In this document: positions 1 to 64,000 of the stretch, piece after piece
Layout: each line of letters starts with the position of its first letter
How positions within the stretch are numbered: position 1 is the first letter of the stretch
From: Escherichia coli
GTDB lineage: Bacteria > Pseudomonadota > Gammaproteobacteria > Enterobacterales > Enterobacteriaceae
Assembly (NCBI RefSeq): GCF_003019035.1
Contig: NZ_CP027447.1
Length of the DNA stretch: 64,000 nucleotides
Reading direction: 5' to 3' (one strand)
Made by a program: the position numbers and the translations under genes
Notes under the pieces: generated by a model
Databases searched by the model: none
Told to the model about the DNA's origin: nothing
What the model saw: only the letters and a program-made list of their open reading frames with translations

Positions 1-123
1 CGTTAGACGTATTATTTTTCATTAAAAATGCTTAAGTATGCATTTCAATGCACCACGATAGTGCAACAAACCTGGCGTGCACCATGATGATCATTCCATC
101 AGGTACAGCTTCCCTGCGACGTA

Positions 124-906
124 TCAGTCACCGTAGACATTAAAGTCGAAATACTTTTTCGCCATCTTGTCGTAGGTGCCGTCCTGACGCAGCTCGTTAA
201 GCGCCTTATTGAAGGCCGCCGTCAGTTCAGCATCATCTTTACGCAGCCCTACACCGGTGCCGTCACCGAAGTATTTTTTGTCTTTCACTGATGGGCCTGC
301 AAAGGCGAAATCTTTACCGGCGGGTTGCTTAAGGAAACCTTCGCTGGCAGCAACTTCATCTTGTAACGCAGCATCCAGACGTCCTGCAGCCAGATCGGAA
401 TAGACTAAATCCTGGTTGGCATAGGCCACCACATCCACGCCTTTGCTACGCCAGGTCTCGTTAGCGTATGCTTCCTGGGTTGATCCCTGCAGCACACCAA
501 CATGTTTACCTTTCAGTGAATCCAGCGTTGGCTGAATCGGTGAACCTTTGGCGGCAATCAAACGAGAATCTGCGGCGTACAGCTTGTCGGAGAAAGCAAT
601 CTCCTGCTGACGTTTATCGGTAATGGAGAGCGACGAAATAATGGCGTCGATTTTTTTCGCTTTCAGTGAGGGGATCAGCGCGTCAAAGTCGCTGGCAACC
701 CAGGTACATTTCACCTGCATCCGTTTGCACATCTCGTTACCGAGATCGATATCAAAGCCAACAAAATCACCTTTAGCATCTTTCGACGAGAACGGCGCAT
801 AGGTGGTATCGGTTCCGATACGTACCGTCTCCGGTAGCGCCGCATAGCTGGAAGCCGCTGCGGAGAGACCGACTAACAAAGACAGAGCGAGAATCGACTT
901 CTTCAT
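124..906 (-). CDS. argT: Lysine/arginine/ornithine-binding periplasmic protein
   Basis: 260-aa ORF with signal peptide [22 protein letters not shown]. It matches remembered E. coli ArgT closely (not HisJ). Synteny next to ubiX. Confidence 0.9.
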
Positions 907-1171
907 ACATAACCCTCAAGTGAAAATGGCTTTTTTATGTTGTGTATTGTGTTGTGTGTTTGCAGGCTCTTTCATGCAGGTCTTATGCCATCTTGACGAC
1001 AGCAGTAACATTCAACGTTAAATATGTTAATAAGACGTTGCATTATTGTCCTGAAGTTGAAGATAGCAGGTATAGCGGTTGAATCGCAGCGTTTCGATTG
1101 AATGGCAGAAACAAAATGTCGAGGATTTGATCGCGGTTGCAAAATTGCCCTGAAACAGGGCAACAGCGGAG

Positions 1172-1741
1172 TTATGCGCCCTGCCAGCGGGCAAAGAGAT
1201 CTTCAGGAAGGGTTATTGCAAACTGGTCAAGAACACGATTAACCGTCTGATTTATCACATCATCAAGGGATTGCGGGCGATGATAAAACGCCGGAACGGG
1301 AGGCATAATCACCGCACCGATTTCTGCTGCCTGAGTCATTAAACGCAGATGGCCTAAGTGCAGTGGCGTTTCACGCACGCAGAGCACCAACGGGCGACGC
1401 TCTTTCAGCACAACATCTGCCGCACGGGTCAGTAAGCCATCAGTATAGCTATGGACAATGCCGGACAGGGTTTTGATTGAACAGGGTAAAATCACCATCC
1501 CCAGTGTCTGGAAAGAACCGGAAGAAATGCTGGCAGCAATATCGCGCGCATCGTGCGTCACATCGGCTAATGCCTGCACTTCGCGCAGGGAAAAATCCGT
1601 TTCGAGGGATAAGGTCTGGCGCGCTGCCTGGCTCATCACCAGATGCGTTTCGATATCTGTGACATCGCGCAGAACCTGTAATAAGCGCACGCCATAAATC
1701 GCACCGCTGGCACCGCTGATGCCTACAATGAGTCGTTTCAT
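1172..1741 (-). CDS. ubiX: Flavin prenyltransferase UbiX
   Basis: 189-aa ORF beginning MKRLIVGISGASGAIYG, a flavoprotein fold. Synteny argT-ubiX-purF. Confidence 0.9.
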   Translation of the reverse strand: MKRLIVGISGASGAIYGVRLLQVLRDVTDIETHLVMSQAARQTLSLETDFSLREVQALADVTHDARDIAASISSGSFQTLGMVILPCSIKTLSGIVHSYTDGLLTRAADVVLKERRPLVLCVRETPLHLGHLRLMTQAAEIGAVIMPPVPAFYHRPQSLDDVINQTVNRVLDQFAITLPEDLFARWQGA

Positions 1742-1835
1742 AAATAGTTGCCCTGTCAGACTTGCAGGCAGACTTTGCAGGATTTCGGCGGGAGTTGCAA
1801 GTCAGGGTGCCAGAACGGCACCCTGAGCGAAGGCA

Positions 1836-3353
1836 TCATCCTTCGTTATGCATTTCGAGATTTTCCACTTCGTTCTGACGTTGCACTGCTTTGGCGTCGT
1901 CATTACGTAACGTATCGAGGAAATCGAGGTAGCCCTGATCAACATCTTTGGTGACGTAGACGCCGTTGAATACCGAGCATTCAAACTGCTGGATATCCGG
2001 GTTTTCAGCGCGAACGGCTTCGATCAGATCGTTCAGATCCTGGAAAATCAACCCGTCAGCACCGATGATCTGGCGAATTTCATCTACTTCGCGACCGTGA
2101 GCGATCAGTTCCGTGGCGCTCGGCATATCAATACCATAAACGTTCGGGAAGCGAATTTCCGGTGCCGCAGAAGCGAGGTACACTTTCTTCGCTCCGGCTT
2201 CGCGTGCCATCTCGATAATCTGCTCAGAAGTGGTGCCACGGACGATGGAGTCGTCGACCAGCAGGACGTTTTTATCGCGGAACTCGGCGCGGTTGGCGTT
2301 CAGTTTACGGCGCACGGACTTACGACGCAGCTGCTGACCCGGCATGATGAAGGTGCGGCCAACATAGCGGTTTTTAACGAAGCCCTGGCGGTACGGTTTG
2401 CCCAGAATACGCGCAATTTCCAGCGCGATATCACACGAGGTTTCCGGGATCGGGATCACCACGTCGATATCCAGATCTTCCCATTCGCGGGCAATTTTCT
2501 CGCCCAGTTTGGTGCCCATATTCACGCGCGCGCTGTAAACGGAAATTTTGTCGATGAACGAGTCCGGGCGAGCAAAGTATACATACTCAAACAGGCACGG
2601 ATTGCTGACCGGATTGTCAGCACATTGACGGGTAAACAACTGCCCTTCTTCAGTGATGTAAATCGCTTCGCCAGGCGCGACGTCACGCAGGAAATCAAAG
2701 CCCAGCGTATCGAGCGCAACGCTTTCGGAAGCGACCATATATTCTGTGCGGTTCTCGTCAATATCACGTTTTCCCAGTACCAGCGGACGAATCCCGTTAG
2801 GATCGCGGAAAGCAACCATACCGTGGCCGATAATCATCGCCACGCAGGCATACGCGCCGCGGATTAAGCGGTTTGTGGCAGCAATGGCAGCGAAAATATT
2901 GTCGGCTTCCAGCGGGTAGTGGCGGAAGTTGTCCAGCTCGCTGGCGAAGATATTAAGCAGAATCTCCGAGTCGGAAGTGGTGTTGATGTGGCGGCGTTTT
3001 TCTTCAAACAGTTTTTTACGCAACTCGTGAGCGTTGGTCAGATTGCCGTTGTGGGCAAGCGTAATGCCATACGGAGAGTTAACGTAAAACGGCTGCGCTT
3101 CAGAGGCGCTGGAGCTACCAGCCGTAGGGTAACGCACATGACCAATGCCCATATTGCCCTGCAAACGCTGCATATGGCGAGCTTCAAATACATCGCTCAC
3201 CAGCCCGTTCGCTTTACGCAAACGGAAGCAGTTATTGGCATCAATGGTGATGATGCCGGCGGCATCCTGACCGCGATGCTGAAGCACCGTTAAGGCATCA
3301 TAAATCGACTGGTTAACCGGCATAACACCGGCGATACCGACAATACCGCACAT
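1836..3353 (-). CDS. purF: Amidophosphoribosyltransferase
   Basis: 505-aa ORF starting MCGIVGIAG (N-terminal Cys nucleophile). Carries the PRPP-binding motif [13 protein letters not shown]. Confidence 0.95.
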
Positions 3354-3389
3354 ACGTCTTTTTCCTCGTTAAGCCACATCTCAGAGCAC

Positions 3390-3878
3390 TTACGCTCTGG
3401 GCAAGAAACTTGACGAGCTTTGCAGATAATCAAAAAACCATCTGATGATAAAACTGAACTGCGGGATCAGCTGTGATTTGCTCCAGTCTTCGCTTTTCGA
3501 CACCCCGGTAAAGGAGTCGAGAAAGAAGAGAATGGCAGCAACAATCAACACACCGCGCAACGCACCGAAACAGACGCCCAACACCCGATCGGTGCCTGAC
3601 AACCCCGTTTTCTCCACCAGCTGGCCTATCACGAAGTTCACGATAGCACCAACAATCAGGGTAGCGATAAACAGTACCGCGATGGCAATCCCATTTCGAA
3701 CCAGTTCGTCTTCAAAGCCCGTAAACCAGACTGACAGGTAAGTGTAGTAATGACTGGCAACAAAGAAAGCACAACCCCATGTCACCAGCGATAACGCTTC
3801 ACGAACAAAGCCGCGGATCAGGCTAACCAGAGAGGAAAAAGCAATCACCGCGATTATGGCGTAATCAATCCAGACCAT
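3390..3878 (-). CDS. cvpA: Colicin V production membrane protein CvpA
   Basis: 162-aa polytopic membrane ORF directly upstream of purF, as in the E. coli cvpA-purF operon. Confidence 0.9.
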   Translation of the reverse strand: MVWIDYAIIAVIAFSSLVSLIRGFVREALSLVTWGCAFFVASHYYTYLSVWFTGFEDELVRNGIAIAVLFIATLIVGAIVNFVIGQLVEKTGLSGTDRVLGVCFGALRGVLIVAAILFFLDSFTGVSKSEDWSKSQLIPQFSFIIRWFFDYLQSSSSFLPRA

Positions 3879-4041
3879 ATGTGTCCCACGATTTTACGCC
3901 CTGTCATCCTGTTCGGGGCGCATTCTAACAGAAAAAGAAAACGTTTGCGTAGGGATTTCCTTCCCACGCATCAATAAAAATGGCGCTGAAAAAATATTCA
4001 ACGCCATCGACTTTTTATGCCTTTGCGGCATCGTGCAATGC

Positions 4042-4106
4042 GTGTCGGATGCGGCGTGAACGCCTTATCTGTACCAGATAAGACGCGTTAGTATCGCATC
4101 AGGCAA
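4042..4106. repeat. REP/BIME element (two inverted REP units)
   Basis: gtcggatgcggcgtgaacgccttatc is followed by gataagacgcgttagtatcgcatcaggc. These are typical enterobacterial REP sequences in an intergenic position. Confidence 0.7.
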
Positions 4107-4113
4107 GACCGTA

Positions 4114-4776
4114 TTAATTCGGTGTATAACCCATTACCACGCCGCTTAAGCCAGAAAGTTGCTTCAACTCACCCAGCGAACCTTTCAGCTTATCTTTCGA
4201 GGCATCCGGCCCAACCAGAATACGGGTAATTTTACCCTGCACTGGCGTGGATGGCGACGTATAAACCCGATAACCGGCACCGCGCAGCTTACCGACAATC
4301 TCATTCACTTTATCGGCATTTTTCAGCGCCCCCAGTTGTACAACATAGGCTTTACCCGTTGGCGCTGCTTTTTCTTCCACGACCGGCTTCGGTTCTGGCT
4401 TCGGCGCAGGTGGTGCTTCAACCTTCGGTTTCGGCGGCTCCACCGGTTTCGGCTTCGGTGGGGCGACCGGTGCAGGTTCCGGTTCAAACTCGGTGTTATT
4501 GGCTGCAATAGTGGCCGGATCGAGCGACGGTGCTGCGGCATCACCTGCCCGCACCTCTTCCGCTGCGCCTTCCGGCGGCTGCGTCGGCAACGCCTGGGTG
4601 GCGGCTGGCATCATATCAGGCTCATCGCGATCGCCCGCTTTCGGCACCAGCGGGATAGCCGCGAACTCATCCTGATAATGTTTTTTCTGCCCGTCCAGCA
4701 GCCCTGGAAGTACTATCACCCCCAGCGCCACCAGCACGATCGTGCCCACTAACCGATTCTGAAACTTACTTGCCAC
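4114..4776 (-). CDS. dedD: Cell division protein DedD (SPOR domain)
   Basis: The ORF has a Pro/Lys-rich linker and a C-terminal SPOR-like domain. The start is placed at the GTG giving (M)ASKFQNRLVG (220 aa), as remembered for E. coli DedD. Confidence 0.85.
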   Translation of the reverse strand: MASKFQNRLVGTIVLVALGVIVLPGLLDGQKKHYQDEFAAIPLVPKAGDRDEPDMMPAATQALPTQPPEGAAEEVRAGDAAAPSLDPATIAANNTEFEPEPAPVAPPKPKPVEPPKPKVEAPPAPKPEPKPVVEEKAAPTGKAYVVQLGALKNADKVNEIVGKLRGAGYRVYTSPSTPVQGKITRILVGPDASKDKLKGSLGELKQLSGLSGVVMGYTPN

Positions 4777-6034
4777 CGCTTCTCCTCGCGTCAATCACTT
4801 CCATGACATGTGCGACCGTGTGGAACGAACCACACACCAGCACGGTATCTTCCGCTTTAGCGTCCGCCATTGCGGCATCCCATGCCTGCGCCACGCTATC
4901 AAATGATTTGCCGTTACCCAAATGCTCAAGCAGTTGTTCTGCCGTGGCACCGCGCGGCCCTTCCAGTGGCGCACAATACCAGTCATCAACCACGCTTTTC
5001 AACCAGGCCAGAGTTCCGGCAATATCTTTATCATGTAGCATACCGATAACCGCCAGCACGCGCCCGTTTTTCGGTAGCGCTTTCATACGCCCGGTGAGAT
5101 ATTCCGCCGCATGTGGATTATGCGCGACATCAAAAATAACGCGTGGCGACTCGCTCACAATCTGGAAACGTCCCGGCAAAATTGCGCTGGCAATCCCGTC
5201 GCGAACGGCATTTTCACTGACCTCCAGCCCGCTGGCACGCAGTGCCGCCAGCGCCGTTGCGGCATTCGGTTGCGGGACAAGCGGCAACGGCAGATTTTCC
5301 AGCGTGCCGTGAGCATCGCTAAACGTCCAGTCATGATCGGTGACGGAATAGTTCCACTCAACGCCCCGACGTTGTAACAGTGCACCTTTTTCCTGCGCCA
5401 CATCAGCAATGGTAGAAGGCATTTCCGGCTCACCGACAATTGCCGGTTTTTCGCTGCGGAAGATGCCTGCTTTCTCGCGACCAATACTTTCGCGATCTGG
5501 CCCCAGCCAGTCGGTATGATCCAGCGCAATGCTGGTTACTACCGCGACATCGGCATCGACAATATTGGTTGCGTCCAGACGACCGCCCAGCCCTACTTCC
5601 AGAATCACCACGTCAAGTTGTGCCTGTTTGAACAGCCACAACGCCGACAGCGTACCGTACTCGAAATAGGTCAGGGAAATATCACCGCGTGCCGATTCAA
5701 TCTCCGCAAAAGAGGCGGTGTGGGCCGATTCCGGCAATTCCTGGCCCTGCACACGAACGCGCTCGGTATAACGCACCAGATGCGGTGAACTGTAGACGCC
5801 CACTTTGTACCCTGCCGCCATCAGAATCGACTCCAGCGTACGGCAGGTGGTGCCTTTGCCATTCGTACCCGCAACGGTAAACACAAATGGCGCTGGTTTC
5901 AGAATGCCAAGACGCGCCGCGACCTGGCTCACGCGCTCAAGGCCGAGATCGATAGTTTTACTGTGCAGGTTTTCCAGATAAGAAAGCCACGAAGCCAGAG
6001 GCGACGCGGCTTGAGGAGTGCGTTTGATAATCAT
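4766..6034 (-). CDS. folC: Dihydrofolate synthase / folylpolyglutamate synthase
   Basis: 422-aa ORF with the Mur-ligase P-loop AGTNGKGTT. Synteny accD-folC-dedD. Confidence 0.95.
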   Translation of the reverse strand: MIIKRTPQAASPLASWLSYLENLHSKTIDLGLERVSQVAARLGILKPAPFVFTVAGTNGKGTTCRTLESILMAAGYKVGVYSSPHLVRYTERVRVQGQELPESAHTASFAEIESARGDISLTYFEYGTLSALWLFKQAQLDVVILEVGLGGRLDATNIVDADVAVVTSIALDHTDWLGPDRESIGREKAGIFRSEKPAIVGEPEMPSTIADVAQEKGALLQRRGVEWNYSVTDHDWTFSDAHGTLENLPLPLVPQPNAATALAALRASGLEVSENAVRDGIASAILPGRFQIVSESPRVIFDVAHNPHAAEYLTGRMKALPKNGRVLAVIGMLHDKDIAGTLAWLKSVVDDWYCAPLEGPRGATAEQLLEHLGNGKSFDSVAQAWDAAMADAKAEDTVLVCGSFHTVAHVMEVIDARRSGGK

Positions 6035-6103
6035 GGTATCCGCTGATTCGTTACGGTGAGAATAGCAAAAGGGCAGAGCCAGTGGCCCTGCCCTTATCAG
6101 TTA

Positions 6104-7018
6104 TCAGGCCTCAGGTTCCTGATCTGGTACCGGTGGCACCACTACGCCTTCACGCGGCGCTTCAGGATTCGGCGCTGGCAGATTCATCAACTTCGCCAGA
6201 ATGCTCGCCAGTTTCAGGCGCATTTCCGGACGACGGACGATCATGTCGATCGCGCCTTTCTCGATCAGGAATTCACTGCGCTGGAATCCTGGCGGCAGTT
6301 TTTCGCGAACGGTCTGTTCGATAACACGCGGACCGGCAAAGCCGATTAACGCTTTCGGTTCAGCGATGTTGAGATCGCCCAGCATGGCGAAACTTGCAGA
6401 AACACCACCCATGGTCGGGTCGGTCAGCACGGAGATGTACGGCAAGCCGCGCTCCTGCATTTTTGCCAGCGCCGCAGAGGTTTTCGCCATCTGCATCAGC
6501 GACATCAGTGCTTCCTGCATACGTGCGCCACCAGAGGCGGAGAAGCAGATCAGTGGGCAGTTATCTTCCAGCGCCTGCTCAACGGCACGCACGAAACGTG
6601 CACCCACAACAGACCCCATTGAACCGCCCATAAAGGCGAACTCGAATGCCGCAGCGACAACCGGCATTCCATACAGAGTGCCTTTCATCACCACCAGCGC
6701 ATCTTTTTCGCCGGTTTCTTTCTGCGCAGATGCCAGACGGTCTTTATACTTCTTGGAGTCACGAAACTTCAGCACATCTTTCGGCTCAAGCTCGCTACCC
6801 AGCTCCACAAGGCTTCCTTCATCTAACAGGCTATGCAGGCGATTACGCGCTGTCATACGCATGTGATGGTCACACTTCGGACAGACCTCAAGATTACGTT
6901 CCAGCTCAGCGCGGTATAAAACCTGACCGCAGCTATCACACTTAGTCCACACCCCTTCAGGAATGCTCGCCTTGCGGGTGGGAGTAATGTTGCTTTTAAT
7001 TCGTTCAATCCAGCTCAT
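6104..7018 (-). CDS. accD: Acetyl-CoA carboxylase carboxyltransferase beta subunit
   Basis: Starts [10 protein letters not shown] and has the Zn-ribbon CDSCGQVLY...CPKCDHH. It is 304 aa from the internal Met of the 332-aa track ORF. Confidence 0.93.
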
Positions 7019-7173
7019 TAGGGACCTTTCTGTCTGAACCTGGTTCGATGCCAGTTTTATCTTTGGGGACGCATAATGCCATTTTTGCCCCCAACAGACC
7101 ATGAATGTTGCACATTAAAACATAACAGCCCGAAACTTTGGATAAAAAAGTGGTCGAACCGCGGAGTTACTTT

Positions 7174-7833
7174 TTATTTTGCGGCGCGTGCCGCAGCGCG
7201 TTTGTGGCGAATAAATTCGAAAACACCTGGCAATATTGAAACAAAAATAATGCCAACAATCATCAGTTTAAGGTTGCTCTGAATGAAGGGGAGCGTTCCG
7301 AAGAAATAACCCGCGTAGGTAAAAATCAGTACCCATAGCAACGCGCCGATGACGTTAAAAGCGGCGAAATGACGGTACGACATGTGGCCCATTCCCGCAA
7401 CAAACGGCGCGAACGTTCTGACGATCGGCACAAAACGGGCGAGAATAATCGTTTTGCCGCCATGTTTCTCATAAAACTGATGGGTTTTGTCGAGATAACT
7501 GCGACGAAAGATTTTCGAATCCGGATTACTGAACAGTTTGTCACCAAATAACCGTCCAATGGTGTAGTTCACCGCGTCACCCACAATCGCGGCGATCAGC
7601 ATCAGCACCACCATCATATGGACGTTGAGATCGTTGGTTTCCAGTGATGCCAACGCACCGGCAACAAACAGCAATGAATCACCCGGTAAAAACGGCGTTA
7701 CCACCAGACCGGTTTCACAGAACAAAATTAAGAACAAAATGGCATAAACCCAGACGCCATACTCCGCGACCAGTTCTGCCAGATGCACGTCAATGTGCAG
7801 GATAAAATCGATGAGGAAATAAATCAGGTCCAT
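7174..7833 (-). CDS. dedA: DedA-family inner membrane protein
   Basis: 219-aa membrane ORF in conserved synteny. Confidence 0.88.
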
Positions 7834-7915
7834 ATTTGCCTATGCCTTGTACTCGTCATCTATCAGGCTGTAACTACGTTGGCTACAGCCTGAAATGTTC
7901 CGAGCATTATTCTCG

Positions 7916-8728
7916 TTAGTCCGCCAGAAATAGCGGGCCCATTGGCGGTTTTGGAAGATCATACCGGTCAGGGTAATCCACCGCGACCAGATACAGCCCT
8001 TCCGCTTTTGCCGTTGCTGCCGCCAGCGTTCTGTCCTTTGCCGCTAGCAACTCTGCTATCCAGCTCTCCGGCTGGTTGTGGGCACCGACTTCCATCAGGC
8101 TGCCGACAATATTCCTGACCATATGATGTACAAAGGCATTCGCTTTGATATCTACCACCACATAAGGACCGTGACGCGTGACATTAATATGCATAACGTT
8201 GCGCCACGGGGTCCGGGACTGACACTGCACCGCACGGAACGAGGTGAAATCATTCTCGCCCAGCAAGCATTGCGCAGCCCGATGCATCCGTTCAGCGTCC
8301 AGCGGTTCGTAAAAATGGGTTACCCCTTTACTCAGTACCGCCGGGCGCAGCCGATGATTGTAGATGATGTAGCGATAACGGCGAGCCGTGGCGCTAAATC
8401 GGGCATGAAAATCATCAGGTACAGCTTTAACCCAACGCACGGCGATGTCACCAGGTAAATTCGCATTTACGCCCAACGTCCACGCAGCGTCTTTGCGCTG
8501 CGCGGTCGTTTCGAAATGCACAACCTGCCCGGTGCCGTGTACACCTGCGTCAGTACGCCCGGCGCAGAAGACGGTGATGGGTTCGTTCGCCACCTGGGAG
8601 AGCGCCTTTTCCAGCTTCTCCTGCACACTGCGTACTTCATTCTGCCGTTGCCAGCCGTAATACTTACTGCCGTCGTACTCAATGCCCAGCGCAATTTTAT
8701 AAACTGGCGGTTGTTGCTGGTCGGACAT
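7916..8728 (-). CDS. truA: tRNA pseudouridine(38-40) synthase
   Basis: 270-aa ORF containing the catalytic-Asp motif GRTDAGVHG. Confidence 0.93.
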
Positions 8729-9741
8729 TAGTACAGATACTCCTGCACCAGTTTCTCGGCGATTTTTACTGCCATCAGCGCGCCGCCAAAGCGAACGTTA
8801 TCGGCCACCGACCAGAACTGAACTTGCTCCGGCATACCGTAGTCATTACGTACGCAGCCAACGGAAAGATGCGGCGTACCAGAAGCATCCCCCACCTGAG
8901 TCGGGAATTCGTTCTCTTCAGAGAGCACAATATCTTCGCCCTGAGCAAACGCATCACGCGCTTCTTCTGCTGCCAGCGGACGCAGTGCTTCAAAGTTGAC
9001 CATCTGGGCATGACCGTAGAATACCGGTGCCTGGACGACGCTTGCCGAAATCATCAGCCCTTCGTCCTGCAGGATTTTGCGTACTTCGTCAACGATACGA
9101 CGTTCTTCACGCACGCTACCTTCGCTATCCGGCAGTAACGGCAGCATGTTGAACGCCAGCTGACGCCCGAAGAAATCTTCTTCATCAATCGGAATGCCGT
9201 TGAGCAATTTCGCACTCTGCCCCGCTAACGCATCGACCGCTTTTTTACCCTGGGCGGAGGCTGAAATCAGGCTGGTAACGCTGATACGTGATAAACCGCC
9301 CTGATCAATTAGCGGTTTCAGTGCCGCCAGCAGTTGGCTGGTCAGACTGTCCGGTACGGCGATGACATTCCGGTTGCGGTAATCGGTCAGTACAAACGGG
9401 TTTACTTCCGGCACCACCAGCGGTACGTCAGGTTCGAGAGCAAACAATCCGCTGCTATCGATCACCAGGCAACCTGAGTTGGTCGCTTCTTCAACCCAGG
9501 CAGCGGTAGCTTCTTTGCCTGCGACAAAAAATGCCAGCTGCGCCTGCGTCCAGTCGAATTCAGCGGCATCCTGCACGGTGATTGTCTTACCACCAAAGCG
9601 CAGTTGTTCGCCTGCGCTTTCGTTACGTGCCAGTGCATAAATTTCCCCAACCGGGAACTGACGTTCAGCCAGCGTTTCAAGCAGGGCTTCGCCCACAGCG
9701 CCAGTTGCGCCCAGGACGGCAATGTTCCAGCCTTCAGACAT
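8728..9741 (-). CDS. usg: Aspartate-semialdehyde dehydrogenase paralogue Usg
   Basis: 337-aa ORF with an N-terminal GATGAVG Rossmann motif. Its stop overlaps the truA start. Confidence 0.88.
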
Positions 9742-9806
9742 GGTGGTTTACTCCAGAAATAGCAAAGCTCCCTGCCAATATTACAGCAGAGAGCATGAAG
9801 AAGAGA

Positions 9807-10964
9807 TTAACGTGCCGGATGATGGACGGCGTTAAAACCCAGTTTACACAGCAATGATGCCGCACTGGCGTCATCACAAATTACATACAGAGATGACCAT
9901 TCACGGCGCTCAAGATAGTTTTTGCGCAGCTTATCGAACTCACCCGGTATTCCGGCGACTTTACGCAGCGGCGCGTCATCGCGGCGCACATCATACACCA
10001 AATGCACCAGCCTTTTCAGCGTCGGTTGATCGAGCGGGCCATGCAGCGTAATGCGACCAAACTCTGGCGCGGGCAGCAACGTATCCAGCGCAACGTGTTG
10101 TTCATGCCCAATAAACTTGCTATAAGCTTCAAACACTTGCGTAGTACCGCGTGCTTTACCTTCCAGGGTATAGCCTGCGATATGCGGCGTGCCGATATCC
10201 ACTTTTTTCAGCAATTCCACGTTAAGTTCCGGTTCGCCTTCCCAGACATCCAGCACTACGCTTAACTTCTGGCCTTCGTTCAGGCAGGTCAGCAGGGCGG
10301 TATTATCGACGACTGCGCCACGGCAGGCGTTAATCAGAATCGCTCCTGGTTTCAGGCTGCGGATCAGTTTTTCATCCGCCAGATGCAGCGTTTTGTACGG
10401 ACCATCTTTAAAGAGTGGCGTATGGAAAGTCAGAATATCCGCATGCTGAACTAATTCATCCAGCGAGCGGAAATCCCCCTCATCCCCACGGTCGGCGCGG
10501 GGCGGATCGCAAAGTAAGGTTTTGATCCCTAAAGCTTCCAGTCGCGCCTGTAAACGACGACCAACGTTACCAACGCCAACGATCCCCACGGTACGCTCGT
10601 GCAGTGAAAATCCATCGCGTTCGGCAAGCATCAGCAGGGAGGAGAAAACATATTCCACCACCGCAATCGCATTACAGCCAGGTGCCGCGGAAAAACCAAT
10701 TCCCGCCTGCTTTAACCACGCTTCATCGACATGGTCGGTCCCCGCGGTGGCAGTGCCAACAAATTTAATGGGTTTTCCTGCCAGCAAAGATTCATTCACT
10801 TTCGTGACCGAACGCACCATCAGCGCATCCGCGTCTGCCAGTTGAGCGACGGGGATTGGACGCCCGGGAACCGCGGTCACCTCACCCAAACGGCTAAATA
10901 AGTCGCGGGCATAAGGCATATTTTCATCAACAAGGATTTTTAACCCTTTTTCAGTCTCTGACAA
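9807..10964 (-). CDS. pdxB: Erythronate-4-phosphate dehydrogenase with a prophage-encoded N-terminal extension
   Basis: The body matches remembered PdxB ([15 protein letters not shown]...). The codon before KILVDEN is TTA. The only in-frame start is TTG at 10962-10964, 7 nt after an AGGAG on the minus strand (10972-10976). Codons 1-7 (SETEKGL) lie in phage DNA. Confidence 0.85.
10921..10940. repeat. attL core (20 bp)
   Basis: TTTTCATCAACAAGGATTTT is identical to 46884-46903. On the minus strand it encodes pdxB K-I-L-V-D-E-(N). Confidence 0.85.
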
Positions 10965-11061
10965 TCTAAGGCTCCTTTATTAACAAACGCCCATTTGCAA
11001 ACTGCTGTTTAATCTGAAAAAACATTCATAATCATACAGATAACAACATAACCATTTAGAC

Positions 11062-11096
11062 GGGCAATACTGAAAAATTGTTATTCAGTATCGCCC
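11062..11096. other. 13-bp-stem inverted repeat in the attL P' arm, between int and pdxB
   Basis: gggcaatactgaa...ttcagtatcgccc. The single A/C mismatch becomes a G-U pair only in the minus-strand (int to pdxB) transcript. Confidence 0.4.
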
Positions 11097-11122
11097 TTTA
11101 AGCCGTTTCAGGCTATATAAAA

Positions 11123-12127
11123 TTAATCCCCCGTGGACACTGCGTGGACACTCACGCCACCTTTCAGCGGATTAAGGGCCACCGCATCCTGCAGGTAATC
11201 CGGTGCAAAATGTGCATATGCCATTGTTTGCTGAATGGTTGCGTGGCCAAGAATCTTCTGAAGCGCAATAATGTTTCCTCCGTTCATCACAAAATGGCTG
11301 GCGAACGTATGCCGCAGCACATGTGCAGCTTGGCCTTTTGGCAAATCGGGCTTAACTCTTTTCAGCGCCAGGCAGAATTCCCGGTACTTCACCTCAAACA
11401 AGCCGCCTGTTTCTCTGGTTTTGATCGCCTCACAAACTGCCTGCGAAATTGGCACTGTTCTCTTTCGGCCATTTTTGGTTTCAAGAAACGTTACACGGTT
11501 ATGAACTATCTGTTCACCACGAAGCTTACAAGCTTCACTCCAGCGCGCCCCCGTGCTTAAACACAAAAGCGCAACACGCCAGTAATCGCCCTCCAGTGTA
11601 TCGAGCAATAGCGCCACTTCCTTCTGGGACAGGAAAGCCATTTCTCGTGGAGATACATAAAGAATAGAAATTCCCCTTACCGGATGTTCTGCATCCCAGA
11701 GGCCTATTTTCTTCAGTATGGTAAACATTCCGGATAACCGATTCATGTATCTGTTAGCAGATGACGGTTTCAATCCATCAGCTATCTTTTGAGAACGCCA
11801 CGCGATAATTTTTAGCTTATCAAGATCCACAGCCTGCATATCAGCGCCAAGCTCATTGATTATGTTGCGCAGTTGTTTTCGGTCTTCTTCCGCCTTACGC
11901 CTGTGCTGGCCGTGATACATCCACCACAACTCAAGCAAATCATTTAGCGTTCGACGATCACGGTAGCCCTGTATATATTCCCGCTTTTCAGCGTTCGCCA
12001 TGATGTAGCGTTCAGTGGCCACCGCTACCGATTTTTTGTCAAATACCTTACGCACGCGCTTTCCCTTGCGTCCGTTCGGCCTGATGTCCAGCAAATAACG
12101 ACCATCTTCGAGCTTCTTAATCGACAT
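11123..12127 (-). CDS. int: P2-type tyrosine integrase
   Basis: MSIKKLEDGRYLLDIRPNGRKGKR... aligns along its length with remembered P2 Int, including LSTGARW, HxLRHTFASH and MAYAHFAPDYL. The start is placed at MSIKK. Confidence 0.93.
   Translation of the reverse strand: MSIKKLEDGRYLLDIRPNGRKGKRVRKVFDKKSVAVATERYIMANAEKREYIQGYRDRRTLNDLLELWWMYHGQHRRKAEEDRKQLRNIINELGADMQAVDLDKLKIIAWRSQKIADGLKPSSANRYMNRLSGMFTILKKIGLWDAEHPVRGISILYVSPREMAFLSQKEVALLLDTLEGDYWRVALLCLSTGARWSEACKLRGEQIVHNRVTFLETKNGRKRTVPISQAVCEAIKTRETGGLFEVKYREFCLALKRVKPDLPKGQAAHVLRHTFASHFVMNGGNIIALQKILGHATIQQTMAYAHFAPDYLQDAVALNPLKGGVSVHAVSTGD
11133..11150. promoter_or_regulatory. Putative Int arm-type binding repeats (P' arm)
   Basis: GTGGACAC-TGC-GTGGACAC is a tandem repeat with 11-bp period inside the 3' end of int. 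A near-identical copy lies at 46820-46837. It resembles the P2 arm-site consensus TGTGGACA as I recall it. Confidence 0.55.
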
Positions 12128-12223
12128 TGCGAAGCCCTCCAATGAACCGCTCTACAATTTCTCCAGCCTCTTTCCAGCAATAATCAGACCAGACAAAAAG
12201 CAGGTCTAACCAGTTTTCTGGCC

Positions 12224-12544
12224 TCAGCGGGATAATTTTTGGATTGTTTCGGTTGAAACACGATCTCCCTCCGAATTGCAGGAACCATCAAGAGAGAGAG
12301 CCGGAGAAATTTGCCCAACCTCCGGCATCGTTTCATCTGTTGATAACCAATAAGCATATTTCTTAAATTTAGGGTGTTTAGTAACCTTAAGTAAGGCACC
12401 CTCTGTTACTTGCTTCCCCCTCACCTCATAGTTAGTTACCGTCCCATAAGGCAGCCCAACACAATCCGCAAACTCCTGGCGGGTCATACCTTCTGCTTCA
12501 CGAATCAGGCGAAATTTTTCACCCATGCTTGACAAAGATGCCAT
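12224..12544 (-). CDS. Immunity repressor (HTH_XRE; positional C/CI equivalent)
   Basis: Contains the HTH motif GMTRQEFADCVGLPYGTVTNYE. It is divergent from cox and co-oriented with int. The start is uncertain; MASLSS was chosen because it lies 10 nt after GGAGGA. Confidence 0.75.
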   Translation of the reverse strand: MASLSSMGEKFRLIREAEGMTRQEFADCVGLPYGTVTNYEVRGKQVTEGALLKVTKHPKFKKYAYWLSTDETMPEVGQISPALSLDGSCNSEGDRVSTETIQKLSR

Positions 12545-12602
12545 ATCGGGCATATCCTCCATCGCAACATGCCACATCGGGCATAAACATAAAAACACTC
12601 AA

Positions 12603-12619
12603 ATAAGCCGATATAAGCC
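12603..12619. promoter_or_regulatory. Candidate repressor operator (direct repeats) in the C/cox divergent promoter region
   Basis: ATAAGCC is repeated at 12603-12609 and 12613-12619 (10-bp period) between the divergent repressor and cox genes, as for the direct-repeat operators of P2 C. Confidence 0.4.
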
Positions 12620-12657
12620 ATTTTGAGCCATTCGAACGAATTAGGGAGATTACCACA

Positions 12658-12945
12658 ATGAGCGAATCAGAGCTTGGGGGCTTCATTCAGGTAGCACCAT
12701 ATCCACTTGAAGCGGTGCCATATCAACTATTCGCCAAGATGATCGGCCGCAAGGAATCCACAGTCAGAACCATGATTGACGCAGCAAAGCTACCGACAAT
12801 TGACTTTGTGAAACCAGGTTCAGTAAAGACGCGTGCATCAGAAAACTGGGTATATCTGCCAGCATTTAACGAAGGCATGCGCAAAGCGTTTTTTGAGCAA
12901 CCGAAAGAACGCCGCGATGCATGGTTGTTGTGGCTGGGGCTTTAG
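12658..12945 (+). CDS. cox: Cox-like excisionase / early regulator
   Basis: 95 aa. AVPYQLFAKMIGRKESTVRTMIDAAKLP...WVYLPAFNEG...RDAWLLWLGL parallels remembered P2 Cox. Confidence 0.85.
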   Translation: MSESELGGFIQVAPYPLEAVPYQLFAKMIGRKESTVRTMIDAAKLPTIDFVKPGSVKTRASENWVYLPAFNEGMRKAFFEQPKERRDAWLLWLGL

Positions 12946-12951
12946 CCATAA

Positions 12952-13158
12952 ATGACCAGCCATATCATCAGCGCCATTCTGACCCTTGTTTTTATTGAGA
13001 CAGACGTAATAGCGATCTATTTGTTTCGTAAGTTAACGGGACATGAAGAACGCTTTATTGAACTCAGCATTAAATATATCGCCGCTTATACCAAAGGGCT
13101 TTTCCCGGCAGCTATTGGGGCGATGTTTATAGTGTTTGTTATCTGGTTTATCGGGTGA
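12952..13158 (+). CDS. Small two-TM membrane protein (hypothetical early gene)
   Basis: 68-aa ORF immediately after cox with two hydrophobic segments. Confidence 0.45.
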   Translation: MTSHIISAILTLVFIETDVIAIYLFRKLTGHEERFIELSIKYIAAYTKGLFPAAIGAMFIVFVIWFIG

Positions 13159-13197
13159 GAAACCTGATAAACCACAACTACTGCAATGAGGGTAATT

Positions 13198-13305
13198 ATG
13201 TGTGGCATGGACAAATTGGACCTTATGTTAATTGTAATACTATCAATTAACTTCGGTTACCTCTTAAGCGGCGTAATTCTCATGTGCGGAGGCAAACGAA
13301 AATGA
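13198..13305 (+). CDS. Hypothetical 35-aa hydrophobic peptide (not in ORF track)
   Basis: ATG lies 5 nt after GAGGG. Sequence MCGMDKLDLMLIVILSINFGYLLSGVILMCGGKRK. Its stop overlaps the next ATG (ATGA). Confidence 0.3.
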   Translation: MCGMDKLDLMLIVILSINFGYLLSGVILMCGGKRK

Positions 13306-13409
13306 ACCAGCAGTCCGCAAAACGTGAAAACAATGCGATGCGATTTAATCGCAAATATTTTGAGTTTGGCCGCTATGCCGGAATAATTAAATCTGTACAG
13401 AGTCTTTAA
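13302..13409 (+). CDS. Hypothetical 35-aa basic peptide (not in ORF track)
   Basis: MNQQSAKRENNAMRFNRKYFEFGRYAGIIKSVQSL. It is coupled by ATGA to the preceding ORF and ends 1 nt before the next ATG. Confidence 0.3.
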   Translation: MNQQSAKRENNAMRFNRKYFEFGRYAGIIKSVQSL

Positions 13410-13410
13410 C

Positions 13411-13752
13411 ATGAAACAGCAACGTAATTCACGCTTTCGTAATGGTGCTGAACGTCACGCTAACCGTTTCGCTACCAGTGCATCACGCAACAACATTCGC
13501 TACAGCCTGAGTGATACACACGCAACGCCGGATGGCTACCCAGTAAAACAAATCGGCGAGCATGCCTGGCTAATTGAGAAAGCTGGAATCGTGGTCCACA
13601 AATGCCCACGCAATCCGTTTACTGGAAACCGCATTTTTGCTCTAAGCAGCGGCGACAATCAGTTCGGGCAGGATTTCACATTATACGAAGCACTACGCAC
13701 GGTTGATCGTCTGCTTCGCGGACAAAGTTTTATTAAACAGGCTGATTTATAA
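13411..13752 (+). CDS. Hypothetical early protein
   Basis: 113-aa ORF tightly packed in the early operon. No family recognised. Confidence 0.55.
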   Translation: MKQQRNSRFRNGAERHANRFATSASRNNIRYSLSDTHATPDGYPVKQIGEHAWLIEKAGIVVHKCPRNPFTGNRIFALSSGDNQFGQDFTLYEALRTVDRLLRGQSFIKQADL

Positions 13753-13762
13753 CAGGTGCTTT

Positions 13763-14050
13763 ATGACCAAAGACCATGCACAAGGTGTATTTATCCGTTT
13801 TATTGATTTTCGCGGTGAACTGTTATTACGCGCATCCGCTATTGATGGAGTGGCTCCGGCGGGTAAAAACGGAGCCGACGAAGCCACTTACGTTTATCTG
13901 AACGGCACGCGACTGCTTGTGGAACTTCCGTACCAGACCGTACGAGAAATCATTAGCAAAGCTGAAAAAGCGCGCCAGGCTAATGGCAATGAACCCTATA
14001 TCGAAATTATTTGCATGGATTCAGAAGCTAAAATTCAGAAAGCAGATTAA
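13763..14050 (+). CDS. Hypothetical early protein
   Basis: 95 aa from the ATG preceded by AGGTG. The longer track ORF start overlaps the upstream gene. Confidence 0.55.
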   Translation: MTKDHAQGVFIRFIDFRGELLLRASAIDGVAPAGKNGADEATYVYLNGTRLLVELPYQTVREIISKAEKARQANGNEPYIEIICMDSEAKIQKAD

Positions 14051-14061
14051 AGGGTGTTGCA

Positions 14062-14304
14062 ATGGACAAAGAATATAAAACACTCATCAACAAAGCACTT
14101 GAGCGTTTTTATTTTCGCTTAAGTGCATCAGGCGCTCATGCTGAACGTGCAGCCCGTGACTCATTGACCAGGGCAATCCGGAGTCTGTATGACGTGGCTT
14201 TTTACGCTGATGATCTGGATGCACTTAACGAACTTTCCGAGCTAATCTGTGCCGCAGAATGCGGGGAACATATTGAACCGTATAAGCTGGGGAATATCGC
14301 ATGA
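14062..14304 (+). CDS. Hypothetical early protein
   Basis: 80-aa ORF in the operon context. Confidence 0.55.
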   Translation: MDKEYKTLINKALERFYFRLSASGAHAERAARDSLTRAIRSLYDVAFYADDLDALNELSELICAAECGEHIEPYKLGNIA

Positions 14305-14438
14305 GTATATTTATCTCATGGCTTGTTCTGATTATTTCTGTGGCCTGCGCCATTGGGATTATGCGAATTATTCATTCAGTAAAAAAGATTGAACGCTTTT
14401 CACTGGCGAATAACAGAGCAAATAAAACCACAGGTTAA
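14301..14438 (+). CDS. Hypothetical 45-aa single-TM peptide (not in ORF track)
   Basis: ATGA-coupled to the upstream ORF. Sequence MSIFISWLVLIISVACAIGIMRIIHSVKKIERFSLANNRANKTTG. Confidence 0.35.
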   Translation: MSIFISWLVLIISVACAIGIMRIIHSVKKIERFSLANNRANKTTG

Positions 14439-14499
14439 ATAAGAAAATGTAAAAACAATCCGCATTCGCGGAGGTATTCGCATACGCCAAGGAGGCGTA

Positions 14500-14703
14500 A
14501 TGGCAATTAAGCATTTTCCTGTCGTTCGTTTTACCTCCAGAGGACGTGAATACGAAGTCGACGAACGCCTGATTACCACAATCGACAAACACCGTTCAGA
14601 AAAGGATGCACATCACATCTATCTCACTGACGGCACTTACTTCTGCGCCACGAATGTGGTGCAGGTGAACCTTATCCGACAGGTACAGGAGTCACGCAGA
14701 TGA
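14500..14703 (+). CDS. Hypothetical early protein
   Basis: 67-aa ORF preceded by AAGGAGG. Its stop overlaps the next start. Confidence 0.6.
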   Translation: MAIKHFPVVRFTSRGREYEVDERLITTIDKHRSEKDAHHIYLTDGTYFCATNVVQVNLIRQVQESRR

Positions 14704-14945
14704 CCATTCTGGATTATATCGCTGCCAATCCGGGGTGTAGCGGTGGAGAAATCGCCGCAGCACTGAATACCCCAACCACAGCCATTAATGCGGAGTTACG
14801 CCGACTCTGGCGCAGCGGTTCAGTCATAAGAAAAGAGCGCAAAACAGGCGGTCGCTTTTCTTACCAGATAAACCCGATGCCGTTCGGGTGCGGCAATCCA
14901 CTTACCAACATGTTTAACCAGCTACTGAAGGAAGCCAGAGCATGA
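14700..14945 (+). CDS. Small winged-helix-like DNA-binding protein (hypothetical)
   Basis: 81 aa. The segment ILDYIAANPGCSGGEIAAALNTPTTAINAELRRLWRSGSV looks like a MarR/wHTH recognition unit. Translationally coupled on both sides. Confidence 0.55.
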   Translation: MTILDYIAANPGCSGGEIAAALNTPTTAINAELRRLWRSGSVIRKERKTGGRFSYQINPMPFGCGNPLTNMFNQLLKEARA

Positions 14946-15241
14946 GCGCCATCAACCACCAGGAATTACGCGAACTGGCAACTGACCTTCAACGAATGGC
15001 AACGCATCAAAAATTACTGGCGTTTCGCGCAACGCTCTCGCCGTCTGCTGTGCTGGCACTGCTGGATGAGCTGGAGCACGCCAGAACCACGGCTCCTGCC
15101 ATTCGCCTGACACTCCATCATGAAATCGCCGATTTCTGCGCGACGTTGGAGGCACCAGGCGAACCGGAAACGCCGGAAGCAATACAGCAAGAGCTGCTGC
15201 AACGCATTGACAAGGTTTTTGATTTTTTTCTGAACCAGTAA
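14942..15241 (+). CDS. Hypothetical early protein
   Basis: 99-aa acidic helical ORF coupled to the upstream gene. Confidence 0.55.
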   Translation: MSAINHQELRELATDLQRMATHQKLLAFRATLSPSAVLALLDELEHARTTAPAIRLTLHHEIADFCATLEAPGEPETPEAIQQELLQRIDKVFDFFLNQ

Positions 15242-15334
15242 GAAACCAGAACATGCACACACAAAAAAACCGCTTGCCATGCCGCAATCAGTCAGGTTAC
15301 ATTTCCGCTGCACCTCACAAAACGGGTGCCGGGT

Positions 15335-15358
15335 TTCGCAGCCTGCTGACTACACAAG
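15335..15358 (+). promoter_or_regulatory. Upstream target-like copy (TTCGCAG ... CTACACAAG) complementary to the c4-like RNA
   Basis: TTCGCAG (15335-15341) and CTACACAAG (15350-15358) are exact complements of 15479-15485 and 15464-15472. Confidence 0.5.
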
Positions 15359-15363
15359 CGCAC

Positions 15364-15384
15364 AACCGCGCCAGCGGTTTTTTT
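15364..15384 (+). terminator. Rho-independent terminator
   Basis: Stem AACCGC/GCGGTT, loop GCCA, followed by T7. Confidence 0.65.
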
Positions 15385-15425
15385 GTGCGTACTGTATTGC
15401 CACGTTTTTTTCGCGTCAGAATTAT

Positions 15426-15506
15426 GGCGGGGCGTACGGGGCCGACTTCGGTCGGGCCGGGTTCTTGTGTAGCCGGTACTGCGAACCTCGTACGTCTCGC
15501 CACCCA
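15426..15506 (+). ncRNA. Candidate c4/CI-type antisense regulatory RNA (about 80 nt, three-way junction)
   Basis: A 14-16-bp closing stem (15426-15441 with 15486-15501) contains three G-U pairs that are valid only for a plus-strand RNA. It encloses a UUCG-tetraloop hairpin (15440-15458) and a second hairpin (GGTTC/GAACC, 15460-15487). The loop of the second hairpin carries CUUGUGUAG and CUGCGAA, which are complementary to sites upstream and downstream. The 3' tail is ACCCA (RCCA-like). No ORF. Confidence 0.5.
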
Positions 15507-15510
15507 CAGT

Positions 15511-15553
15511 TTCGCAGCTCTGGATGGTGAGTTTTCACAACTTACTACACAAG
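15511..15553 (+). promoter_or_regulatory. Downstream antisense target overlapping the RBS of the 76-aa ORF
   Basis: TTCGCAG (15511-15517) and CTACACAAG (15545-15553). The latter overlaps the AAGGGG Shine-Dalgarno, 7 nt before the ATG at 15564. Confidence 0.5.
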
Positions 15554-15563
15554 GGGCCACACC

Positions 15564-15794
15564 ATGGCAAACCGCAAACCACACCGCGCTATCGCGGAGC
15601 GTCGTCACATCCAGACTGAAATCAACCGCAGACTTTCCCGCGCATCACGCGTCGCGCAAATCATGCACATCAATATGCTGCATGAGCGCAGCCACGCACT
15701 ATCAAACATTTATTCCGCCTCTGTTTTCAGCTATCTGGCGGATGATCTGCACGAGCTTCAACAGCTCATCCAGCAGCAAAACAAACTCCATTAA
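15564..15794 (+). CDS. Hypothetical 76-aa protein (positional analogue of icd downstream of a c4-type RNA)
   Basis: ORF with an SD. Basic N-terminus and helical C-terminus. Family not recognised. Confidence 0.55.
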   Translation: MANRKPHRAIAERRHIQTEINRRLSRASRVAQIMHINMLHERSHALSNIYSASVFSYLADDLHELQQLIQQQNKLH

Positions 15795-15866
15795 TTCCTG
15801 TTCCGGGCCTTTCCTGCACCTTGCGGCGGGAGGCCTTCGCACATCTGTAGTAAAGAGAATTGCAGC

Positions 15867-16256
15867 ATGATTGACGCTCATGACTTCACAAGATGGGTGC
15901 GCACACAGGACACCCGTCTGGCTCCCGTTCTTCAGGGATTATTTGATCTCTACATCCGTGGTCGTGACAACAGAGCACGCACCACAAAACCAGAGAATGC
16001 AGACACCCTTTATTTCACAGTAGACGACTGCTACCGCGTGGACTTCACACCACACGGGCTGGCGTTGCACTGCCTGACACCACACGGCGAATCACTACTG
16101 GCTTATTACGACTCCCCGGCCTCCGTATTTGCGGCAATGCTGGCGCATCGCACTGCTGGCGGGTGTGCCTCGCTGAGTGAATACACCGCTGAATTTAACC
16201 GCCTTTCCACCCTCTTCTCGCAGGAGTGGCAGCGCGTGACGGGATACCAGCCATGA
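15867..16256 (+). CDS. Hypothetical 129-aa protein
   Basis: ORF whose stop overlaps the probable gene A start (ATGA). Confidence 0.55.
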   Translation: MIDAHDFTRWVRTQDTRLAPVLQGLFDLYIRGRDNRARTTKPENADTLYFTVDDCYRVDFTPHGLALHCLTPHGESLLAYYDSPASVFAAMLAHRTAGGCASLSEYTAEFNRLSTLFSQEWQRVTGYQP

Positions 16257-19093
16257 GTGAGTTTGCATGGAGCTGGAATGAACCACGGCCAGCCATTGAT
16301 CCAGCCAGATTTACGGAGCACAGGCAGGAAACTGAAACCGACCTGCAACGCGCCATCCGTTACTACCTTGAGGCGGACAAAAGGGCACAGAAAGAACAGG
16401 AAGCAAAGGAAGAAGCCTTTTTCGCACAATCCGCCATGGGTAAAAAACTCATGGCATCCCATGAGGAAGCCGGACAGCGTGAAAAGCTGGCACAGAGCAT
16501 CATCAGTAAGCGCCGGGCAACAGAACAAGACCCGGTAGCCCGTGCCTTTGCCACACTGAAGGCGCTTCCCGTTTATCTGCGAGAACCTCTGAGCCGCCAC
16601 CTCTCTTTCCTGCGCAAGAAGCAGGAAGCCGATCGTCAGAAAGGCAAAAAGAGCTGGCAGGCGGAACGCTATGCACGCGGAACCCTGCGCAAAATATTCG
16701 AACGTCTGGACCGCACCGACAGCCGCTGGCTGACACCGGGTTATCGCTCTCTTGCCGGACGCGAACGCCTGGACGATTTGCTTTACCTGCCGCAGCTCAA
16801 CAAACACCAGATACAGACGCTGGCCACCATGACGGCGGCGATGTTCAGCAGCACCTTCGAAAAACTCTGCGATGGCTTTGGCGCGACTGATGGCGAACTG
16901 ACCATGGATGTAACGCTGAAGGCGTATCAGATGCTGGCCCGCATGGCGTTACACCTGCACATCATGCCTCCACATTATGACGCACTGACAACAGATAAAG
17001 ACCGGAGGAACGAACCGGACACGGAGCTGCTGCCGGGCGCAATCCTTCGCCTGACCTGTGCGGAATGGTGGAAACGCAAACTGTGGCTGTTACGTTGCGA
17101 GTGGAGAGAAGAACAACTCCGCGCCGCCTGTCTGGTTTCCAGAAAAACATCACCCTATCTGAGCCAGGACGCGTTAAGCGAGTTTCGCGCACAGCGCGAG
17201 AAAACACGCGATTTCCTGAAAAGTTTCATGCTGGAAAATGAAGACGGGTTCACGATTGATCTCGAGACGGTGTATTACGCGGGAGTAAGTAACCCGGTTC
17301 ACCGTAAGGCAGAAATGATGGCCACCATGAAGGGACTGGAACTTCTGGCCGAAGCCCGTGGCGACAGAGCGGTGTTTCTGACTGTCACCTGCCCGTCAAA
17401 ATACCACGCAACAACGGAGAACGGTCATCCGAACCCCAAATGGAACGGGGCCACCATGCGCGACTCCAGCGATTACCTGGTTAACACGTTTTTTGCGGCG
17501 GTCCGCAAAAAACTGAACCGCGACGGCCTGCGCTGGTATGGCATCCGCACGGTGGAGCCTCACCATGACGGCACCGTGCACTGGCACATGATGGTCTTTG
17601 CTCATCCAGAAGAAATCGACAGCATCGTGGCCATCACCCGCGATATTGCCATTCAGGAAGACCGCCACGAGCTGGGCAATGATATTACTCCGCGCTTTAA
17701 GGTGGAGTATGTCGACGGCTCAAAAGGCACACCAACCAGCTACATCGCCACCTACATCGGAAAGAACCTGGACAGCCGCGCCGTGGATGGCATCGACCCG
17801 AAAACGGGCAAGCCACGCGTTGACCACGAAACCGGAAAATCAATGGCCGAGAGCGTGGAACGCGCCATCGGCTGGGCGCGCCTTCACCGGGTCCGCCAGT
17901 TCCAGTTCTTTGGTATCCCCTCCCGTCAGGTGTGGCGTGAACTGCGCCGCCTTGCCAGCCAGATGGCACGCAACCCGGAAGGCCCGCAACGGCTGAAGGA
18001 TGACGCAATGGACGCGGTACTCGCTGCCGCTGATGCCGGATGTTTTGCCACCTACATTGAGAAACAGGGTGGCGTACTTGTTCCACGCAAAGACTACCTG
18101 ATTCGCACCGCCTACGACCTCGCAGATGAGCTGAACGATTACGGCGAGCAGAGTGTACAGATTTACGGGATCTGGTCGCCGCTCATCGGGGAGTCTTCCC
18201 GCGTGTGCACGCACCCGGATAACTGGAAGCTGGTAAGACGTAAACCGGAAGCGGAAGACAGCGCCCGCGAAAATGGTTTTGACCTTCAGGGCGGCCCTGC
18301 CGCCCCTTGGACTCGTGGCAATAACTGTCCCCGTGTACAGGAAACGGACAACAACGGGACAGAACAGCCGGAAGAACGGCCAGCACCGTGGCCGCAGCTC
18401 CCTGACGGCGTTGAAGTGAACGAATGGATGCGCTCACTGAAACGGCACGAACGCCGGGCGCTGATGCGTTCGCTTCGTGACAAACAGGCAAAAAACAGCA
18501 GTGATGAAATGCAGAGCTGGACACAGAGCCGCAAACAGCAGCGGCCTTTGCCTGATAACCACGAATTACTCGCTAAAGAATGGCGGGAGTCTGCTGAATC
18601 TCTCGGCCTGCATATCGGTGAACAGCAGATGCAGCACCTGTTACGGGGCGGCAGTCTGTACGTTGACGGCAGCATCATTGCACCGCAGGGATTTGAAATT
18701 GTACGCAAACCGGATACCCGACCGGACAGCCGGATCACGCAGCTCTGGCAGCGCCTGAGCCGTAACCACGGCGTAAGCAGCACGGAGATCCGCCATAACC
18801 CGGTCGCCAGCTATCTGGAACAGCTGGCGGCATCAGACCCCGAAGCCGCCGCACGCCTGGCATCCACACTTCAGCAAGACCAGAACACCATGAAAACACC
18901 CGTTACCGTGCTTTCTGACATGCTGCGCGCCATCCGCGACGCAGAGCACGCACAGAGAATCAGTGAAACCACTGAACGCGCCCGCCGCAAAGCAGACCTG
19001 CTGCGGGGTGGCCTGACCATTGGAAACAAAAAACAGACAGAAACGGGATTCACAAATCCCGTAAATGAGCAAAAAACGCGCCGCGATATATGA
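16253..19093 (+). CDS. A: P2 gpA-type replication initiation endonuclease
   Basis: LTVTCPSKYHA and VEPHHDGTVHWHMMVF are rolling-circle HUH/Tyr motifs that parallel remembered P2 A. The start is placed at the ATG (MSEFAWSW) coupled to the upstream stop. Confidence 0.9.
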   Translation: MSEFAWSWNEPRPAIDPARFTEHRQETETDLQRAIRYYLEADKRAQKEQEAKEEAFFAQSAMGKKLMASHEEAGQREKLAQSIISKRRATEQDPVARAFATLKALPVYLREPLSRHLSFLRKKQEADRQKGKKSWQAERYARGTLRKIFERLDRTDSRWLTPGYRSLAGRERLDDLLYLPQLNKHQIQTLATMTAAMFSSTFEKLCDGFGATDGELTMDVTLKAYQMLARMALHLHIMPPHYDALTTDKDRRNEPDTELLPGAILRLTCAEWWKRKLWLLRCEWREEQLRAACLVSRKTSPYLSQDALSEFRAQREKTRDFLKSFMLENEDGFTIDLETVYYAGVSNPVHRKAEMMATMKGLELLAEARGDRAVFLTVTCPSKYHATTENGHPNPKWNGATMRDSSDYLVNTFFAAVRKKLNRDGLRWYGIRTVEPHHDGTVHWHMMVFAHPEEIDSIVAITRDIAIQEDRHELGNDITPRFKVEYVDGSKGTPTSYIATYIGKNLDSRAVDGIDPKTGKPRVDHETGKSMAESVERAIGWARLHRVRQFQFFGIPSRQVWRELRRLASQMARNPEGPQRLKDDAMDAVLAAADAGCFATYIEKQGGVLVPRKDYLIRTAYDLADELNDYGEQSVQIYGIWSPLIGESSRVCTHPDNWKLVRRKPEAEDSARENGFDLQGGPAAPWTRGNNCPRVQETDNNGTEQPEERPAPWPQLPDGVEVNEWMRSLKRHERRALMRSLRDKQAKNSSDEMQSWTQSRKQQRPLPDNHELLAKEWRESAESLGLHIGEQQMQHLLRGGSLYVDGSIIAPQGFEIVRKPDTRPDSRITQLWQRLSRNHGVSSTEIRHNPVASYLEQLAASDPEAAARLASTLQQDQNTMKTPVTVLSDMLRAIRDAEHAQRISETTERARRKADLLRGGLTIGNKKQTETGFTNPVNEQKTRRDI
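19043..19062. repeat. Palindrome ACGGGATTcacaAATCCCGT (copy 1; candidate parC/ParR site)
   Basis: 8-bp arms within a roughly 30-bp unit that is repeated 73 bp downstream. Lies in the last codons of gene A. Confidence 0.45.
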
Positions 19094-19115
19094 AGCGCGC
19101 ATAAAACAGGCAAAA

Positions 19116-19135
19116 ACGGGATTTCAGAATCCCGT
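19116..19135. repeat. Palindrome ACGGGATTtcagAATCCCGT (copy 2; candidate parC/ParR site)
   Basis: Same arms as copy 1. Lies 35 bp upstream of the parM ATG. Confidence 0.45.
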
Positions 19136-19169
19136 AAACGATTAATTAATCAACATAAGGAAAAGCGAC

Positions 19170-20129
19170 ATGAAAATTTGTATCGATGACGGCTCCACCA
19201 ACATCAAGCTGGCATGGACTGAGAACGGCGAACGCCGCAACGCCATCAGCCCGAACAGCTTCAAGTCGGAATGGTCTGCGCCGTTCGGTGGCACGCAGCC
19301 CGCGAACTACATGCTTGATGGCGTGCGCTATGGTTTTGATCCGGTCAGCGATCGCTTTGTCCAGACGACCGACACGCAATACCAGTACAGCGATGTGAAT
19401 GTCATTGCCATTCATCACGCGCTGGTCAAATCAGGCATCACACCACAGGAAGTGGATGTGGTTGTCACCCTGCCACTGAGCGAATATTTCGACACAAACG
19501 CACAGCCGGACATGGCCAACATCAACCGCAAAAAAGCAAACGTCATGCGCCCGGTGGCGTACCAGAACGGAAAAGCATTCACTATCCGTAACGTACGGGT
19601 TATGCCTGAATCCATTCCGGCTGGTTTTAAAGCACTGGCTGACATGAGTCCGTTTGAATCCCTGCTGATTGTGGATTTAGGCGGAACCACGCTGGATGTG
19701 GCAAAGGTTCAGGGACAACTGGCAGGTATCAGCCAGGTGTTTTGCGATCCACACGTAGGCGTTTCCCTGATGGCCGATGCCGTACTGTCGGTGATGGCCA
19801 CTAACGGTATGCGCACCAGTCACCACATCGCCAATACCATTATCGAACATCGCCATGATGAAGCCTGGCTGCGCCAGCACATCCACAATGACGCGCATTA
19901 CGCCAGCCTGATGGCGGTTATTCGTGAAAAGGAAGAAACACTGAAACAACGCGTGATCCGCGCGCTGGCGGTTTTTTCGGGTTACGGGCGGGTGATGGTT
20001 GTCGGTGGCGGGGCGGAGATTGTGGCACCCGCTATCCGCGAAGCCTGCGGAGTTAATGCGACTTTCATCGCGGACGGGGTGCCACAATTTGCTCTGGTTA
20101 ATGGGCTGTACGCAATGAACAAGGAGTAA
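19170..20129 (+). CDS. parM: ParM/StbA actin-like plasmid segregation ATPase
   Basis: 319 aa. ICIDDGSTNIKLAW, YSDVNVIAIHHAL, MPESIPAG, IVDLGGTTLDV and VVGGGAE align colinearly with remembered plasmid R1 ParM. Confidence 0.85.
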   Translation: MKICIDDGSTNIKLAWTENGERRNAISPNSFKSEWSAPFGGTQPANYMLDGVRYGFDPVSDRFVQTTDTQYQYSDVNVIAIHHALVKSGITPQEVDVVVTLPLSEYFDTNAQPDMANINRKKANVMRPVAYQNGKAFTIRNVRVMPESIPAGFKALADMSPFESLLIVDLGGTTLDVAKVQGQLAGISQVFCDPHVGVSLMADAVLSVMATNGMRTSHHIANTIIEHRHDEAWLRQHIHNDAHYASLMAVIREKEETLKQRVIRALAVFSGYGRVMVVGGGAEIVAPAIREACGVNATFIADGVPQFALVNGLYAMNKE

Positions 20130-20133
20130 ACCA

Positions 20134-20445
20134 ATGACGACACCAACCAGAAGAATAAGTTTCTATCTGAAGCCAGCTGCCGTCAAGAACGAAGGAGAAG
20201 CATGCGCCTGGCTGGACAGTCTTACACCAGAAGCCCGCAAAAGCGGCCAACGCGTGGCTTTTCTGGCCGGGCTGGCACTTCTGAAGACGAATCCGGCAGA
20301 GGCTTACCGACTGGCCGCATGGGCTGATGATGAGATGTTACCTGTGACACAAATCAGCTCAAAAAAGTTTGAAGCACAGTCTGCACCAGTGGCTAAGATA
20401 ACCAGCCAGATGGCTGGGAATATCCGGGCGTTATTTCCTGAGTAA
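20134..20445 (+). CDS. parR: ParR-like centromere-binding adaptor
   Basis: 103 aa. RRISFYLKP...LDSLTPEARKSGQRVAFLAGLALLKTNP parallels the R1 ParR N-terminal RHH region. Lies immediately downstream of parM. Confidence 0.7.
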   Translation: MTTPTRRISFYLKPAAVKNEGEACAWLDSLTPEARKSGQRVAFLAGLALLKTNPAEAYRLAAWADDEMLPVTQISSKKFEAQSAPVAKITSQMAGNIRALFPE

Positions 20446-20515
20446 AAGCATCTGCGCGAAAAATGCTCACGTTTATAGAGACAGTATCATTCCATTTGGC
20501 ACACTTACTTCAATA

Positions 20516-20602
20516 ATCGATCTGTTAAACAAATAGATTGTCTATTATCTATCGATTAAAACGATCAATTATCTTGACAGTAATGTGCCTTTTTGTAAGA
20601 TC
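20516..20602 (+). promoter_or_regulatory. GATC-rich operator-like module plus sigma70-like promoter reading rightward
   Basis: ATCGATCTGTTA (20516-20527) and ATCGATTAAAACGATCAAT (20551-20569). TTGACA (20574-20579), 16 nt, TAAGAT (20596-20601). Three GATC sites at 20519, 20563 and 20599; the last overlaps the -10. Both motifs recur at 45754-45804. Confidence 0.5.
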
Positions 20603-20809
20603 GTTCGCATTGTGAGCGACAAGATAATTGCGCGGCATTGTCCATGCAAAACGCCCCAATAGCAGCAACTATTGGGGCGTAAAACTCGGTCGGACTCACT
20701 TAACCTGATATGCGTGCCTTCCGAAGTAAATCAAAATGTGCGTCGTATATTTTATTGCTTACACGCACCTCTGTAAAGGCACGCATATTTTTCCTATGAG
20801 GTAAATAAA

Positions 20810-21079
20810 GTGCGGGCTAAAACAGGTATTTGCAAGAACCCTCATCGTTATAATCCAACATTTCTGTCTCTCCCTGAATATCAAGGACAAGAAGGTCGGC
20901 ACAAATGCGCTGCCTGTGCTTTTGAGCTAGGCATAAAAGATGCGCTTGAAGGACGCGCTATGGCTCAGAATGATTTAGTTTTAGCTAACATTCCGTTTAG
21001 CCAGGCTGGAACTGTAAGGCACAGAGATGCCTATGAAGCATATGTTCGTGGTTGGCGATTAATACACAGCAACAATTGA
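20810..21079 (+). CDS. Hypothetical 89-aa moron protein
   Basis: GTG start 9 nt after GAGG. It has its own promoter region and a strong terminator. Contains HKCAACAFELG. Family not recognised. Confidence 0.5.
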   Translation: MRAKTGICKNPHRYNPTFLSLPEYQGQEGRHKCAACAFELGIKDALEGRAMAQNDLVLANIPFSQAGTVRHRDAYEAYVRGWRLIHSNN

Positions 21080-21088
21080 TACTTTTGA

Positions 21089-21111
21089 AGCGCCGATAAG
21101 GCGCTTTTTTT
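21089..21111 (+). terminator. Rho-independent terminator
   Basis: AGCGCC-gataa-GGCGCT followed by T7. Confidence 0.8.
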
Positions 21112-21398
21112 GTTTGCACGATAGTGCACAAGTTTGCACAATTTTTTTGAACGACTTTTTGTACTTCCGGCCCGCGTGGTGGCTGGATCCGTCAAGGATC
21201 CGTACGTGCACAAAAATACGCGTTTTTTCTGCGCGCAGGTGACGGGGGAACAGCCCGCGTTTCAGGGGGTAAATAGCATTCCCTTAACGATGTCGCAGCG
21301 ACATGACAGAATGGCCGTATTTCTCACGCTGAGCGTGAAAAATACGTGAGGGATTCTGCTTTGATGGGGTGAAAGGTAAGGCCGTCAAAATCGCACTG

Positions 21399-21420
21399 AG
21401 GCGGCGAGAACATGCAGTCA
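21399..21420. other. Possible cos (cohesive end) region
   Basis: GGCGGCGAGAACATGCAGTCAG lies about 165 bp from the 3' end of Q, the expected P2 cos position. It has only weak resemblance to remembered P2 cos (GGCGAGGCGGGGAAAGCAC). Confidence 0.25.
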
Positions 21421-21514
21421 GCGCAGTGGGATTGCGTAAGAGTCTGACCGTCGATGATGGCAATAAGCAGGAAAGCGTCGTGAAATTATCTGACTGATAC
21501 AGGAGCTGGAGAGT

Positions 21515-21539
21515 CGGGGCATAAATTTTTTATGCCCCG
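21515..21539. other. GC-rich hairpin just downstream of Q
   Basis: CGGGGCATAAA-ttt-TTTATGCCCCG, an 11-bp stem with no flanking U tract. Confidence 0.4.
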
Positions 21540-21565
21540 GCGAAGCAGCAGACAAGCGAAGCGCG

Positions 21566-22612
21566 TCAGGATGTGGGCTGGGTATCTAACAGTGCGTAAG
21601 GGTTAAAGCGGATCACCTCTTCGCCAAGCCAGTCATTGATGTGCTTCATGGCCTCCATGACGGGCATCAGCTCGTTAATTGCGTAAACCCGCGCGGCCTT
21701 CTCCACATCACCAAACGCACTTTTTTCGCCCGGCATCGCCCCCATCAGTTGCGGCGGAACGCGGTGCGCAGCCAGCACATCATCACGGGATGCCGCCTTA
21801 ACATTCATGAACTCATCTTTTGCGGTGATCTGCTGGAACGGCAAAATTTGCACCCCCTCTTTGCCCCCGTTGGGCGCATGAATGAGCACGTTTTTAAACG
21901 CACCACCACCACGTGCCCCCTGTAGCGTTTCTTTCAGGGAGTCCATGCTTTCGCGGTTTACCTGCGCTGCACCGATGTAGATGATGCACCCGGCGTGGGA
22001 TCCGTTGTCGTAGTACAGTTTTCTGAACATGTCCGCTGAATGAGAAAGGCTGGCCGAGAGTAATGCGCCAAGATATTCCGGCATGCCGTAGATTTCCTGG
22101 TTAATATCCGGATTCATCAGGTGGCACACTTTGCCAGGACGAAACTGGAACGCGTCCTTGCCATCCTGCACATACCACCATGATTCAAGATCGCTTCCGC
22201 GTCGCATGTATTTCGCCAGGGCGTGCCGTAATTTAAGCGGTTCGCCGAGCATATTGCTTCGAAGCTCAAGGAATGCGTTACCGAACACAAACCAGTCCAG
22301 CGCCAGCGCCGAGAAATCCTGCCGGGAAAGCAGCGGGTGCGGGATGTAGCAACCGAGTAATACATTGCGCTTAAAGTAAAGCGCAGACTGATGCCAGGAC
22401 GTTTGCCGGGCAGCTCTTGCCAGACCGTACCAGTCCACCGGGGTTTCATACCACCGCCCGTTATCAGCACAGTACATATTGTCCAGCAGGTCATGCCCGG
22501 TCAGGCGATAAGGACCATCAAATGTGAATGCACTGAGCGATGATTCTTTCCTGAGCGCATCAGCGAGATCAATGCGTGAACTCATGCGCACTTTTTTATT
22601 TTTTCTGCTCAT
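21566..22612 (-). CDS. Q: Portal protein (P2 gpQ)
   Basis: 348 aa, colinear with remembered P2 Q (GRWYE, VFGNAFLE, PDINQEIYGMPEYL, HRVPPQLMG). Confidence 0.93.
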   Translation of the reverse strand: MSRKNKKVRMSSRIDLADALRKESSLSAFTFDGPYRLTGHDLLDNMYCADNGRWYETPVDWYGLARAARQTSWHQSALYFKRNVLLGCYIPHPLLSRQDFSALALDWFVFGNAFLELRSNMLGEPLKLRHALAKYMRRGSDLESWWYVQDGKDAFQFRPGKVCHLMNPDINQEIYGMPEYLGALLSASLSHSADMFRKLYYDNGSHAGCIIYIGAAQVNRESMDSLKETLQGARGGGAFKNVLIHAPNGGKEGVQILPFQQITAKDEFMNVKAASRDDVLAAHRVPPQLMGAMPGEKSAFGDVEKAARVYAINELMPVMEAMKHINDWLGEEVIRFNPYALLDTQPTS

Positions 22613-24363
22613 CAGAACTCCATAACCGTGAAACGCTCGTTTTCTCCTTCGCCGCCAATCGGTTCGTTAATGACAGCAAGCATGGTTGCCCACGCAAGGT
22701 CGCCGTGGCTGATCCCCCTCGCTCGGTCCGTTTCGTAAGTGATAAAGCCGCCCGGTGTTTTCACCTTACGCACGGCGTTAAAGGCCGCGACCAGCTCGCG
22801 TTCGGCGCGATCGTATTCCCACCGCCCGGCACGCATTATTTGCAGCATTTTCAGTACCAGCGACCGTTTTGATGACAGCGTGAAGGTGTACGGAATAGCA
22901 GCAGGGAAAAACCGCTTCACTATCTGATAAACAGCCTCCCCGTTCCCGCCCGTCACATCAATGCCGATGTGTTCCACGTTGTAGCGATACGTGAACTCTT
23001 CAATGACTCTGGCCTGTTCTTCAAACTCCAGCCCCTGAACGCGTCGCGTCTCCACCGTTCGAAAACGGCCACCAGGAACAGCCGGAGGAACCACCACGGA
23101 CACAGCGCCGCTGTCGCCGTTGCCACTACTGCCGTTTGCGTCATACCCAATCCATACCGGACGATTCCCCATCGGGCGGGGAGCAAAAGGTTTCCAGTCT
23201 TTCCAGTCGTCGTATCCGTCAACACCACAGCCAATCAGGATATTCAGGTTAAATGCCGATTCCCCTTCGCGGACAAACTCACACATATAGAGATTGAGGA
23301 ACTCGTCTTCGGTGTTTTCATCACGAATTTCATCAATATCGGTGTGTTTCCAGCCGTGATTAACCACATCTTCCAGCGTGACAATTTGCCGCCACGTCCG
23401 GTCAGGGCAGATAAGCCCGTTATGCAGCGTTTTCCAGTCCACAGAAAAACGCTGGCGTTTATGCGTGGCCTTTTTCTCGTTCCAGCGGTCGCCGTTCCAG
23501 TAGGCGTATGCCTCGTGCGTTTCGGTGGATGGCGTGGAGAAGTAGGTGCGCCGCAGTCCGCTGAGGGTTGCCATAGCGCCAGCCACCTTGCGCAGTTCAG
23601 CAAAGCGACTGACCCAGAAAAATTCATCAAAATAAAAATTGCCCGTATAGGACTGTGCCGACGCAGCAGAAGTGCCGAGAAAATGCAGCTCTGCGCCGTT
23701 GGAGAGGATGATTTTATCACCCCCTTTCAGCTCCACATCAACTTCAGCCGCGGCCTTCTGAATAATGCTTTTAAACTGGAACGCCTGACGACGCGACGCA
23801 GACAAAAAAATCTGGTTACGCTGGTAAGGTTGCGCCACATCGTCACGCAGCGCCATCAGCAGCGCTTCCTGTGCAAAATACCAGGTCGCCCCAATCTGTC
23901 GGGATTTCAGGATCATCCTGTTACGTATCCCGGCTTCCCTGCAAAGGGTCAGGGAGTCAAACCAGCCCCGCTGATGCCACTCCAGCCTGCTGATGATTTT
24001 TTCCCGCAGTGCGGCAATCTGTTCCGGCGTGAAATGATTTTTGAGTTTTTTCGCCCGGCCTTTCTTTCCTGCGGCCATCACATCCGGCTGGCCATCATGC
24101 AGCTTTTTAAGCTGCCGGGTCAGCAGGTCTATTTCCTTAAAGTCACCGCCTGTTTTATTCTGTTTTTCAGTAAGCTGGATGAGGCGCGCATCGATGGACT
24201 GCGTGACACGCTGCACGGGTGGCGTTTCATCCCACTGGTCACGTTTTTTCCACGCATAAATCGTGTTCGGGTTTATTCCCATCAGACGTGATATTTCTGC
24301 GGGCGGATAACCCTGCCAGTAAAGTTGCCGCGCACGCTGGCGCACAAAAGCGTCCTGAATCAT
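22612..24363 (-). CDS. P: Terminase large (ATPase) subunit (P2 gpP)
   Basis: 583 aa with an N-terminal HTH-like region and a terminase ATPase/nuclease body. Overlaps the Q start. Confidence 0.92.
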   Translation of the reverse strand: MIQDAFVRQRARQLYWQGYPPAEISRLMGINPNTIYAWKKRDQWDETPPVQRVTQSIDARLIQLTEKQNKTGGDFKEIDLLTRQLKKLHDGQPDVMAAGKKGRAKKLKNHFTPEQIAALREKIISRLEWHQRGWFDSLTLCREAGIRNRMILKSRQIGATWYFAQEALLMALRDDVAQPYQRNQIFLSASRRQAFQFKSIIQKAAAEVDVELKGGDKIILSNGAELHFLGTSAASAQSYTGNFYFDEFFWVSRFAELRKVAGAMATLSGLRRTYFSTPSTETHEAYAYWNGDRWNEKKATHKRQRFSVDWKTLHNGLICPDRTWRQIVTLEDVVNHGWKHTDIDEIRDENTEDEFLNLYMCEFVREGESAFNLNILIGCGVDGYDDWKDWKPFAPRPMGNRPVWIGYDANGSSGNGDSGAVSVVVPPAVPGGRFRTVETRRVQGLEFEEQARVIEEFTYRYNVEHIGIDVTGGNGEAVYQIVKRFFPAAIPYTFTLSSKRSLVLKMLQIMRAGRWEYDRAERELVAAFNAVRKVKTPGGFITYETDRARGISHGDLAWATMLAVINEPIGGEGENERFTVMEF

Positions 24364-24517
24364 TGCTCCCCCTGAGTAATTACAGGAAGATTACCCGCGC
24401 GCGAAACTGTTCTCCTTAACCCCCTGTTCTGGCCGTTTTCTTACAACAAAAGCCCTTTGTATCAGCCTGTTACGCTTTGCCATCATGACTGAAGAACCAG
24501 TCAGAGGGGCAAAAACT

Positions 24518-25354
24518 ATGGCTAATGAAAAAAAGACATCCCGCAAAAAGTTTCGCGTGGCTGTCTCCGGATCAACTGTTGATGGCCGTGAAATCAGTCC
24601 GGTGCATCTGCGTGAAGCCGCCGAGAACTTCAACCCGGATGTTTACGCTGCCCGCGTGAACGTTGAGCACTATCTCTCGCCATGCCCGTCAAGCGAATTT
24701 TCCGCAATGGGCGATGTCACCGCACTGAGTACGGAAGACATTACGGAAGGTCCGCTGGCCGGACGTACTGCGCTGTATGCAGAAATCGAACCGACCGAGC
24801 GCATGAAGCAGCTTGTCGCGGACGGCAAGAAAATCTATTCCAGTATCGAACTGCACCCGCAGTTCTCCGTTAACGGGCGCGCCTATCTGGTCGGGCTGGC
24901 GATGACCGACACCCCGGCAAGCCTGGGCACTGAGCGCCTGAAATTCACGGCACAGCAACGTCAGGCGGTAATGACGTTCAACAGTATCCAGGGTGAAGCG
25001 CCGCTTATTTCCGAAGCCATCGAGTCTGAAATCATCGAAATGGCAGAACAACGCCAGGAAGAAGGCACCCAGTGGTTTAACCGCGTAATGGGGATTATTG
25101 GCCGTGGCCGCAAAGCGGATGACGCCAGTTTTTCCCGTATTCAGGAAGCGGTGGAAGGCGTCGCAACGTCACAGGCCGACATTATCGACCGTTTTAATGT
25201 GCTGGAAACCCGCCATCAGCAGGACAGCCAGAAAATTACGTCACTGACCACAGAGCTGGCAGCACTGAAGGAAAAACTGCGCACGCAGGACGGCGATCCG
25301 CAGAACCGGTTCACCGCAACAGGTGCAGCCTCCGACCAGCTGGCTGACTTCTGA
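24518..25354 (+). CDS. O: Capsid scaffolding protein (P2 gpO)
   Basis: MANEKKTSRKKFRVAVSGSTVDGREIS parallels the P2 O N-terminus. Divergent from P. Confidence 0.9.
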   Translation: MANEKKTSRKKFRVAVSGSTVDGREISPVHLREAAENFNPDVYAARVNVEHYLSPCPSSEFSAMGDVTALSTEDITEGPLAGRTALYAEIEPTERMKQLVADGKKIYSSIELHPQFSVNGRAYLVGLAMTDTPASLGTERLKFTAQQRQAVMTFNSIQGEAPLISEAIESEIIEMAEQRQEEGTQWFNRVMGIIGRGRKADDASFSRIQEAVEGVATSQADIIDRFNVLETRHQQDSQKITSLTTELAALKEKLRTQDGDPQNRFTATGAASDQLADF

Positions 25355-25377
25355 TAAGACAAAGGAGCAAATTTTTT

Positions 25378-26430
25378 ATGAATCTGGTGATGTCAGATAT
25401 TACCCGCAACAAGCTGGGTTGCTATATGGCGCAGCAGGCGTCGCTTAATAATATTCCGGTTTCCGCACTGGTATCGCGATTTACCGTGGAACCCTCGGTG
25501 CAGCAGCGTTTTGAAAACGCCTCAAAGGAAAGCACCGAATTTACAAAAAGAATTAACGTGATCGGCGTGACCGACCAGAAAGGCGAAAAAATCCTCCCGG
25601 ACACCACCGGGCCAATTGCACGCACGAATACCAGTTATGACGGCACAAAACGCCGTAACCCGAATAACGTGGTTGATCTGAAAAACCGCAAATACCAGTG
25701 CGAACAGGTGAACTACGACACGTTTATTTCATATCCGCAGCTTGATGCCTGGGCGGCACATCCTGATTTTCAGTCCCGCATCAGCGCACAGATTGCCCGA
25801 CAGGTGGCGCTTGACCGCATCATGATCGGTTTCAACGGCACGTCTCACGCGGATGAGTCCAACTTCAGCACCAACAAGCTGCTTCAGGACGTTAACGTGG
25901 GATGGCTGGAGCACATCAGAACCGACGCCAGCGAACGCGTTATGAATGACGTGACGCTGACCTCCCGCAACATGGACAACACCGTGGCGCACGCGGGTAA
26001 GTATGCGAACGCTGATGCACTGGTACAGGACGCGCGTTCATCCCTGCTGGATGAATGGCACAAGGAAGCTGACGACCTTGTGGTGATTATGGGGCGCAAC
26101 CTGTTTAACTCGCTGCGTCTGCCCGTGCTGAACAGCATCAGCGGCCAGAATCCCAATGCGGAATTACTTGCCGGGCAGCTCATCCTGTCATCGCGCACCA
26201 TTGGCGGGCTGGGCGTGTTCCTTGCGCCGTTCTTCCCGGATGCAACGATGCTGATCACCTCGTTCAACAACCTGTCGATTTACTGGCAGAAAGGTTCAAT
26301 GCGTCGCCTGATGAAAGACGAGCCGGAATACAACCGCATCGCCACCTACCAGTCCATCAATGACGCTAATGTCGTTGAAGACTATGGCAAGTGCGCGATG
26401 GTCACTGGCCTGAAGTTCGCCGACAGCTAA
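25378..26430 (+). CDS. N: Major capsid protein (P2 gpN)
   Basis: 350 aa. FTVEPSVQQ, MIGFNG and NLSIYWQ are similar to remembered P2 N. Confidence 0.92.
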   Translation: MNLVMSDITRNKLGCYMAQQASLNNIPVSALVSRFTVEPSVQQRFENASKESTEFTKRINVIGVTDQKGEKILPDTTGPIARTNTSYDGTKRRNPNNVVDLKNRKYQCEQVNYDTFISYPQLDAWAAHPDFQSRISAQIARQVALDRIMIGFNGTSHADESNFSTNKLLQDVNVGWLEHIRTDASERVMNDVTLTSRNMDNTVAHAGKYANADALVQDARSSLLDEWHKEADDLVVIMGRNLFNSLRLPVLNSISGQNPNAELLAGQLILSSRTIGGLGVFLAPFFPDATMLITSFNNLSIYWQKGSMRRLMKDEPEYNRIATYQSINDANVVEDYGKCAMVTGLKFADS

Positions 26431-26475
26431 TCAACTCACGGCGGGCATCATGCCCGCCAGTAACGGAGAGAACAA

Positions 26476-27276
26476 ATGATTACTCCTGCACAGCAACACT
26501 GGCAGAACGTGATGGCACAGCGCGCAGGCCGGGCGAATGAAGGCGTGGACCACGCCGCGCGTACCGCGCATGAAGAGGTGCTGTATCGTCTGCGTCTGGC
26601 ACAGGCCCGGCTTAAGGGCGTACAGGCCAGAAGCGCGAAAGCCGCCATCAAAAAAGAGTTGTTGCCGGATTTTTCCGGCTGGATTGAGGGAACGCTGGAG
26701 GCTGACGGCGGGCAGCAGGATGAAGTGATTGCCACGCTGATGGTGTGGGCGATTGACTGTGGCGATCTTCCGCTTGCGCTGCGTATCGGCGCGTATGTGG
26801 TCCGTCACAACCTCATCATGCCGGATAACTTTGGCCGTACTGCTGCCACGGTACTGACCGAAGAAATCTGTAATCCGGTACTGACGCAGGCCGGGACGGA
26901 TGCCGACGCGGATTTGTCCGCCTTTATCGAACCACTGGACACCCTCCGGGAGATTGTCACCGACCAGGACATGCCGGACGAAGTGCGCGCCAAATTATGC
27001 AAAGCGTGCGCCTTTGCCCGCCGTGGCCTGAGTGATGCGGACAGCATGGCCCTGTCACTGAAGCTGCTGCGCGAAGCAATGCACCTGAACCCGAACGCAG
27101 GTGTGAAACGCGAGATTGCAACCCTTTCCCGCGCCCTGAAAAAAGCCGATTCCGCAGCCGCACCAGAAGACGCCAGCGCACAGCAGGCGCAGGACGAAAG
27201 CAGCAAAAGTAAAAAGACAACGCGGAAGCCTGCAACACGAAAAACCACCGCGACGCAGAAGGCGAAGCGCGGTTAA
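26476..27276 (+). CDS. M: Terminase small/endonuclease subunit (P2 gpM)
   Basis: 266 aa. DMPDEVRAKL and GVKREI with a basic C-terminal tail, as in P2 M. Confidence 0.9.
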   Translation: MITPAQQHWQNVMAQRAGRANEGVDHAARTAHEEVLYRLRLAQARLKGVQARSAKAAIKKELLPDFSGWIEGTLEADGGQQDEVIATLMVWAIDCGDLPLALRIGAYVVRHNLIMPDNFGRTAATVLTEEICNPVLTQAGTDADADLSAFIEPLDTLREIVTDQDMPDEVRAKLCKACAFARRGLSDADSMALSLKLLREAMHLNPNAGVKREIATLSRALKKADSAAAPEDASAQQAQDESSKSKKTTRKPATRKTTATQKAKRG

Positions 27277-27368
27277 CGACTGACCCCGTCAGCGGGCGGC
27301 GTGCGCGGTGTTCCGGTTTGACTCCGTGACCGTTTACACCGCGCACCCACCGCCCGATTTTTTCAGGA

Positions 27369-27872
27369 GTGAACCCCATGAGTATGGTTGCCAGAACCAA
27401 CCCCGGACCCGCAGAGGACGACATCACCGATACCGATGATGGTGATACCCGTATTTCAGCGGGTGCATTCTGGCCGGATATTGTGCTGCGTGAACTGCGT
27501 CTGGCGGTACGACTGCCGGGGCGCGTGACCACCTCCCGCCTGCTGCATACCGCCACCGGAGCTGTGGCACACGTTACCCGCGAGCTGGAAGCATGGCAGC
27601 AGGAACAGCAGGCGGCTGGCCATCAGACGCTGGCCGATGTTCCGGCACCCGTAATTAACGGAGAAAGCGTCAATCTCTGGCACTGGCGCAATGCTGTTTA
27701 TACCGCCACACGCGCCCTGATTCTGGAGCGTTACCGCGATGCGGACACAACGGACAAGGGCGACCGCCGGGCGGACGCACTGGATATACAGACATCGGAT
27801 TTGTGGCGCGATGTGAGCTGGGCCATCTCTGACATTCTGTGCCGCCCGCGAATCTTTGCGGAGTTGTGCTGA
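27369..27872 (+). CDS. L: Head completion/stabilisation protein (P2 gpL)
   Basis: 167 aa. FWPDI..RELR and ERYRDADTT motifs. Correct position in gene order. Confidence 0.85.
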   Translation: MNPMSMVARTNPGPAEDDITDTDDGDTRISAGAFWPDIVLRELRLAVRLPGRVTTSRLLHTATGAVAHVTRELEAWQQEQQAAGHQTLADVPAPVINGESVNLWHWRNAVYTATRALILERYRDADTTDKGDRRADALDIQTSDLWRDVSWAISDILCRPRIFAELC

Positions 27873-28072
27873 TGAAAGTGAAGGCACTGGAAGGCGACAC
27901 CGTGGATTCGCTCTGTTTCCGGTACTACGGCACGACGCAGGGCGTCACCGAAAAGGTGCTGGATGCCAACCCCGGACTCTGTCAGCAGGTATTTCTGGAC
28001 GCCGGGCAGGAAGTGGAGATGCCGGAGCCGGAGAAGAAGAAACGAGAAATGATTCAGTTGTGGGGGGAGTAG
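27872..28072 (+). CDS. X: Tail protein X (P2 gpX, LysM-like)
   Basis: MKVKALEGDTVDSLCFRYYGTTQGVTEKVLDANPGL parallels P2 X. ATGA-type coupling to L. Confidence 0.88.
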   Translation: MKVKALEGDTVDSLCFRYYGTTQGVTEKVLDANPGLCQQVFLDAGQEVEMPEPEKKKREMIQLWGE

Positions 28073-28074
28073 CA

Positions 28075-28398
28075 GTGAGCACCATTCAAACAGGGATCAC
28101 AGAGCAGGTTATTGCGTGGCTCTTTGACCACCTGCCAACGGTGTATGCAGTAGGCGCGGCGGTCAGCATTTCCGCGCTGATGAGTCTTTATGACGGACGA
28201 ACACTGGTTCAGACCGTAACGGGATCGCTGGCGTGCGGCGTTCTTGCCATGGCCGTGGCCGGGTCGTTGCGCTTCTTCGGTTTTCCTGAAGATGCCGTGA
28301 CGTTTATTGGCGCATCAATCGGTTTTATGGGCGCAGAGAAAGCACGCGACAAGGTTATTGCAGCCTTTAATCGCAGGGTGAAGGAGAAGGACGAATGA
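28075..28398 (+). CDS. Putative holin
   Basis: 107 aa from a GTG after GGGGGGAG. It has 2-3 TM segments and a charged C-terminus, and precedes the endolysin. Confidence 0.6.
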   Translation: MSTIQTGITEQVIAWLFDHLPTVYAVGAAVSISALMSLYDGRTLVQTVTGSLACGVLAMAVAGSLRFFGFPEDAVTFIGASIGFMGAEKARDKVIAAFNRRVKEKDE

Positions 28399-28787
28399 GC
28401 AACACATTTAAATTCAGCAGCCGGAGCGAAAAGAATTTGCAGGGCGTAAATCCTGATCTGGTGAAAGTGACCCGACGGGCACTGGAAATTTCGGAAGTGG
28501 ATTTTGGTATCACCGAAGGGTTGCGCAGCCGTTACCGCCAGAAGCAACTTGTGGCCACAGGTAAGAGCCAGACCATGAACAGCCGCCACCTTACGGGGCA
28601 TGCCGTGGATGTTGTGGCTTATATCGGCAGCCAGGTGTCATGGGAATGGCCGCTGTACGAAAAAATCGCAGCAGCATTCAGACAGGCCAGCCGGGAGCTG
28701 AATATTCCGGTGGAATGGGGCGGCGACTGGAAGACCCTGAAAGACGGACCGCATTTTCAGTTGCCACACGGAGCCTATCCGGCATGA
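28395..28787 (+). CDS. Endolysin, M15-family peptidoglycan peptidase
   Basis: 130 aa. The SRHLTGHAVDV Zn-ligand pattern is typical of L-alanyl-D-glutamate / D-Ala-D-Ala peptidase lysins. Confidence 0.8.
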   Translation: MSNTFKFSSRSEKNLQGVNPDLVKVTRRALEISEVDFGITEGLRSRYRQKQLVATGKSQTMNSRHLTGHAVDVVAYIGSQVSWEWPLYEKIAAAFRQASRELNIPVEWGGDWKTLKDGPHFQLPHGAYPA

Positions 28788-29311
28788 AGCTCTGGCCCAC
28801 GCTTGGCGTCGCTTTCCTTCTGATTGCCGGATGGGGAACATCCATGCGTCTGTCGTGGTCACTGGGCCGGGAGAACGCCAGAAACGAAGCGCAGGCCAGC
28901 GCCCTGAAAAGCACCGTCGACACCCTGAATATCATCAGCGCCGGGGTACAGGATATGCAGCAGGTGCTGGCGCAACTCCGCGTGGAAAATCAACAGAGAA
29001 ATCAGGACGGAGAGGCCAGACGTGAACAGCTACGCAACGATATTGCAAAAGATGAATGCGCCCACGCTTTGCCTGACGCTCGTTTTACTGACAGGTTGCG
29101 CAGGCACGCAGAACGCGCCACTGCCAGCGCCGTCAGTCCGGCTTATACCGCAGACGCTGACCATACCGGTAACGCCTCCCCCCCTTCCCTGACACTCCCA
29201 CATGGGGAAATCTCGGTATATGGGGCGACCGCCTTCTGGATGCACTGGAAACCTGTAACGCTGATAAACGGGCCATTGAATTACTGGAACAGCGCAGGCT
29301 GCAACGACTGA
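28784..29311 (+). CDS. i-spanin (LysB/Rz-like), probably artificially extended by the C7 frameshift
   Basis: N-terminal TM (LWPTLGVAFLLIAGWG) plus a coiled-coil region. With one C fewer at 29178-29184 it would stop at 29190 (about 135 aa, near the size of P2 LysB). Confidence 0.6.
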   Translation: MKLWPTLGVAFLLIAGWGTSMRLSWSLGRENARNEAQASALKSTVDTLNIISAGVQDMQQVLAQLRVENQQRNQDGEARREQLRNDIAKDECAHALPDARFTDRLRRHAERATASAVSPAYTADADHTGNASPPSLTLPHGEISVYGATAFWMHWKPVTLINGPLNYWNSAGCND

Positions 29312-29343
29312 ACAACGAGGATAACAACCATGCTGAAAACTGA
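29052..29343 (+). pseudogene. o-spanin (LysC/Rz1-like lipoprotein) interrupted by a +1 frameshift in a C7 tract
   Basis: MNAPTLCLTLVLLTGC has a lipobox and the ORF stops after 46 codons (TGA at 29190). The remainder, TPTWGNLGIWGDRLLDALETCNADKRAIELLEQ..., continues in the next frame to TGA at 29341. A C6 tract would give a 97-codon ORF. Confidence 0.65.
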
Positions 29344-29797
29344 TTCCCTGCGTGAAGCCATGACCCGTTCATGCCGATGGTGTCAGGCCAACCCGGAAAA
29401 ATTCACCATTTTCGTGGAGAGCGGCAACATTGAAACGACCGGAGAAACCCCATCGTTTGTTTACCACTATCAGATGGTGATGTTTGTCATGGATTACGCC
29501 GGAGAGCTGGACGACCTCACGCTGCCGCTGCTGGCGTGGTTATCCGAAAATCAGCCACAGTTGTTGCTCAATCCGGAGCGTAATCAGGACATCAAATTTT
29601 CTGCCGTTATCAATGACGATGACAGCGCCGATCTCCTGTTTACGCTCCCCCTGCGGGAACGCGTTCGCATCACGCGCAGCAGTCAGGGTACACCGCAGGC
29701 AGAACACCTGCCGGAGCCAAAACCCCGCCTGCCCTCTTCCGAAGGCGACTGGTCGCATGTATTCCAGGATGTGACGTGGAGTGAAAGCGATGGATAA
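29330..29797 (+). CDS. R: Tail completion protein (P2 gpR)
   Basis: MLKTDSLREAMT...LAWLSENQP parallels P2 R. Confidence 0.88.
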   Translation: MLKTDSLREAMTRSCRWCQANPEKFTIFVESGNIETTGETPSFVYHYQMVMFVMDYAGELDDLTLPLLAWLSENQPQLLLNPERNQDIKFSAVINDDDSADLLFTLPLRERVRITRSSQGTPQAEHLPEPKPRLPSSEGDWSHVFQDVTWSESDG

Positions 29798-30425
29798 GGC
29801 ATTCATCCGCGTGGATAAAACCTTTGAGGCCATCCGCGACAGCCTGAATCAGCAGGCCATCAATAACATCGCCAGAAAGCTGGCACAGGATTTACGCCGC
29901 GCCCAGCAGGCGCGCATCCGGTCACAGAAAGCGCCAGACGGGACCGCATGGACACCACGCAGACGCCGCGCAACCCGGATACAGGAACGCATTCGCTTTA
30001 TCTGGAATAACGAAGCACGCACGCTGAAAAACTGGCATCACGACACGGGGAAATACGGGCGAACCATTACCGGGTGGGATGAGGATAAAAACAATATCCG
30101 CACGTTTTATCGGGATGACATCGACCGTTTTCTGGAAATACGCACCCGGCGCATCAACCAGGACAGCACAAAGCGCGTCCCCATGTTCGTAAAACTGCGC
30201 ACCGCCCGCTACCTGAAAGCCCGTGCAGATGCTTCCGGTGTGACGGTGGGTTACAGCGGCGTAGCCGCACGTATTGCCCGCGTTCATCAGTACGGTGAGC
30301 GCGATCAGGTTGCGCCGGGCATTTTCACCGATTACCCGGTACGTGAGCTGCTGGGTATCAGCCAGGCAGATGAGCGCCTGATTTATAACACGGTGCTGGG
30401 CCGGATTGCGGAGGCTGTACGGTGA
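29781..30425 (+). CDS. S: Tail completion / virion morphogenesis protein (P2 gpS-like, enlarged)
   Basis: The ends resemble P2 S (QKAPDGTAW..., IARVHQYG, DYPVRELLG). It is about 60 aa longer in the middle than the ~150 aa I recall for P2 S. Confidence 0.8.
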   Translation: MKAMDKAFIRVDKTFEAIRDSLNQQAINNIARKLAQDLRRAQQARIRSQKAPDGTAWTPRRRRATRIQERIRFIWNNEARTLKNWHHDTGKYGRTITGWDEDKNNIRTFYRDDIDRFLEIRTRRINQDSTKRVPMFVKLRTARYLKARADASGVTVGYSGVAARIARVHQYGERDQVAPGIFTDYPVRELLGISQADERLIYNTVLGRIAEAVR

Positions 30426-31003
30426 GCGCAGAACTCATGCGACTGCTGAGCAATATCATCCGCACCGGGATCATCTCTGAAGTTGATGAGAAGTCCTGGC
30501 GCGTGCGCGTTCGCAGCGGCGAACTGGAAACAGGCTGGTTGCGCTGGAACACCACGCGCGCGGGAGCCTTCAATGTGTGGCTGCCGCCATCAGTGGGCGA
30601 ACAGGTGGTAATTGCCTGCATTGGCGGCAACCCGGAAACCGCCATGATAATTGGCAGCCTGTGGAGTGATGCCAATCCGGCCCCCGGCAAAAGCCTGAAA
30701 GAAATCGTGGTCAGCGCGCCGGATGGCGCGGTGTTCCGCTACGACGCGGACGCAGGCGCACTGAGCGCCAGCGGCATGAAAACGGCCACCCTGCAGGCAT
30801 CCGTCAGTGTGACACTGGACACACCTGTCGTGGAATGCACAGACCTTCTGAGAACAGCGACGCTTGACGTCACAAAAGGAGGAAAGATGAGCGGCAATAT
30901 CACGCACAGCGGCGGCAACTTCACCTCAAACGGCATTACCGTGCATACGCATAAACACGGTGGCGTGAAAGGCGGCAGCGATTCGACAGGAGGCCCGCAG
31001 TGA
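30422..31003 (+). CDS. V: Baseplate spike/hub (P2 gpV)
   Basis: 193 aa in the expected gene order, with C-terminal HTHKHGGV. Confidence 0.85.
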   Translation: MSAELMRLLSNIIRTGIISEVDEKSWRVRVRSGELETGWLRWNTTRAGAFNVWLPPSVGEQVVIACIGGNPETAMIIGSLWSDANPAPGKSLKEIVVSAPDGAVFRYDADAGALSASGMKTATLQASVSVTLDTPVVECTDLLRTATLDVTKGGKMSGNITHSGGNFTSNGITVHTHKHGGVKGGSDSTGGPQ

Positions 31004-31350
31004 CAACCCGCTACACAGGAATGAATCCGGACGGGACGGGAAACCTGAACGATATGGAGCACCTGAAACAGTCAGTCAGGGATATCCTGACCACCCCGCT
31101 GGCAAGCCGGGTTATGCGACGGGAATATGGCAGCCTTGTGCCTGATTTGATTGACGAACCCATGAATAACACCACGCGTCTGCAATGCATGAGTGCTGCC
31201 GTGATTGCGCTGACACGATGGGAACCCCGCATTGCCCTGGATGCCATCGACGTTGTCTGGAAAGCGGGAGGCCGCGCCGGGGTGACGCTGTCGGGCACTG
31301 TCATGCAGACCATGCAGAATGTTGAGTTAACCATCACGCTGAGGGAGTAA
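31000..31350 (+). CDS. W: Baseplate wedge protein (P2 gpW, GPW/gp25 family)
   Basis: 116 aa. SVRDILTTPLASRVMRREYGS is typical of gp25-like proteins. Confidence 0.88.
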   Translation: MTTRYTGMNPDGTGNLNDMEHLKQSVRDILTTPLASRVMRREYGSLVPDLIDEPMNNTTRLQCMSAAVIALTRWEPRIALDAIDVVWKAGGRAGVTLSGTVMQTMQNVELTITLRE

Positions 31351-31353
31351 ATC

Positions 31354-32250
31354 ATGCCCGCCGTTGACCTTTCCCAGTTACCGGAACCCGCCATCATCGC
31401 GGAGCCTGACTTTGAGGCAATTCTGGCTGACACAAAGGCCATGATGATTGCGGCTTATCCCGCCGAACAGCGTGAAGCCGTCTCCGCCGCGCTGGAGCTG
31501 GAATCGGAACCCCTGAACGTTATCGCCCAGACAACAGCGTTTCGTGAAATGCTGTTACGCCAGCGGGTCAATGAGGGGGCACGCGCCTGCATGTTAAGCC
31601 ACAGCGCCGGGACAGACCTGGACAACCTCGCGGGCAATATGAACACAAAGCGCCTGACCATCACTCCGGCAACGGATACCACCGACGCAGTGATGGAAAG
31701 TGACACCTCGCTGAGACTGCGGGCGCAGCGGGCGTACGATGGCCTGAGTGTTGCTGGCCCGTCAGGTGCATACGAGTATTTTGCCCGCAGCGCCAGCGGT
31801 CTGGTGCGTGATGCGCGGGCTATCAGTCCGTCTCCGGCAAATGTGACGGTTTCCATCCTGTCCACTGAAGGCGACGGCACAGCAACGGAGGCGTTGCTTA
31901 ATACCGTTCGCGCCGTTCTGAATGCAGAGGATACCCGCCCGGTGGCCGACCGCCTTACTGTACAGAGCGCCAGCATCGTGACATGGCGGCTGAATGCAAA
32001 ACTGTACTTTTACCCCGGCCCGGAATCCGAACCTATTCTGGCCGCGGCTGAATCGTCGTTCAGGAAGTGGCTGGCTGAGCAGGGGCTTATCGGTCAGGAC
32101 GTGGCGTTGTCCGCCATTGCTGCCGCACTGCATGTGCACGGTGTGCAACGCGTGGAGATAATCGAACCCACACAGAATATGGCCATCAGCGACATACAGG
32201 CGGCGCGCTGTGAGTCATTCACCATCAGCGAAGGTGGGCGCAATGAGTAA
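31354..32250 (+). CDS. J: Baseplate wedge protein (P2 gpJ)
   Basis: 298 aa in the expected gene order. Confidence 0.88.
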   Translation: MPAVDLSQLPEPAIIAEPDFEAILADTKAMMIAAYPAEQREAVSAALELESEPLNVIAQTTAFREMLLRQRVNEGARACMLSHSAGTDLDNLAGNMNTKRLTITPATDTTDAVMESDTSLRLRAQRAYDGLSVAGPSGAYEYFARSASGLVRDARAISPSPANVTVSILSTEGDGTATEALLNTVRAVLNAEDTRPVADRLTVQSASIVTWRLNAKLYFYPGPESEPILAAAESSFRKWLAEQGLIGQDVALSAIAAALHVHGVQRVEIIEPTQNMAISDIQAARCESFTISEGGRNE

Positions 32251-32851
32251 TTCGTTGTTACCACCATCAGCCAGCAATTTCATGCGTTGTGCCGAAGCCG
32301 TCGGAACACGCATTACAGACATTCCGGTAGACCTCAACACGCTGTGGTCGCCGGACACCTGCCCGGTGCATCTGCTGCCTTATCTCGCCTGGGCGTTTTC
32401 CGTTGACCGCTGGGATCGCAACTGGCCGGAAGAGACAAAGCGACAGGTGATTCGTGATGCATGGCTGATACACCGACACAAAGGGACCATCAGCGCACTG
32501 CGAAGAGCCGTGGAGCCTCTCGGCTACCTGATTGAAGTAAAGGAGTGGTGGCAACTCAACGAGGAGCCGGGAACATTTCGCATTGTTGTCGGAGTACTTG
32601 ATCAGGGCATCACCGATGAAATGTATCAGGAACTTGAGCGCCTTATTGCGGATGCAAAACCAGTAAGTCGCCATCTGACAGGGCTGGCGATCAGCCTGAG
32701 TGTGAACGGAAAGATTTTCGTTGGTACGGGATGCTATCACGGCGATGCCCTGACGGTTTATCCCTACACCCCGGAGTCCATTATTGTCGAAGGGGATTAT
32801 TTCCCTGCCCCGGCCATTCATTTAATTGATAATCTGAGAGTAAACGCATGA
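32243..32851 (+). CDS. I: Baseplate/tail-fiber attachment protein (P2 gpI)
   Basis: From MSNSLLPPSAS. WSPDTCPVHLLPYLAWAFSVDRWD and ADAKPVSRHL parallel P2 I. Confidence 0.88.
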   Translation: MSNSLLPPSASNFMRCAEAVGTRITDIPVDLNTLWSPDTCPVHLLPYLAWAFSVDRWDRNWPEETKRQVIRDAWLIHRHKGTISALRRAVEPLGYLIEVKEWWQLNEEPGTFRIVVGVLDQGITDEMYQELERLIADAKPVSRHLTGLAISLSVNGKIFVGTGCYHGDALTVYPYTPESIIVEGDYFPAPAIHLIDNLRVNA

Positions 32852-34353
32852 CAGTGAAATACTACGCCATTCTGACTAATCAGGGCGCGGCACGACTGGC
32901 TAACGCGACGATGCTCGGCAGTAAGCTGAATCTGACGCAAATGGCCGTTGGTGATGCAAATGGTGTGTTACCAACACCAGACCCTGCACAAACAAAACTG
33001 ATTAACCAGAAACGCATTGCACCGCTGAATCTTCTGAGTGTTGACCCTAACAATCAGAGCCAGATTATTGCGGAACAAATCATCCCTGAAAACGAGGGAG
33101 GATTCTGGATCCGTGAGATTGGTCTTTATGATGATGAAGGCGTACTTATTGCGGTGGCAAACTGCCCGGAAACGTACAAACCGCAGTTGCAGGAAGGCAG
33201 TGGACGCACCCAGACTATCCGCATGATTCTGGTTGTCACGAACACCGAAGCCATCACGCTGAAAATCGACCCGTCAGTGGTTCTGGCAACCCGCAAATAT
33301 GTGGATGATAAAATCTCAGAGCACGAACAGTCACGACGTCACCCGGACGCCTCGCTGACCGTAAAAGGTTTTACTCAGTTAAGCAGTGCAATTAACAGTG
33401 AATCAGAAACACTGGCCGCAACACCGAAAGCGGTTAAGGCTGCATATGACCTGGCTAACAGGAAATATACCGCCCAGAACGCCACCACTACACAAAAAGG
33501 GATTGTTCAGCTCAGTAGCGCCACGAACAGCACGTCTGAAACGCTGGCAGCGACACCAAAAGCTGTTAAGGCGGTAATGGATGAAACGAACAAGAAAGCA
33601 CCATTAAACAGCCCGGCACTGACCGGAACGCCAACAACACCAACAGCGCCACAGGGGACTAATAATACCCAGATCGCAAGCACGGCTTTCGTTATGGCTG
33701 CGATTGCCGCACTTGTAGATTCGTCCCCTGATGCACTGAACACGCTGAACGAACTGGCTGCGGCGCTGGGCAATGACCCGAACTTTGCGACTACCATGAC
33801 TAACGCGCTTGCGGGTAAGCAATCGAAGGATGCCACCCTGACGGCGCTGGCGGAGCTTGCTACATCAGCAGATAAACTCCCATATTTTACAGGGGCAGAT
33901 CGTGCCGCGTTAACCGCGTTGACAAGTGTTGGACGTGCCATTCTTGGTAAAACCAGCACTCAGGGAGTTCTTGATTACCTTGGTTTGGGGGAAGGCTCTG
34001 CGCTGCCCGTTGGTGTACCTGTTCCATGGCCCTCAGCCACACCGCCAACGGGGTGGCTAAAATGTAACGGAGCAGCATTTTCTTCTGAAAAATACCCCAA
34101 ACTGGCAAAGGCTTACCCAACGTTAAAATTACCGGATTTACGGGGTGAGTTTATCCGTGGCTGGGATGATGGGCGCGGGATTGATGCGGGACGTACCCTG
34201 CTTTCTGGGCAGGATGGTACAAGTTTTTCTCATTACGGAGGTAATTTCGACATTGGGTCTGGTCATTCAATCAATAACTATGACCAAATTGTTTCTAACC
34301 AACCAGGCTTTTCCCGTTTTTCATTTGCGGGCCTTCACGAGGTGATGGGTTAA
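32848..34353 (+). CDS. H: Tail fiber protein (P2 gpH-like): constant part fused to variable cassette Sv1, C-terminally truncated by frameshifts
   Basis: 501 aa with ETLAATPKAVKA repeats. The crossover site lies at codons around Y-L-G-L-G. The conserved cassette ending RPRNIAFNYIVRAA is present but out of frame at 34361-34411. Confidence 0.88.
   Translation: MTVKYYAILTNQGAARLANATMLGSKLNLTQMAVGDANGVLPTPDPAQTKLINQKRIAPLNLLSVDPNNQSQIIAEQIIPENEGGFWIREIGLYDDEGVLIAVANCPETYKPQLQEGSGRTQTIRMILVVTNTEAITLKIDPSVVLATRKYVDDKISEHEQSRRHPDASLTVKGFTQLSSAINSESETLAATPKAVKAAYDLANRKYTAQNATTTQKGIVQLSSATNSTSETLAATPKAVKAVMDETNKKAPLNSPALTGTPTTPTAPQGTNNTQIASTAFVMAAIAALVDSSPDALNTLNELAAALGNDPNFATTMTNALAGKQSKDATLTALAELATSADKLPYFTGADRAALTALTSVGRAILGKTSTQGVLDYLGLGEGSALPVGVPVPWPSATPPTGWLKCNGAAFSSEKYPKLAKAYPTLKLPDLRGEFIRGWDDGRGIDAGRTLLSGQDGTSFSHYGGNFDIGSGHSINNYDQIVSNQPGFSRFSFAGLHEVMG
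33968..33993 (+). repeat. Invertase crossover site 1 (inside H)
   Basis: cttgattaccTTggtttgggggaa. Shares the half-site GGTTTGGGGG with the five other sites. Central dinucleotide at 33980-33981. Confidence 0.7.
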
Positions 34354-34404
34354 TTATGTAACCATTCGTCCTCGTAATATTGCGTTTAATTACATCGTAA
34401 GGGC

Positions 34405-34430
34405 AGCATAAAAACGTTGGTTTGGGGAAG
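34405..34430 (+). repeat. Invertase crossover site 2 (same orientation as site 1; G-run shortened)
   Basis: agcataaaaacgTTggtttggggaag. It has G4 where the other five sites have G5/C5. Confidence 0.65.
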
Positions 34431-34897
34431 GCTCTGCGCTGCCCGTTGGTGTACCTGTTCCATGGCCCTTAGAAACACCGCCAACGGGGTGGCTAAAATG
34501 TAACGGAGCAGCATTTTCTTCTGAAAAGTACCCCAAGCTGGCAAAAGCCTACCCCACCAATAAATTACCGGATTTACGGGGTGAATTTATTCGTGGCTGG
34601 GATGATGGGCGAGGAATTGATGCAGCACGCGCTTTATTGAGCATTCAAACCGGGATGTTGGAAAAACACCGCCATATTGTTGTAGCTAACGATGGATATG
34701 ACACAAAGGATGAATGGGAGTTGGCCACGATTTTCAAAAAAACATATACACAAGGCAGGGGGCTTGATGCCACAAATACAGGAGGGAGTTTGATTCCATC
34801 ACCAACGCTTCATTCACGAGGAAGTATTGGTAACACAGGTGGTAGTGAAACCCGCCCCCGCAATATTGCATTTAACTATATCGTGAGGGCGGCTTAG
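34419..34897 (+). pseudogene. Promoterless tail-fiber C-terminal cassette Sv2 (out of phase with its crossover site)
   Basis: Encodes (G)EGSALPVGVPVPWPLETPPTGWLKCNGAAF...ETRPRNIAFNYIVRAA in frame 34427. The missing G in the site-proximal run would shift it out of frame after fusion to H. Confidence 0.6.
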
Positions 34898-34903
34898 TTA
34901 TAT

Positions 34904-35515
34904 TCAACTGGCTGCTGCCAGTGGTATTTCCGGCCAGTTGATATCTGATGCCATGTTTATATCCATTGCGTTCAGTGCGTCTATATAATCCAGCACGGCG
35001 TTAAGCCGGGTGGTTTCTGCCTGCGTCAACTTCCGCCCGGCCCGCAACTTCAACTGAATCAGACTAATGGAAGCCATTGCAGTATCAATCAGCGACTGGC
35101 GCTGTGTTTCTGCCGCTTCTACTGCGGCGCTATGCTGTGCCTCGGTATCCGTCACCCATTTTTCACCATCCCATTTATCGTATGGTGTTAACGGGGCGAT
35201 AGTGGTTGTATTTTTCGGGTAGTCACCCAGCGTCGTGATTTCTTCGGTGTTTCCCGTATCAGTGCTATAGACGGTTTCACCACGATGATCTGGCGTATAC
35301 TCCCATGAATTTAAATTCTCCGAACGGCGGATAGCATAGCCCGCTTTATGTGCGCCCGGGGCATCTAAACAGGAATTTGCCGGAATACCGACACCCGCAG
35401 CAAGATATTCAGTTGATTCGGAAATATATTCCCGTGTCTCACCATCATAGTTATAAACGACGATGTTTCCTGCCTGTACGGCAATAAGGTCATCATTTAA
35501 TATCGCGTTATTCAT
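34904..35515 (-). CDS. Tail fiber assembly chaperone (gpG/Tfa family)
   Basis: 203 aa. The C-terminal coiled region with RLNAVLDYIDAL...WPEIP is typical of Tfa proteins. Its start overlaps the stop of cassette Sv3 (TAATG). Confidence 0.85.
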   Translation of the reverse strand: MNNAILNDDLIAVQAGNIVVYNYDGETREYISESTEYLAAGVGIPANSCLDAPGAHKAGYAIRRSENLNSWEYTPDHRGETVYSTDTGNTEEITTLGDYPKNTTTIAPLTPYDKWDGEKWVTDTEAQHSAAVEAAETQRQSLIDTAMASISLIQLKLRAGRKLTQAETTRLNAVLDYIDALNAMDINMASDINWPEIPLAAAS

Positions 35516-35976
35516 TATGCGGTTCTCACAATATAATTGAAGGCAATATTGCGTGGGCGGGTTTCATTCCCCTCTGAGGATTCCGTTCTGTATTGACTGG
35601 TAAATCTACCGTTAATTGCACCTTGCCGGACGGCGTTATCTGTCGACAACAGACTATCCCCTCCTTTGTCATTTGGCACCAGTACCGTGTTATCCCACGC
35701 ATCCCATGACCGAATATTATGATAATGACTTCCTGTTAACCACCCCTGCATGCTTAAGATGCCCCTTCCGGCATCCACCCCGCGCCCATCATCCCAGCCA
35801 CGAATAAATTCACCCCGTAAATCCGGTAATTTTAACGTTGGGTAAGCCTTTGCCAGTTTTGGATACTTTTCAGAAGAAAATGCTGCTCCGTTACATTTTA
35901 GCCACCCAGTTGGCGGCGTGGCTGAGGGCCATGGAACGGGCACACCAACGGGCAGCGCAGAGCCTTCCCCCAAACC
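35515..35976 (-). other. Promoterless tail-fiber C-terminal cassette Sv3 (coupled to tfa)
   Basis: GLGEGSALPVGVPVPWPSATPPTGWLKCNGAAF...ETRPRNIAFNYIVRTA. No start codon of its own; abuts crossover site 3. Confidence 0.8.
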
Positions 35977-35990
35977 AACGTTTTCATGCT
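35965..35990 (-). repeat. Invertase crossover site 3
   Basis: Plus strand ttcccccaaaccAAcgttttcatg. Inverted relative to sites 1-2. Confidence 0.7.
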
Positions 35991-36454
35991 GCCCTTACGA
36001 TGTAATTAAACGCAATGTTATGGGGGCGTGTTTCAGATGCTGTGCGAACTGAGCGAGAGGCGTCGAATGTCCATACAGAAGCACCATATCCTTCAATGAT
36101 CTCAGTTGGTTGTAAGCCTACTGATAATATAGAGTCAGTTTGACTAAATGGTCCTGAATTAAACGCATCTTTAAAAAGCTGAGTACGCCCAAAAGTGCCA
36201 ACTATATTCTGAATAGCGTCAGACTGTGCAGACAGTAGGTTGCGCCCATTATCAACGCCCCGTCCGTCATCCCAGCCGCGAATAAATTCGCCCCGTAAAT
36301 CCGGTAATTTATTGGTGGAGTAGGCCTTTGCCAGATTGGGGTACATTTCAGAAGAAAATGCTGCGCCGTTACATTTCAGCCACCCCGTTGGCGGCGTGGC
36401 TGAGGGCCATGGAACGGGCACACCAACGGGCAGCGCAGAGCCTTCCCCCAAACC
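35984..36454 (-). other. Promoterless tail-fiber C-terminal cassette Sv4
   Basis: Same conserved N-terminal roughly 70 aa and C-terminal RPHNIAFNYIVRAA, with a unique middle. Confidence 0.8.
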
Positions 36455-36468
36455 AACGTTTTTATGCC
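36443..36468 (-). repeat. Invertase crossover site 4
   Basis: ttcccccaaaccAAcgtttttatg. Confidence 0.7.
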
Positions 36469-36893
36469 GCCCTTACGATGTAATTAAATGCGATATTTCG
36501 CGGCCTGACAGCAACAAAATTTATACCATCACCTACAGAGTTACTGGTGAAATTAAATCGTGAAAATCCTGGCTGATTTCCGACGATGCCATCATGAAAA
36601 TTAATTGCGTGCCCCGCACCATCACCTATATTTCCGGCACGCTGAGAAAAATTTGTAGCCTCTTGGCTGCTTAATAATGCTCGCCCATTGTCCACACCTC
36701 GTCCATCATCCCAACCTCGAATAAATTCGCCCCGTAGATCCGGCAATTTATTGGTGGGGTAAACCTTTGCCAGATTTGGGTACTTTTCAGAAGAAAATGC
36801 TGCTCCGTTACATTTCAGCCACCCCGTTGGCGGTGTGGCTGAGGGCCATGGAACAGGTACACCAACGGGCAGCGCAGAGCCTTCCCCCAAACC
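36462..36893 (-). other. Promoterless tail-fiber C-terminal cassette Sv5
   Basis: Conserved ends. The middle is related to Sv1 (QPGFSRFNFTSNSVGDGINFVAVRPRN). Confidence 0.8.
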
Positions 36894-36907
36894 AACGTTT
36901 TCATGCG
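36882..36907 (-). repeat. Invertase crossover site 5
   Basis: ttcccccaaaccAAcgttttcatg. Confidence 0.7.
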
Positions 36908-37410
36908 GCTCTTACGATGTAATTAAACGCAATGTTACGAGGACGGTTTTCGTTTGCAGTTGGAACAATTCTTGAAGCATCAAGGCCAATCACTTTTGGG
37001 TAAACAGCGCCATCTGTTCTTTCTGTCACCATACTTCTGACTAAGGAGAAATAACTATTGTTCGTTGAGGGGCTCAAAGGCACTACTGCCCCCTTAAACG
37101 AACCTACTGATTCCCATATTGAATAATTTTCGGTGTTTACAGTCTTGAACTCACCATAGATATTACGTATGGCATCGCCCTGAGCGGATAATATTGCCCT
37201 CCCCGTATCCATACCACGTCCGTCATCCCAGCCACGAATAAATTCACCCCGTAAATCCGGTAATTTTAACGTTGGGTAAGCCTTTGCCAGTTTTGGATAC
37301 TTTTCAGAAGAAAATGCTGCTCCGTTACATTTTAGCCACCCAGTTGGCGGCGTGGCTGAGGGCCACGGAACGGGCACACCAACGGGCAGTGCAGAGCCTT
37401 CCCCCAAACC
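36901..37410 (-). other. Promoterless tail-fiber C-terminal cassette Sv6
   Basis: Conserved ends with a unique middle. The track ORF extends upstream only through non-cassette sequence. Confidence 0.8.
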
Positions 37411-37424
37411 AACGTTTTCGTTTT
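37399..37424 (-). repeat. Invertase crossover site 6
   Basis: ttcccccaaaccAAcgttttcgtt, 55 bp upstream of the invertase start. Confidence 0.7.
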
Positions 37425-37478
37425 TATCCCTACCTATACCAACTATGTATTTTTCACGAAACAAAGAGGATGTTTTTT

Positions 37479-38078
37479 ATGCAAATTGGCTATATTCGTG
37501 TGTCAACAAATGACCAGAACACGGATTTACAACGCAATGCACTGAACTGCGCAGGATGTGAACTGATTTTTGAAGATAAAATCAGCGGAACGAAATCAGC
37601 CAGACCGGGATTGAAAAAACTGCTCAGAACGCTATCAGAAGGAGATACGCTGGTTGTCTGGAAGCTGGACAGACTGGGCAGAAGTATGAAACACCTGATT
37701 ACGCTTATTGAGGAATTGCGGGAAAAAGGTGTTAATTTCCGTAGTCTGACGGACAGCATTGACACATCAACACCCATGGGGCGTTTCTTTTTTCACGTCA
37801 TGGGGGCTTTAGCCGAAATGGAACGTGAATTAATTGTAGAGCGTACACTGGCCGGACTGGCAGCAGCACGCGCACAAGGACGCATTGGCGGACGTCGCCC
37901 GAAGTTGACAAAAGAACAACACGAGCAAATAGCGAGGCTGATTAAAAACGGTCATGACAGGAAACAACTGGCGATCATTTACGACATCGGCATATCGACG
38001 ATTTATCGTTATCACCCTGTAGGCGATATACAGGCTGAAGAAACAACCAGGCAGACTCAGGAAAATGAAAACCGCTAA
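37479..38078 (+). CDS. Serine DNA invertase (Hin/Gin/Cin/Pin/Min family)
   Basis: MQIGYIRVSTNDQNTDLQRNAL... contains the catalytic Ser, followed by VWKLDRLGRS and a C-terminal HTH. The start is 8 nt after AGAGGA. Confidence 0.92.
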   Translation: MQIGYIRVSTNDQNTDLQRNALNCAGCELIFEDKISGTKSARPGLKKLLRTLSEGDTLVVWKLDRLGRSMKHLITLIEELREKGVNFRSLTDSIDTSTPMGRFFFHVMGALAEMERELIVERTLAGLAAARAQGRIGGRRPKLTKEQHEQIARLIKNGHDRKQLAIIYDIGISTIYRYHPVGDIQAEETTRQTQENENR

Positions 38079-38097
38079 TCTGACCATTAGCGGTTTT
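38068..38097. terminator. Bidirectional rho-independent terminator between the invertase gene and U
   Basis: AAAACCGCTAAT-ctgacc-ATTAGCGGTTTT, a 12-bp perfect stem with an A-run and a T-run. Confidence 0.8.
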
Positions 38098-38104
38098 GCG
38101 TTAA

Positions 38105-38599
38105 TCAAAACAGCCCTTTAACGGAGCTGGCCGCGCTGTTAAGGGATGATGTGACCTTATCTTTGAAGCCGGACAGCATATCACTGAACGATGAGGATTG
38201 CAGGCGCTCCCGCAAATCCTCATCACAGCGTTCAAGAGTCAGTGAAAATTCTATCTTTTTCGCCTTACCGTAGCGATCAAACTCGGAGCGGGTCGTATTC
38301 GTTTCAGTCAGTACATACATGCCGTAAATCTGCCCGACACCATCAATCAGAGGCCAGGGGCGTCCTGTATATGCCTGCGTGGTCAGCAGCGAAAGCGACA
38401 CTTCGCCACCTGTAATTTCAGGATAAAGCACGCCAGAAAGCACGATGCGATCATCACCTGCACCGATATACTGCCAGCTTGCTGAGCGGTTTACGCGCTC
38501 ATTTTTCACATGCCGCCAGCTTTTGTTTTGCTGTAACTGCTGATGCGGCAGTGTGCGCAGCTCAAAAACAAACATGCCGTAGATCATCATCATGACCAT
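38105..38599 (-). CDS. U: Tail protein (P2 gpU)
   Basis: FVFELRTLPHQQLQ...WRH...LSGVLYPEITGG parallels P2 U. Confidence 0.88.
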   Translation of the reverse strand: MVMMMIYGMFVFELRTLPHQQLQQNKSWRHVKNERVNRSASWQYIGAGDDRIVLSGVLYPEITGGEVSLSLLTTQAYTGRPWPLIDGVGQIYGMYVLTETNTTRSEFDRYGKAKKIEFSLTLERCDEDLRERLQSSSFSDMLSGFKDKVTSSLNSAASSVKGLF

Positions 38600-38605
38600 G
38601 ACTCC

Positions 38606-41422
38606 TCAATCTTTATCGTAAAAACTGCCACGTCCGGCACGGGCGCGCCGTTCCACCTCTGCCCTGACCATTTCACCGACCAGTTTCGCCAGTTCGCGGG
38701 GATTCTGCGTAACAACGTTATGCAGATGAACATGAATTTCACCGCCAAATCTGGAGACAGCAGGCTCCCGATTACGGGAAGCTGCAGGAACTGATGCCAC
38801 TGGCGATCGTATGGCCTCCGCCACCGGGCGGGAGCTGGCCGCAACAACAGGGACCAGCGCCGGAGGCAGCGGAGCCGGGACCACGGGTGTGATATTAATT
38901 GCGGGGGCAGGCTTACTGGCCTGCGCAATCTTCCGCTCCTGCCACTCCCCACGAACGGCAAGTGCGCGGGGCAGGTTCTTAAAGACAATATCACCGGGGC
39001 CAATGCGTTTTTTCGTCTCATCAACCAGCTTACCTGTGTTATCAGCAATTTTGCTGAGTCTGCGTAGCGTCCCGGTATTGCTGTCTGTGAGCGGTTTGTT
39101 GTCTTTGGGTTTATCACCTCCGGTGCCATTGCCATTTTCCACAGGCTTCGGCGGATTGATTTTCGCCAGGTCACCCTGAAGCAAGGCAACCTTGTCCTGA
39201 AGAATGGCCGCACGCTGTGCGTCTTCGATTTTCTTGCGCGCCCTTTCCGCTTCATCCGGAAGGACGCCAAGTTTTTCAAGTATCCACGCCAGCGTATCCA
39301 GTAGCATTTTTGCAGGTGTCAGAACAAGCTGTAACGCATCGCCAAGAACGTTACCGAATATCTCGCCAGCACTGGTGCATTTATCCAGCGTTTCCTTGCT
39401 GGACTCCATCGGTGACAGCAGCGATTTAAACCAGTTAAACACCTGGCTGATCCCGCTTCCGATTGCGTCAAAAACAGGACCAAACCGTTCAAAGGTTTCG
39501 CGCAACGGGGTCAGCCTTTCCATAATCCCGCTGAACACCCCGGCAAAAAATGCCCTGATGGGATCCCAGTATTTCCAGATAAGAACGGCAGCTCCGGCAA
39601 GCGCAGCCACGATAAGACCAACCGGACTGAACAGCGCCCCGATAGCGCCTCCCAGTAAAGAAACGGAACCCGTCACCATTCCCCACAGCGCAGGCAACAC
39701 CCTGACGACATTCATTGACCGGGTAAGAATGTCAAAACCAAGACGCAGGGTGGCCAGCTTCCCGTAAAGCACCCCAATAACCAGCGACAACGAGCCAATC
39801 GTTGCAGTCATTGCCAGCAACGCACCGCCTGCTATCAGTAGCTGGCGCGTCAGTACCGGATGGGCCTGCGCCAGCGAGGTGATTTTTTCAAGCACACGCG
39901 TGAGCCACTGCGTGACAGAACGCAGCGGACCGTCAACCAGATCACTGATGCGAATACGAAGACCTTCCCATGCGCTGTCGAGATTTTTCAGGTCCCCATC
40001 AAGATTATCGGCCATTACTTTTGCAACGCGATCGGCCTCTCCCCTTGCCCCCTGCAATTCTCTGGTCAGTTTTTGCAGCTCTCCTGAACCAGCCGCCGCA
40101 ACAAGCGTCTGCAAACCAACGAACGCCTCTTCTCCGGCGATGTCCTTGAAGAAGGAAACCTGGTCCACCTGTCCGTATTTTTGTGTCGCCTTATAGAGAT
40201 CAAGCAGCACATCCTCCATCGGGCGCATTTTGCCTCTGGCGTCAGCAACTGACACCCCCAGCTCTTTCAGTGCATCAGCCGCAGCTTTTGGCGGTGATGC
40301 AAGGCGGGACAGACTTGCGCGCATGGCCGTACCAGCATCGCTTCCGCGAAGACCATTATTGGCAAGCATCCCGGCCATGGCCGCCGCTTCTTCAAGACTG
40401 ATACCAAGTTTTGCGGCAACCGGACCGGTATACTTCATGGTTTCGCCCAGCGCGCGTAAATCAGTATTGGTCCGGGTGAATGCTGCTGTCAGCGTATCGC
40501 CAACACGGCCCATTTGATCGGCTGTCAGGTTGAACTGTGTGAGGATATTGGAGCCTATATCAGCCGTCTCGCCGAGTTCGACGCCACCTGCCAGCGCCAT
40601 ATTAAGAACACCGGGCAATGCGGCCTGAATGGCCTGCGGAGTAAAACCAGCCATTGCCAGAAAGCTCTGCCCACTGGCGGCATCACTCGCAGTAAACTGT
40701 GTTTCAGAGCCAAGTTTTAACGCCTGCTCACGCAGCGCCTTAAACTGCGGGCTGTTTTTGTCGATTCGCGTCAGTGCCTGAACGCGGGACATCTCTTTGC
40801 CGAACCCGATCGCAGGCTGCAAAAAACGCCCGGCAGCATAGCCGCCCGCCGCTGCCGCACCAATTGCCAGCGCACCACCCGTTTTCAGTTTTCCCGCTGT
40901 TTCCTGCGCGCGCGAATACCGCTCACGCGCCCGTGTTACACGCGCAAGCGCCTGCCGTTCGCGTTCAAGCTGGTTGTTGTACTGTTCGGTGCGTCTGATG
41001 GCCTGCTGGATGGTGTTATCGCTGCCTGTCAGGGAAATGCCGTGGCGTTTCAGCTCTCCGCCAAGCTCCCGCATTTTCTGAATTTCCCGTGTGCGCGATT
41101 CATTCAGGCGTTCAAGCCGGGTGCTTAACTGCTGCATCAGCTTTTGTTGTTTTTCGCTGAGCACTGTACCCGTGCGTTGTAACTGATTAAGGGCGTTAAG
41201 CTGGCGTCGTGCTTTCACGATGCCCGCATCCGCTTTACTGACAGCGTCACGGGCGCGCTCAAATGATCGCGCCTGACGCTCGAGATTTTTGATCGCCCCC
41301 TGCGTTCGCTGGATGGAGTCACCAAACTGCCCCATCAGGCGGCGGGCGTTTTCGGCAGGCCGGGTCAGCCTGTCAACGGCGCTGAAAGCGACCCGGATAT
41401 CAAGAGTCTTCATTGTCTGCAT
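38606..41422 (-). CDS. T: Tail tape measure protein (P2 gpT)
   Basis: More than 900 aa, helical with Gly/Ala-rich TM-like segments. The start is uncertain (41449, 41422 or 41413). Confidence 0.88.
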   Translation of the reverse strand: MQTMKTLDIRVAFSAVDRLTRPAENARRLMGQFGDSIQRTQGAIKNLERQARSFERARDAVSKADAGIVKARRQLNALNQLQRTGTVLSEKQQKLMQQLSTRLERLNESRTREIQKMRELGGELKRHGISLTGSDNTIQQAIRRTEQYNNQLERERQALARVTRARERYSRAQETAGKLKTGGALAIGAAAAGGYAAGRFLQPAIGFGKEMSRVQALTRIDKNSPQFKALREQALKLGSETQFTASDAASGQSFLAMAGFTPQAIQAALPGVLNMALAGGVELGETADIGSNILTQFNLTADQMGRVGDTLTAAFTRTNTDLRALGETMKYTGPVAAKLGISLEEAAAMAGMLANNGLRGSDAGTAMRASLSRLASPPKAAADALKELGVSVADARGKMRPMEDVLLDLYKATQKYGQVDQVSFFKDIAGEEAFVGLQTLVAAAGSGELQKLTRELQGARGEADRVAKVMADNLDGDLKNLDSAWEGLRIRISDLVDGPLRSVTQWLTRVLEKITSLAQAHPVLTRQLLIAGGALLAMTATIGSLSLVIGVLYGKLATLRLGFDILTRSMNVVRVLPALWGMVTGSVSLLGGAIGALFSPVGLIVAALAGAAVLIWKYWDPIRAFFAGVFSGIMERLTPLRETFERFGPVFDAIGSGISQVFNWFKSLLSPMESSKETLDKCTSAGEIFGNVLGDALQLVLTPAKMLLDTLAWILEKLGVLPDEAERARKKIEDAQRAAILQDKVALLQGDLAKINPPKPVENGNGTGGDKPKDNKPLTDSNTGTLRRLSKIADNTGKLVDETKKRIGPGDIVFKNLPRALAVRGEWQERKIAQASKPAPAINITPVVPAPLPPALVPVVAASSRPVAEAIRSPVASVPAASRNREPAVSRFGGEIHVHLHNVVTQNPRELAKLVGEMVRAEVERRARAGRGSFYDKD

Positions 41423-41938
41423 TCCCGCTGCGAAGTGCCGCCCGCTCACGCCAGCTAACCACTTCGCCGGGCGTCATCATGAAGATTTCGGCGGGCGACC
41501 AGTTAAAAATGGCGGCAATATCCGCCACCAGATCTTCGATGTGCTCAAAGCACACCAGGGTGATTACGCTGCCGTCTCCTGCACGCTCTTCGCGCCAGAG
41601 TCTGGCTCGCTCATAAAATTTACAGCCACAGCGCACAACTGAATAAAATCGCGTGACGACATTTTTTTAATCATCACTTCATCCAGTCGTGGCGAGGTCA
41701 CGCGAGGCAACAGCGTGAACATGGTATCCGCTTTCAGATTCAGCACATCAGACAGCGACAGACCACGCAGGGATCCAGCCTGCTCAATAGCCCCGGTGAT
41801 CTCCACATACGTGATTTTTTCGCCACCACGCTCAATTGGTCGGGTCAGTTTTACGCCACGTTCGACAGCCATATCCTCACCTGCCGTCACATCATCCGCC
41901 ACGGTGTTATTCCGGGTTTCAGTATCGATGTCTTTCAT
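41400..41938 (-). CDS. Tail assembly chaperone frameshift product (gpE+E')
   Basis: A -1 shift at the A7 run joins E to the overlapping ORF (...RCGCKFYERARLW...WSPAEIFMMTPGE...) that ends at 41400. This is the conserved arrangement in P2-like and lambda-like tails. Confidence 0.7.
41564..41938 (-). CDS. E: Tail assembly chaperone (P2 gpE)
   Basis: 124-aa ORF between FII and T, containing the slippery run. Confidence 0.8.
   Translation of the reverse strand: MKDIDTETRNNTVADDVTAGEDMAVERGVKLTRPIERGGEKITYVEITGAIEQAGSLRGLSLSDVLNLKADTMFTLLPRVTSPRLDEVMIKKMSSRDFIQLCAVAVNFMSEPDSGAKSVQETAA
41662..41668 (-). other. Programmed -1 ribosomal frameshift slippery heptamer (A AAA AAA)
   Basis: T7 on the plus strand is A7 in the E mRNA, located where the E and E' frames overlap. 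Confidence 0.65.
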
Positions 41939-41993
41939 CAGTTGTCTCCTTTTCAGTCAGAGGCGACGCACTGCGCCGCCTGCATATTACTTA

Positions 41994-42506
41994 TCAGCCA
42001 AGCCCAAGCGCGGAACGGATACGGTCAGGCACAATGTCCTTGCCGTCCTTCCGGTAGATGTGGTTCAACAGGTCGATTTCCCACAGCGGGCGATCGTTAA
42101 CGCTCAGCTTGTAGTAGGTGTTTTTGACAGCGTAAGTGTGTGATGTGGCTTCGCCCTGTTTGGCTTCCCCCATATCAATTTCCGTCACACGCCCGCGCAT
42201 CTCGATTTCATACAGATCGCTTTCTGCATCGGTGTAGTATTCACCCGCAAAACGCAGCAGCGTGCCGTCAATCGTGCCGCCATATTTAAGGAACAGCGCA
42301 CGAACAGCTCCCCCCATGACAAAACTCGCATCAAGCGCGGAGTCGTCCAGACCGAGATCAATACTTACCGCCCCCATCATGCCACCACCACGATAGCTGT
42401 CGGTTTTGCGCGTCAGTTTGGGCGGCGTGACGGATGTCACTTTGCCCACTTCGTTTTCACCATCCACAAACAACGTAAAAAAGCGAAGATGTTTTGGTAC
42501 AGCCAT
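41994..42506 (-). CDS. FII: Tail tube protein (P2 gpFII)
   Basis: 170 aa immediately downstream of the sheath gene. Confidence 0.88.
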   Translation of the reverse strand: MAVPKHLRFFTLFVDGENEVGKVTSVTPPKLTRKTDSYRGGGMMGAVSIDLGLDDSALDASFVMGGAVRALFLKYGGTIDGTLLRFAGEYYTDAESDLYEIEMRGRVTEIDMGEAKQGEATSHTYAVKNTYYKLSVNDRPLWEIDLLNHIYRKDGKDIVPDRIRSALGLG

Positions 42507-43690
42507 CAGGCACCTCCCAGCACCGCAAATGCGGGACCAAAGAATTCATCAGTAAACGTCTGGTAAAGCTCCATGTCTTCCAGTGGCGGAACGGGCGTAT
42601 ATTTGTAGCGAATACGCACACGTCCCTGACGTAAATTCGTGGTGCCGTTATCCACCACGTCATACCAGCACTCCGCACCAATCAGTTTCCCGGCAGTAAC
42701 CAGCGAATCCAGTTTTGCCCTGATGGCACTGATAACATCCTTCACGTTCGCAGGCGTCAGTGGACTGTCGATGGTTTCAAACTGCGCTTCCGCAATTGAA
42801 TCAGCCAGCACCTGTGCGGTTCGGGTATACACCTCAAAGATGTAGGCGTTCGTTTCCGGTGTGCGGTTGCCCCAGAAGCGGAACCCGTTGCGACGAATAA
42901 TGGTCGTGATTTCTTTGTTGTTGAGGCTGTTGGCATCGCTGTCTTCGGCCTGCAACGACCAGAACACATGCCTGGACATTCCCAGCACATTTTTAACCGG
43001 AACGTTGGACAGCGATTTGTGCCAGCCCTGCTCATGGTCAATGTACGCACGAAGACCGCACGCATAAGCAGGCGCGGGGAACGTTTCGTTTTTGCCACTT
43101 TTCGGGTTGTAGGCGATGAAGTCAGGCCATAAGAGCATCACCTCACGTTCGTTGAATTTCTGGCGGTAGGTAATCGCCTCAGCCATCGTGTTACAGCCGT
43201 GACATGAGGCATACACAAACGCGCGCAGTTTACCCGCAATCACGCACAGGGATTTTGTTACCGCCTCCGTGTCCAGCTCCGGCGCGGCCAGAATACGCGG
43301 ACGGTATCCGATGCTTTCATCCTGCTCTGCAACAAGCAGCGCATACATCCCCGTATAGCTGCCGTCAGATTCAGAACCACCGATAACCAGTTGATCCTGC
43401 GTTTTTCCGTCTTCTTCTTTGTGTTCAGCCACGCGAACGACGATCACCTTTGTGCTCACCTGGTCTGCGATGGCCTTAAGCGCACGATAAAGCGTCCCCG
43501 TTGTTCCGCATTTTCCCAGCACGTCATTGACGCGGGTCAGCAGTGTGGGCTTGTTCAGCGGGAACAGCTTCGCGTCCGCATCATCCGCCGTTGCCACGAT
43601 ACCGATAACGCTGGAATCAACATCGTTAATCGCTGTTACCAGGTCGGTATTTTCCGTAACACGGGCACCATGAAAACGAGTTTCACTCAT
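42506..43690 (-). CDS. FI: Contractile tail sheath protein (P2 gpFI)
   Basis: 394 aa in the expected gene order, sheath family. Confidence 0.9.
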   Translation of the reverse strand: MSETRFHGARVTENTDLVTAINDVDSSVIGIVATADDADAKLFPLNKPTLLTRVNDVLGKCGTTGTLYRALKAIADQVSTKVIVVRVAEHKEEDGKTQDQLVIGGSESDGSYTGMYALLVAEQDESIGYRPRILAAPELDTEAVTKSLCVIAGKLRAFVYASCHGCNTMAEAITYRQKFNEREVMLLWPDFIAYNPKSGKNETFPAPAYACGLRAYIDHEQGWHKSLSNVPVKNVLGMSRHVFWSLQAEDSDANSLNNKEITTIIRRNGFRFWGNRTPETNAYIFEVYTRTAQVLADSIAEAQFETIDSPLTPANVKDVISAIRAKLDSLVTAGKLIGAECWYDVVDNGTTNLRQGRVRIRYKYTPVPPLEDMELYQTFTDEFFGPAFAVLGGA

Positions 43691-43847
43691 AGCTTCAGCC
43701 CCTTGTATCCGTTAAATGATTCGGCAACAATCATCACCCACCACGCGCGTAATCTCACCCCTGCGCCGTTCTCCCGACCCGGCGACAACAAAAAGCAGTA
43801 ACCCCCTCCGCACGCACATGCGACCATGCCGCACAGGGAGGGAACAG

Positions 43848-44957
43848 ATGACCGACACCACCATGCAATTGCTCAGTCAGGGCACAGACCCCGTAAAAAT
43901 GCCGGATTTTGATATTCTCGCGGAGGGTAAAACACTGTCCGGCGTGGCAGAGCGCCTGATGAGCCTGTCGCTGACCGACAACCGGGGATTTGAGGCAGAC
44001 CAGCTCACCATCACGCTGGATGATGCGGATGGTCAGTTGCGGCTACCGCCACGGGGCGCGCGCCTGACGGTTCTCATTGGCTGGAAAGGCGAACCGCTGA
44101 CAGAAAAAGGCTCTTACATTGTTGATGAAATCGCACACGAAGGACCGCCGGACAGGCTGACTGTTTCAGCCAGAAGCGCAGATTTTCGGGATGAATTTAA
44201 CGTTAAACGTGAGGTGTCCTGGCATGATGTGACCGTTGAGCGTGTGGTATCCGCCATCGCTCATCGGTACGGTCTGAAACCGCAAATCAGCGAAATGCTG
44301 ATGGATATCGAAATCGACCACGCCGACCAGACCGAAGAAAGTGACATGTCCTTCCTTACGCGCATGGCGGAAATGCTGGGCGCAATCACCACGGTAAAAA
44401 GCGGTAATCTGTTATTCATCATGCCCGGCGGTGGCGTGAACGCGCAGGGCCAGCCGTTGCCATCGTTCGCCATCACACGCAGCAGCGGCGATCGCCATCA
44501 GTTCCGCATTGCTGACCGCGAGGCGTATACGGGGGTACGCGCTTACTGGCTTGATCTTAATTACGGGAAAAAGAAAAAAGTCAGCGTGAAACGCCGCAAA
44601 CCGCCAAAACCGAAAAAAGAGAAAAGCAGCAGCCGTGAAGGTGATTATATGGAAGGCGCGGAAGGCAATGTGTTTGTGTTACGCAAGACTTATCAGAACG
44701 AGCAGGCAGCAAGACGCGCAGCGGCGGCAAAGTGGCAGCAGCTACAACGCGGAGCCGCATCATTTTCCATCACGCTGGCACGTGGACGTGCAGAACTCTA
44801 CCCCGAAATGCATGGCACGGTAACAGGATTTAAAAGCGAGATTGATAATCAGGACTGGATTATTGCAAAAGCCGAGCACACCATTGATAACAGCGGCTTT
44901 ACCACGCAGCTTGAGCTTGAGGCAAAAATCCCGGAATGGATAGCGGAAACAGAGTGA
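43848..44957 (+). CDS. D: Late control / tail protein D (P2 gpD)
   Basis: From MTDTTMQLLSQ (RBS GGGAGGG), 369 aa. Adjacent to ogr as in P2. Confidence 0.85.
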   Translation: MTDTTMQLLSQGTDPVKMPDFDILAEGKTLSGVAERLMSLSLTDNRGFEADQLTITLDDADGQLRLPPRGARLTVLIGWKGEPLTEKGSYIVDEIAHEGPPDRLTVSARSADFRDEFNVKREVSWHDVTVERVVSAIAHRYGLKPQISEMLMDIEIDHADQTEESDMSFLTRMAEMLGAITTVKSGNLLFIMPGGGVNAQGQPLPSFAITRSSGDRHQFRIADREAYTGVRAYWLDLNYGKKKKVSVKRRKPPKPKKEKSSSREGDYMEGAEGNVFVLRKTYQNEQAARRAAAAKWQQLQRGAASFSITLARGRAELYPEMHGTVTGFKSEIDNQDWIIAKAEHTIDNSGFTTQLELEAKIPEWIAETE

Positions 44958-44999
44958 GCAACTTAGAATAGCGACAGCACCACGTTAAGGGAGGTCGCT

Positions 45000-45260
45000 A
45001 TGTTCCGTTGTCCGCTTTGTGGCGCATCTGCCCGTATCCGCACCAGTCGTCCGGAAAATGATTCAAACACCGTGCGGCAAAAGTATTACCAGTGTAACAA
45101 TCTGGAATGCGGCGTATGCTTCTCAACACTGGAAGCTTTCCATAAATTCACATCAAAACACGCCTCCGGCGTTCACTCTTCAGAAGATATCCCGTGGCAT
45201 GATCTGCCAGCTTCACACAGGGGAAACAATCAGATGAGTTTGCCTTTATCTCAGAATTAA
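45000..45260 (+). CDS. ogr: Ogr/Delta-family zinc-finger late transcription activator
   Basis: MFRCPLCGASARIRTSR...YYQCNNLECGVCF has the CxxC...CxxxxC pattern, like P2 Ogr. Confidence 0.88.
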   Translation: MFRCPLCGASARIRTSRPENDSNTVRQKYYQCNNLECGVCFSTLEAFHKFTSKHASGVHSSEDIPWHDLPASHRGNNQMSLPLSQN

Positions 45261-45269
45261 CAGGCAGAA

Positions 45270-45298
45270 TTGCCGGAGTAACAAAAAAGCGATAGATT
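45270..45298 (+). promoter_or_regulatory. Candidate promoter of the hok-like mRNA
   Basis: TTGCCG, 17 nt, TAGATT. The predicted start near 45305 coincides with GGGTGCC, which pairs with the 3' end of the transcript. Confidence 0.45.
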
Positions 45299-45451
45299 AC
45301 GCGCGGGTGCCTTTCGGCTGATGGTCGGAGGGAATACCCGAAGGCCAGATGTGGAAAGGCCCCGGAAAACATCTCTGTTTAACCGAGGCCCTAACATATC
45401 TACCTTAAGCAAGTGATAGGTTAGCGCCTCTCCAACAAAGGAGCAAGCGCT

Positions 45452-45592
45452 ATGTCGCAAAAATCGCTTACGGCCATCACGTTCTGCGTGACGGTAATCC
45501 TCATCATCTGGATGCTGCACGGTTCGCTGTGTGAAATACGGATGAGCTTCTGGGGAGCGGAGTTTGCGGCGTTCTTACAGTGTAAGCAGTAA
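45452..45592 (+). CDS. Hok/Gef-family type I toxin (46 aa; not in ORF track)
   Basis: MSQKSLTAITFCVTVILIIWMLHGSLCEIRMSFWGAEFAAFLQCKQ. An N-terminal TM is followed by the SLCEIR...E(F/V)AAF signature of Hok (compare R1 Hok ...[22 protein letters not shown]). SD AAGGAG. Confidence 0.75.
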   Translation: MSQKSLTAITFCVTVILIIWMLHGSLCEIRMSFWGAEFAAFLQCKQ

Positions 45593-45677
45593 GGAAACCG
45601 CGACGGGGGAGCAATCCCCCGTCAATCGGTTGCTAAGGTTGGCTGAAGTGGCACCCTATCTCTCAGACATGAACAAC

Positions 45678-45712
45678 AAACCCGCAGCGTAAAAACTGCG
45701 GGTTTTCTTTTT
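45678..45712 (+). terminator. Rho-independent terminator of the hok-like mRNA
   Basis: AAACCCGCAG-cgtaaaaa-CTGCGGGTTT followed by TCTTTTT. Confidence 0.8.
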
Positions 45713-45753
45713 GCTACCCTCACAAATGAGGGCACCATACATAAGCAATAGGC

Positions 45754-45807
45754 ATAACAGATCGATGCAATAAATCCGATCGATAAAAACGATCGATTTG
45801 TTATCAT
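45754..45807 (+). promoter_or_regulatory. Triple-GATC operator-like module and weak promoter upstream of com
   Basis: ATAACAGATCGAT (45754-45766) and ATCGATTTGTTAT (45792-45804) form a 13-bp inverted repeat. ATCGATAAAAACGATCGAT lies at 45779-45797. GATC sites at 45760, 45778 and 45791. A TATCAT -10 candidate (45802-45807) has a poor -35. Confidence 0.5.
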
Positions 45808-45841
45808 ATCGGCAGCAGTAACCACACAAGAGGTGCCGCAA

Positions 45842-46039
45842 ATGACGCAAAATGTACGATGCAAAAATTGCAACAAACTACTTGCCCGCGCCTCATTTCA
45901 CTACATTGAAATAAAATGTCCGCGCTGCAAAACACTTAACCAGATAACGAGAGCCATCGAGCACCCCACACACATGAGGAGTTATGACCGTGGGGATCGC
46001 AATCCAGCACCAACCAGCACATACACCGGAACACACTAA
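45842..46039 (+). CDS. com: Mu Com-like zinc-finger translational activator
   Basis: MTQNVRCKNCNKLLARASFHYIEIKCPRCKTLNQITRAIEHPT compares with remembered Mu Com MKSIRCKNCNKLLFKADSFDHIEIRCPRCKRHIIMLNACEHPT. Its 3' end overlaps the next gene out of frame. Confidence 0.8.
   Translation: MTQNVRCKNCNKLLARASFHYIEIKCPRCKTLNQITRAIEHPTHMRSYDRGDRNPAPTSTYTGTH
45964..45995 (+). promoter_or_regulatory. Stem-loop sequestering the methyltransferase SD and start codon
   Basis: CCCCAC (45964-45969) pairs with GTGGGG (45990-45995), enclosing GAGGAG and the ATG at 45984. This is analogous to the Com-regulated mom translation-initiation hairpin. Confidence 0.45.
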
Positions 46040-46775
46040 GGTTTATCAGACTGACAATGCCACGCTCTGTCGTGGGAATGCGCTGGAAATATTGCCGCTG
46101 ATTGAGCCAGAAAGTATTGATGCCTTAATCACTGACCCGCCTTACAGTTCGGGCGCGACACACAAGGCCGGACGCACCAACCAGGGCAGCCACGCAAAAT
46201 ATCTGAACGGCGAGAACCTTCATCGCTTTGATGGGTTTGCGGGTGAAAACATGGATGCCCGTTCGTGGGCTTACTGGACACAATTATGGATGGCACAGGC
46301 ACACCGCGCAGTCAGGCCGGGCGGTTATGCCCTGGTATTTACTGACTGGCGACAACTGCCAGCTTTAACCGATGCGTTTCAGGCCAGCGGTTTTACATGG
46401 CGTGGAATCATTGCGTGGAACAAAGGAAGGGGGTCACGAACACCCCATACGGGGTATTTCCGGCATCAGTGCGAATACATCGTCTGGGGCAGTAAAGGCC
46501 ATTTAGGTAAATCGCCTTCGGGACCGTTCGACGGCTGCATGACGTTCCCGGTTATCCCATCAAAGAAAATGCACCCGACCGGAAAACCAGAAGAACTTAT
46601 GGCAGAACTGGTCAGGACTGCGAATAGTGGTGGAACAGTCCTTGATCCTTTTATGGGATCGGGAACAACGGGTGTTGCAGCACTGAAAGCAGGACGCAAA
46701 TTTATTGGTATAGAAACCAGTGATCATTATTTTGATGTAGCAACACAACGGCTCAAAACGGCGATCGAACCATAA
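45984..46775 (+). CDS. Orphan beta-class amino-DNA methyltransferase (N6A/N4C; DPPY)
   Basis: 263 aa. Motif IV (LITDPPYSSG) lies near the N-terminus and motif I (VLDPFMGSGTTGVAA) near the C-terminus. No adjacent restriction gene. Confidence 0.85.
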   Translation: MTVGIAIQHQPAHTPEHTKVYQTDNATLCRGNALEILPLIEPESIDALITDPPYSSGATHKAGRTNQGSHAKYLNGENLHRFDGFAGENMDARSWAYWTQLWMAQAHRAVRPGGYALVFTDWRQLPALTDAFQASGFTWRGIIAWNKGRGSRTPHTGYFRHQCEYIVWGSKGHLGKSPSGPFDGCMTFPVIPSKKMHPTGKPEELMAELVRTANSGGTVLDPFMGSGTTGVAALKAGRKFIGIETSDHYFDVATQRLKTAIEP

Positions 46776-46778
46776 GAC

Positions 46779-46800
46779 AAAGCCCGCAATGTTGCGGGCT
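46779..46800 (+). terminator. Hairpin terminator after the methyltransferase gene
   Basis: AAGCCCGCAA-tg-TTGCGGGCTT. Confidence 0.6.
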
Positions 46801-46819
46801 TACTCTACCTCTCGAAAAT

Positions 46820-46837
46820 GTGGTCACTGCGTGGACA
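46820..46837. promoter_or_regulatory. Putative Int arm-type binding repeats (P arm)
   Basis: GTGGTCAC-TGC-GTGGACAT matches 11133-11150 at 17 of 18 positions. Confidence 0.5.
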
Positions 46838-46883
46838 TACGCTGATACAAATCCTTTTATATCAAGAAATTAAATCTTTGTTT

Positions 46884-46903
46884 TTTTCATCAACAAGGAT
46901 TTT
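46884..46903. repeat. attR core (20 bp)
   Basis: Identical to 10921-10940. On the minus strand it is followed upstream by GTG (46904-46906), the stranded native pdxB start codon. Confidence 0.85.
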
Positions 46904-47004
46904 CACGTTTGTGTTACCTGTATGAGACGAGAGTTAACCGGACAAGTGTGCCATAATCTCGCGGCCAGGCATACTTGCGAAGATTTCAGGTATAAGGATA
47001 CGTA

Positions 47005-49178
<2,174 letters not shown>

Positions 49179-49340
49179 TTACTCCAGAATGCAGCGCAAG
49201 GCGAGGAGTATCCCCGTCTCATCTCTCTGGTTTCAGGGTTACGGTACGCGTTGGCAGGATTTAACGCGTACGTCTTTTTAGCAGGATATCGACAAAGCGG
49301 GAAGTTTGCCTGGAACTGGCGGCGATTGTCAATGATGTGA

Positions 49341-49366
49341 AAAAGGGAACCATCGGGTTCCCTTTT
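49341..49366 (-). terminator. fabB rho-independent terminator
   Basis: AAAAGGGAACC-atcg-GGTTCCCTTTT. On the minus strand it is followed by a T run. Confidence 0.7.
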
Positions 49367-49398
49367 GCGTTAGTGCCGGAGGCCGCATTGGCGCGTAA

Positions 49399-49436
49399 TG
49401 TCGGATGCGGCGCTGGCGCGTCTTATCCGACCTACT
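49399..49436. repeat. REP element
   Basis: tgtcggatgcggcgctggcgcgtcttatccgacctac. Confidence 0.7.
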
Positions 49437-49441
49437 CCGAA

Positions 49442-50662
49442 TTAATCTTTCAGCTTACGCATTACCAGCGTGGCGTTGGTGCCGCCGAAGCCGAAGCTGT
49501 TAGACATAACGGTAGTCAGTTCGCGATCGGTCGTTTCGGTCACAATGTTCAGACCCGCAGCCTGCTCGTCCAGCTCTTCAATGTTGATGCTCGGTGCGAT
49601 AAAGCCGTGTTCCAGCATCAGCAGAGAGTAGATAGCTTCCTGTACGCCAGCAGCGCCCAGAGAGTGACCGGTCATTGCTTTGGTTGCAGAAATCGCCGGG
49701 CTCTTATCGCCGAACACTTCACGGATAGCCGCCAGCTCTTTCACGTCGCCAACCGGAGTCGAAGTACCGTGGGAGTTCAGGTAGTCGATTGGGGTATCAA
49801 CACCGTGCATCGCCATCTTCATGCAGCGCACTGCACCTTCGCCAGACGGAGCAACCATGTCTGCGCCATCAGAGGTTGCGCCGTAGCCAACGATTTCAGC
49901 ATAGATGTGAGCACCACGCGCCAGCGCGTGTTCCAGCTCTTCAACCACTACCATACCGCCACCGCCAGCGATAACGAAACCGTCACGGTGAGCGTCGTAA
50001 GTACGGGAGGCTTTTTCCGGGGTGTCGTTGTATTTAGTAGACAGCGCACCCATCGCGTCGAATTCACAAGCCATTTCCCAGCACAATTCTTCGCCGCCAC
50101 CAGCAAACACGATGTCCTGTTTGCCCAGTTGGATCTGCTCTACTGCGTTACCGATACAGTGTGCGGAAGTCGCACACGCGGAGCTGATGGAGTAGTTAAC
50201 GCCGTGAATTTTAAACGGCGTGGCGAGGCAGGCAGAAACGCCGGATGCCATCGCTTTGGTGACCACATACGGGCCAACCGCTTTCAGGCCGCGCGGGCCG
50301 CGCATTGCGTCAGCGCCGAAAACCTGGAAACGCGGGGAGCCGCCGCCGGAACCTGCAATCAGGCCAACGCGCGGGTTATTCTGGTAAGCTTCCGGGGAGA
50401 GGCCAGCATCTGCAATTGCCTGCTCCATAGAAAGGAATGCATAAATGGATGCGTCGCTCATAAAGCGCACAACTTTGCGGTCAATGAGGCCAGTGGTATC
50501 CAGTTTTACGTTGCCCCAGACGTGGCTACGCATGCCGGAATCCTTCAGCTCCTGAGAGAAAGTGATCCCTGAACGTCCTTCACGCAGAGATGCCAGGACT
50601 TCCTGCTGGTTATTACCGATGCTGGAAACAATGCCCAGGCCAGTAATCACTGCACGTTTCAT
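49442..50662 (-). CDS. fabB: 3-oxoacyl-ACP synthase I
   Basis: 406 aa. [18 protein letters not shown] with the active-site SSACATS. Confidence 0.95.
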
Positions 50663-50754
50663 TCAATACCTCTGTAAGTCGCACATAGAGTAAGTTTCGC
50701 ATGCACAATAGCGTACACTTGTACGCCGAACAAGTCCGATCAGCCAATTAATAG

Positions 50755-52827
<2,073 letters not shown>

Positions 52828-52844
52828 TCTGCTCTGGCATTGCT

Positions 52845-52876
52845 TGCCGGATATGGCGTGAACGCCGCATCCGGCA
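52845..52876. repeat. REP element
   Basis: tgccggatatggcgtgaacgccgcatccggca. Confidence 0.65.
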
Positions 52877-52882
52877 CATTAC

Positions 52883-53161
52883 TTACTGCTGTGACGCCTG
52901 CTGAAACAGGTGTTCCCACATATCGGTCACCAGCGCCTGGTCACGCGGCGACAATTCACCGGCACCAATGGCTTTTTCCAGACTCTGGCTAACGGTTGTA
53001 TGTACCGCCTGAGCGGAGTGGTCGTCACCACTTTCCAGTTCTGCGATGGCTAATGTCAGGTGGCCACGCAAATACCCACTGGCAAACAACTCATCATCAC
53101 TGGCATGGTCAACCATACCGTCGATTAATGCCAGAATGCGTGATTCAAACTCCGCGATCAT
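52883..53161 (-). CDS. yfcL: YfcL (DUF440-like small protein)
   Basis: 92-aa ORF in conserved synteny. Confidence 0.85.
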
Positions 53162-53194
53162 CTTCTTTCCTCATTGTAAAACGTGGCGCTGGCT

Positions 53195-53743
53195 TCAGTT
53201 GAGCGCTTCCGGCCACGGGAACTGTTCCGCCGTAAGTTCCGGCGTGTGATAATAATTTTGTAGTGCTTTAATGAAGCGTGCCGGACGTTCGGGAATGCCG
53301 TTTGCCAGATAATCCATCACCTGCGCATGTACCCGCCGTTGAAATACCACGCGGTCCGGTTCGAAATCCCCTTCCAGATTGTCGCAGCTAACATTAAACG
53401 GATATCCCGCCGCCACGCAGAACAACCAGTCCAGCGCCTGCGGCTTCACTTCAACATCTTCAAACTGGCTTTGCGTTTGGGCATCGCGTCCGTCGGGACA
53501 ATACCAGTAGCCGAAATCAACCAGCTCACGGCGCGCTTTCCCGGCAATACACCAGTGCGAAATCTCATGAATTGCGCTGGCATAAAAGCCATGAGCAAAG
53601 ACGATTCGGTTATACGGTACTTCCGCATCAGCAGGAAGATAGATCGGTTCGTCGTCGCCTTTAATCAGACGGGTATTAAAATCATCGGCAAAGCAGCTAT
53701 TAAAAATTTCAATCAACTGCTCATAGTGGTGTGTACTGTTCAT
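53195..53743 (-). CDS. epmC: Elongation factor P hydroxylase
   Basis: 182 aa (YfcM) in conserved synteny. Confidence 0.85.
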   Translation of the reverse strand: MNSTHHYEQLIEIFNSCFADDFNTRLIKGDDEPIYLPADAEVPYNRIVFAHGFYASAIHEISHWCIAGKARRELVDFGYWYCPDGRDAQTQSQFEDVEVKPQALDWLFCVAAGYPFNVSCDNLEGDFEPDRVVFQRRVHAQVMDYLANGIPERPARFIKALQNYYHTPELTAEQFPWPEALN

Positions 53744-54552
53744 TAGTTCATCCCCAACCAGTGGAGGATCTCCTGTCCATGGCTATCGTAAAGTAATTTG
53801 GCACTCATCACCGCCGAGACGATAACGATCATCGGGCGGATCAGCTTTTGTCCTTTGCTCAACACCAGTCTTGACCCCATGCGCGCGCCGAGGAACTGCC
53901 CCACCAGCATCACAAATCCTGTCGCCCAAATCACTTTGCCGCCGAGAATAAACAGCAGCAAACCACCGATGTTTGACGTTGCGTTGAGTAATTTGGCGTG
54001 GGCCGTGGCTTTGGCGAGGTTGAATCCGCACAGCGTAACAAAGGCCAGCGCGTAAAACGACCCAGCAGCCGGGCCAAAGAATCCATCGTAAAAACCGACG
54101 CAGCCCCCCGCCACCAGCGCAAATGGCAGTCCATACATCCGGCGCTGGCGATCTTCTTCTCCCAGTTTTGGCATCAGCAAAAAATAGAGGCCGATACAAA
54201 TCACCAGGATCGGTAAAATCTGCCGTAAGACATCGGCCTGAACATACTGCACCAACAGCGCGCCGCTCATTGAGCCGACAAAGGTCATGGCGATATTGAG
54301 TTTCTGATCGCTTAAGCTAACCACTTTGCGCCGAATAAAGTAGATAGTGGCGGAAATAGAGCCGCCGCAGGCTTGCAGTTTATTAGTTGCCAGCGCGTTA
54401 GCCGGAGACATCCCCGCCGCCATCAATGCCGGAATGGTGAGTAACCCACCGCCACCGGCAATCGAGTCGATAAATCCCGCCAGCATGGCGACAAAAAAGA
54501 GAACTCCCAGCAACAGCGGGGAAACCATAAACAGGCTATTAAACGTTTCCAT
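53743..54552 (-). CDS. yfcA: TauE/SafE-family membrane protein YfcA
   Basis: 269-aa polytopic ORF. Confidence 0.88.
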   Translation of the reverse strand: METFNSLFMVSPLLLGVLFFVAMLAGFIDSIAGGGGLLTIPALMAAGMSPANALATNKLQACGGSISATIYFIRRKVVSLSDQKLNIAMTFVGSMSGALLVQYVQADVLRQILPILVICIGLYFLLMPKLGEEDRQRRMYGLPFALVAGGCVGFYDGFFGPAAGSFYALAFVTLCGFNLAKATAHAKLLNATSNIGGLLLFILGGKVIWATGFVMLVGQFLGARMGSRLVLSKGQKLIRPMIVIVSAVMSAKLLYDSHGQEILHWLGMN

Positions 54553-55376
54553 TAGATCACGTGCTCATCCAGTAGCGCCTGGCAGGAAGGCGGCAACGGA
54601 GGCGGTGTCTTCTTCTCAGGCTTTGTTGTTCCCGGTTTTGGTGGTTCAAACCAGCTTTGCAGTTCTGCCCCGCAACCATCGCCTGGTGGTGGTAAAGGTT
54701 GATCTTCACACTCCAGACTATCGGCAGGACAACGTAATCGTACATGCATATGCGCGCGATGCTGGAACCAGGGTCGCACTTTACGTAACCAGTCGCGATC
54801 GGTGCCCGCATCAAGGCAAAGTTGTTGTTTAATCGCCGGATTAACAAAAATGCGCGTGACGTCTTTGTCCTGGGCGGCGAGTTTGATCAAGCTGAAAATT
54901 TCTGGCTTCCACAGCGCGGGGACAACGTGTTTACCGTCGCGGGATACTAAGTCCAGTGCTTGCGGGCGCAAGAGTTGCGCGGAGGTCCAGCGTGTTTTCG
55001 GCAGTTGCAGGAAGATATCGACATCCAGCCCGGTCTGGTGGCTGGCGTGACCGCCGTTGAAACGACCACCAGCGGGCATCCCCATATCGCCAATCAGCAC
55101 CGTACCCATGCCCAGATTGCCCACCTGGCGACTCAGACGCTGGATAAACATCACCAGATCCGGGTGCCCGAAATAGCGACGCTGATCGGTACGCATGACC
55201 TGATAATGCTCGGACTGTATCGGCAGCGTGTCAGCGCCGACGATACAACCATTGGAAAAGCTGCCTATCGATTGTGCGCTACCCGGCACAGGTTGGGTTA
55301 TTTTTTGCCACGGCGTCGCTGCCAGGCTGGCACTACTGGCAAGCAGGGCCAGCAGCGCAATCGCGGTTTTGTTCAT
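54552..55376 (-). CDS. mepA: Penicillin-insensitive murein DD-endopeptidase
   Basis: 274 aa with a signal peptide and HxH metallopeptidase motifs. Confidence 0.9.
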
Positions 55377-55379
55377 TTT

Positions 55380-56465
55380 TTACCAGCGTGGAATATCAGT
55401 CTTCACATCGGCATTTTGCGCCCGTTGCCGTAACAGGTGATCCATTAAAACGATCGCTAGCATCGCTTCCGCGATCGGCACCGCGCGGATCCCAACACAA
55501 GGATCGTGACGACCTTTGGTGATCATCTCAACTTCTTCGCCAAAGCGGTTAATGGTGCGCCCCGGCACGGTAATACTGGAGGTTGGCTTCAGCGCCATAT
55601 GGGCAATGATTTGCTGCCCGCTGCTGATACCGCCAAGAATGCCGCCCGCATGGTTGCTCTGGAATCCGTCTTTGGTGATTTCGTCGCGGTTCTGGCTGCC
55701 ACGCAGCGCTACCACGTCAAAACCATCACCAATTTCTACGCCTTTCACCGCGTTGATGCTCATCAGCGCATGGGCGATGTCGGCATCCAGGCGATCAAAG
55801 ACCGGCTCGCCAAGTCCGGCGGGGACGCCACTGGCAACAACGGTGACTTTCGCGCCGATGGAGTCGCCCTCTTTTTTCAGCGCGCGCATCAGTTCATCTA
55901 ACGCGTCGATTTTGTCCGGGTCCGGGCAGAAAAACGGATTTTGCTCGACCTGCGACCAGTCTTTGATTTCCAGCGGAATGTCACCCATCTGGGTCAGGCA
56001 GCCGCGGATTTCAATACCAAATTTCTCGGCGAGATATTTTTTGGCAATCGCCCCTGCCGCCACGCGCATGGCGGTTTCTCGGGCGGAAGAGCGCCCGCCG
56101 CCGCGATAATCGCGCAGGCCGTATTTTTGTTCGTAAGTGTAATCGGCATGACCTGGACGGAAAACGTCCTTAATCGCACTATAATCCTGAGAACGCTGGT
56201 CGGTATTTTCGATCAACAAACCGATGCTGGTGCCGGTAGTAACACCTTCAAAAACACCGGAGAGAATTTTGACCTGATCCGGCTCACGGCGCTGGGTGGT
56301 ATAGCGCGATGTCCCAGGGCGACGACGATCAAGGTCATGTTGCAGGTCCGCTTCCGTCAGCGGAATGCCTGGCGGAACACCATCGACGATGCAGCCGAGC
56401 GCCAGCCCGTGCGATTCGCCGAAGGTGGTTACGCGAAAGAGTTGTCCAATTGTGTTTCCAGCCAT
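55380..56465 (-). CDS. aroC: Chorismate synthase
   Basis: [20 protein letters not shown], 361 aa. Confidence 0.95.
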
Positions 56466-56499
56466 CACGGCTCCGTTATTGTTGTGTTTGCGTGTTTAC

Positions 56500-57432
56500 T
56501 TAATCTTTATAAATCGCGAAATGTTCACGGGCCGCCAGCAGCTGCTCTTTGGTGAGCATAAACACACCATCGCCGCCGTTATCAAACTCCAGCCAGGTGA
56601 ACGGAACATTCGGATATTGTTCCATAAGATGTACCATGCTGTTGCCCACTTCACAAATCAGTACGCCGTCATCCGCAAGGTAATCAGCCGCATTACCGAG
56701 AATGCGACGCGTCAGTTTCAGGCCGTCGGTGCCAGACGCCAGACCCAGTTCCGGCTCGTGGCGGTATTCGTTTGGCAGGTCGGACATATCTTCCGCATCG
56801 ACATACGGCGGGTTAGTGACAATCAGGTCGTACTGCACTTTCGGCAAGTCGCGGAACAGATCGGACCGAATAGGAATGACGTTGTGGATCAGACCGTGTT
56901 CTTCGATATTCTGTTCGGCAACCGCCAGCGCGTCGGGAGAGATATCTACCGCGTCGACTTCTGCATCCGGGAAGGCATAAGCACAGGCAATCGCAATGCA
57001 GCCGCTACCGGTACACATATCTAAAATATGCTGCGGTTGCTTGCTGATGAGTCCGGCAAATTTATTGTTGATCAGTTCACCAATCGGCGAGCGCGGCACC
57101 AGCACGCGTTCATCGACGTAAAATTCATGGCCGCAGAACCAGGCTTTGTTGGTCAGGTAAGCCACCGGAATGCGTTCGTTGACGCGGCGGATCACGCGCT
57201 CAACAATACGGTGTTTTTCGCTGGAGGTCAGACGCGCGGTGCGCATGTCTTCTGGGATATCCAGCGGCAGGTAGAGCGAAGGCAACACCAGTTGCACGGC
57301 TTCATCCCACGGATTATCGGTGCCGTGACCATACCAGATATTTGCCGCGCTGAAGCGGCTCACCGACCAGCGCAACATGTCCTGAATGGTTTGCAGCTCA
57401 TTTACTGCTTCATCAACGAAAATTTTATCCAC
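56500..57432 (-). CDS. prmB: Ribosomal protein uL3 glutamine N5-methyltransferase
   Basis: The GTG start after GGAGG gives (M)[14 protein letters not shown] (310 aa). NPPY motif. The longer track ORF is upstream read-through. Confidence 0.9.
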
Positions 57433-57597
57433 GTATTCCTCCAGGGCATGATCGCAATAATTTCGGCGGCTAGTTTGCCATGAAGATGACGATAAATCAG
57501 CATTCACACGCGGTGAGTGAGGAAAAATACGTTTTAAGCGATCGATTGTACGGTGAGTCGGGTAAACTGTAGGAAAATTAGAAATAGAGACAGTTAA

Positions 57598-58149
57598 ATG
57601 AAAAAGAAAACAACACTTAGCGAGGAGGACCAGGCGCTGTTTCGCCAGTTGATGGCGGGGACTCGCAAGATTAAGCAGGACACGATTGTCCACCGACCGC
57701 AGCGTAAAAAAATCAGCGAAGTGCCGGTCAAGCGGTTGATTCAGGAGCAGGCCGATGCCAGCCATTATTTCTCTGACGAGTTTCAACCATTATTAAATAC
57801 CGAAGGTCCGGTGAAATATGTTCGCCCGGATGTCAGCCATTTTGAAGCGAAGAAACTGCGGCGCGGTGATTATTCACCGGAGCTGTTTTTGGATTTGCAC
57901 GGTTTGACGCAGCTGCAAGCCAAGCAGGAGTTAGGCGCATTGATTGCCGCCTGCCGCCGCGAACATGTGTTTTGCGCCTGTGTGATGCATGGTCATGGTA
58001 AGCATATTTTGAAGCAGCAAACGCCGCTGTGGCTGGCGCAACATCCCCATGTAATGGCATTTCATCAGGCACCGAAAGAGTACGGTGGTGATGCGGCATT
58101 GCTGGTGTTGATTGAAGTGGATGAATGGCTGCCGCCGGAATTGCCCTGA
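57598..58149 (+). CDS. smrB: Ribosome-rescue endonuclease SmrB
   Basis: 183 aa with a C-terminal Smr domain (LDLHG...HGHG). Confidence 0.9.
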
Positions 58150-58234
58150 CATCATGACGGGCATACGCTTTCACTGACAGACGTCGACGGTTAAGTGTAA
58201 GATTATCCAAACAGAACTCAACGCAGGGCACTCA

Positions 58235-59593
58235 ATGATGAATATCCGCACGCTTAAGCTCACTAATCTGGGGCGGTTTGAAGAACTTGACGTTCATCTG
58301 GCTCCAGTGGAGGAGTTCAAGAGCAATGTGACCGTTTTTATTGGTAATAATGGTGCAGGTAAAACATCAATATTAAAATCGTTGGCAACCAGCCTGAGTT
58401 GGTTCGTTGCCCGAGTTCGTACTGAAAAAGGTAACGGTAGCCCTATTCCTGAAGACGCTATTCTGAACGGTAGGAGTTCGGCGACAATTGAACTTCAGGT
58501 ACTGAATACGCATCCAGCGACGGAGGTCGCTACGCCCTACCGTTGGTTGCTTGCCAGAACGGCCAGTGGGAAAAAATCGACCACCGCCTCCAGCCTGCAA
58601 GAGGCCAGCCAATTGGCTGCGTTTTATCGAGATCAATACACCCAGAATAGCGGGGCATCCTTCCCGCTTATCGCCTTCTATCCCGTAGAACGTGTCGTGC
58701 TGGATGTGCCGTTGAAAATAAAAGAACGTCATAATTTTTTGCAACTGGATGGCTACGATAACGCCCTGAATCAGGGTATTGATTTCCGCCGTTTCTTTGA
58801 GTGGTTTCGCAATCGCGAAGATGCAGAAAATGAATCGGGCTTACCGCAAGACGTTCTGGATAAGCTCAGTACCAGGATAGATCTCGATAACGCCGTCTTA
58901 AATGCATTAACGGCAATCATGGCCTCGTCCCGGGATCGCCAGTTGACCGCCGTCAGAACGGCCATTAGTCGCTTTATGCCAGGGTTCAGCAACTTACGCG
59001 TCAGGCGTAAACCTCGCCTGCATATGTCGATAGATAAAAATGGCCAGACACTGAATGTGCTGCAATTATCGCAGGGTGAAAAATCACTGATGGCGTTAGT
59101 CGGCGATATTGCTCGCCGCCTGGCAATGATGAACCCGATGTTAGAAAACCCGCTAAACGGCGAGGGAATTGTATTAATTGATGAAGTGGACATGCACCTG
59201 CATCCAACATGGCAGCGTACAATCATCCAGCGTCTGACGACAACATTCCCACATTGCCAGTTTGTCTTAACAACCCACTCTCCTTTAGTGATCAGTGATT
59301 GCAAAGATGTGCTGGTTTATTCTCTGGATGATGGCGAATTAACGCAGCTCCCGTCTCTGTATGGGCAAGATGCGAATACTGTGCTTTTGAATGTGATGGA
59401 TACGGATATTCGCAATGCGACAGTGGCAGAAAAACTTAACGATCTTTTGGATCTGATTCAGAAAAACGACTTTATCAACGCTAACGCTCTTCTGAATACG
59501 CTAAGCCTGGAACTTCCTGAAAACCATCTTGAACTGGTGAAAGCCAGAATGCTTCTGCGCAAACAGGAAATTAAACATGCGCGAAATAACTAA
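58235..59593 (+). CDS. AAA/ABC-type ATPase (AAA_15/21, PtuA-like)
   Basis: 452 aa. Walker A GNNGAGKTS, signature LSQGEKS, Walker B VLIDEVDMHLHP and H-loop TTHSP. Confidence 0.75.
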   Translation: MMNIRTLKLTNLGRFEELDVHLAPVEEFKSNVTVFIGNNGAGKTSILKSLATSLSWFVARVRTEKGNGSPIPEDAILNGRSSATIELQVLNTHPATEVATPYRWLLARTASGKKSTTASSLQEASQLAAFYRDQYTQNSGASFPLIAFYPVERVVLDVPLKIKERHNFLQLDGYDNALNQGIDFRRFFEWFRNREDAENESGLPQDVLDKLSTRIDLDNAVLNALTAIMASSRDRQLTAVRTAISRFMPGFSNLRVRRKPRLHMSIDKNGQTLNVLQLSQGEKSLMALVGDIARRLAMMNPMLENPLNGEGIVLIDEVDMHLHPTWQRTIIQRLTTTFPHCQFVLTTHSPLVISDCKDVLVYSLDDGELTQLPSLYGQDANTVLLNVMDTDIRNATVAEKLNDLLDLIQKNDFINANALLNTLSLELPENHLELVKARMLLRKQEIKHARNN

Positions 59594-60236
59594 AGGGCAA
59601 CCGCCGGCCAGTTTGCAACAGTGGGTGAGAGCAAAACCACGGGATAAAAATGCCAATCAGTGGTTTCAGGAACTTTATGCGCAAAAAAAATGGGATATCG
59701 TTGGCGATCTCAGCCAGCAGTGCGCTCAGGAGCAATTTTATCTCTGTGCTTATTGCTGCGATCGCGTGACAGGTACAAACCGCGATACCGTTAATGAACA
59801 TGTCGAAGCCAGGGATTTAGCCCCTGCTCGCAGTCTGGAATTCACCAATATCGTTGCAAGCTGCAAAACAAAAGGCCAGTGTGACGACTCGCATAAGAAC
59901 CAGCCATTGCTGTTAACGCCGCTTATGCCGGAATGTGAAACCGAGTTTATCTTCAAGATCAGTGGTCGAATTGAAGGGACGACGCCGAAAGCTATCGATG
60001 CGATTAAGGTACTCAACCTTGGCGATAGTGAACGTAATAATCGGGCATTGATTGAAAAACGTAAGCAGCTTTCCGACAGCCTTCTGTGGGCTAATGGCAT
60101 TGACCCTTCAGAGGGGCTTGAGGATGACGACCTGCTGCAAGCGGTTATCGACGAATTACTCACCCCCGTCGACGGTTATCTGGCACCTTTCGCTCCCGTG
60201 GTGGCGAATATTCTAAAAAACTGGATGACCGCATGA
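59577..60236 (+). CDS. HNH-type nuclease (TIGR02646-like, PtuB-like)
   Basis: 219 aa. CAYCC...NEHVEA Cys/His pattern. Overlaps the ATPase gene by 17 nt. Confidence 0.65.
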   Translation: MREITKGQPPASLQQWVRAKPRDKNANQWFQELYAQKKWDIVGDLSQQCAQEQFYLCAYCCDRVTGTNRDTVNEHVEARDLAPARSLEFTNIVASCKTKGQCDDSHKNQPLLLTPLMPECETEFIFKISGRIEGTTPKAIDAIKVLNLGDSERNNRALIEKRKQLSDSLLWANGIDPSEGLEDDDLLQAVIDELLTPVDGYLAPFAPVVANILKNWMTA

Positions 60237-60248
60237 CATAACGGACAA

Positions 60249-60266
60249 CGGGGCCAGATGGCCCCG
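60249..60266. other. GC-rich hairpin between the convergent HNH gene and yfcO
   Basis: CGGGGCC-agat-GGCCCCG. Confidence 0.4.
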
Positions 60267-60284
60267 CGTCGTGTGGTGTATGCG

Positions 60285-61145
60285 CTACAGTTCGTTGAGC
60301 GTGTACTGGAAGCGGCAAGTAGAATCAATCGGCTGCCTGCTGCTGGTATCCACCTGCACCACCATGTCGTGCAGTTGTTTGTCCGTAATGGGGTGCCGGT
60401 TGGGCGTAACCGTAACGCTTGAACTGTCGCAGCCGGAGGTGGAGAACGTGATCATCTCTGCCACAAAGCGGCAGTACGCACCGCGTTCATCCATCTGGCT
60501 GCCGTCGCAAAGCCTGCCGTTTTCCATCAGGAAGGTCGGGAGCGTTTTCTCAATTATGCCGCCCGTCGACTGTAATGACAGCACCTTCGTATACGAAATG
60601 TAATCCTCACTCCACGAAATATCATAGGTGGCCACTGAGACCGGGCAGGTCGAGTTACGCGCCTGCGGGCCGATATAGGGGCCCATTGTTTTTTCTAACG
60701 GCGCAGAACTCTCATTATACGTTGTGACCAGCCATGGGCAGCCATGCACGTCGGCATCATAATAAACGTCGATAGGCATATCGTAACAATCCCACTTGGT
60801 TTTATCCGATTGTTGATCATACTCAGCAAGCCCAGGACAGTTTGACAACGATGTTAAAACAAAATAATTCGAATATAAACTGGGCGGGGTATCACTCCCT
60901 GTCCAGCTAATATTTTCCAGATAACCCACTTGCAACGTGGTGGTGGAGTTCTTATACACACCATGCATAACACCGTCGGGGGTAAGAATATCAAGGTGGT
61001 ATCTGATTTGCGTATTGTAACTGGAAATGCCCGAAATCGTATGCAACGTGGCAATCTTTTTCGCCGCCTGCGCGCCCTCCCCCGCAAACATCAGCAGTAA
61101 CAAACAGGTTATCAAACGGAATATTTTCATATCAAAGGTACTCAA
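60285..61145 (-). CDS. yfcO: YfcO (DUF2544) fimbrial-cluster protein
   Basis: 286-aa secreted ORF. The start may instead be MKIFRLIT at 61130. Confidence 0.8.
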   Translation of the reverse strand: MSTFDMKIFRLITCLLLLMFAGEGAQAAKKIATLHTISGISSYNTQIRYHLDILTPDGVMHGVYKNSTTTLQVGYLENISWTGSDTPPSLYSNYFVLTSLSNCPGLAEYDQQSDKTKWDCYDMPIDVYYDADVHGCPWLVTTYNESSAPLEKTMGPYIGPQARNSTCPVSVATYDISWSEDYISYTKVLSLQSTGGIIEKTLPTFLMENGRLCDGSQMDERGAYCRFVAEMITFSTSGCDSSSVTVTPNRHPITDKQLHDMVVQVDTSSRQPIDSTCRFQYTLNEL

Positions 61146-61662
61146 ACGTTGCGGTTAAAGAAGCGGTAAACTCACCCATCGTCACTTCCCGGCCGCTTTT
61201 CGCCTGGAGCCAGGCATTAAAATTCAGATTGTTATCACCGTTACTCAGCACAAAGGTCGCGCCGCTGGTGTTGTTAATCGGCACCGCCGTTCCGTCGGTT
61301 TTTTCCATCCCAATCCCCACGCCCTGCGCCCCAGAGGAGGCATCCAGCGCCAGAAAACCGGGCTGCTCGCTGTCTTCCGTACCGGTCAGCGTCACCCGGA
61401 CCTGATACTCGGCTGGCCCTTTACAATCTTTCAGCTGAAACACCACCGGCACCCGCGCCGACTGCCCGGTCACCATCAGGTCTTTACGGCTGATGGTGGG
61501 GAAATGCACCTCCGCCAGCGTTTCGCCCTGAATCACCAGCGTGCAGGACTTACTGAGTAAATTGCCGTAGAAATGCAGGTTGTCAGCCGCCTGTGTCGTG
61601 CCGCCGTACGCCAGCAGCGCCGCCAGCGCCGCGTAGCGGTAATGTGTGCGAGTCAGATTCAT
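61132..61662 (-). CDS. yfcP: Fimbrial-like subunit YfcP
   Basis: 176 aa with a signal peptide and fimbrial fold. Overlapping operon arrangement. Confidence 0.8.
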   Translation of the reverse strand: MNLTRTHYRYAALAALLAYGGTTQAADNLHFYGNLLSKSCTLVIQGETLAEVHFPTISRKDLMVTGQSARVPVVFQLKDCKGPAEYQVRVTLTGTEDSEQPGFLALDASSGAQGVGIGMEKTDGTAVPINNTSGATFVLSNGDNNLNFNAWLQAKSGREVTMGEFTASLTATFEYL

Positions 61663-62138
61663 TGGTAATCCACCGTTAAGGTTGCCCAGGCAGAGAAGTT
61701 CCCTTCACTGAGCGCCGCGTCGCTGGCTTTTACCGGCACCGCGGTCAGCGTCGGCGGGCTCGCCGGGTCTATTTTCAACTGTTCGCCCACTTTAAACGGC
61801 TGGCCGTTTTGCTGAAGCTCAATCCCCAGGCCAGCGACGTCGGTTTCAATGGCGGCGTCATCGTAACTGGTCTGGTGACCCGTCCAGGTCAGGCTCATCT
61901 CCCAGGCGTCGTCGCGCACATCAGGATCGCAGGTGATGGTGTAAGGCACGTCCTGGCGGAAGTTGTCGCCGTTGATGTTGTCGATGATCACGTTGCTGAA
62001 CGCCACTTCAATGCTCTTACCGTCGCTGATGGTACAGGCGGGCGGCGAAACCAGCGTGCCGTGAAAAGTAACGTCGTTAACCGCGGCCTGCGACAGGCCA
62101 GCAAAACCGTAAAGTAAGCACCACGCGAGTCGTTTCAT
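61659..62138 (-). CDS. yfcQ: Fimbrial-like subunit YfcQ
   Basis: 159 aa with a signal peptide. Confidence 0.8.
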   Translation of the reverse strand: MKRLAWCLLYGFAGLSQAAVNDVTFHGTLVSPPACTISDGKSIEVAFSNVIIDNINGDNFRQDVPYTITCDPDVRDDAWEMSLTWTGHQTSYDDAAIETDVAGLGIELQQNGQPFKVGEQLKIDPASPPTLTAVPVKASDAALSEGNFSAWATLTVDYQ

Positions 62139-62638
62139 TGGTAGTCCACCACCATGGTCATGGTCGCGTTAAACTCCGATGCCATCAGTTCCACACCGCT
62201 CTGCTTCACCGGAACAGCTTCGAAGTCTGGCTGAGTACTGGTTTTGAACGGCAGCCAGCTGCTGTTGCCCACGGCCACCAGCGAATGGTCGGTGGCATTC
62301 TGAATGCGAATGCCGAAGCCATCGATCCCGGTACTCAGTACCGTTTCACCATTAATTGTGGTGGTGGTGGCCTGAAGCTGCATTCGCAGGTCGTCGCTGA
62401 CGCTGTTTGAACAGTTCATGGTGTAGCCCACCGGCTGACGGTAGTTAGTGCCATTAATGCCTTTAATGACCACACTGCCGAACTCCACCGCGCTTCCCTG
62501 TATCGAGCAGGGCGGTGGCCCATCCACCAGCACGCGCAGCGTCAGGTTGACGATTTTGCCGCCCGCCATTGCCGGGGAAACGGTCGCGCCACAGGCCAGC
62601 AGTAGCGCGGCAGACCCGGCCAGAAAGAACGCTTTCAT
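62135..62638 (-). CDS. yfcR: Fimbrial-like subunit YfcR
   Basis: Start placed at MKAFFLAGSAALLLACG (167 aa). Confidence 0.8.
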   Translation of the reverse strand: MKAFFLAGSAALLLACGATVSPAMAGGKIVNLTLRVLVDGPPPCSIQGSAVEFGSVVIKGINGTNYRQPVGYTMNCSNSVSDDLRMQLQATTTTINGETVLSTGIDGFGIRIQNATDHSLVAVGNSSWLPFKTSTQPDFEAVPVKQSGVELMASEFNATMTMVVDYQ

Positions 62639-62654
62639 GTTGCTTCTCCCGTTA

Positions 62655-63407
62655 TCAGCCTTTGCTGCTTTGATCTTCATCCACCTTGCAGGTGTCCCCT
62701 TCACAGCGGAAGATCAGCGGCAGGCGCGCGCCGTAGTCGTTGATGTAGGTCAGCACCGGGGCGCTGTCCATTTTTGCCTTTAACGGCTGTGACGTTTTCG
62801 GCGACATCACCAGCGGTTTAAACCCGGCGGCGGTCGGCCCTTTCTTCTGTGTGCTGGCATCGCTGATGATGACGTGGTATGGCGTCGGGTTATTGACGGT
62901 ATAGTCCTGGCCGCTGCGCGTGAGCGTCACCTTAAACTGCCACGGTTTTCTCATGTCGATCTTCTCCAGCGCCTTTGGTCGCCAGAACAGCTTGATGCGC
63001 GTTTGCAGGGCAATTTGCAGAGTGTTGGCTTTCCCGGTCTTTGGCGGGATCTCACGCACGTTGTAGTAGAACAGGCTTTCGCGGTCAGACGGCAGCGTGT
63101 GAATGTCCGGCAGCGCCTGAATCTTCACCTGGCCGTTCATCATGGCGTCAATACGCTGCACCGGCGGCAGTACCGCCAGCGGCGAGGTGATTTTGTTGCC
63201 CTTCTCGTCTTCCAGCCAGCTTTGCGCCAGGTAAGGCAGCTTTTCGTTGTTGTTACGCAACGTCACGCTGATCGATTTATCGCCTTCGTTAAACACCAGA
63301 CGGGTGCGGTCCGGGGTGACCGAGGCGTGCGCCGCCAGGCTGACGGTGGAAAGCAGTGCCGCCAGCGCCGTGCTGACGACCATTGAACTGGATAATTTAT
63401 AAGACAT
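62655..63407 (-). CDS. yfcS: Periplasmic fimbrial chaperone YfcS
   Basis: Start placed at MSYKLSSSMVV (250 aa). PapD-like RLVFNEGDKSISVTLRN. Confidence 0.85.
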   Translation of the reverse strand: MSYKLSSSMVVSTALAALLSTVSLAAHASVTPDRTRLVFNEGDKSISVTLRNNNEKLPYLAQSWLEDEKGNKITSPLAVLPPVQRIDAMMNGQVKIQALPDIHTLPSDRESLFYYNVREIPPKTGKANTLQIALQTRIKLFWRPKALEKIDMRKPWQFKVTLTRSGQDYTVNNPTPYHVIISDASTQKKGPTAAGFKPLVMSPKTSQPLKAKMDSAPVLTYINDYGARLPLIFRCEGDTCKVDEDQSSKG

Positions 63408-63426
63408 TGATCGTTCCTTAATCAGA

Positions 63427-64000
63427 TTATTGAGTAGCTGAAATTGACGTCGGCGCTTCCGTTGGTGTGACTTGCCGCGTCTGGTCCTGAATAACAGGTT
63501 TAATTTCTGGCGCTGAAGAATCAGGGGCTGCCGTTCCCTTTTGTTCACACGGCAACAACAGGCCGCTGAACAGATCGGCAGGTAGCGGCTTCGGCAATAC
63601 GATCTCGCATTGTGCGCTGCCTTCCCAGAATACCGTCATATGCTCACCCGCATTGACTCCCGCCAGATAGACATTGCCTTCATCATCCACAATGCCAACC
63701 TGCTGCTGCTCGTCGTTTTTCACTTCCGCGCCAAACGGCGGGTAGCTGCCGTCACGCAACCGCAGTACCGCCATCGCTTTTTGCCCGCTGATCACTTTGA
63801 ATTTGCGATAGCCAATTGCACCTTCCGTCAGGGTTGCCTGTACCACCGACTGGGTGGCTTCCGCATCTTCCGGCAGGTTGTTTAAATCGATATACGCCTG
63901 ATTGCGATAGTAGTTGTTAATATCGGCGACCACCGCCTTGCCAAACATATTGGTGTACACCGGCGCGCCGTTGCTTTCGACCGGCACGTCAGCAATCCCG
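63427..64000 (-). CDS. yfcU: Fimbrial usher, C-terminal part (partial; continues beyond the window)
   Basis: The frame is open to the window edge and the sequence resembles an usher C-terminal domain. Confidence 0.75.
   Translation of the reverse strand, partial: GIADVPVESNGAPVYTNMFGKAVVADINNYYRNQAYIDLNNLPEDAEATQSVVQATLTEGAIGYRKFKVISGQKAMAVLRLRDGSYPPFGAEVKNDEQQQVGIVDDEGNVYLAGVNAGEHMTVFWEGSAQCEIVLPKPLPADLFSGLLLPCEQKGTAAPDSSAPEIKPVIQDQTRQVTPTEAPTSISATQ

What the first reader, a model, noticed from the sequence alone, without database searches (positions are those of the whole stretch)
45270..45712. Unannotated hok-family type I toxin locus with fold-back mRNA features between ogr and the com-methylase operon
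A 46-codon ORF (45452-45592) falls below the ORF-track cutoff. It encodes a TM helix followed by SLCEIR-x7-EFAAF, the Hok/Gef signature.

The surrounding roughly 410-nt unit has four features of a hok mRNA:
- a promoter candidate (TTGCCG, 17 nt, TAGATT)
- a predicted 5' end GGGTGCCTTTCGGC that is complementary to GCTGAAGTGGCACCC near the 3' end (45643-45656), like the tac/fbi pairing of hok mRNA
- an internal 9-bp hairpin (45602-45622)
- a strong terminator (45678-45712)

I could not identify a mok-like overlapping frame or confidently place the Sok-like antisense promoter. A TTGCTC, 17 nt, TAACCT candidate on the minus strand lies around 45418-45446. The regulation may therefore differ from R1 hok/sok.
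Basis: partly seen in the sequence, partly recalled or inferred. Interest (0 to 1): 0.52.

Follow-up and report, generated by a model that had tools for sequence, protein, structure and literature searches.

The report
Known prophage hok/Sok toxin-antitoxin locus
This is an ordinary, already catalogued hok/Sok-type module (a small membrane-killing peptide held in check by an antisense RNA) at the right end of a P2-like prophage of E. coli; the one unusual point is that this subfamily has no 'mok' leader reading frame.

Summary

**What is there**
- The 46-codon ORF at 45452-45592 passes Pfam HOK_GEF (30.1 bits, cut-off 22).
- The surrounding ~350-410-nt unit has the anatomy of a hok mRNA. It has a conserved -10 box and a 5' end GGGUGCC that pairs with the 3' fbi box, or alternatively with an internal ucb box.
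- It also has a covarying 3' hairpin, a terminator, and a Sok-like antisense gene built like K-12 sokC.
- All 22 distinct homologous units I collected fold with 5'/3' end pairing. In these, 97.5% of the predicted pairs hold, against about 40% in slid controls, and 16 pairs show compensatory changes.

**Why it is not new**
- The identical DNA is annotated 'Hok/Gef family protein' (WP_000078920.1) in RefSeq.
- It occurs in 1754 of 5426 complete E. coli genomes and in phage P88.
- It belongs to 'cluster 72' of a 2025-26 Hok catalogue. A peptide identical at 45 of 46 residues is listed among the homologues tested there, and is not among the three reported as non-toxic.

**The one real departure**
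- No mok-like leader ORF reads into the hok start. This holds here, and no such ORF is conserved across the subfamily.
- How Hok translation is switched on is therefore unresolved.

Interest is low.

The parts
45270..45298 (+). Candidate hok promoter: -35 TTGCCG (45270-45275), 17-nt spacer, -10 TAGATT (45293-45298).
   Evidence: Read directly. It is below the consensus-scan threshold. The -10 position is conserved in 21 of 22 homologues, while the -35 varies. Homology with the 83%-identical Stx-phage copies begins at 45284.
45305..45318 (+). Predicted mRNA 5' end and tac element, GGGUGCCUUUCGGC.
   Evidence: Rfam RF01794 model position 1 aligns here. GGGUG is invariant in 22 homologues. It pairs with fbi in the full-length fold, and with ucb or a 5' hairpin in truncated folds.
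45324..45339 (+). Partner of tac in the 5' local (metastable-type) hairpin.
   Evidence: This is the minimum-free-energy fold of the leader alone and of 45305-45640. It corresponds to the metastable tac hairpin described for R1 in PMC9841398.
45351..45363 (+). ucb-like box (UGGAAAGGCCCC) that pairs with tac once the 3' end is removed.
   Evidence: Fold of 45305-45626. The helix 1-11 with 50-59 has 95.4% of cells paired, with compensatory changes at two pairs in 9-10 sequences.
45353..45411 (-). Sok-like antisense RNA, about 58-62 nt: a 5' single-stranded tail, then the hairpin GGGCCUCGG...CCGGGGCC, then UUU. Both ends are inferred.
   Evidence: The fold resembles annotated K-12 SokC. It aligns with the sokC strand. 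The hairpin stem has compensatory changes (pairs 54-89 and 56-87).
45418..45446 (-). Candidate Sok promoter: -35 TTGCTC (45446-45441), 17-nt spacer, -10 TAACCT (45423-45418). It overlaps the hok Shine-Dalgarno region.
   Evidence: AGGTTA is kept in 20 of 22 homologues and is AGGATA in two. It sits at the position corresponding to the region upstream of the sokC start and to the sokW -10 mutations of PMC8621323. It matches only 6 of 12 consensus positions.
45422..45452 (+). Local hairpin that sequesters the hok Shine-Dalgarno GGAG (45440-45443) against CUCC (45430-45433).
   Evidence: probability unpaired about 0 in every conformer modelled. The base helix 123-127 with 148-152 is 98% paired.
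45452..45592 (+). hok toxin gene, 46 aa, Hok cluster 72.
   Evidence: Pfam HOK_GEF 30.1 bits against a cut-off of 22. Identical CDS WP_000078920.1 in RefSeq. pN/pS 0.40, and a length of 46 codons in 20 of 22 homologues. It is 45/46 identical to peptide 72_1621 of Table S2.
45557..45572 (+). Stretch in the 3' part of the coding sequence (GCGGAGUUUGCGGCGU) that pairs with the hok start region 45452-45467.
   Evidence: A 14-bp long-range helix, 97.7% paired in 22 sequences. The stretch is nearly invariant even at synonymous sites: pS is 0.31 in codons 35-46 against 0.55 in codons 1-34.
45602..45623 (+). Conserved 9-bp G+C-rich hairpin, the likely stop for 3' exonucleolytic trimming.
   Evidence: Five of its nine pairs show compensatory changes (helix 13). 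An R1-type locus has a hairpin in the same place.
45642..45656 (+). fbi element GCUGAAGUGGCACCC, complementary to tac.
   Evidence: nucleotide 1 pairs with the last nucleotide in all 22 homologues. Homology with the Stx-phage copies ends exactly at 45656.
45678..45712 (+). Intrinsic terminator.
   Evidence: 10-bp stem, 6 G-C pairs, T run. It is present 20-45 nt after fbi in about 10 of the 15 units aligned.

Best explanation
This is a hok/Sok-family type I toxin-antitoxin module (Hok 'cluster 72', 46 aa). It is carried as accessory cargo between ogr and the right attachment site of a ~36-kb P88-like (P2-family) prophage.

**Shown by sequence and comparison**
- The locus encodes a Hok peptide that is under purifying selection.
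- Its mRNA unit (45305 to 45656, or to about 45712 at the terminator) is built to close on itself by 5'/3' end pairing (tac/fbi).
- The same 5' end can instead pair with an internal box (ucb).
- A convergent, conserved small-RNA gene with SokC-like architecture lies inside the leader.

**Inferred by analogy with R1 hok/sok and hokW/sokW**
- A weak constitutive promoter makes a stable, closed, untranslatable full-length mRNA.
- Slow 3' trimming back to the hairpin at 45602-45623 removes fbi. The 5' end then refolds onto ucb, and the leader opens to the ~60-nt antisense RNA.
- While the unstable antisense RNA is being made, it pairs with 45353-45411, and the duplex is cut by RNase III.
- When antisense RNA synthesis stops (loss of the element, transcription shut-off, or prophage induction), the trimmed mRNA is translated. 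Hok inserts into the inner membrane and kills or arrests the cell.

**Where it differs**
- Unlike R1 and hokC, translation cannot be coupled to a mok leader ORF, because there is none.
- My best guess is direct entry at the strong hok Shine-Dalgarno site (AAGGAG, 8 nt before the AUG) after refolding, possibly through a standby site that the antisense 5' tail covers.
- The biological role is not shown. I rank retention of the prophage (addiction) first, ahead of help with lysis and exclusion of other phages.
For: **Family membership**
- Pfam HOK_GEF is above its cut-off, and PHROG 251 scores 82.8 bits.
- All seven residues reported as conserved in more than 80% of Hok peptides have a counterpart: M1, C12, T14, L26, C27, E28, E37. 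I placed these by eye.

**Already annotated**
- 100% identical DNA is annotated Hok/Gef in RefSeq, and 99.5% identical DNA in phage P88.

**RNA structure**
- RF01794 matches over its full length from 45305 to the hok AUG, E 2.7e-9.
- Fold z-score is -8.6, with tac/fbi as the outer helix.
- All 22 of 22 homologues fold with end pairing, and most switch to ucb when truncated.
- Covariation: 97.5% of cells paired against 38-43% in slid controls, 16 pairs with compensatory changes, 0 of 500 shuffles reaching the score. The tac/ucb helix is 95.4% paired.

**Antisense RNA**
- The Sok-like RNA folds like SokC and aligns with it.

**Coding and layout**
- pN/pS is 0.40.
- An R1-type locus has the same 3' layout.

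**Literature**
- A peptide 45/46 identical (72_1621) is among the 45 homologues tested for toxicity, and it is not one of the three reported as non-toxic.
Against: - There are no expression, processing or toxicity data for this locus itself.
- Both promoters are poor consensus matches (8/12 and 6/12) and rest on conservation.
- The Rfam match is below the gathering score: 47 against 59 here, and 31-51 bits for seven other members of the subfamily.
- No mok ORF exists, although PMC9841398 reports that mok translation is mandatory for Hok in R1.
- In every conformer I modelled, the hok Shine-Dalgarno site stays paired. The activation step is therefore not explained.
- K-12 hokA is interrupted by an IS element, so an intact sequence does not guarantee activity.
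Confidence: 0.92

Rival explanations
1. The regulation is the same as in R1. A leader ORF that I did not recognise (a non-canonical start, or one of the short leader ORFs at 45321-45416 or 45349-45408) is translated, and its ribosome opens the hok Shine-Dalgarno hairpin. The antisense RNA then works by blocking that ORF.
For: - A Shine-Dalgarno-like GAAGG followed by ATG (+45) and GTG (+47) is kept in 12 of the 13 E. coli and related units, including E. albertii and one contig labelled Salmonella.
- The 31-codon ORF stops at 45414-45419, only about 5 nt before the anti-SD hairpin. A terminating ribosome could melt the base of that hairpin.
- Two homologues (L007, L011) do have frames that run into hok.
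Against: - The ORFs that follow these starts vary from 1 to 79 codons and change frame.
- Three homologues have ATG followed directly by a stop.
- Eight Salmonella units and the K. oxytoca unit have no ATG or GTG at that position. L024a has no ATG anywhere in its leader.
- The position of the mokC start is ATC here and is not a start codon in any of the 22.
- The hok frame has a stop within 30 nt upstream of the hok ATG in all 22; in 17 it is the TAG inside the Sok -10 complement at -30.
Confidence: 0.2
2. The module is a decaying or silent relic that no longer makes Hok, like the IS-disrupted hokA of K-12.
For: - K-12 hokA is interrupted by IS150.
- Truncated, frameshifted or stop-loss variants of this subfamily exist: P0002-P0038 and P0049-P0068, L018 and L022, which lacks tac.
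- There is no mok, and the Shine-Dalgarno site is predicted to stay closed.
Against: - In the window, every element is intact and 100% identical to copies in several unrelated strains.
- pN/pS is 0.40, and the length is fixed at 46 codons in 20 of 22.
- Compensatory changes maintain the RNA helices.
- The unit has been moved into P2-like and lambdoid prophages and into IncI1 and IncF plasmids. That is hard to explain for dead DNA.
Confidence: 0.08
3. It is the same molecular module, but its job is to help the phage lyse the cell after induction (as reported for hokW/sokW of Sp5), or to abort infection by other phages. On this view it is not there to keep the prophage in the chromosome.
For: - The only functional study of a prophage hok found that sokW disappears after mitomycin C, HokW appears before endolysin, and phage release halves without the locus.
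- Hok genes are enriched about four-fold in prophages.
- The gene sits directly after the late activator ogr in E. coli and Salmonella P2-like prophages.
Against: - hokW belongs to a different cluster (35, HokD-like) and sits in a lambdoid, SOS-inducible phage.
- The same cluster-72 unit also sits on plasmids and next to chromosomal genes such as the L31 gene, where lysis timing is irrelevant.
- The catalogue found no enrichment near defence systems (section title; discussion passage).
Confidence: 0.3
4. It is a chance short ORF with chance hairpins.
For: Nothing beyond the small size of the ORF.
Against: Profile matches, fold z-score of -8.6, covariation, and conservation in 1754 genomes.
Confidence: 0.01

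Closest known systems
Hok 'cluster 72' of Escalera-Maurer et al., bioRxiv 10.1101/2025.08.07.668861 (the RefSeq 'Hok/Gef family protein' WP_000078920.1 group; PHROG 251)
   Same: The peptide is 45/46 identical to 72_1621 and about 76% identical to 72_1589. Both are listed among the homologues cloned for toxicity tests, and neither is among the three reported non-toxic. The window's CDS is the RefSeq protein itself.
   Different: Nothing at the protein level. That study analysed only the coding sequence and explicitly left mok, Sok and the mRNA ends unannotated. The RNA anatomy given here is therefore additional detail.
hok/sok of plasmid R1 (with mok)
   Same: - A Hok-family peptide.
- A leader of about 150-175 nt.
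- tac/fbi end pairing, the tac/ucb alternative, and a metastable 5' hairpin.
- A G+C hairpin, then fbi, then a terminator-like hairpin in the 3' UTR.
- An antisense RNA of about 60 nt inside the leader.
   Different: - R1 needs translation of the 70-aa mok frame up to the hok Shine-Dalgarno site. Here no such frame exists.
- Hok is 46 aa rather than 52 aa.
- The leader scores 47 bits on RF01794, against 87 bits for an R1-type locus.
- This locus is prophage cargo, not plasmid cargo.
hokC/mokC/sokC (gef) of E. coli K-12
   Same: - The leader is the same length (hok AUG at about +150).
- The antisense gene is in the same place.
- SokC (59 nt) has the same plan: a 5' tail plus a GGCCUCGG...CCGGGGC hairpin plus a U run.
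   Different: - In hokC, mokC is an in-frame N-terminal extension that starts inside the SokC target. At the same position the window has ATC, followed by an in-frame TAG.
- hokC scores 118 bits on RF01794.
hokW/sokW of Stx2 prophage Sp5 (Takada et al. 2021, PMC8621323)
   Same: It is a prophage-borne hok with an antisense RNA complementary to the 5' UTR. It has been shown experimentally to be a type I toxin-antitoxin pair. As I read it from that paper's primers, the antisense -10 reads TAACC at the equivalent place.
   Different: HokW is 51 aa and HokD-like (cluster 35). It is too diverged in DNA to be found with this query. Some Stx phages carry a cluster-72 copy as well.
tisB/IstR-1 standby-site control (a functional analogy only, from my own knowledge)
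   Same: A structured toxin Shine-Dalgarno site, and an antisense RNA that binds well upstream of it rather than over it.
   Different: It is an unrelated toxin family with a trans-encoded antitoxin. No evidence here supports a standby site; it is a hypothesis for how a hok without mok could be controlled.

Membership tests
Hok/Gef toxin family (Pfam PF01848) | Profile match at or above the curated gathering score. | tested here: met
   30.1 bits against a cut-off of 22, E 3.7e-7, residues 7-44 on profile positions 5-42 of 42.
Hok/Gef toxin family (Pfam PF01848) | A small peptide with an N-terminal hydrophobic helix and the residues conserved in more than 80% of Hok peptides (M1, C16, T18, L30, C31, E32, E41 of the family logo). 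| tested here: met
   M1, C12, T14, L26, C27, E28 and E37 are present. The correspondence to logo positions was made by eye.
Hok cluster 72 (60% identity cluster of bioRxiv 10.1101/2025.08.07.668861) | At least 60% identity to cluster members. | tested here: met
   45/46 identical to 72_1621. Homologues found are 61-98% identical and all 46 aa.
[quoted passage not shown] | Long-range pairing of the mRNA 5' end (tac) with the 3' end (fbi). | tested here: met
   It is the outer helix of the minimum-free-energy fold here and in 22 of 22 homologues. The six core pairs are 100% paired, with three G-C to G-U changes.
[quoted passage not shown] | Alternative pairing of tac with an upstream complementary box once the 3' end is removed, plus a metastable 5' hairpin. 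| tested here: met
   Truncated folds switch to positions 50-59 or to 24-35. The helix is 95.4% paired, with compensatory changes at two pairs. This is prediction only, with no probing data.
[quoted passage not shown] | A cis-encoded antisense RNA gene (Sok) inside the leader, with its own promoter and terminator hairpin. | tested here: inconclusive
   The architecture and position match annotated sokC. The -10 complement is kept in 20 of 22. The promoter matches only 6 of 12 consensus positions, and no transcript data are available.
[quoted passage not shown] | [quoted passage not shown] | tested here: not met
   In the window, stops lie at -30, -35 and -46 in the three frames with no start after them. 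In 13 of 22 homologues no ATG-, GTG- or TTG-initiated frame reads into the hok start. In the rest, the candidate starts are not homologous.
[quoted passage not shown] | Toxicity of the peptide, and its neutralisation by the antisense RNA. | not testable with these tools
   From the literature only. A 45/46-identical peptide is among those tested and is not listed as non-toxic. Antitoxin activity has never been tested for this cluster, as far as I could find.
Rfam RF01794 (sok) | Covariance-model score at or above the gathering score of 59 bits. | tested here: not met
   47.0 bits, E 2.7e-9, full model length. Seven other subfamily members score 31-51 bits, hokC 118 bits and an R1-type locus 87 bits.
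NCBIfam NF007290 (HokA equivalog) and NF007279 (Hok subfamily) | Score at or above the curated cut-off. | tested here: not met
   35.8 against 89, and 23.6 against 73. HokA is the nearest named K-12 paralogue, but this is a separate cluster.

The most novel reading that the evidence does not exclude
The 46-aa 'cluster 72' hok loci are a widespread branch of the family, present in about a third of complete E. coli genomes and in Salmonella and Klebsiella. This branch has dispensed with the mok leader ORF that the R1 paradigm treats as mandatory.

In these loci the Sok-like RNA, which binds about 27 nt or more upstream of the hok Shine-Dalgarno site, would control Hok by a different route. Candidates are RNase III-driven decay alone, blocking of a refolding step (GAGGC 45385-45389 against GCCUC 45426-45430), or occlusion of a ribosome standby site.
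Probability: 0.4. Interest if true: 0.4.

Novelty: already known. Interest (0 to 1): 0.15.

Why it matters
**For the genome scan**
- This is a correct catch of a sub-cutoff small gene, but it adds nothing new.
- The gene is annotated in RefSeq and belongs to a catalogued Hok cluster, and a near-identical peptide has been tested for toxicity.

**What remains of modest value**
- The work gives a worked anatomy of the regulatory RNA for this cluster (promoters, tac, ucb, fbi, processing hairpin, Sok-like RNA). The recent catalogue deliberately left this unannotated.
- It also shows that the cluster lacks mok. If that holds experimentally, it would show that the textbook mok-coupling step is not universal in hok/Sok systems.
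- It would then give a very common natural locus on which to ask how an upstream-binding antisense RNA controls a toxin without a leader ORF.

Tried and rejected
**Searches that failed or gave little**
- With an alignment it returned only 6 loci from the one-genome-per-species collection. Three of those are probably contaminated assemblies.

**Leader ORFs considered as mok**
- I considered the two leader ORFs, 45321-45416 (31 aa) and 45349-45408 (19 aa), as mok equivalents.
- I rejected them because their starts, lengths and frames are not conserved.
- I considered an in-frame mokC-like extension. I rejected it because of the ATC at the mokC start position and a stop in the hok frame within 30 nt upstream of the ATG in all 22 homologues.

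**Activation mechanism**
- I tried to show by thermodynamic modelling that 3' truncation or antisense binding opens or closes the hok Shine-Dalgarno site. The site stays paired in all conformers, so the modelling neither supports nor explains activation.

**Family assignments checked**
- I checked whether the locus is hokW. It is not: hokW is cluster 35 and HokD-like.
- I checked whether it is HokA. It is the nearest model but far below the cut-off.

**Other**
- The weak Pfam hits of the 47005-48000 ORF to GemA and Gluconate_2-dh3 are a false lead. RefSeq names the gene flk, a host gene.
- My search of the held literature found no mention of this hok in P2-like phages.
Full report

Yes. The plus strand carries a 46-codon ORF at 45452-45592. 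Its product is MSQKSLTAITFCVTVILIIWMLHGSLCEIRMSFWGAEFAAFLQCKQ.
- It passes Pfam HOK_GEF (30.1 bits, cut-off 22).
- It matches PHROG 251 'MokW-like host killing' (82.8 bits).
- It stays far below NCBI's HokA and Hok-subfamily cut-offs.

- The promoter candidate is TTGCCG, 17 nt, TAGATT at 45270-45298.
- The 5' end GGGTGCCTTTCGGC is at 45305-45318.
- Its complement is at 45642-45656.
- The 9-bp hairpin is at 45602-45623.
- The terminator is at 45678-45712.

The slips are small. Two coordinates are off by one, and the motif spacing is x6 rather than x7.

This is far more than chance. The 408-nt RNA folds at -177.7 kcal/mol against -130 for shuffles (z = -8.6). The 5'/3' end pairing is the outermost helix of that fold. 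No other 25-nt stretch of the RNA pairs as well with the 5' end.

**2. What is it?**

The suggested Rfam check gives a full-length match of RF01794. It begins exactly at the predicted 5' end and ends at the hok AUG (47 bits, E 2.7e-9). That is under the gathering score of 59.

The DNA is not novel:
- It is 100% identical to stretches of several E. coli chromosomes, where the same CDS is WP_000078920.1, 'Hok/Gef family protein'.
- It is 99.5% identical to phage P88 (Peduoviridae, Xuanwuvirus), where the gene is annotated as hok/gef.
- Related copies at 73-100% identity occur in 1754 of 5426 complete E. coli genomes and on 34 plasmids. Nearly all the listed copies are annotated Hok/Gef.
- Protein relatives, almost all 46 aa, are found in E. 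coli, Shigella, Salmonella and Klebsiella oxytoca.

A 2025-26 preprint cataloguing Hok places this group in its 'cluster 72', a high-abundance cluster.
- Its Table S2 lists two representatives cloned for toxicity tests. One of them (72_1621) differs from the window peptide by a single residue, V15A.
- The text says only 19_179, 60_1482 and 69_1540 were non-toxic.

This is not hokW of prophage Sp5, which is HokD-like (cluster 35).

**3. Comparative anatomy**

I collected 22 distinct homologous units:
- P2-like and lambdoid prophages, and IncI1 and IncF plasmids;
- chromosomal sites next to the L31 gene;
- E. albertii, Salmonella and K. oxytoca.

All 22 have GGGTGC about 127-150 nt before the hok ATG and its complement 334-358 nt downstream. 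In 21 of them a -10-like hexamer ends 7 nt before it; L009 has no clear one.

Homology with the 83%-identical Stx-phage copies runs from 45284 to 45656. That is from inside the promoter to the last base of fbi, so those are the borders of the module.

Folding results:
- In all 22, the full-length fold pairs nucleotide 1 with the last nucleotide.
- After removing 30-42 nt from the 3' end, the 5' end mostly switches to positions 50-59 (ucb), or otherwise to a 5' hairpin.

On the alignment:
- The consensus structure has 97.5% of cells paired, against 38-43% when partners are slid.
- 16 pairs show compensatory changes, and 0 of 500 shuffles reach the covariation score.
- The 3' hairpin has five covarying pairs.
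- A 14-bp helix joins the hok start region to the nearly invariant 3' coding stretch GCGGAGUUUGCGGCGU.
- The tac/ucb helix is 95.4% paired, with two compensatory pairs.

The ORF is kept at 46 codons in 20 of 22, with pN/pS 0.40. An R1-type locus shows the same 3' layout: G+C hairpin, fbi, then a terminator-like hairpin.

**4. The antisense RNA**

In K-12, sokC is annotated on the strand opposite hokC. It is complementary to roughly model positions 44-106 of the leader.

The window's minus strand aligns with it. From about 45411 down to about 45353 it folds into the same plan: a 5' tail, then the hairpin GGGCCUCGG...CCGGGGCC, then UUU.

The sokW study mutated the -10 element of sokW and lost antitoxin activity, and from its primers I read that -10 as lying at the equivalent place.

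Its complement AGGTTA is kept in 20 of 22 units. By consensus it is a weak promoter (6 of 12). No transcript data were available to me.

**5. mok**

R1 needs translation of mok up to the hok Shine-Dalgarno site. In hokC, mokC is an in-frame extension that starts inside the SokC target.

Here that position reads ATC, and it is followed by an in-frame TAG inside the Sok -10 complement. All three frames stop 30-46 nt before the hok ATG, with no start codon after the stop.

Across the subfamily:
- In 13 of 22 units no ATG-, GTG- or TTG-initiated frame reads into the hok start.
- The candidate starts in the others are not homologous.
- The GAAGG-ATG-GTG motif at +34 to +50 is followed by ORFs of 1 to 79 codons. 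It is absent from eight Salmonella units and the K. oxytoca unit.

So this defining feature of the R1 paradigm is not met.

**6. Mechanism**

I commit to the hok/Sok scheme given under 'best explanation'. The RNA architecture is shown. Transcription, 3' trimming, RNase III cleavage and killing are inferred from R1 and hokW.

The activation step is unexplained:
- The Shine-Dalgarno GGAG is predicted to be paired in the full-length, truncated and antisense-blocked conformers.
- A competing helix, GAGGC with GCCUC (the one in the Rfam model), lies only about 2.3 kcal/mol above the truncated-form optimum.

**7. Context**

- A 20-bp direct repeat at 10921 and 46884 brackets about 36 kb. I compared 22500-47000, of which 78% is covered at about 95% identity to P88 and related phages.
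- The host gene flk starts at 47005.
- hok directly follows ogr in E. coli and also in Salmonella P2-like prophages.
- The same unit sits in lambdoid tail-fibre regions and on plasmids. It therefore behaves as a mobile accessory cassette.

**8. Verdict**

The finding is correct but already known. The absence of mok in this common cluster is the only point a specialist might want to follow up.

Noticed in passing
window 15310-15507 (+): Rfam matches above the gathering score to isrK (15310-15384, 64 bits) and C4 antisense RNA (15420-15507, 83 bits). They lie side by side inside the early region of the same prophage, which suggests a P1/P7-type antisense immunity element in a P2-like phage.
   Followed up: no
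window 45760-45807: Three GATCGAT motifs (GATC at 45760, 45778 and 45791) lie within 35 nt, overlapping a promoter-like site (TCGATA, 16 nt, TATCAT) just upstream of the com-methylase operon. From my own knowledge, this recalls the Dam- and OxyR-controlled mom promoter of phage Mu.
   Followed up: partly
window 10921-10940 and 46884-46903: A 20-bp direct repeat, TTTTCATCAACAAGGATTTT. These are probably attL and attR of the ~36-kb P88-like prophage. An integrase-sized ORF lies at 11123-12142 (-), and the host gene flk lies at 47005-48000.
   Followed up: partly
L020 502-654 (K-12 hokC locus); window 45305-45462: Rfam RF01794, named 'sok antitoxin', matches the hok-mRNA sense strand from the mRNA 5' end to the hok AUG. 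It does not match the strand on which sokC is annotated. In practice the model describes the hok leader.
   Followed up: partly
L024 601-741 and 1095-1235; L025 601-741 and 1091-1231; L015 1-129 and 463-603: Complete units of this hok subfamily occur as tandem duplicates about 490 nt apart, in Salmonella contigs and in one E. coli record deposited as a 1.2-Mb plasmid.
   Followed up: no
L004, L005, L008: hok loci encoding 100% (L004, L005) or 74% (L008) identical peptides, of a type otherwise seen only in enterobacteria here, appear in assemblies labelled Planococcaceae MAG, Vagococcus sp. and Xanthomonas pisi. This is most likely contamination of those assemblies.
   Followed up: no
L003 1670-1810 (Stx phage Lyz12581Vzw) and about 170 Stx-converting phage records: Many Stx2a-converting phages carry a cluster-72 hok copy (83% identical DNA) between a gene annotated 'membrane protein' and genes for hypothetical proteins. 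This is a different cluster from the published hokW/sokW of Sp5. In these copies the terminator after fbi is missing, and the next gene starts inside fbi.
   Followed up: partly
L009 1809-1995 (-): In the Salmonella diarizonae contig, a strong match to sRNA STnc540 (186 bits) lies about 100 nt downstream of the hok unit, on the opposite strand.
   Followed up: no
Literature: PMC7067206, section on prophage BTP5: The 'ogr' gene of the Salmonella P2-like prophage BTP5 is reported as expressed in all conditions tested. Because hok/Sok sits directly after ogr in related prophages, that signal might come from a neighbouring hok/Sok unit. I did not check this.
   Followed up: no

Follow-up and report, generated by a model that had tools for sequence, protein, structure and literature searches.

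Is the baroque control that phage Mu places over its mom gene peculiar to Mu, or can it be moved to other enzymes? The question is raised by a 64-kb stretch of Escherichia coli DNA (hereafter, the window), in which a com gene and an orphan methyltransferase gene form the right end of a P2-like prophage, adjoining the host gene flk. Our answer, to which we would give a probability of about 0.7, is that a com cassette gates a beta-class N6-adenine (DPPY) orphan methyltransferase carried there as prophage cargo, in three steps that are set out below with the evidence for each. Such a Com-gated methyltransferase is a real feature, but it is a common and already documented form of phage control over DNA-modifying enzymes.

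The two genes and their setting

The first gene, com (45842..46039, plus strand), follows a Shine-Dalgarno (SD) sequence, AAGAGG, at 45828-33 and encodes a CCCC zinc-ribbon translational activator of 65 aa. An earlier note on this DNA had called it a Com homologue, and this is borne out by Pfam (PF10122, Zn_ribbon_Com; E 9.5e-12, 44.6 bits vs a cutoff of 22.9) and by its likeness to Mu Com, with which it is 60% identical across 42 aa. Within the CxxC-N16-CxxC ribbon, Cys 7/10/27/30 of the window protein align with Cys 6/9/26/29 of Mu. The 3′ end of com does overlap the downstream gene, as had been noted, by 56 nt if that open reading frame is taken as 45984-46775; with the in-frame GTG at 45990 as the start, the figure is 50 nt, as in Mu.

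The downstream gene (45984..46775, plus strand) encodes 263 aa. Its assignment as a beta-class amino-methyltransferase stands, with a PF01555 match (E 3.5e-33) and DPPY (aa 51-54) ahead of FMGSG (aa 223-227). It can also rightly be called an orphan, with hok upstream, host flk downstream and no adjacent nuclease gene; the Yersinia and Chuche counterparts have no adjacent nuclease gene either. The first 24 aa are a leader from the overlap region, outside the catalytic homology, and judging by SD spacing (8 nt vs 2 nt for the AUG at 45984) the true start is likely GUG 45990.

On the prophage side, the genes neighbouring the com-methyltransferase pair are ogr and hok, and the host gene flk follows the methyltransferase on its 3′ side. 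Directly 3′ of the methyltransferase stop, at the prophage-host junction before flk, there is a G+C-rich hairpin (46780..46801, no strand assigned) that is terminator-like only on the minus strand, the plus strand being without a T-run. RefSeq carries names for both com and the methyltransferase.

The operator and the promoter

Exactly three GATCs within 35 bp had been reported ahead of com, and they are indeed present, at 45760-63, 45778-81 and 45791-94, spaced 18 and 13 bp apart and each within GATCGAT. Clusters of GATC per se are not rare, the 64 kb holding 202 copies with further triplets elsewhere. The 18/13 spacing is exactly that of the Mu mom operator, and the operator core is 76% identical to Mu and 67% identical to agn43. 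The same spacing is found in an enterobacterial locus carrying Mom (L010) and in Yersinia and Salmonella methyltransferase loci, and in none of the sampled non-enterobacterial Com loci. We therefore describe 45757..45797 (plus strand) as a Dam/OxyR-type operator with Mu mom spacing. Its OxyR dimer-consensus matches are ATCGATAAAAACGAT at 45779-45793 (8/10 specified positions) and ACAGATCGATGCAAT at 45757-45771 (7/10, read by eye); a half-site consensus scan of the whole window gave 13 matches vs 12.4 expected by chance.

The operator is flanked, as had been seen, by a 13-nt inverted repeat, ATAACAGATCGAT / ATCGATTTGTTAT (45754..45804, no strand assigned), whose arms at 45754-45766 and 45792-45804 are 92% complementary. 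In the operator comparison this repeat was not kept in the Mu or Citrobacter com operators. One locus, L006, has an operator variant with a 31-bp deletion, which we attribute to recombination between GATCGAT copies; among 5426 complete E. coli genomes, the number with a deletion of this type was zero. The suggestion that the operator is shared with 20516-20602 survives in part: that stretch is the window's best match to the com operator (18/20 identical, ATCGATtAAAACGATCaATT, a score reached by 0/500 shuffles), but it has one OxyR-like half-site and 1/3 of the GATCs in register.

The only promoter-like site in 45250-47050 is a predicted sigma-70 promoter of com at 45780..45807 (plus strand), made up of a −35 TCGATA (45780-85), a 16-nt spacer and an extended −10 TGtTATCAT (45799-45807). 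It overlaps GATC 2 and GATC 3, and the −10 and its distance to GATC 3 are kept in Chuche, Salmonella, Yersinia and Citrobacter. The earlier note had placed the GATCs upstream of the promoter. With the sole consensus promoter overlapping two of them, and this geometry kept in the Citrobacter relative, they probably do not lie upstream of it.

By homology, the first step of the mechanism would then be as follows. The sigma-70 promoter sits inside an OxyR site that contains three GATCs; while these are unmethylated, bound OxyR would block the −35, and full Dam methylation would exclude OxyR and allow transcription. That OxyR binds solely the unmethylated operator, and represses, we infer from the likeness of the operator to those of Mu mom and agn43; OxyR binding that is sensitive to methylation has been published for gtr and agn43.

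The timing of expression needs separate consideration. Late timing in Mu comes from the C activator. Upstream of com we found no Mu C-type promoter layout, the stretch from GATC 3 to com being 27 nt shorter than in Mu. A C-dependent Mu-type promoter using the shared TAACCACAC as its −35 was ruled out, because TAACCACAC abuts the com SD and the Mu layout (ACCACA / 19-nt / TAAGAT) cannot be placed here. No Mor/C gene is annotated in a near-identical prophage. An Ogr-activated P2 late promoter was likewise rejected, there being no TGT-N12-ACA box upstream of com. Late expression, which had been thought probable, becomes an assumption, since neither a Mu C-type nor an Ogr-type activator site was found. 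In lysogens whose GATCs are methylated, the promoter might be active.

This leads to an alternative that we consider unlikely, namely that the locus is a phase-variable switch in lysogens, the three GATCs being either bound by OxyR or methylated by Dam, in heritable, mutually exclusive states, as in agn43 and gtr. A subset of lysogens would, if this doubtful reading holds, express a second adenine methyltransferase, with the Com hairpin as a noise filter, and, more boldly still, the methyltransferase may methylate its own operator and lock the ON state. An ON/OFF subpopulation of this kind, which we think has a small chance of being the case, would give a phase-variable methylome or restriction bet-hedging, not lytic-only expression. 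Several observations point this way: the 67% identity to the agn43 operator (spacing 19/13), the Citrobacter com operator equal to agn43 at 22/23 positions, the overlap of operator and core promoter as in agn43 and gtr, and the lack of an activator site upstream of com; according to PMC2909390, moreover, whether mom itself phase-varies is not known. However, the same operator in Mu is not known to phase-vary, the Com-associated methyltransferases tested so far are silent in their hosts, and the switch would require a finely balanced OxyR affinity, which is not readable from sequence. If true, the toggle would give E. coli a phase-variable methylome driven by Dam and OxyR, and the locus is a natural test bed for phase variation of mom-type operators.

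The start-codon hairpin and the predicted Com site

Returning to the Com-gated reading that we prefer, its second step would be translational: a bicistronic mRNA gives Com first, while the ribosome-binding site and start of the methyltransferase are locked in a hairpin. The translation-inhibition hairpin lies at 45964..45995 (plus strand), with outer arms CCCCAC/GUGGGG. The earlier note had the methyltransferase start within this stem, and rightly so, CCCCAC (45964-45969) pairing with GTGGGG (45990-45995) and GAGGAG (45976-81) and ATG 45984 falling between the arms. Folding adds a 5-bp inner helix, CAUGA/UUAUG, which pairs the AUG too, and the hairpin as a whole pairs both candidate starts (AUG 45984 and GUG 45990), the apical loop holding GGAG, a portion of the SD.

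In stability, the hairpin departs no more than moderately from the ordinary (z −1.6 to −2.7); a 54-nt element containing it folds at −16 kcal/mol (z −2.74), and 2/200 shuffles were as good. Among relatives from E. coli, Salmonella, Yersinia and Citrobacter the loop varies but the arms do not, and the hairpin is homologous in position and sequence to the Mu structure CCCAC-GGAGAAACAUU-GUGGG, following the same Com codons (EHPT) as that translation-inhibition structure and holding a GUG in its 3′ arm. In 17/29 Com loci the start codon of the cargo is base-paired with sequence around the Com site, vs 4.8 ± 2.05 in shuffles, the arm sequences differing from locus to locus. Rfam has no family over the Com site or the hairpin, its sole match being a sub-threshold sok upstream.

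The predicted Com RNA-binding site, GAGAGCCAUCGAGCACC (45949..45965, plus strand), is an exact copy of the SELEX bipartite motif GAGNNCC(N)3GAGNNCC and the only 0-mismatch match to it in the 64 kb. It contains CC-AUC-GAG, shares 2 nt with the 5′ arm of the hairpin and is kept in relatives; CC(N)2-3GAG stands at the equivalent place in 30/32 Com loci (one is without it and one is not scorable). The motif and its Mu target are described in PMC6483171, the Com-RNA binding data covering the Mu site. Going by its function in Mu, Com would bind CC-AUC-GAG just 5′ of the hairpin and open it, and translation would then begin, most likely at GUG 45990.

The hairpin could instead be opened by translational coupling, ribosomes on the com 3′ tail unwinding it and re-initiating, with Com dispensable or otherwise employed. 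The hairpin (45964-45995) does lie entirely 5′ of the stop codon of com (46039). Constraint folding also lends this idea something: forcing the Com site single-stranded in silico moved the fold from −18.6 to −12.0 kcal/mol with part of the hairpin persisting, so that it was not fully opened, and SD-to-start accessibility was unchanged by the masking in both the window and Mu; for opening by Com itself, this folding counts neither way. However, the Com motif is in place in nearly all Com loci, even where com ends earlier (Haemophilus L053 and L073), and because the motif is retained where com ends before the site, ribosome transit cannot account for it. There are, in addition, the published Com-RNA binding data for the Mu site (PMC6483171), and we regard coupling as improbable. 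Hardly credible is a role for Com as a DNA-binding transcriptional regulator acting on the inverted repeat or the GATC block, the hairpin being incidental: the RefSeq product name and the repeat flanking the operator favour it, but the literature shows RNA binding and translational activation, the repeat is absent from the Mu and Citrobacter operators, and start-codon pairing is family-wide.

What the methyltransferase may do

In the third step of the Com-gated reading, adenine methylation of replicating phage DNA would let the progeny evade the restriction of the next host. Two gates would make sense because the lysogen would suffer harm, or at least some cost, from uncontrolled expression of the methyltransferase. 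Homologues of the enzyme occupy late or lysis regions of Mu-like prophages.

Its PDB relatives include a DpnA-annotated enzyme, CcrM, MboIIA, RsrI and N4-cytosine enzymes, all at low similarity, and the closest solved relatives are site-specific. A specificity forecast from them fails, since the matches span differently named enzymes at low similarity. A search of the literature gave no methylation motif for this methyltransferase or for its P2-like prophage. M.EcoMIV of an ST131 prophage was considered and set aside, its lineage being that of JJ1886, whose sister strain JJ1887 is without the cassette. The enzyme may act non-specifically, like Hia5/Hin1523 or M.EcoGII. It is a contributor, probably a silent one, to the methylomes of E. 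coli and to the evasion of restriction by phages. Its practical interest is modest, as a candidate for a new anti-restriction or broad-specificity methyltransferase.

A probable movable cassette

A methyltransferase in the place of Mom had been presented as the unusual feature of this locus. It is not: the gene immediately after com, taken across species, is a DNA methyltransferase in 41/59 cases and Mom in 2/59, and the pairing is already known, both from publications on Mu-like prophages (Hia5, Hin1523) and from the annotation of KS5, Smp131 and Chuche. In most of the 64 Com loci with a called downstream ORF, com lies 5′ of a DNA-modification gene and usually overlaps it. Up to GTGGGGA the cassette is common to the window, to Yersinia with its beta methyltransferase and to Citrobacter with its C5 methyltransferase; directly after it, the three diverge. 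Probably, com control is a portable cassette of enterobacterial phages, fused here to a beta-class methyltransferase. Mu's control of mom would thus not be Mu-only, but a movable unit of operator, promoter, com, Com site, hairpin and start codon that unrelated enterobacterial phages attach to Mom or to a beta-class m6A or C5 methyltransferase.

This version of the cassette is present in ~3% of complete E. coli genomes (163 to 171 / 5426), the intact three-GATC operator occurring in 171/5426. One carrier, strain FDAARGOS_1303, matches the window with 100% identity across 45600-46900. The cassette of Escherichia phage Chuche is 96.9% identical to that of the window, and on this ground we consider the two to be the same element.

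Comparison with known systems

The likeness to Mu com-mom (NC_000929, 35768-36602) on which the earlier note was built is confirmed, with operator, com, Com RNA site and start hairpin corresponding position for position. On the sequence evidence this is homology, not analogy, given the 18/13 GATC spacing, the full Com motif and the hairpin after EHPT. Both systems have three GATCs at 18/13 in an OxyR-type operator, a CCCC zinc-finger Com, CC(N)3GAG immediately ahead of a CCCAC/GUGGG hairpin that contains a GUG start, a 50-nt overlap of com and cargo, and an accessory spot at the genome end. They differ in cargo, a PF01555 methyltransferase here and Mom (PF25680) in Mu, and in phage, P2-like here and transposable in Mu. 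The window operator, unlike that of Mu, is 27 bp nearer com and overlaps the predicted promoter, and the window is without the weak Mu promoter (−35 ACCACA / 19-nt spacer / TAAGAT) and its C-activator site.

In the Hia5, Hin1523, Nma1821 and B3 ORF47/48 systems, a com homologue directly precedes an orphan DPPY m6A methyltransferase that occupies the place of mom (Drozdz et al. 2012, PMC3299994). For these Mu-like prophages, Com-type control was proposed and the enzyme was silent in the host; the Com-preceded Hia5, Hin1523 and Nma1821 are hyperactive non-specific m6A enzymes giving restriction resistance, and were aligned by the authors to the Dam-type M1.DpnII and EcoKDam (PMC3299994). Non-specificity is established for those three, whereas the window enzyme may or may not share it. 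L053, the Hia5/Hin1523-like com cargo of H. influenzae, gave no phmmer match to the window enzyme and groups with the D12-class (PF02086) majority, whereas the window enzyme is of the beta class (PF01555) and does not appear to be a homologue of the Hia5/Hin1523-type non-specific enzymes. None of the sampled Haemophilus Com loci has a three-GATC operator.

M.EcoGII / M.EcoGI is a prophage-borne beta-class m6A enzyme that is silent in the lysogen and harmful when overexpressed (PMC5778455). M.EcoGII is set apart by length (349 aa vs 263 aa) and description, and orthology to M.EcoGI/GII was dropped on account of the 349 aa and of PMC5778455 making no mention of com.

Like the window, agn43 (flu) has a three-GATC OxyR site, spaced 19/13 in its case. 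Together with P22 gtr it shares with the window GATC pairs at a 13-bp distance within an OxyR half-site, an operator overlapping the promoter region and a prophage-borne accessory gene. Unlike the window, agn43 and gtr have no Com or translational layer, and they control a surface protein or the modification of the O-antigen; for those switches, phase variation has been demonstrated.

Also P2-like are KS5, Stenotrophomonas Smp131 and Escherichia phage Chuche, in all of which, as in the window, com overlaps a PF01555 methyltransferase. Lynch et al. (2010, PMC3091744) list gp21 (Com translational regulator) and gp20 (N4/N6 methylase) for Burkholderia KS5, and the accessible part of that paper holds no regulatory analysis of the pair. 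In KS5 the two genes lie between tail genes, unlike those of the window.

Genomic context

The mechanistic reading of the earlier note, Mu mom-style control of an orphan DNA methyltransferase, is essentially right: the feature is real, and every sequence statement behind it held on checking. It belongs to a P2-like prophage inserted between pdxB and flk, with an integrase (~11.5 kb), replication gene A, portal and terminase, capsid, lysis and tail genes, gpD, and ogr (45000-45260). The right end then runs through a hok/sok-type module, com, and the methyltransferase to host flk (47005-48000). This type I toxin-antitoxin module (45305-45592) comprises a sok match in Rfam (45305-45462; 47 bits, under the gathering score of 59) and a 46-aa Hok/Gef-like ORF (45452-45592), with a bidirectional terminator after it (45678-45705). 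The order hok-com-methyltransferase is also found in phage Chuche and in Yersinia kristensenii (L086; L-numbers denote comparison loci from other genomes).

Over 45600-46900 the window matches E. coli FDAARGOS_1303 at 100% identity and Escherichia phage Chuche at 96.9%. Of 5426 complete E. coli genomes, 163 carry at least 80% of the cassette and 171 carry an intact operator region. RefSeq names the products “Com family DNA-binding transcriptional regulator” and “DNA-methyltransferase,” and the Chuche record “gpCom control of modification” and “DNA methyltransferase”; the RefSeq label on the com product (WP_001353016.1) is at odds with the experimental literature, in which Com is an RNA-binding translational activator. 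The densest GATC cluster of the window (five sites in 83 bp, 55439-55521) lies in host DNA downstream of the prophage, near the mepA/aroC junction as judged by collinearity.

Com and its RNA target

The 65-aa product of com (45842-46039) is a Com homologue (Pfam Zn_ribbon_Com, E 9.5e-12; 60% identity to Mu Com) whose four zinc cysteines align with those of Mu Com. The 3' end of the gene overlaps a 263-aa ORF (45984-46775) that belongs to PF01555 and has the beta-class motif order (DPPY, residues 51-54; FMGSG, residues 223-227). As had been described, CCCCAC (45964-69) and GTGGGG (45990-95) flank GAGGAG-tt-ATG. The hairpin region is moderately more stable than its shuffles, with z -1.6 over 101 nt and -2.7 in the core of 54 nt. 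In both Mu and the window the hairpin directly follows the shared Com codons ...EHPT, as CCCAC-GGAGAAACAUU-GUGGG in Mu and CCCCAC-(20 nt including GAGGAG)-GUGGGG in the window. In Mu, CCCAC and GUGGG form the stem of the known translation-inhibition structure, and the GUG start of mom lies within that stem (PMC6483171).

The methyltransferase more probably starts at GUG 45990, which is in frame and belongs to the 3' arm of the hairpin, than at AUG 45984, a difference of two residues: the GUG lies 8 nt past the SD rather than just 2, the com-cargo overlap counted from it is 50 nt in the window phage and in Mu alike, and the Citrobacter locus has the GUG alone.

The Com target is CC(N)2-3GAG in a hairpin loop adjoining the inhibitory structure; SELEX gave the bipartite motif NGAGNNCC(N)2-3GAGNNCCNN, and the Mu target is GAAUGCCUGCGAGCAUCCCACGGAG (Nowacka et al. 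2019, PMC6483171). The predicted site in the window, GAGAGCCAUCGAGCACC (45949-45965), is a perfect bipartite match, the sole one with 0 mismatches in 64 kb, and its 3' end reaches 2 nt into the 5' arm of the hairpin. Of 32 Com loci examined, 30 have CC(N)2-3GAG in the corresponding position (one lacks it and one is unscorable); the 30 include Haemophilus loci in which com stops upstream of the site. Minimum-free-energy folding leaves the cargo start codon base-paired at 23 of 29 loci. Its partner is the neighbourhood of the Com site at 17 of the 29, against 4.8 +/- 2.05 (maximum 10) in shuffles that held motif and start codon fixed, although some loci are related and the counts are not fully independent. 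The pairing arms themselves vary (GCCAUGAG/CUCAUGGC, GCCACGAG/CUCGUGGC, GGCCAU/AUGGCC). Forcing the Com site to be single-stranded in silico weakened the window fold from -18.6 to -12.0 kcal/mol, yet SD-to-start accessibility was no higher, for the window and Mu alike, so that this calculation neither favours nor disfavours the Com model.

Cargo genes

One genome per species was scanned for Com relatives, 80 loci were kept, and 59 ORFs directly downstream of com were classified, the window's own included. A methyltransferase “instead of Mom” turns out not to be unusual, since Mom (PF25680) accounts for just 2/59; the others are D12/Dam-like methyltransferases (PF02086, 32/59), PF01555 methyltransferases (6/59), C5 methyltransferases (PF00145, 3/59), a tRNA synthetase that is probably a false neighbour (1/59), and ORFs without a Pfam match at 1e-5 (15/59).

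The window, Yersinia, and Citrobacter cassettes can be aligned up to GTGGGGA and diverge right afterwards, the cargos being unrelated enzymes, and similarity between the window enzyme and its com-less homologues begins only at residue 25; on these alignments, the cassette is exchanged as a unit ending at the start codon.

More than 7000 homologues of the methyltransferase were found at E <= 1e-10. Com-less relatives (54-62% identity) belong to Mu-like prophages of Salmonella (L088/L089) and E. coli (L090) and lie in their late or lysis regions, one between holin-like and lysozyme genes and another between DUF1804 and terminase/portal genes; evidently other phages express the family as an ordinary late gene. 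Many phages of Burkholderia, Ralstonia, Bordetella, and actinobacteria encode further homologues. We take the DPPY motif IV to argue for an N6-adenine target. The closest solved relatives (a DpnA-annotated enzyme, CcrM, MboIIA, RsrI, and N4-cytosine enzymes) are all too distant for transfer of a recognition sequence, and a literature search found no methylation motif assigned to the window enzyme.

Operator and promoter

Three GATC sites (45760, 45778, and 45791), each within GATCGAT, are enclosed by a 13-nt inverted repeat (45754-66/45792-804, 92% complementary). GATC triplets also occur at several other window positions, and the operator triplet is statistically unremarkable on its own; the weight of the GATC block and hairpin comes from comparison with other sequences. 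The Mu mom operator has the same GATC spacing, 18 and 13 bp, and 76% identity over a 38-39-nt core. An 18/13 triplet lies upstream of com in four relatives, namely Chuche, Salmonella (L005), Yersinia (L086, whose methyltransferase is 73% identical to the window enzyme), and an enterobacterial Mom-carrying locus (L010). Citrobacter braakii (L007) retains GATC 2 and 3, and the triplet was found in none of roughly 55 non-enterobacterial Com loci.

The Mu operator precedes a weak promoter (ACCACA/19 nt/TAAGAT) that depends on the late activator C. The window operator is 27 bp nearer com than that of Mu. TAACCACAC, common to both, was ruled out as the window -35 element because there it abuts the com SD. 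The earlier note set the GATCs upstream of the promoter; this is probably not the case, as the sole consensus promoter predicted in 45250-47050 (TCGATA at 45780/16 nt/TGtTATCAT, to 45807) would hold GATC 2 within its -35 hexamer and GATC 3 within its spacer. The same layout, -10 element 11 nt past GATC 3 included, is kept in Chuche, Salmonella, Yersinia, and Citrobacter (-10 TATACT in the last). Late expression, similarly proposed, has no identified basis, because no Ogr box (TGT-N12-ACA) was found upstream of com and the annotation of the near-identical prophage has no Mor/C gene.

The E. coli-type cassette, with a Com of 92% identity, is also present on a contig labelled Vagococcus sp. WN89Y (L006), where contamination or misassignment is suspected. 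At 2430-2470 of this contig, 31 bp are missing between GATCGAT repeats one and three, by which two GATCs and the predicted -35 are lost; a deletion of this type was found in 0/5426 complete E. coli genomes.

A second operator-like site

An operator shared with 20516-20602 had also been proposed. This site, which a ParM/ParR-like pair precedes and an 89-aa ORF follows, is indeed the best match to the com operator in the window (score 30-31, next-best 26; 0/500 shuffles as high), and the OxyR-like half-site ATCGATTAAAACGAT (20551-65) is present in both, but only one of the three GATCs is in register. The half-site directly precedes a strong consensus promoter (TTGACA/16 nt/TAAGAT, within 20505-20625) with the -10 hexamer of Mu Pmom; a long leader and the hypothetical ORF (20810-21079) follow. 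A common regulator is plausible from these matches; a common Dam-sensitive switch is not shown. The stretch 20505-20625 also resembles the agn43 leader (aaaacGATCaat..., ...cagtaa...). The ParM-like (319 aa) and ParR-like (103 aa) plasmid-partition genes (19170-20445) occupy the variable region between gene A and portal gene Q, in which the otherwise near-identical FDAARGOS_1303 prophage has extra minus-strand genes; the window thus derives from another strain.

Comparison with known systems

The regulatory region of K-12 agn43, a Dam/OxyR phase-variation switch, has three GATCs spaced 19/13 and 67% identity to the window operator core; between it and the Citrobacter com operator 22/23 positions agree, GATCGTTT(T/A)TATCGATCGATAAG, across GATC II-III. 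In P22 gtr, OxyR half-sites (ATAGxTxxxAxCTAT) hold GATC pairs 13 bp apart, and methylation-sensitive OxyR binding and phase variation are reported; the same authors state that it is not known if mom phase-varies (Broadbent et al. 2010, PMC2909390). Within the window operator, ATCGATAAAAACGAT (45779-93), with GATC 2 and 3 at its flanks, has 8/10 positions of the OxyR consensus, and ACAGATCGATGCAAT, 22 bp (given as one helical repeat) upstream, has 7/10 by eye. As in agn43 and gtr, operator and core promoter overlap, which makes phase-variable com-methyltransferase output in lysogens a live alternative. The agn43 region compared (L091, 210-275) is located in cryptic prophage CP4-44. The agn43 switch and the phage com/mom control region may share a common ancestry.

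The com-methyltransferase cassette is a member of a known, widespread kind. The com-preceded Hia5, Hin1523, and Nma1821 of Mu-like prophages are non-specific m6A methyltransferases that confer restriction resistance and are silent in their own hosts, and B3 ORF47/48 are also cited (Drozdz et al. 2012, PMC3299994). Among P2-like phages, the gene listed as “Com translational regulator” in Burkholderia phage KS5 overlaps that of an N4/N6 methylase (Lynch et al. 2010, PMC3091744), and in Smp131 a RefSeq “translational regulator” adjoins a homologous methyltransferase. What appears to be undescribed is that the P2-like version keeps the Mu/agn43-type three-GATC operator exactly, that this operator overlaps the core promoter where a C-type activator site is absent, and that the cassette boundary falls precisely at the start codon.

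What the first reader, a model, noticed from the sequence alone, without database searches (positions are those of the whole stretch)
58150..60284. Two-gene ATPase + HNH (Septu/PtuAB-like) defence islet inserted between smrB and the yfc fimbrial cluster
From memory, E. coli K-12 has smrB followed directly by yfcO. Here a 2.1-kb insert carries two overlapping genes.

The first is a 452-aa ABC/AAA_15-21-type ATPase with Walker A GNNGAGKTS, LSQGEKS, DEVDMHLH and TTHSP. The second is a 219-aa Cys/His-rich protein with CAYCC...NEHVEA, typical of TIGR02646 HNH nucleases. This is the composition of Septu (PtuA/PtuB) and of the effector pair attached to some retrons.

No reverse transcriptase, integrase or flanking repeat is visible, so the mode of acquisition is unclear.
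Basis: partly seen in the sequence, partly recalled or inferred. Interest (0 to 1): 0.5.

Follow-up and report, generated by a model that had tools for sequence, protein, structure and literature searches.

The report
Known Septu anti-phage gene pair

Summary
ptuA (58235-59593, 452 aa) and ptuB (59577-60236, 219 aa) overlap by 17 nt, all quoted motifs are present, and K-12 has only a 70-bp smrB-yfcO spacer.

PADLOC gives full-length PtuA (558 bits) and PtuB (313 bits) matches. There is no RT, retron ncRNA, integrase or meaningful flanking repeat.

The pair is an allele of Septu EcB88 (Nat Commun 2026, PMC13096335). PtuA is identical at 396 of 399 comparable residues and PtuB at 217 of 219. The published clone starts inside smrB and is colinear with window 57939-60536.

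That paper shows defence against T5-like and T-even phages. It shows dependence on PtuA K43/D316 and PtuB H75/N91, which are the same residues here. It also shows abortive-infection-like behaviour and infection-dependent cleavage of the tRNA-Tyr variable loop.

New but minor points:
- The locus is accessory and decaying. Of 5,426 E. coli genomes, 136 are intact at the gene junction, about 47 carry a 198-bp internal deletion, and about 475 keep only a ptuB 3' scar.
- The closest relatives in other species (72% identity or less) often sit inside type I R-M operons (hsdM-hsdS-ptuAB-hsdR), the slot PrrC occupies.

Novelty: already known. Interest is low.

The parts
57598..58149 (+). smrB (core gene), the left flank of the insert. 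It is not part of the system.
   Evidence: ORF; annotated 'endonuclease SmrB' in the 100%-identical SCU-301 locus. None of 80 related ptuAB loci in other species encodes a SmrB homologue nearby, so the adjacency is specific to E. coli.
58150..58234 (+). 85-nt leader between the smrB stop and the ptuA start. It contains a sigma-70-like site (CTGACA-18 nt-TAAGAT, 58174-58203). This stretch is insert-specific and absent from K-12.
   Evidence: The promoter scan found this site, but the total number of sites in the region was no higher than in shuffles, so it is only a candidate. The alignment with K-12 and UTI89 diverges immediately after the smrB stop codon. The published clone, driven by its native promoter, contains this stretch with 1 mismatch.
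58235..59593 (+). ptuA: a 452-aa ABC/SMC-type ATPase. Motifs: Walker A K43, signature LSQGEKS at 278, Walker B D316/E317, H-loop TTHSP at 346. It lacks the N-terminal extension found in retron-type PtuA.
   Evidence: PADLOC PtuA PDLC00271, 558.5 bits, residues 2-450 against profile 1-420 of 421. Pfam AAA_21, AAA_23 and AAA_15. PDB relatives are the retron Ec83 and Ec78 PtuA and Septu PtuA 8EE4. Identical at 396 of 399 comparable residues to Septu EcB88 PtuA, WP_000981116.1. Motif positions.
59577..60236 (+). ptuB: a 219-aa HNH-type nuclease. It has a CxxC pair (C57/C60), catalytic H75 and N91, and C96/C102. A C-terminal helical part presumably docks on the PtuA C-terminus. The start codon overlaps the ptuA 3' end by 17 nt.
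   Evidence: PADLOC PtuB PDLC00344, 313.2 bits, full length. C57, C60, N73, E74, H75, N91, C96 and C102 are invariant in 40 orthologues. The orthologue profile hits only PtuB/TIGR02646 chains in the PDB (9n69_F, 9e8z_E, 8ee7_C, 9vh1_F). Identical at 217 of 219 residues to EcB88 PtuB, WP_016243072.1. An overlapping ptuA-ptuB arrangement is conserved in 69 of 80 related loci.
60249..60266 (.). G+C-rich hairpin (CGGGGCC-AGAT-GGCCCCG) between the convergent ptuB and yfcO genes. It is homologous to the hairpin in the K-12 70-bp spacer, so it belongs to the backbone and marks the right border of the insert.
   Evidence: Sequence; alignment with K-12 and UTI89. The terminator scan did not call it because it lacks a T-run, so a terminator role is only inferred.
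60285..61130 (-). StfH/YfcO-family fimbrial adhesin gene, the first gene of the right flank (yfc chaperone-usher operon). It is not part of the system.
   Evidence: SCU-301 annotation, 100% identical over window 52150-64000.

Best explanation
This is a stand-alone type I Septu anti-phage system, and it is an allele of the published 'Septu EcB88'.

Shown here: ptuA and ptuB form a translationally coupled two-gene operon, with its own leader, inserted between smrB and yfcO.

Inferred from solved relatives: PtuA, an ABC/SMC-type ATPase, dimerises and oligomerises, and holds the HNH nuclease PtuB through its C-terminal region.

Shown for the 99%-identical allele, inferred for this one:
- The complex is silent in uninfected cells.
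- On infection by T5-like (Demerecviridae) or some T-even phages it becomes active.
- Both the ATPase (K43, D316) and the nuclease (H75, N91) are required.
- Phages escape by supplying extra tRNA-Tyr.

Unknown: the phage trigger, what keeps the complex inactive without a retron RT-msDNA, and whether PtuB cuts the tRNA directly.

Evolution (inferred): the pair was acquired horizontally early in E. coli history and is now being lost by deletion in most lineages.
For: - ORFs and motifs.
- Family assignment: full-length PtuA and PtuB PADLOC matches with E-values of 3.6e-168 and 2.2e-94; Pfam AAA_21, AAA_23 and AAA_15; PDB relatives are all PtuA and PtuB.
- Identity to Septu EcB88: PtuA 396 of 399 residues and PtuB 217 of 219, all five substitutions conservative (D19E, V98A, I228L; K138R, V198I). 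The first 399 nt of the published 2,598-bp clone align to window 57939-58337 with 7 mismatches, starting inside smrB.
- The mutated residues K43, D316, H75 and N91 are at identical positions here.
- Published phenotypes: 10-100-fold defence against BASEL Bas26-34, T4 and T6 sensitivity, loss of defence with K43A, D316A, H75A or N91A, infection-dependent tRNA-Tyr cleavage at C48/A49, and rescue by phage tRNA-Tyr (PMC13096335).
- The clone works alone in DH10B, so no RT or hsd partner is needed.
- No retron parts are present.
- Accessory and foreign character: 183 of 5,426 genomes, and 48.0% against 53.5% G+C.
- Ancient presence: the ptuB codon 146-219 remnant in about 475 genomes is 96.3% identical to the window, the same divergence as the flanking core genes at 96.0%.
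Against: - No experiment was done on this exact allele.
- The last 53 residues of EcB88 PtuA were truncated in the stored supplement and could not be compared.
- Direct tRNA cleavage by PtuAB has not been reproduced in vitro for the related retron-Eco7 PtuAB (PMC12673091). The tRNA effect could therefore be indirect.
- The one stand-alone Septu studied biochemically (E. coli ATCC 25922) nicks DNA and is inhibited by ATP (as cited in PMC12819146 and PMC12673091).
- The promoter call is no better than chance.
Confidence: 0.9

Rival explanations
1. It is a Septu system that acts as a DNA nuclease, like Septu of E. coli ATCC 25922. In that model a PtuA6:PtuB2 complex nicks and degrades phage DNA when cellular ATP falls. 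The observed tRNA-Tyr loss would then be a downstream or indirect effect.
For: Stand-alone PtuAB of ATCC 25922 has ATP-inhibited DNA-nicking activity, as cited in PMC12819146 and PMC12673091. [quoted passage not shown] HNH nucleases are typically DNases. The window PtuA has stand-alone architecture, with no N-terminal extension.
Against: For the 99%-identical allele, tRNA fragment sequencing and Northern blots show infection-dependent cleavage at a defined site in tRNA-Tyr. Extra tRNA-Tyr alone restores phage growth. The window PtuA is much closer to retron-type PtuA (E = 9e-63) than to ATCC 25922 PtuA (E = 2e-32).
Confidence: 0.15
2. It is an orphaned effector module of a type I-A retron, either controlled by a reverse transcriptase and msDNA encoded elsewhere or left over after retron loss.
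For: The closest solved PtuA proteins are from retrons Ec83 and Ec78. The PADLOC retron models ATPase_I-A (381 bits) and HNH_I-A (79 bits) also match. It shares its tRNA-Tyr target with retron-Eco7.
Against: No RT is annotated and no retron ncRNA was found in the window. No RT-like ORF lies next to any of 80 related loci. The PtuA alignment starts at residue 60-68 of the retron proteins, so the RT-binding N-terminal extension is missing. The NCBIfam Ec78 equivalogs are below cut-off, at 351 against 500 bits and 94 against 150 bits. The 2.6-kb clone alone defends DH10B.
Confidence: 0.03
3. It is an inactive, decaying copy. The genes are intact ORFs but no longer confer defence in this strain.
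For: The locus is clearly eroding in the species. About 47 genomes carry a 198-bp deletion that removes the PtuA C-terminus and the PtuB start, and about 475 keep only a ptuB 3' scar. This allele carries five amino-acid differences from the tested one.
Against: Both ORFs are full length with every catalytic and invariant residue intact. The substitutions are conservative. The leader differs by 1 nt from the functional clone. The 2,135-bp stretch is 100% identical in another isolate, and 135 of the 136 genomes that keep the gene junction are at least 99% identical over it, which is consistent with maintenance.
Confidence: 0.05
4. It is a housekeeping or DNA-repair SMC/RecF-like ATPase with an accessory nuclease, unrelated to phage defence.
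For: There are weak Pfam and NCBIfam similarities to SMC_N, RecF and Rad50 through the shared ABC ATPase fold.
Against: These matches are far weaker than the PtuA matches. The locus is absent from more than 96% of E. coli genomes. About 30 of roughly 67 closer relatives have type I restriction-modification genes adjacent, 17 of them in a full hsdM-hsdS-ptuAB-hsdR operon. There is direct published defence data.
Confidence: 0.01

Closest known systems
Septu EcB88 of E. coli JBBDAGI-19-0041 (PtuA WP_000981116.1, PtuB WP_016243072.1; Nat Commun 2026, PMC13096335)
   Same: The gene pair, protein lengths (452 and 219 aa), residue numbering of the catalytic sites and the leader sequence are the same. 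The chromosomal site is also the same: the published clone starts inside smrB and is colinear with window 57939-60536. PtuA is 99.2% and PtuB 99.1% identical.
   Different: There are five conservative substitutions (PtuA D19E, V98A, I228L; PtuB K138R, V198I) and 7 mismatches in the 399 nt of held sequence. The last 53 residues of PtuA were not comparable. The host strain differs: the window is 100% identical to SCU-301 over 52150-64000 but also carries a P2-like prophage that SCU-301 lacks.
Septu of E. coli ATCC 25922 (PDB 8EE4, 8EE7, 8EEA): stand-alone PtuA6:PtuB2 complex, an ATP-inhibited DNA nickase
   Same: Both are two-gene stand-alone ABC ATPase + HNH systems of similar size (465 and 243 aa against 452 and 219 aa). 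Neither has an RT or an N-terminal extension on PtuA.
   Different: It is only a distant relative (phmmer E = 2.2e-32 for PtuA; PtuB is detectable only with a profile, E = 5.8e-9). The reported substrate is DNA rather than tRNA-Tyr, and the genomic location is different.
Type I-A retrons Eco7 (Ec78) and Eco4 (Ec83): RT + msDNA + PtuA + PtuB
   Same: These hold the closest solved PtuA proteins (Ec83 E = 9e-63; Ec78 about 1e-46). Retron-Eco7 also acts through tRNA-Tyr variable-loop cleavage and restricts T5-like phages.
   Different: Here there is no RT, no ncRNA, no N-terminal extension of about 60 residues, and about 26 fewer residues near position 232 of PtuA. The NCBIfam equivalog scores are below cut-off. 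Control by msDNA sequestration therefore cannot apply.
PrrC anticodon nuclease in the prr locus (hsdM-hsdS-prrC-hsdR). The arrangement is recalled from my own knowledge and supported by the PrrC170 clone description in PMC11555353.
   Same: Both combine an ABC-ATPase-type module with a tRNA-targeting abortive defence. Many close relatives of this PtuAB occupy the same slot between hsdS and hsdR.
   Different: PrrC is a single protein with a different nuclease domain, and it targets the tRNA-Lys anticodon. The E. coli PtuAB here has no hsd genes beside it and works without them.

Membership tests
Septu (type I, PtuA + PtuB) | PtuA: ABC/SMC-type ATPase that matches the PtuA family models over its full length | tested here: met
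   PADLOC PDLC00271, 558.5 bits, residues 2-450 against profile 1-420 of 421. Pfam AAA_21 (79.8 bits), AAA_23 and AAA_15 are above cut-offs.
Septu (type I, PtuA + PtuB) | Intact ATPase motifs: Walker A, ABC signature, Walker B, H-loop | tested here: met
   GNNGAGKTS (K43), LSQGEKS (278), DEVDMHLH (D316/E317) and TTHSP (346).
Septu (type I, PtuA + PtuB) | PtuB: HNH-type nuclease with conserved catalytic His and Asn and Cys ligands | tested here: met
   PADLOC PDLC00344, 313.2 bits, full length. C57, C60, H75, N91, C96 and C102 are invariant in 40 orthologues. The profile hits only PtuB chains in the PDB. The single sequence gave no Pfam or PDB hit, and the fold itself was not modelled.
Septu (type I, PtuA + PtuB) | The two genes are adjacent, co-oriented and form an operon | tested here: met
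   17-nt overlap. An overlapping arrangement is conserved in 69 of 80 related loci.
Septu (type I, PtuA + PtuB) | Stand-alone: no associated reverse transcriptase or ncRNA | tested here: met
   No RT in the annotation of the identical locus. No Rfam hit at E <= 1 in 57000-61000. Only 85 nt lie between smrB and ptuA.
Septu (type I, PtuA + PtuB) | Confers resistance to phage, dependent on both the ATPase and the nuclease | not testable with these tools
   Shown experimentally for the 99%-identical allele EcB88, using K43A, D316A, H75A and N91A mutants (PMC13096335). This is inferred for the window allele.
Type I-A retron (Ec78/Ec83-type Retron-Septu) | Reverse transcriptase gene adjacent to ptuA | tested here: not met
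   smrB lies directly upstream. No ORF with RT motifs was found in any of 80 related loci (a motif screen only).
Type I-A retron (Ec78/Ec83-type Retron-Septu) | msr/msd non-coding RNA | tested here: not met
   No Rfam match in the locus at E <= 1, and none of retron type in the whole window. Caveat: Rfam's coverage of retron ncRNAs is limited.
Type I-A retron (Ec78/Ec83-type Retron-Septu) | PtuA N-terminal extension that binds RT and ncRNA; protein passes the NCBIfam Ec78 PtuA and PtuB equivalog cut-offs | tested here: not met
   Alignments start at residues 60-73 of the 542-552-aa retron PtuA proteins, and at position 53 of the PADLOC ATPase_I-A profile. NF041760 scores 351 against a cut-off of 500, and NF041761 scores 94 against 150.
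TIGR02646 (retron system putative HNH endonuclease subfamily) | Score at or above the curated cut-off of 52.15 bits | tested here: inconclusive
   42.1 bits, E = 8.6e-11. The match is significant but below the cut-off. PDB chains named 'TIGR02646 family protein' are the top profile hits.
Type I R-M-embedded ATPase/nuclease module (PrrC-like arrangement) | Located between hsdS and hsdR of a type I restriction-modification operon | tested here: not met
   The window flanks are smrB and yfcO. The arrangement is met in many relatives: 17 loci have hsdM-hsdS-ptuAB-hsdR, confirmed by Pfam in L006 and L009.
OLD / Gabija / PARIS (ABC ATPase + TOPRIM) | TOPRIM nuclease domain or partner | tested here: not met
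   Only weak ATPase-level similarity was found (AriA E about 1e-6, OLD E = 1e-4). The partner protein is HNH-type.

The most novel reading that the evidence does not exclude
The clade of PtuAB to which this E. coli pair belongs may have evolved as a PrrC-like, tRNA-targeting back-up wired into type I restriction-modification operons (hsdM-hsdS-ptuA-ptuB-hsdR). In that arrangement it would be kept silent by the R-M complex and released when a phage disables restriction. The solitary smrB-yfcO copy would then be a derivative that lost the hsd genes and acquired, or retained, hsd-independent sensing. That would explain how a retron-like, tRNA-Tyr-cleaving PtuAB is kept in check without RT-msDNA. 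I found no mention of this context in three literature searches. However, defence genes embedded in type I R-M operons are a known general phenomenon, and functional coupling is untested.
Probability: 0.15. Interest if true: 0.5.

Novelty: already known. Interest (0 to 1): 0.15.

Why it matters
For annotation, the two genes that RefSeq labels 'AAA family ATPase' and 'hypothetical protein' (WP_077516368.1 and WP_077516370.1 in SCU-301) can be named PtuA and PtuB of a characterised Septu system. Strains that carry the intact allele, about 2.5% of complete E. coli genomes, are predicted to be 10-100-fold less permissive to T5-like phages and to some T-even phages. This is relevant to phage-therapy host-range prediction.

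The population picture shows a defence system fixed at one core-genome site and then eroding by deletion, rather than being exchanged as a mobile island: intact, 198-bp-deleted, 3' scar and empty states all at the same site.

The type I R-M-embedded relatives offer a possible handle on the open question of what triggers and restrains tRNA-targeting PtuAB. None of this changes the basic conclusion that the finding is a correct identification of a known system.

Tried and rejected
1. **Retron hypothesis.** An Rfam scan of the whole window at gathering thresholds, and of 57000-61000 at E <= 1, found no retron ncRNA. No RT appears in the annotation, and no RT-motif ORF lies in the 80 related loci. 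Rejected.

2. **Mobile-element signatures.** No integrase or transposase flanks the pair. The best direct repeat across the insert is a 21-nt repeat with 81% identity and a 12-nt exact core (58173-58193 and 60158-60178). About 0.3 such 12-mers are expected by chance in 3.4 kb, and it does not coincide with either border or with the deletion end-points. Treated as chance.

3. **Variable hotspot with alternative cargo.** Genomes that matched only smrB (FG31-1, GCM39-10-2-9-3-1) have empty 120-125-bp spacers and divergent yfcO alleles. No alternative cargo was seen. About 2,600 genomes were not classified, because a short megablast query misses divergent alleles.

4. **Functional link to SmrB or conserved synteny with the epmC-smrB cluster.** epmC sits next to the hsd-ptuAB island in one species (L006). 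A tblastn search with eight E. coli neighbourhood proteins against all 80 loci found only that one hit. Coincidence.

5. **Single-sequence searches of PtuB.** Searches against Pfam and PDB sequences returned nothing. A 40-sequence profile was needed. Pfam HNH matched only 1 of 40 members.

6. **Searches not run.** Structure prediction, fold search and the large protein-database searches were not run. The identification was already decisive and the cost was not justified.

7. **P2-like prophage variable slot (window 20446-21114).** I checked it for the AAA ATPase + S8 peptidase cargo seen in strain 5283. That cargo is absent from the window, which has only an 89-aa ORF there.
Full report
**1. 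Observation**

The ORF list shows two co-oriented ORFs: 58235..59593 (452 aa) and 59577..60236 (219 aa). They overlap by 17 nt. They lie between smrB (57598..58149, +) and a convergent StfH/YfcO-family adhesin gene (60285..~61130, -).

- 452-aa protein: GNNGAGKTS at 37, LSQGEKS at 278, DEVDMHLH at 316 and TTHSP at 346.
- 219-aa protein: CAYCC at 57 and NEHVEA at 73.

Alignments with K-12 and UTI89 show that similarity stops immediately after the smrB stop codon. It resumes at a G+C-rich hairpin (60249-60266) that K-12 also has. The insert is therefore about 58150-60248.

The insert has 48.0% G+C, against 53.5% in the 6-kb left flank. GC3 is about 50% in the insert genes, against 59-61% in smrB and aroC.

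**2. What it is**

- PADLOC models give full-length matches to PtuA (PDLC00271, 558.5 bits, E = 3.6e-168) and PtuB (PDLC00344, 313.2 bits, E = 2.2e-94).
- Pfam places the ATPase in AAA_21, AAA_23 and AAA_15 and finds nothing for the small protein.
- NCBIfam matches the retron-Ec78 PtuA and PtuB equivalogs and TIGR02646, but all three fall below their curated cut-offs.
- Among solved structures, the ATPase is closest to PtuA of retron Ec83 (E = 9e-63) and of Ec78 (about 1e-46). It is more distant from the stand-alone Septu PtuA of E. coli ATCC 25922 (8EE4, E = 2e-32).
- Those alignments begin at residue 60-73 of the 542-552-aa retron proteins. The RT-binding N-terminal extension described in PMC12819146 is therefore absent.
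- PtuB alone gave no PDB hit. A profile of 40 orthologues taken from related loci hits only PtuB/TIGR02646 chains: 9n69_F, 9e8z_E, 8ee7_C and 9vh1_F.
- C57, C60, N73, E74, H75, N91, C96 and C102 are invariant in that alignment.

**3. It is already characterised**

A literature search led to Nat Commun 2026, PMC13096335, which studies 'Septu EcB88' from E. coli JBBDAGI-19-0041.

Its Supplementary Data 8 gives the cloned DNA and the protein sequences. The comparison gave these results:
- PtuA (WP_000981116.1) is identical to the window protein at 396 of the 399 residues held.
- PtuB (WP_016243072.1) is identical at 217 of 219 residues.
- All five differences are conservative.
- The first 399 nt of the 2,598-bp clone align without gaps to window 57939-58337, with 7 mismatches.
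- The clone starts inside smrB. A colinear clone would end at 60536, inside yfcO.

The published system is therefore at the same chromosomal site. The mutated residues in the paper (PtuA K43 and D316; PtuB H75 and N91) are the same residues at the same positions here.

**4. How it works**

Shown for the 99%-identical allele:
- The 2.6-kb fragment with its native promoter protects DH10B, mainly against Demerecviridae (10-100-fold for BASEL Bas26-34 in the source data) and against T4 and T6.
- K43A, D316A, H75A or N91A abolishes protection.
- At high multiplicity of infection, infected cultures grow poorly and phage yield drops, which is abortive-infection-like.
- E. coli tRNA-Tyr is cleaved in its variable loop (C48/A49), and only during infection.
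- Over-expressed or amplified phage tRNA-Tyr restores phage growth.

Inferred from structures of relatives:
- PtuA dimers bind nucleotide.
- Their C-terminal extensions clamp the C-terminal helical domain of PtuB.

Unknown:
- The phage trigger is unknown. A tail-sheath candidate was excluded in the paper.
- What keeps the complex silent in the absence of the retron RT-msDNA is unknown.
- Whether PtuB cuts the tRNA directly is also unknown. For retron-Eco7 PtuAB, tRNA cleavage could not be reproduced in vitro.

The rival reading is a DNase-type Septu like that of ATCC 25922. It remains possible as the primary biochemical activity, but it is less well supported for this allele.

**5. Not a retron, not mobile**

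- Rfam finds no RNA family in 57000-61000 even at E <= 1. In the whole window it finds only two prophage RNAs far away.
- The annotation of the 100%-identical SCU-301 locus has no RT, integrase or transposase near the pair.
- Repeat searches give only short matches at chance level.
- A sigma-70-like site lies in the 85-nt leader (58174-58203), but such sites are no more frequent than in shuffled sequence.

**6. Distribution in E. coli**

Of 5,426 complete genomes, 658 match some part of the 2,135-bp stretch, always once and always on the chromosome. Of these, 183 have at least 80% of it.

| Locus state | Genomes | Evidence |
|---|---|---|
| Intact ptuA/ptuB junction segment | 136 | |
| 198-bp deletion (window about 59427-59613) | about 47 | |
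| Only the last 225 nt of ptuB (codons 146-219) plus the downstream spacer | about 475 | |
| Direct smrB-yfcO junction of K-12 or B1 type | at least 2,002 | |

- The 198-bp deletion removes the last ~56 codons of ptuA and the first ~12 of ptuB. Because the PtuA C-terminus holds PtuB, and deleting the C-terminus of Ec78 PtuA abolishes immunity, this allele is predicted to be inactive.
- The scar genomes include UTI89 and clone D i2. The scar is 96.3% identical to the window and is preceded by 48 nt of unrelated sequence.
- That divergence equals the divergence of the flanking core genes (96.0%). The insertion therefore predates the split of these lineages, and the scar is a deletion remnant.
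- Two sampled genomes that matched only smrB are also empty, with 120-125-bp spacers.
- About 2,600 genomes were not classified by these short megablast queries.

The locus is therefore accessory, anciently acquired and mostly lost. I saw no alternative cargo at the site.

**7. Relatives elsewhere**

- In one genome per species (185,579 species), 441 stretches encode relatives. The best reach only 72% identity (Iodobacter, Allopseudospirillum, Nitrosomonas, Aeromonas, Enterobacter sp. RIT637).
- No other Escherichia representative carries a close copy.
- 69 of the 80 best loci keep an adjacent ptuB, usually overlapping ptuA by 10-13 nt.
- Many are embedded in type I restriction-modification operons in the order hsdM-hsdS-ptuA-ptuB-hsdR.
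- This was confirmed by Pfam for L006 and L009: N6_Mtase/HsdM_N, Methylase_S, and HSDR_N/SWI2_SNF2.
- tblastn found 17 loci with all three hsd genes. About 30 of roughly 67 loci with at least 49% PtuA identity have at least one hsd gene in the expected place.
- This is the slot occupied by the anticodon nuclease PrrC in prr loci (my own knowledge; compare the PrrC170 clone).
- Three literature searches did not turn up a description of this context for PtuAB.
- The E. coli copy has no hsd neighbours and works in DH10B without them. Any coupling would therefore apply to the relatives, not demonstrably to this locus.

**8. Comparison and membership**

The pair meets every sequence-testable criterion of type I Septu. 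The remaining criterion, anti-phage activity, is shown experimentally for a 99%-identical allele. The pair fails the defining criteria of a type I-A retron (RT, ncRNA, N-terminal extension of PtuA, equivalog cut-offs), although its PtuA is sequence-closest to retron PtuA and shares the tRNA-Tyr target of retron-Eco7. It is not an OLD, Gabija or PARIS system, because it has no TOPRIM domain.

**9. Verdict**

The system is already known and experimentally characterised at this very locus. The residual open questions concern the trigger, the direct substrate, the autoinhibition without a retron, and the meaning of the hsd-embedded relatives. These belong to the Septu field in general rather than to this window. 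Interest is 0.15.

Noticed in passing
window 10941-46883 (att core TTTTCATCAACAAGGATTTT at 10921-10940 and 46884-46903): A ~36-kb P2-like (Peduovirus) prophage is integrated next to pdxB. It is flanked by a 20-bp direct repeat, and the integrase ORF is at 11123-12142 (-). SCU-301 lacks it, although SCU-301 is otherwise 99.99-100% identical to the window. The first 25 kb is 98% identical to Escherichia phage PhiR44_2 (PV340564.1) over 85% of its length. The same pdxB/integrase junction occurs in 302 of 5,426 genomes.
   Followed up: partly
window 15310-15384 (+) and 15420-15507 (+): Rfam gathering-level hits to the isrK Hfq-binding RNA (64 bits) and the C4 antisense RNA (83 bits) lie side by side inside the P2-like prophage.
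   Followed up: no
window 20446-21114; compare L088 29847-33561 (E. coli strain 5283): This is the variable slot of the P2-like prophage, between the parM/partition-like genes and the portal gene. The window has only ~670 bp there, with an 89-aa ORF (20810-21079, +). The otherwise 98%-identical prophage of strain 5283 carries a 3.7-kb 'AAA family ATPase + S8 family peptidase' pair in this slot, a possible defence cargo.
   Followed up: partly
L002 5953-6271 (UTI89) and about 475 other E. coli genomes; corresponds to window 60012-60284: An unannotated deletion scar. It consists of the last 74 codons of ptuB (from codon 146) plus the downstream spacer, 96.3% identical to the window. It is preceded by 48 nt of sequence with no counterpart in the window or in K-12.
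   Followed up: yes
L003 4267-4277 (CREC-544); window about 59427-59613 deleted: About 47 genomes carry a 198-bp deletion that spans the ptuA 3' end and the ptuB start. RefSeq annotates the products as a 404-aa ATPase and a 207-aa hypothetical protein. The allele is predicted to be non-functional.
   Followed up: partly
L006 1320-9315; L009 1221-9355; also L007, L014, L016, L018, L026, L027, L031, L032, L035, L038, L046, L051, L068, L073, L075: Relatives of this PtuAB in other Proteobacteria sit between hsdS and hsdR of type I R-M operons (hsdM-hsdS-ptuA-ptuB-hsdR). This is the same slot as PrrC in prr loci.
   Followed up: partly
window 60285-64000 against L002, L003 and L004: The yfc chaperone-usher fimbrial operon is much more divergent between strains (89-92% identity to UTI89; no megablast match to K-12 beyond smrB) than the adjacent core genes (about 96%). 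This indicates allelic replacement or diversifying selection right next to the Septu site.
   Followed up: no
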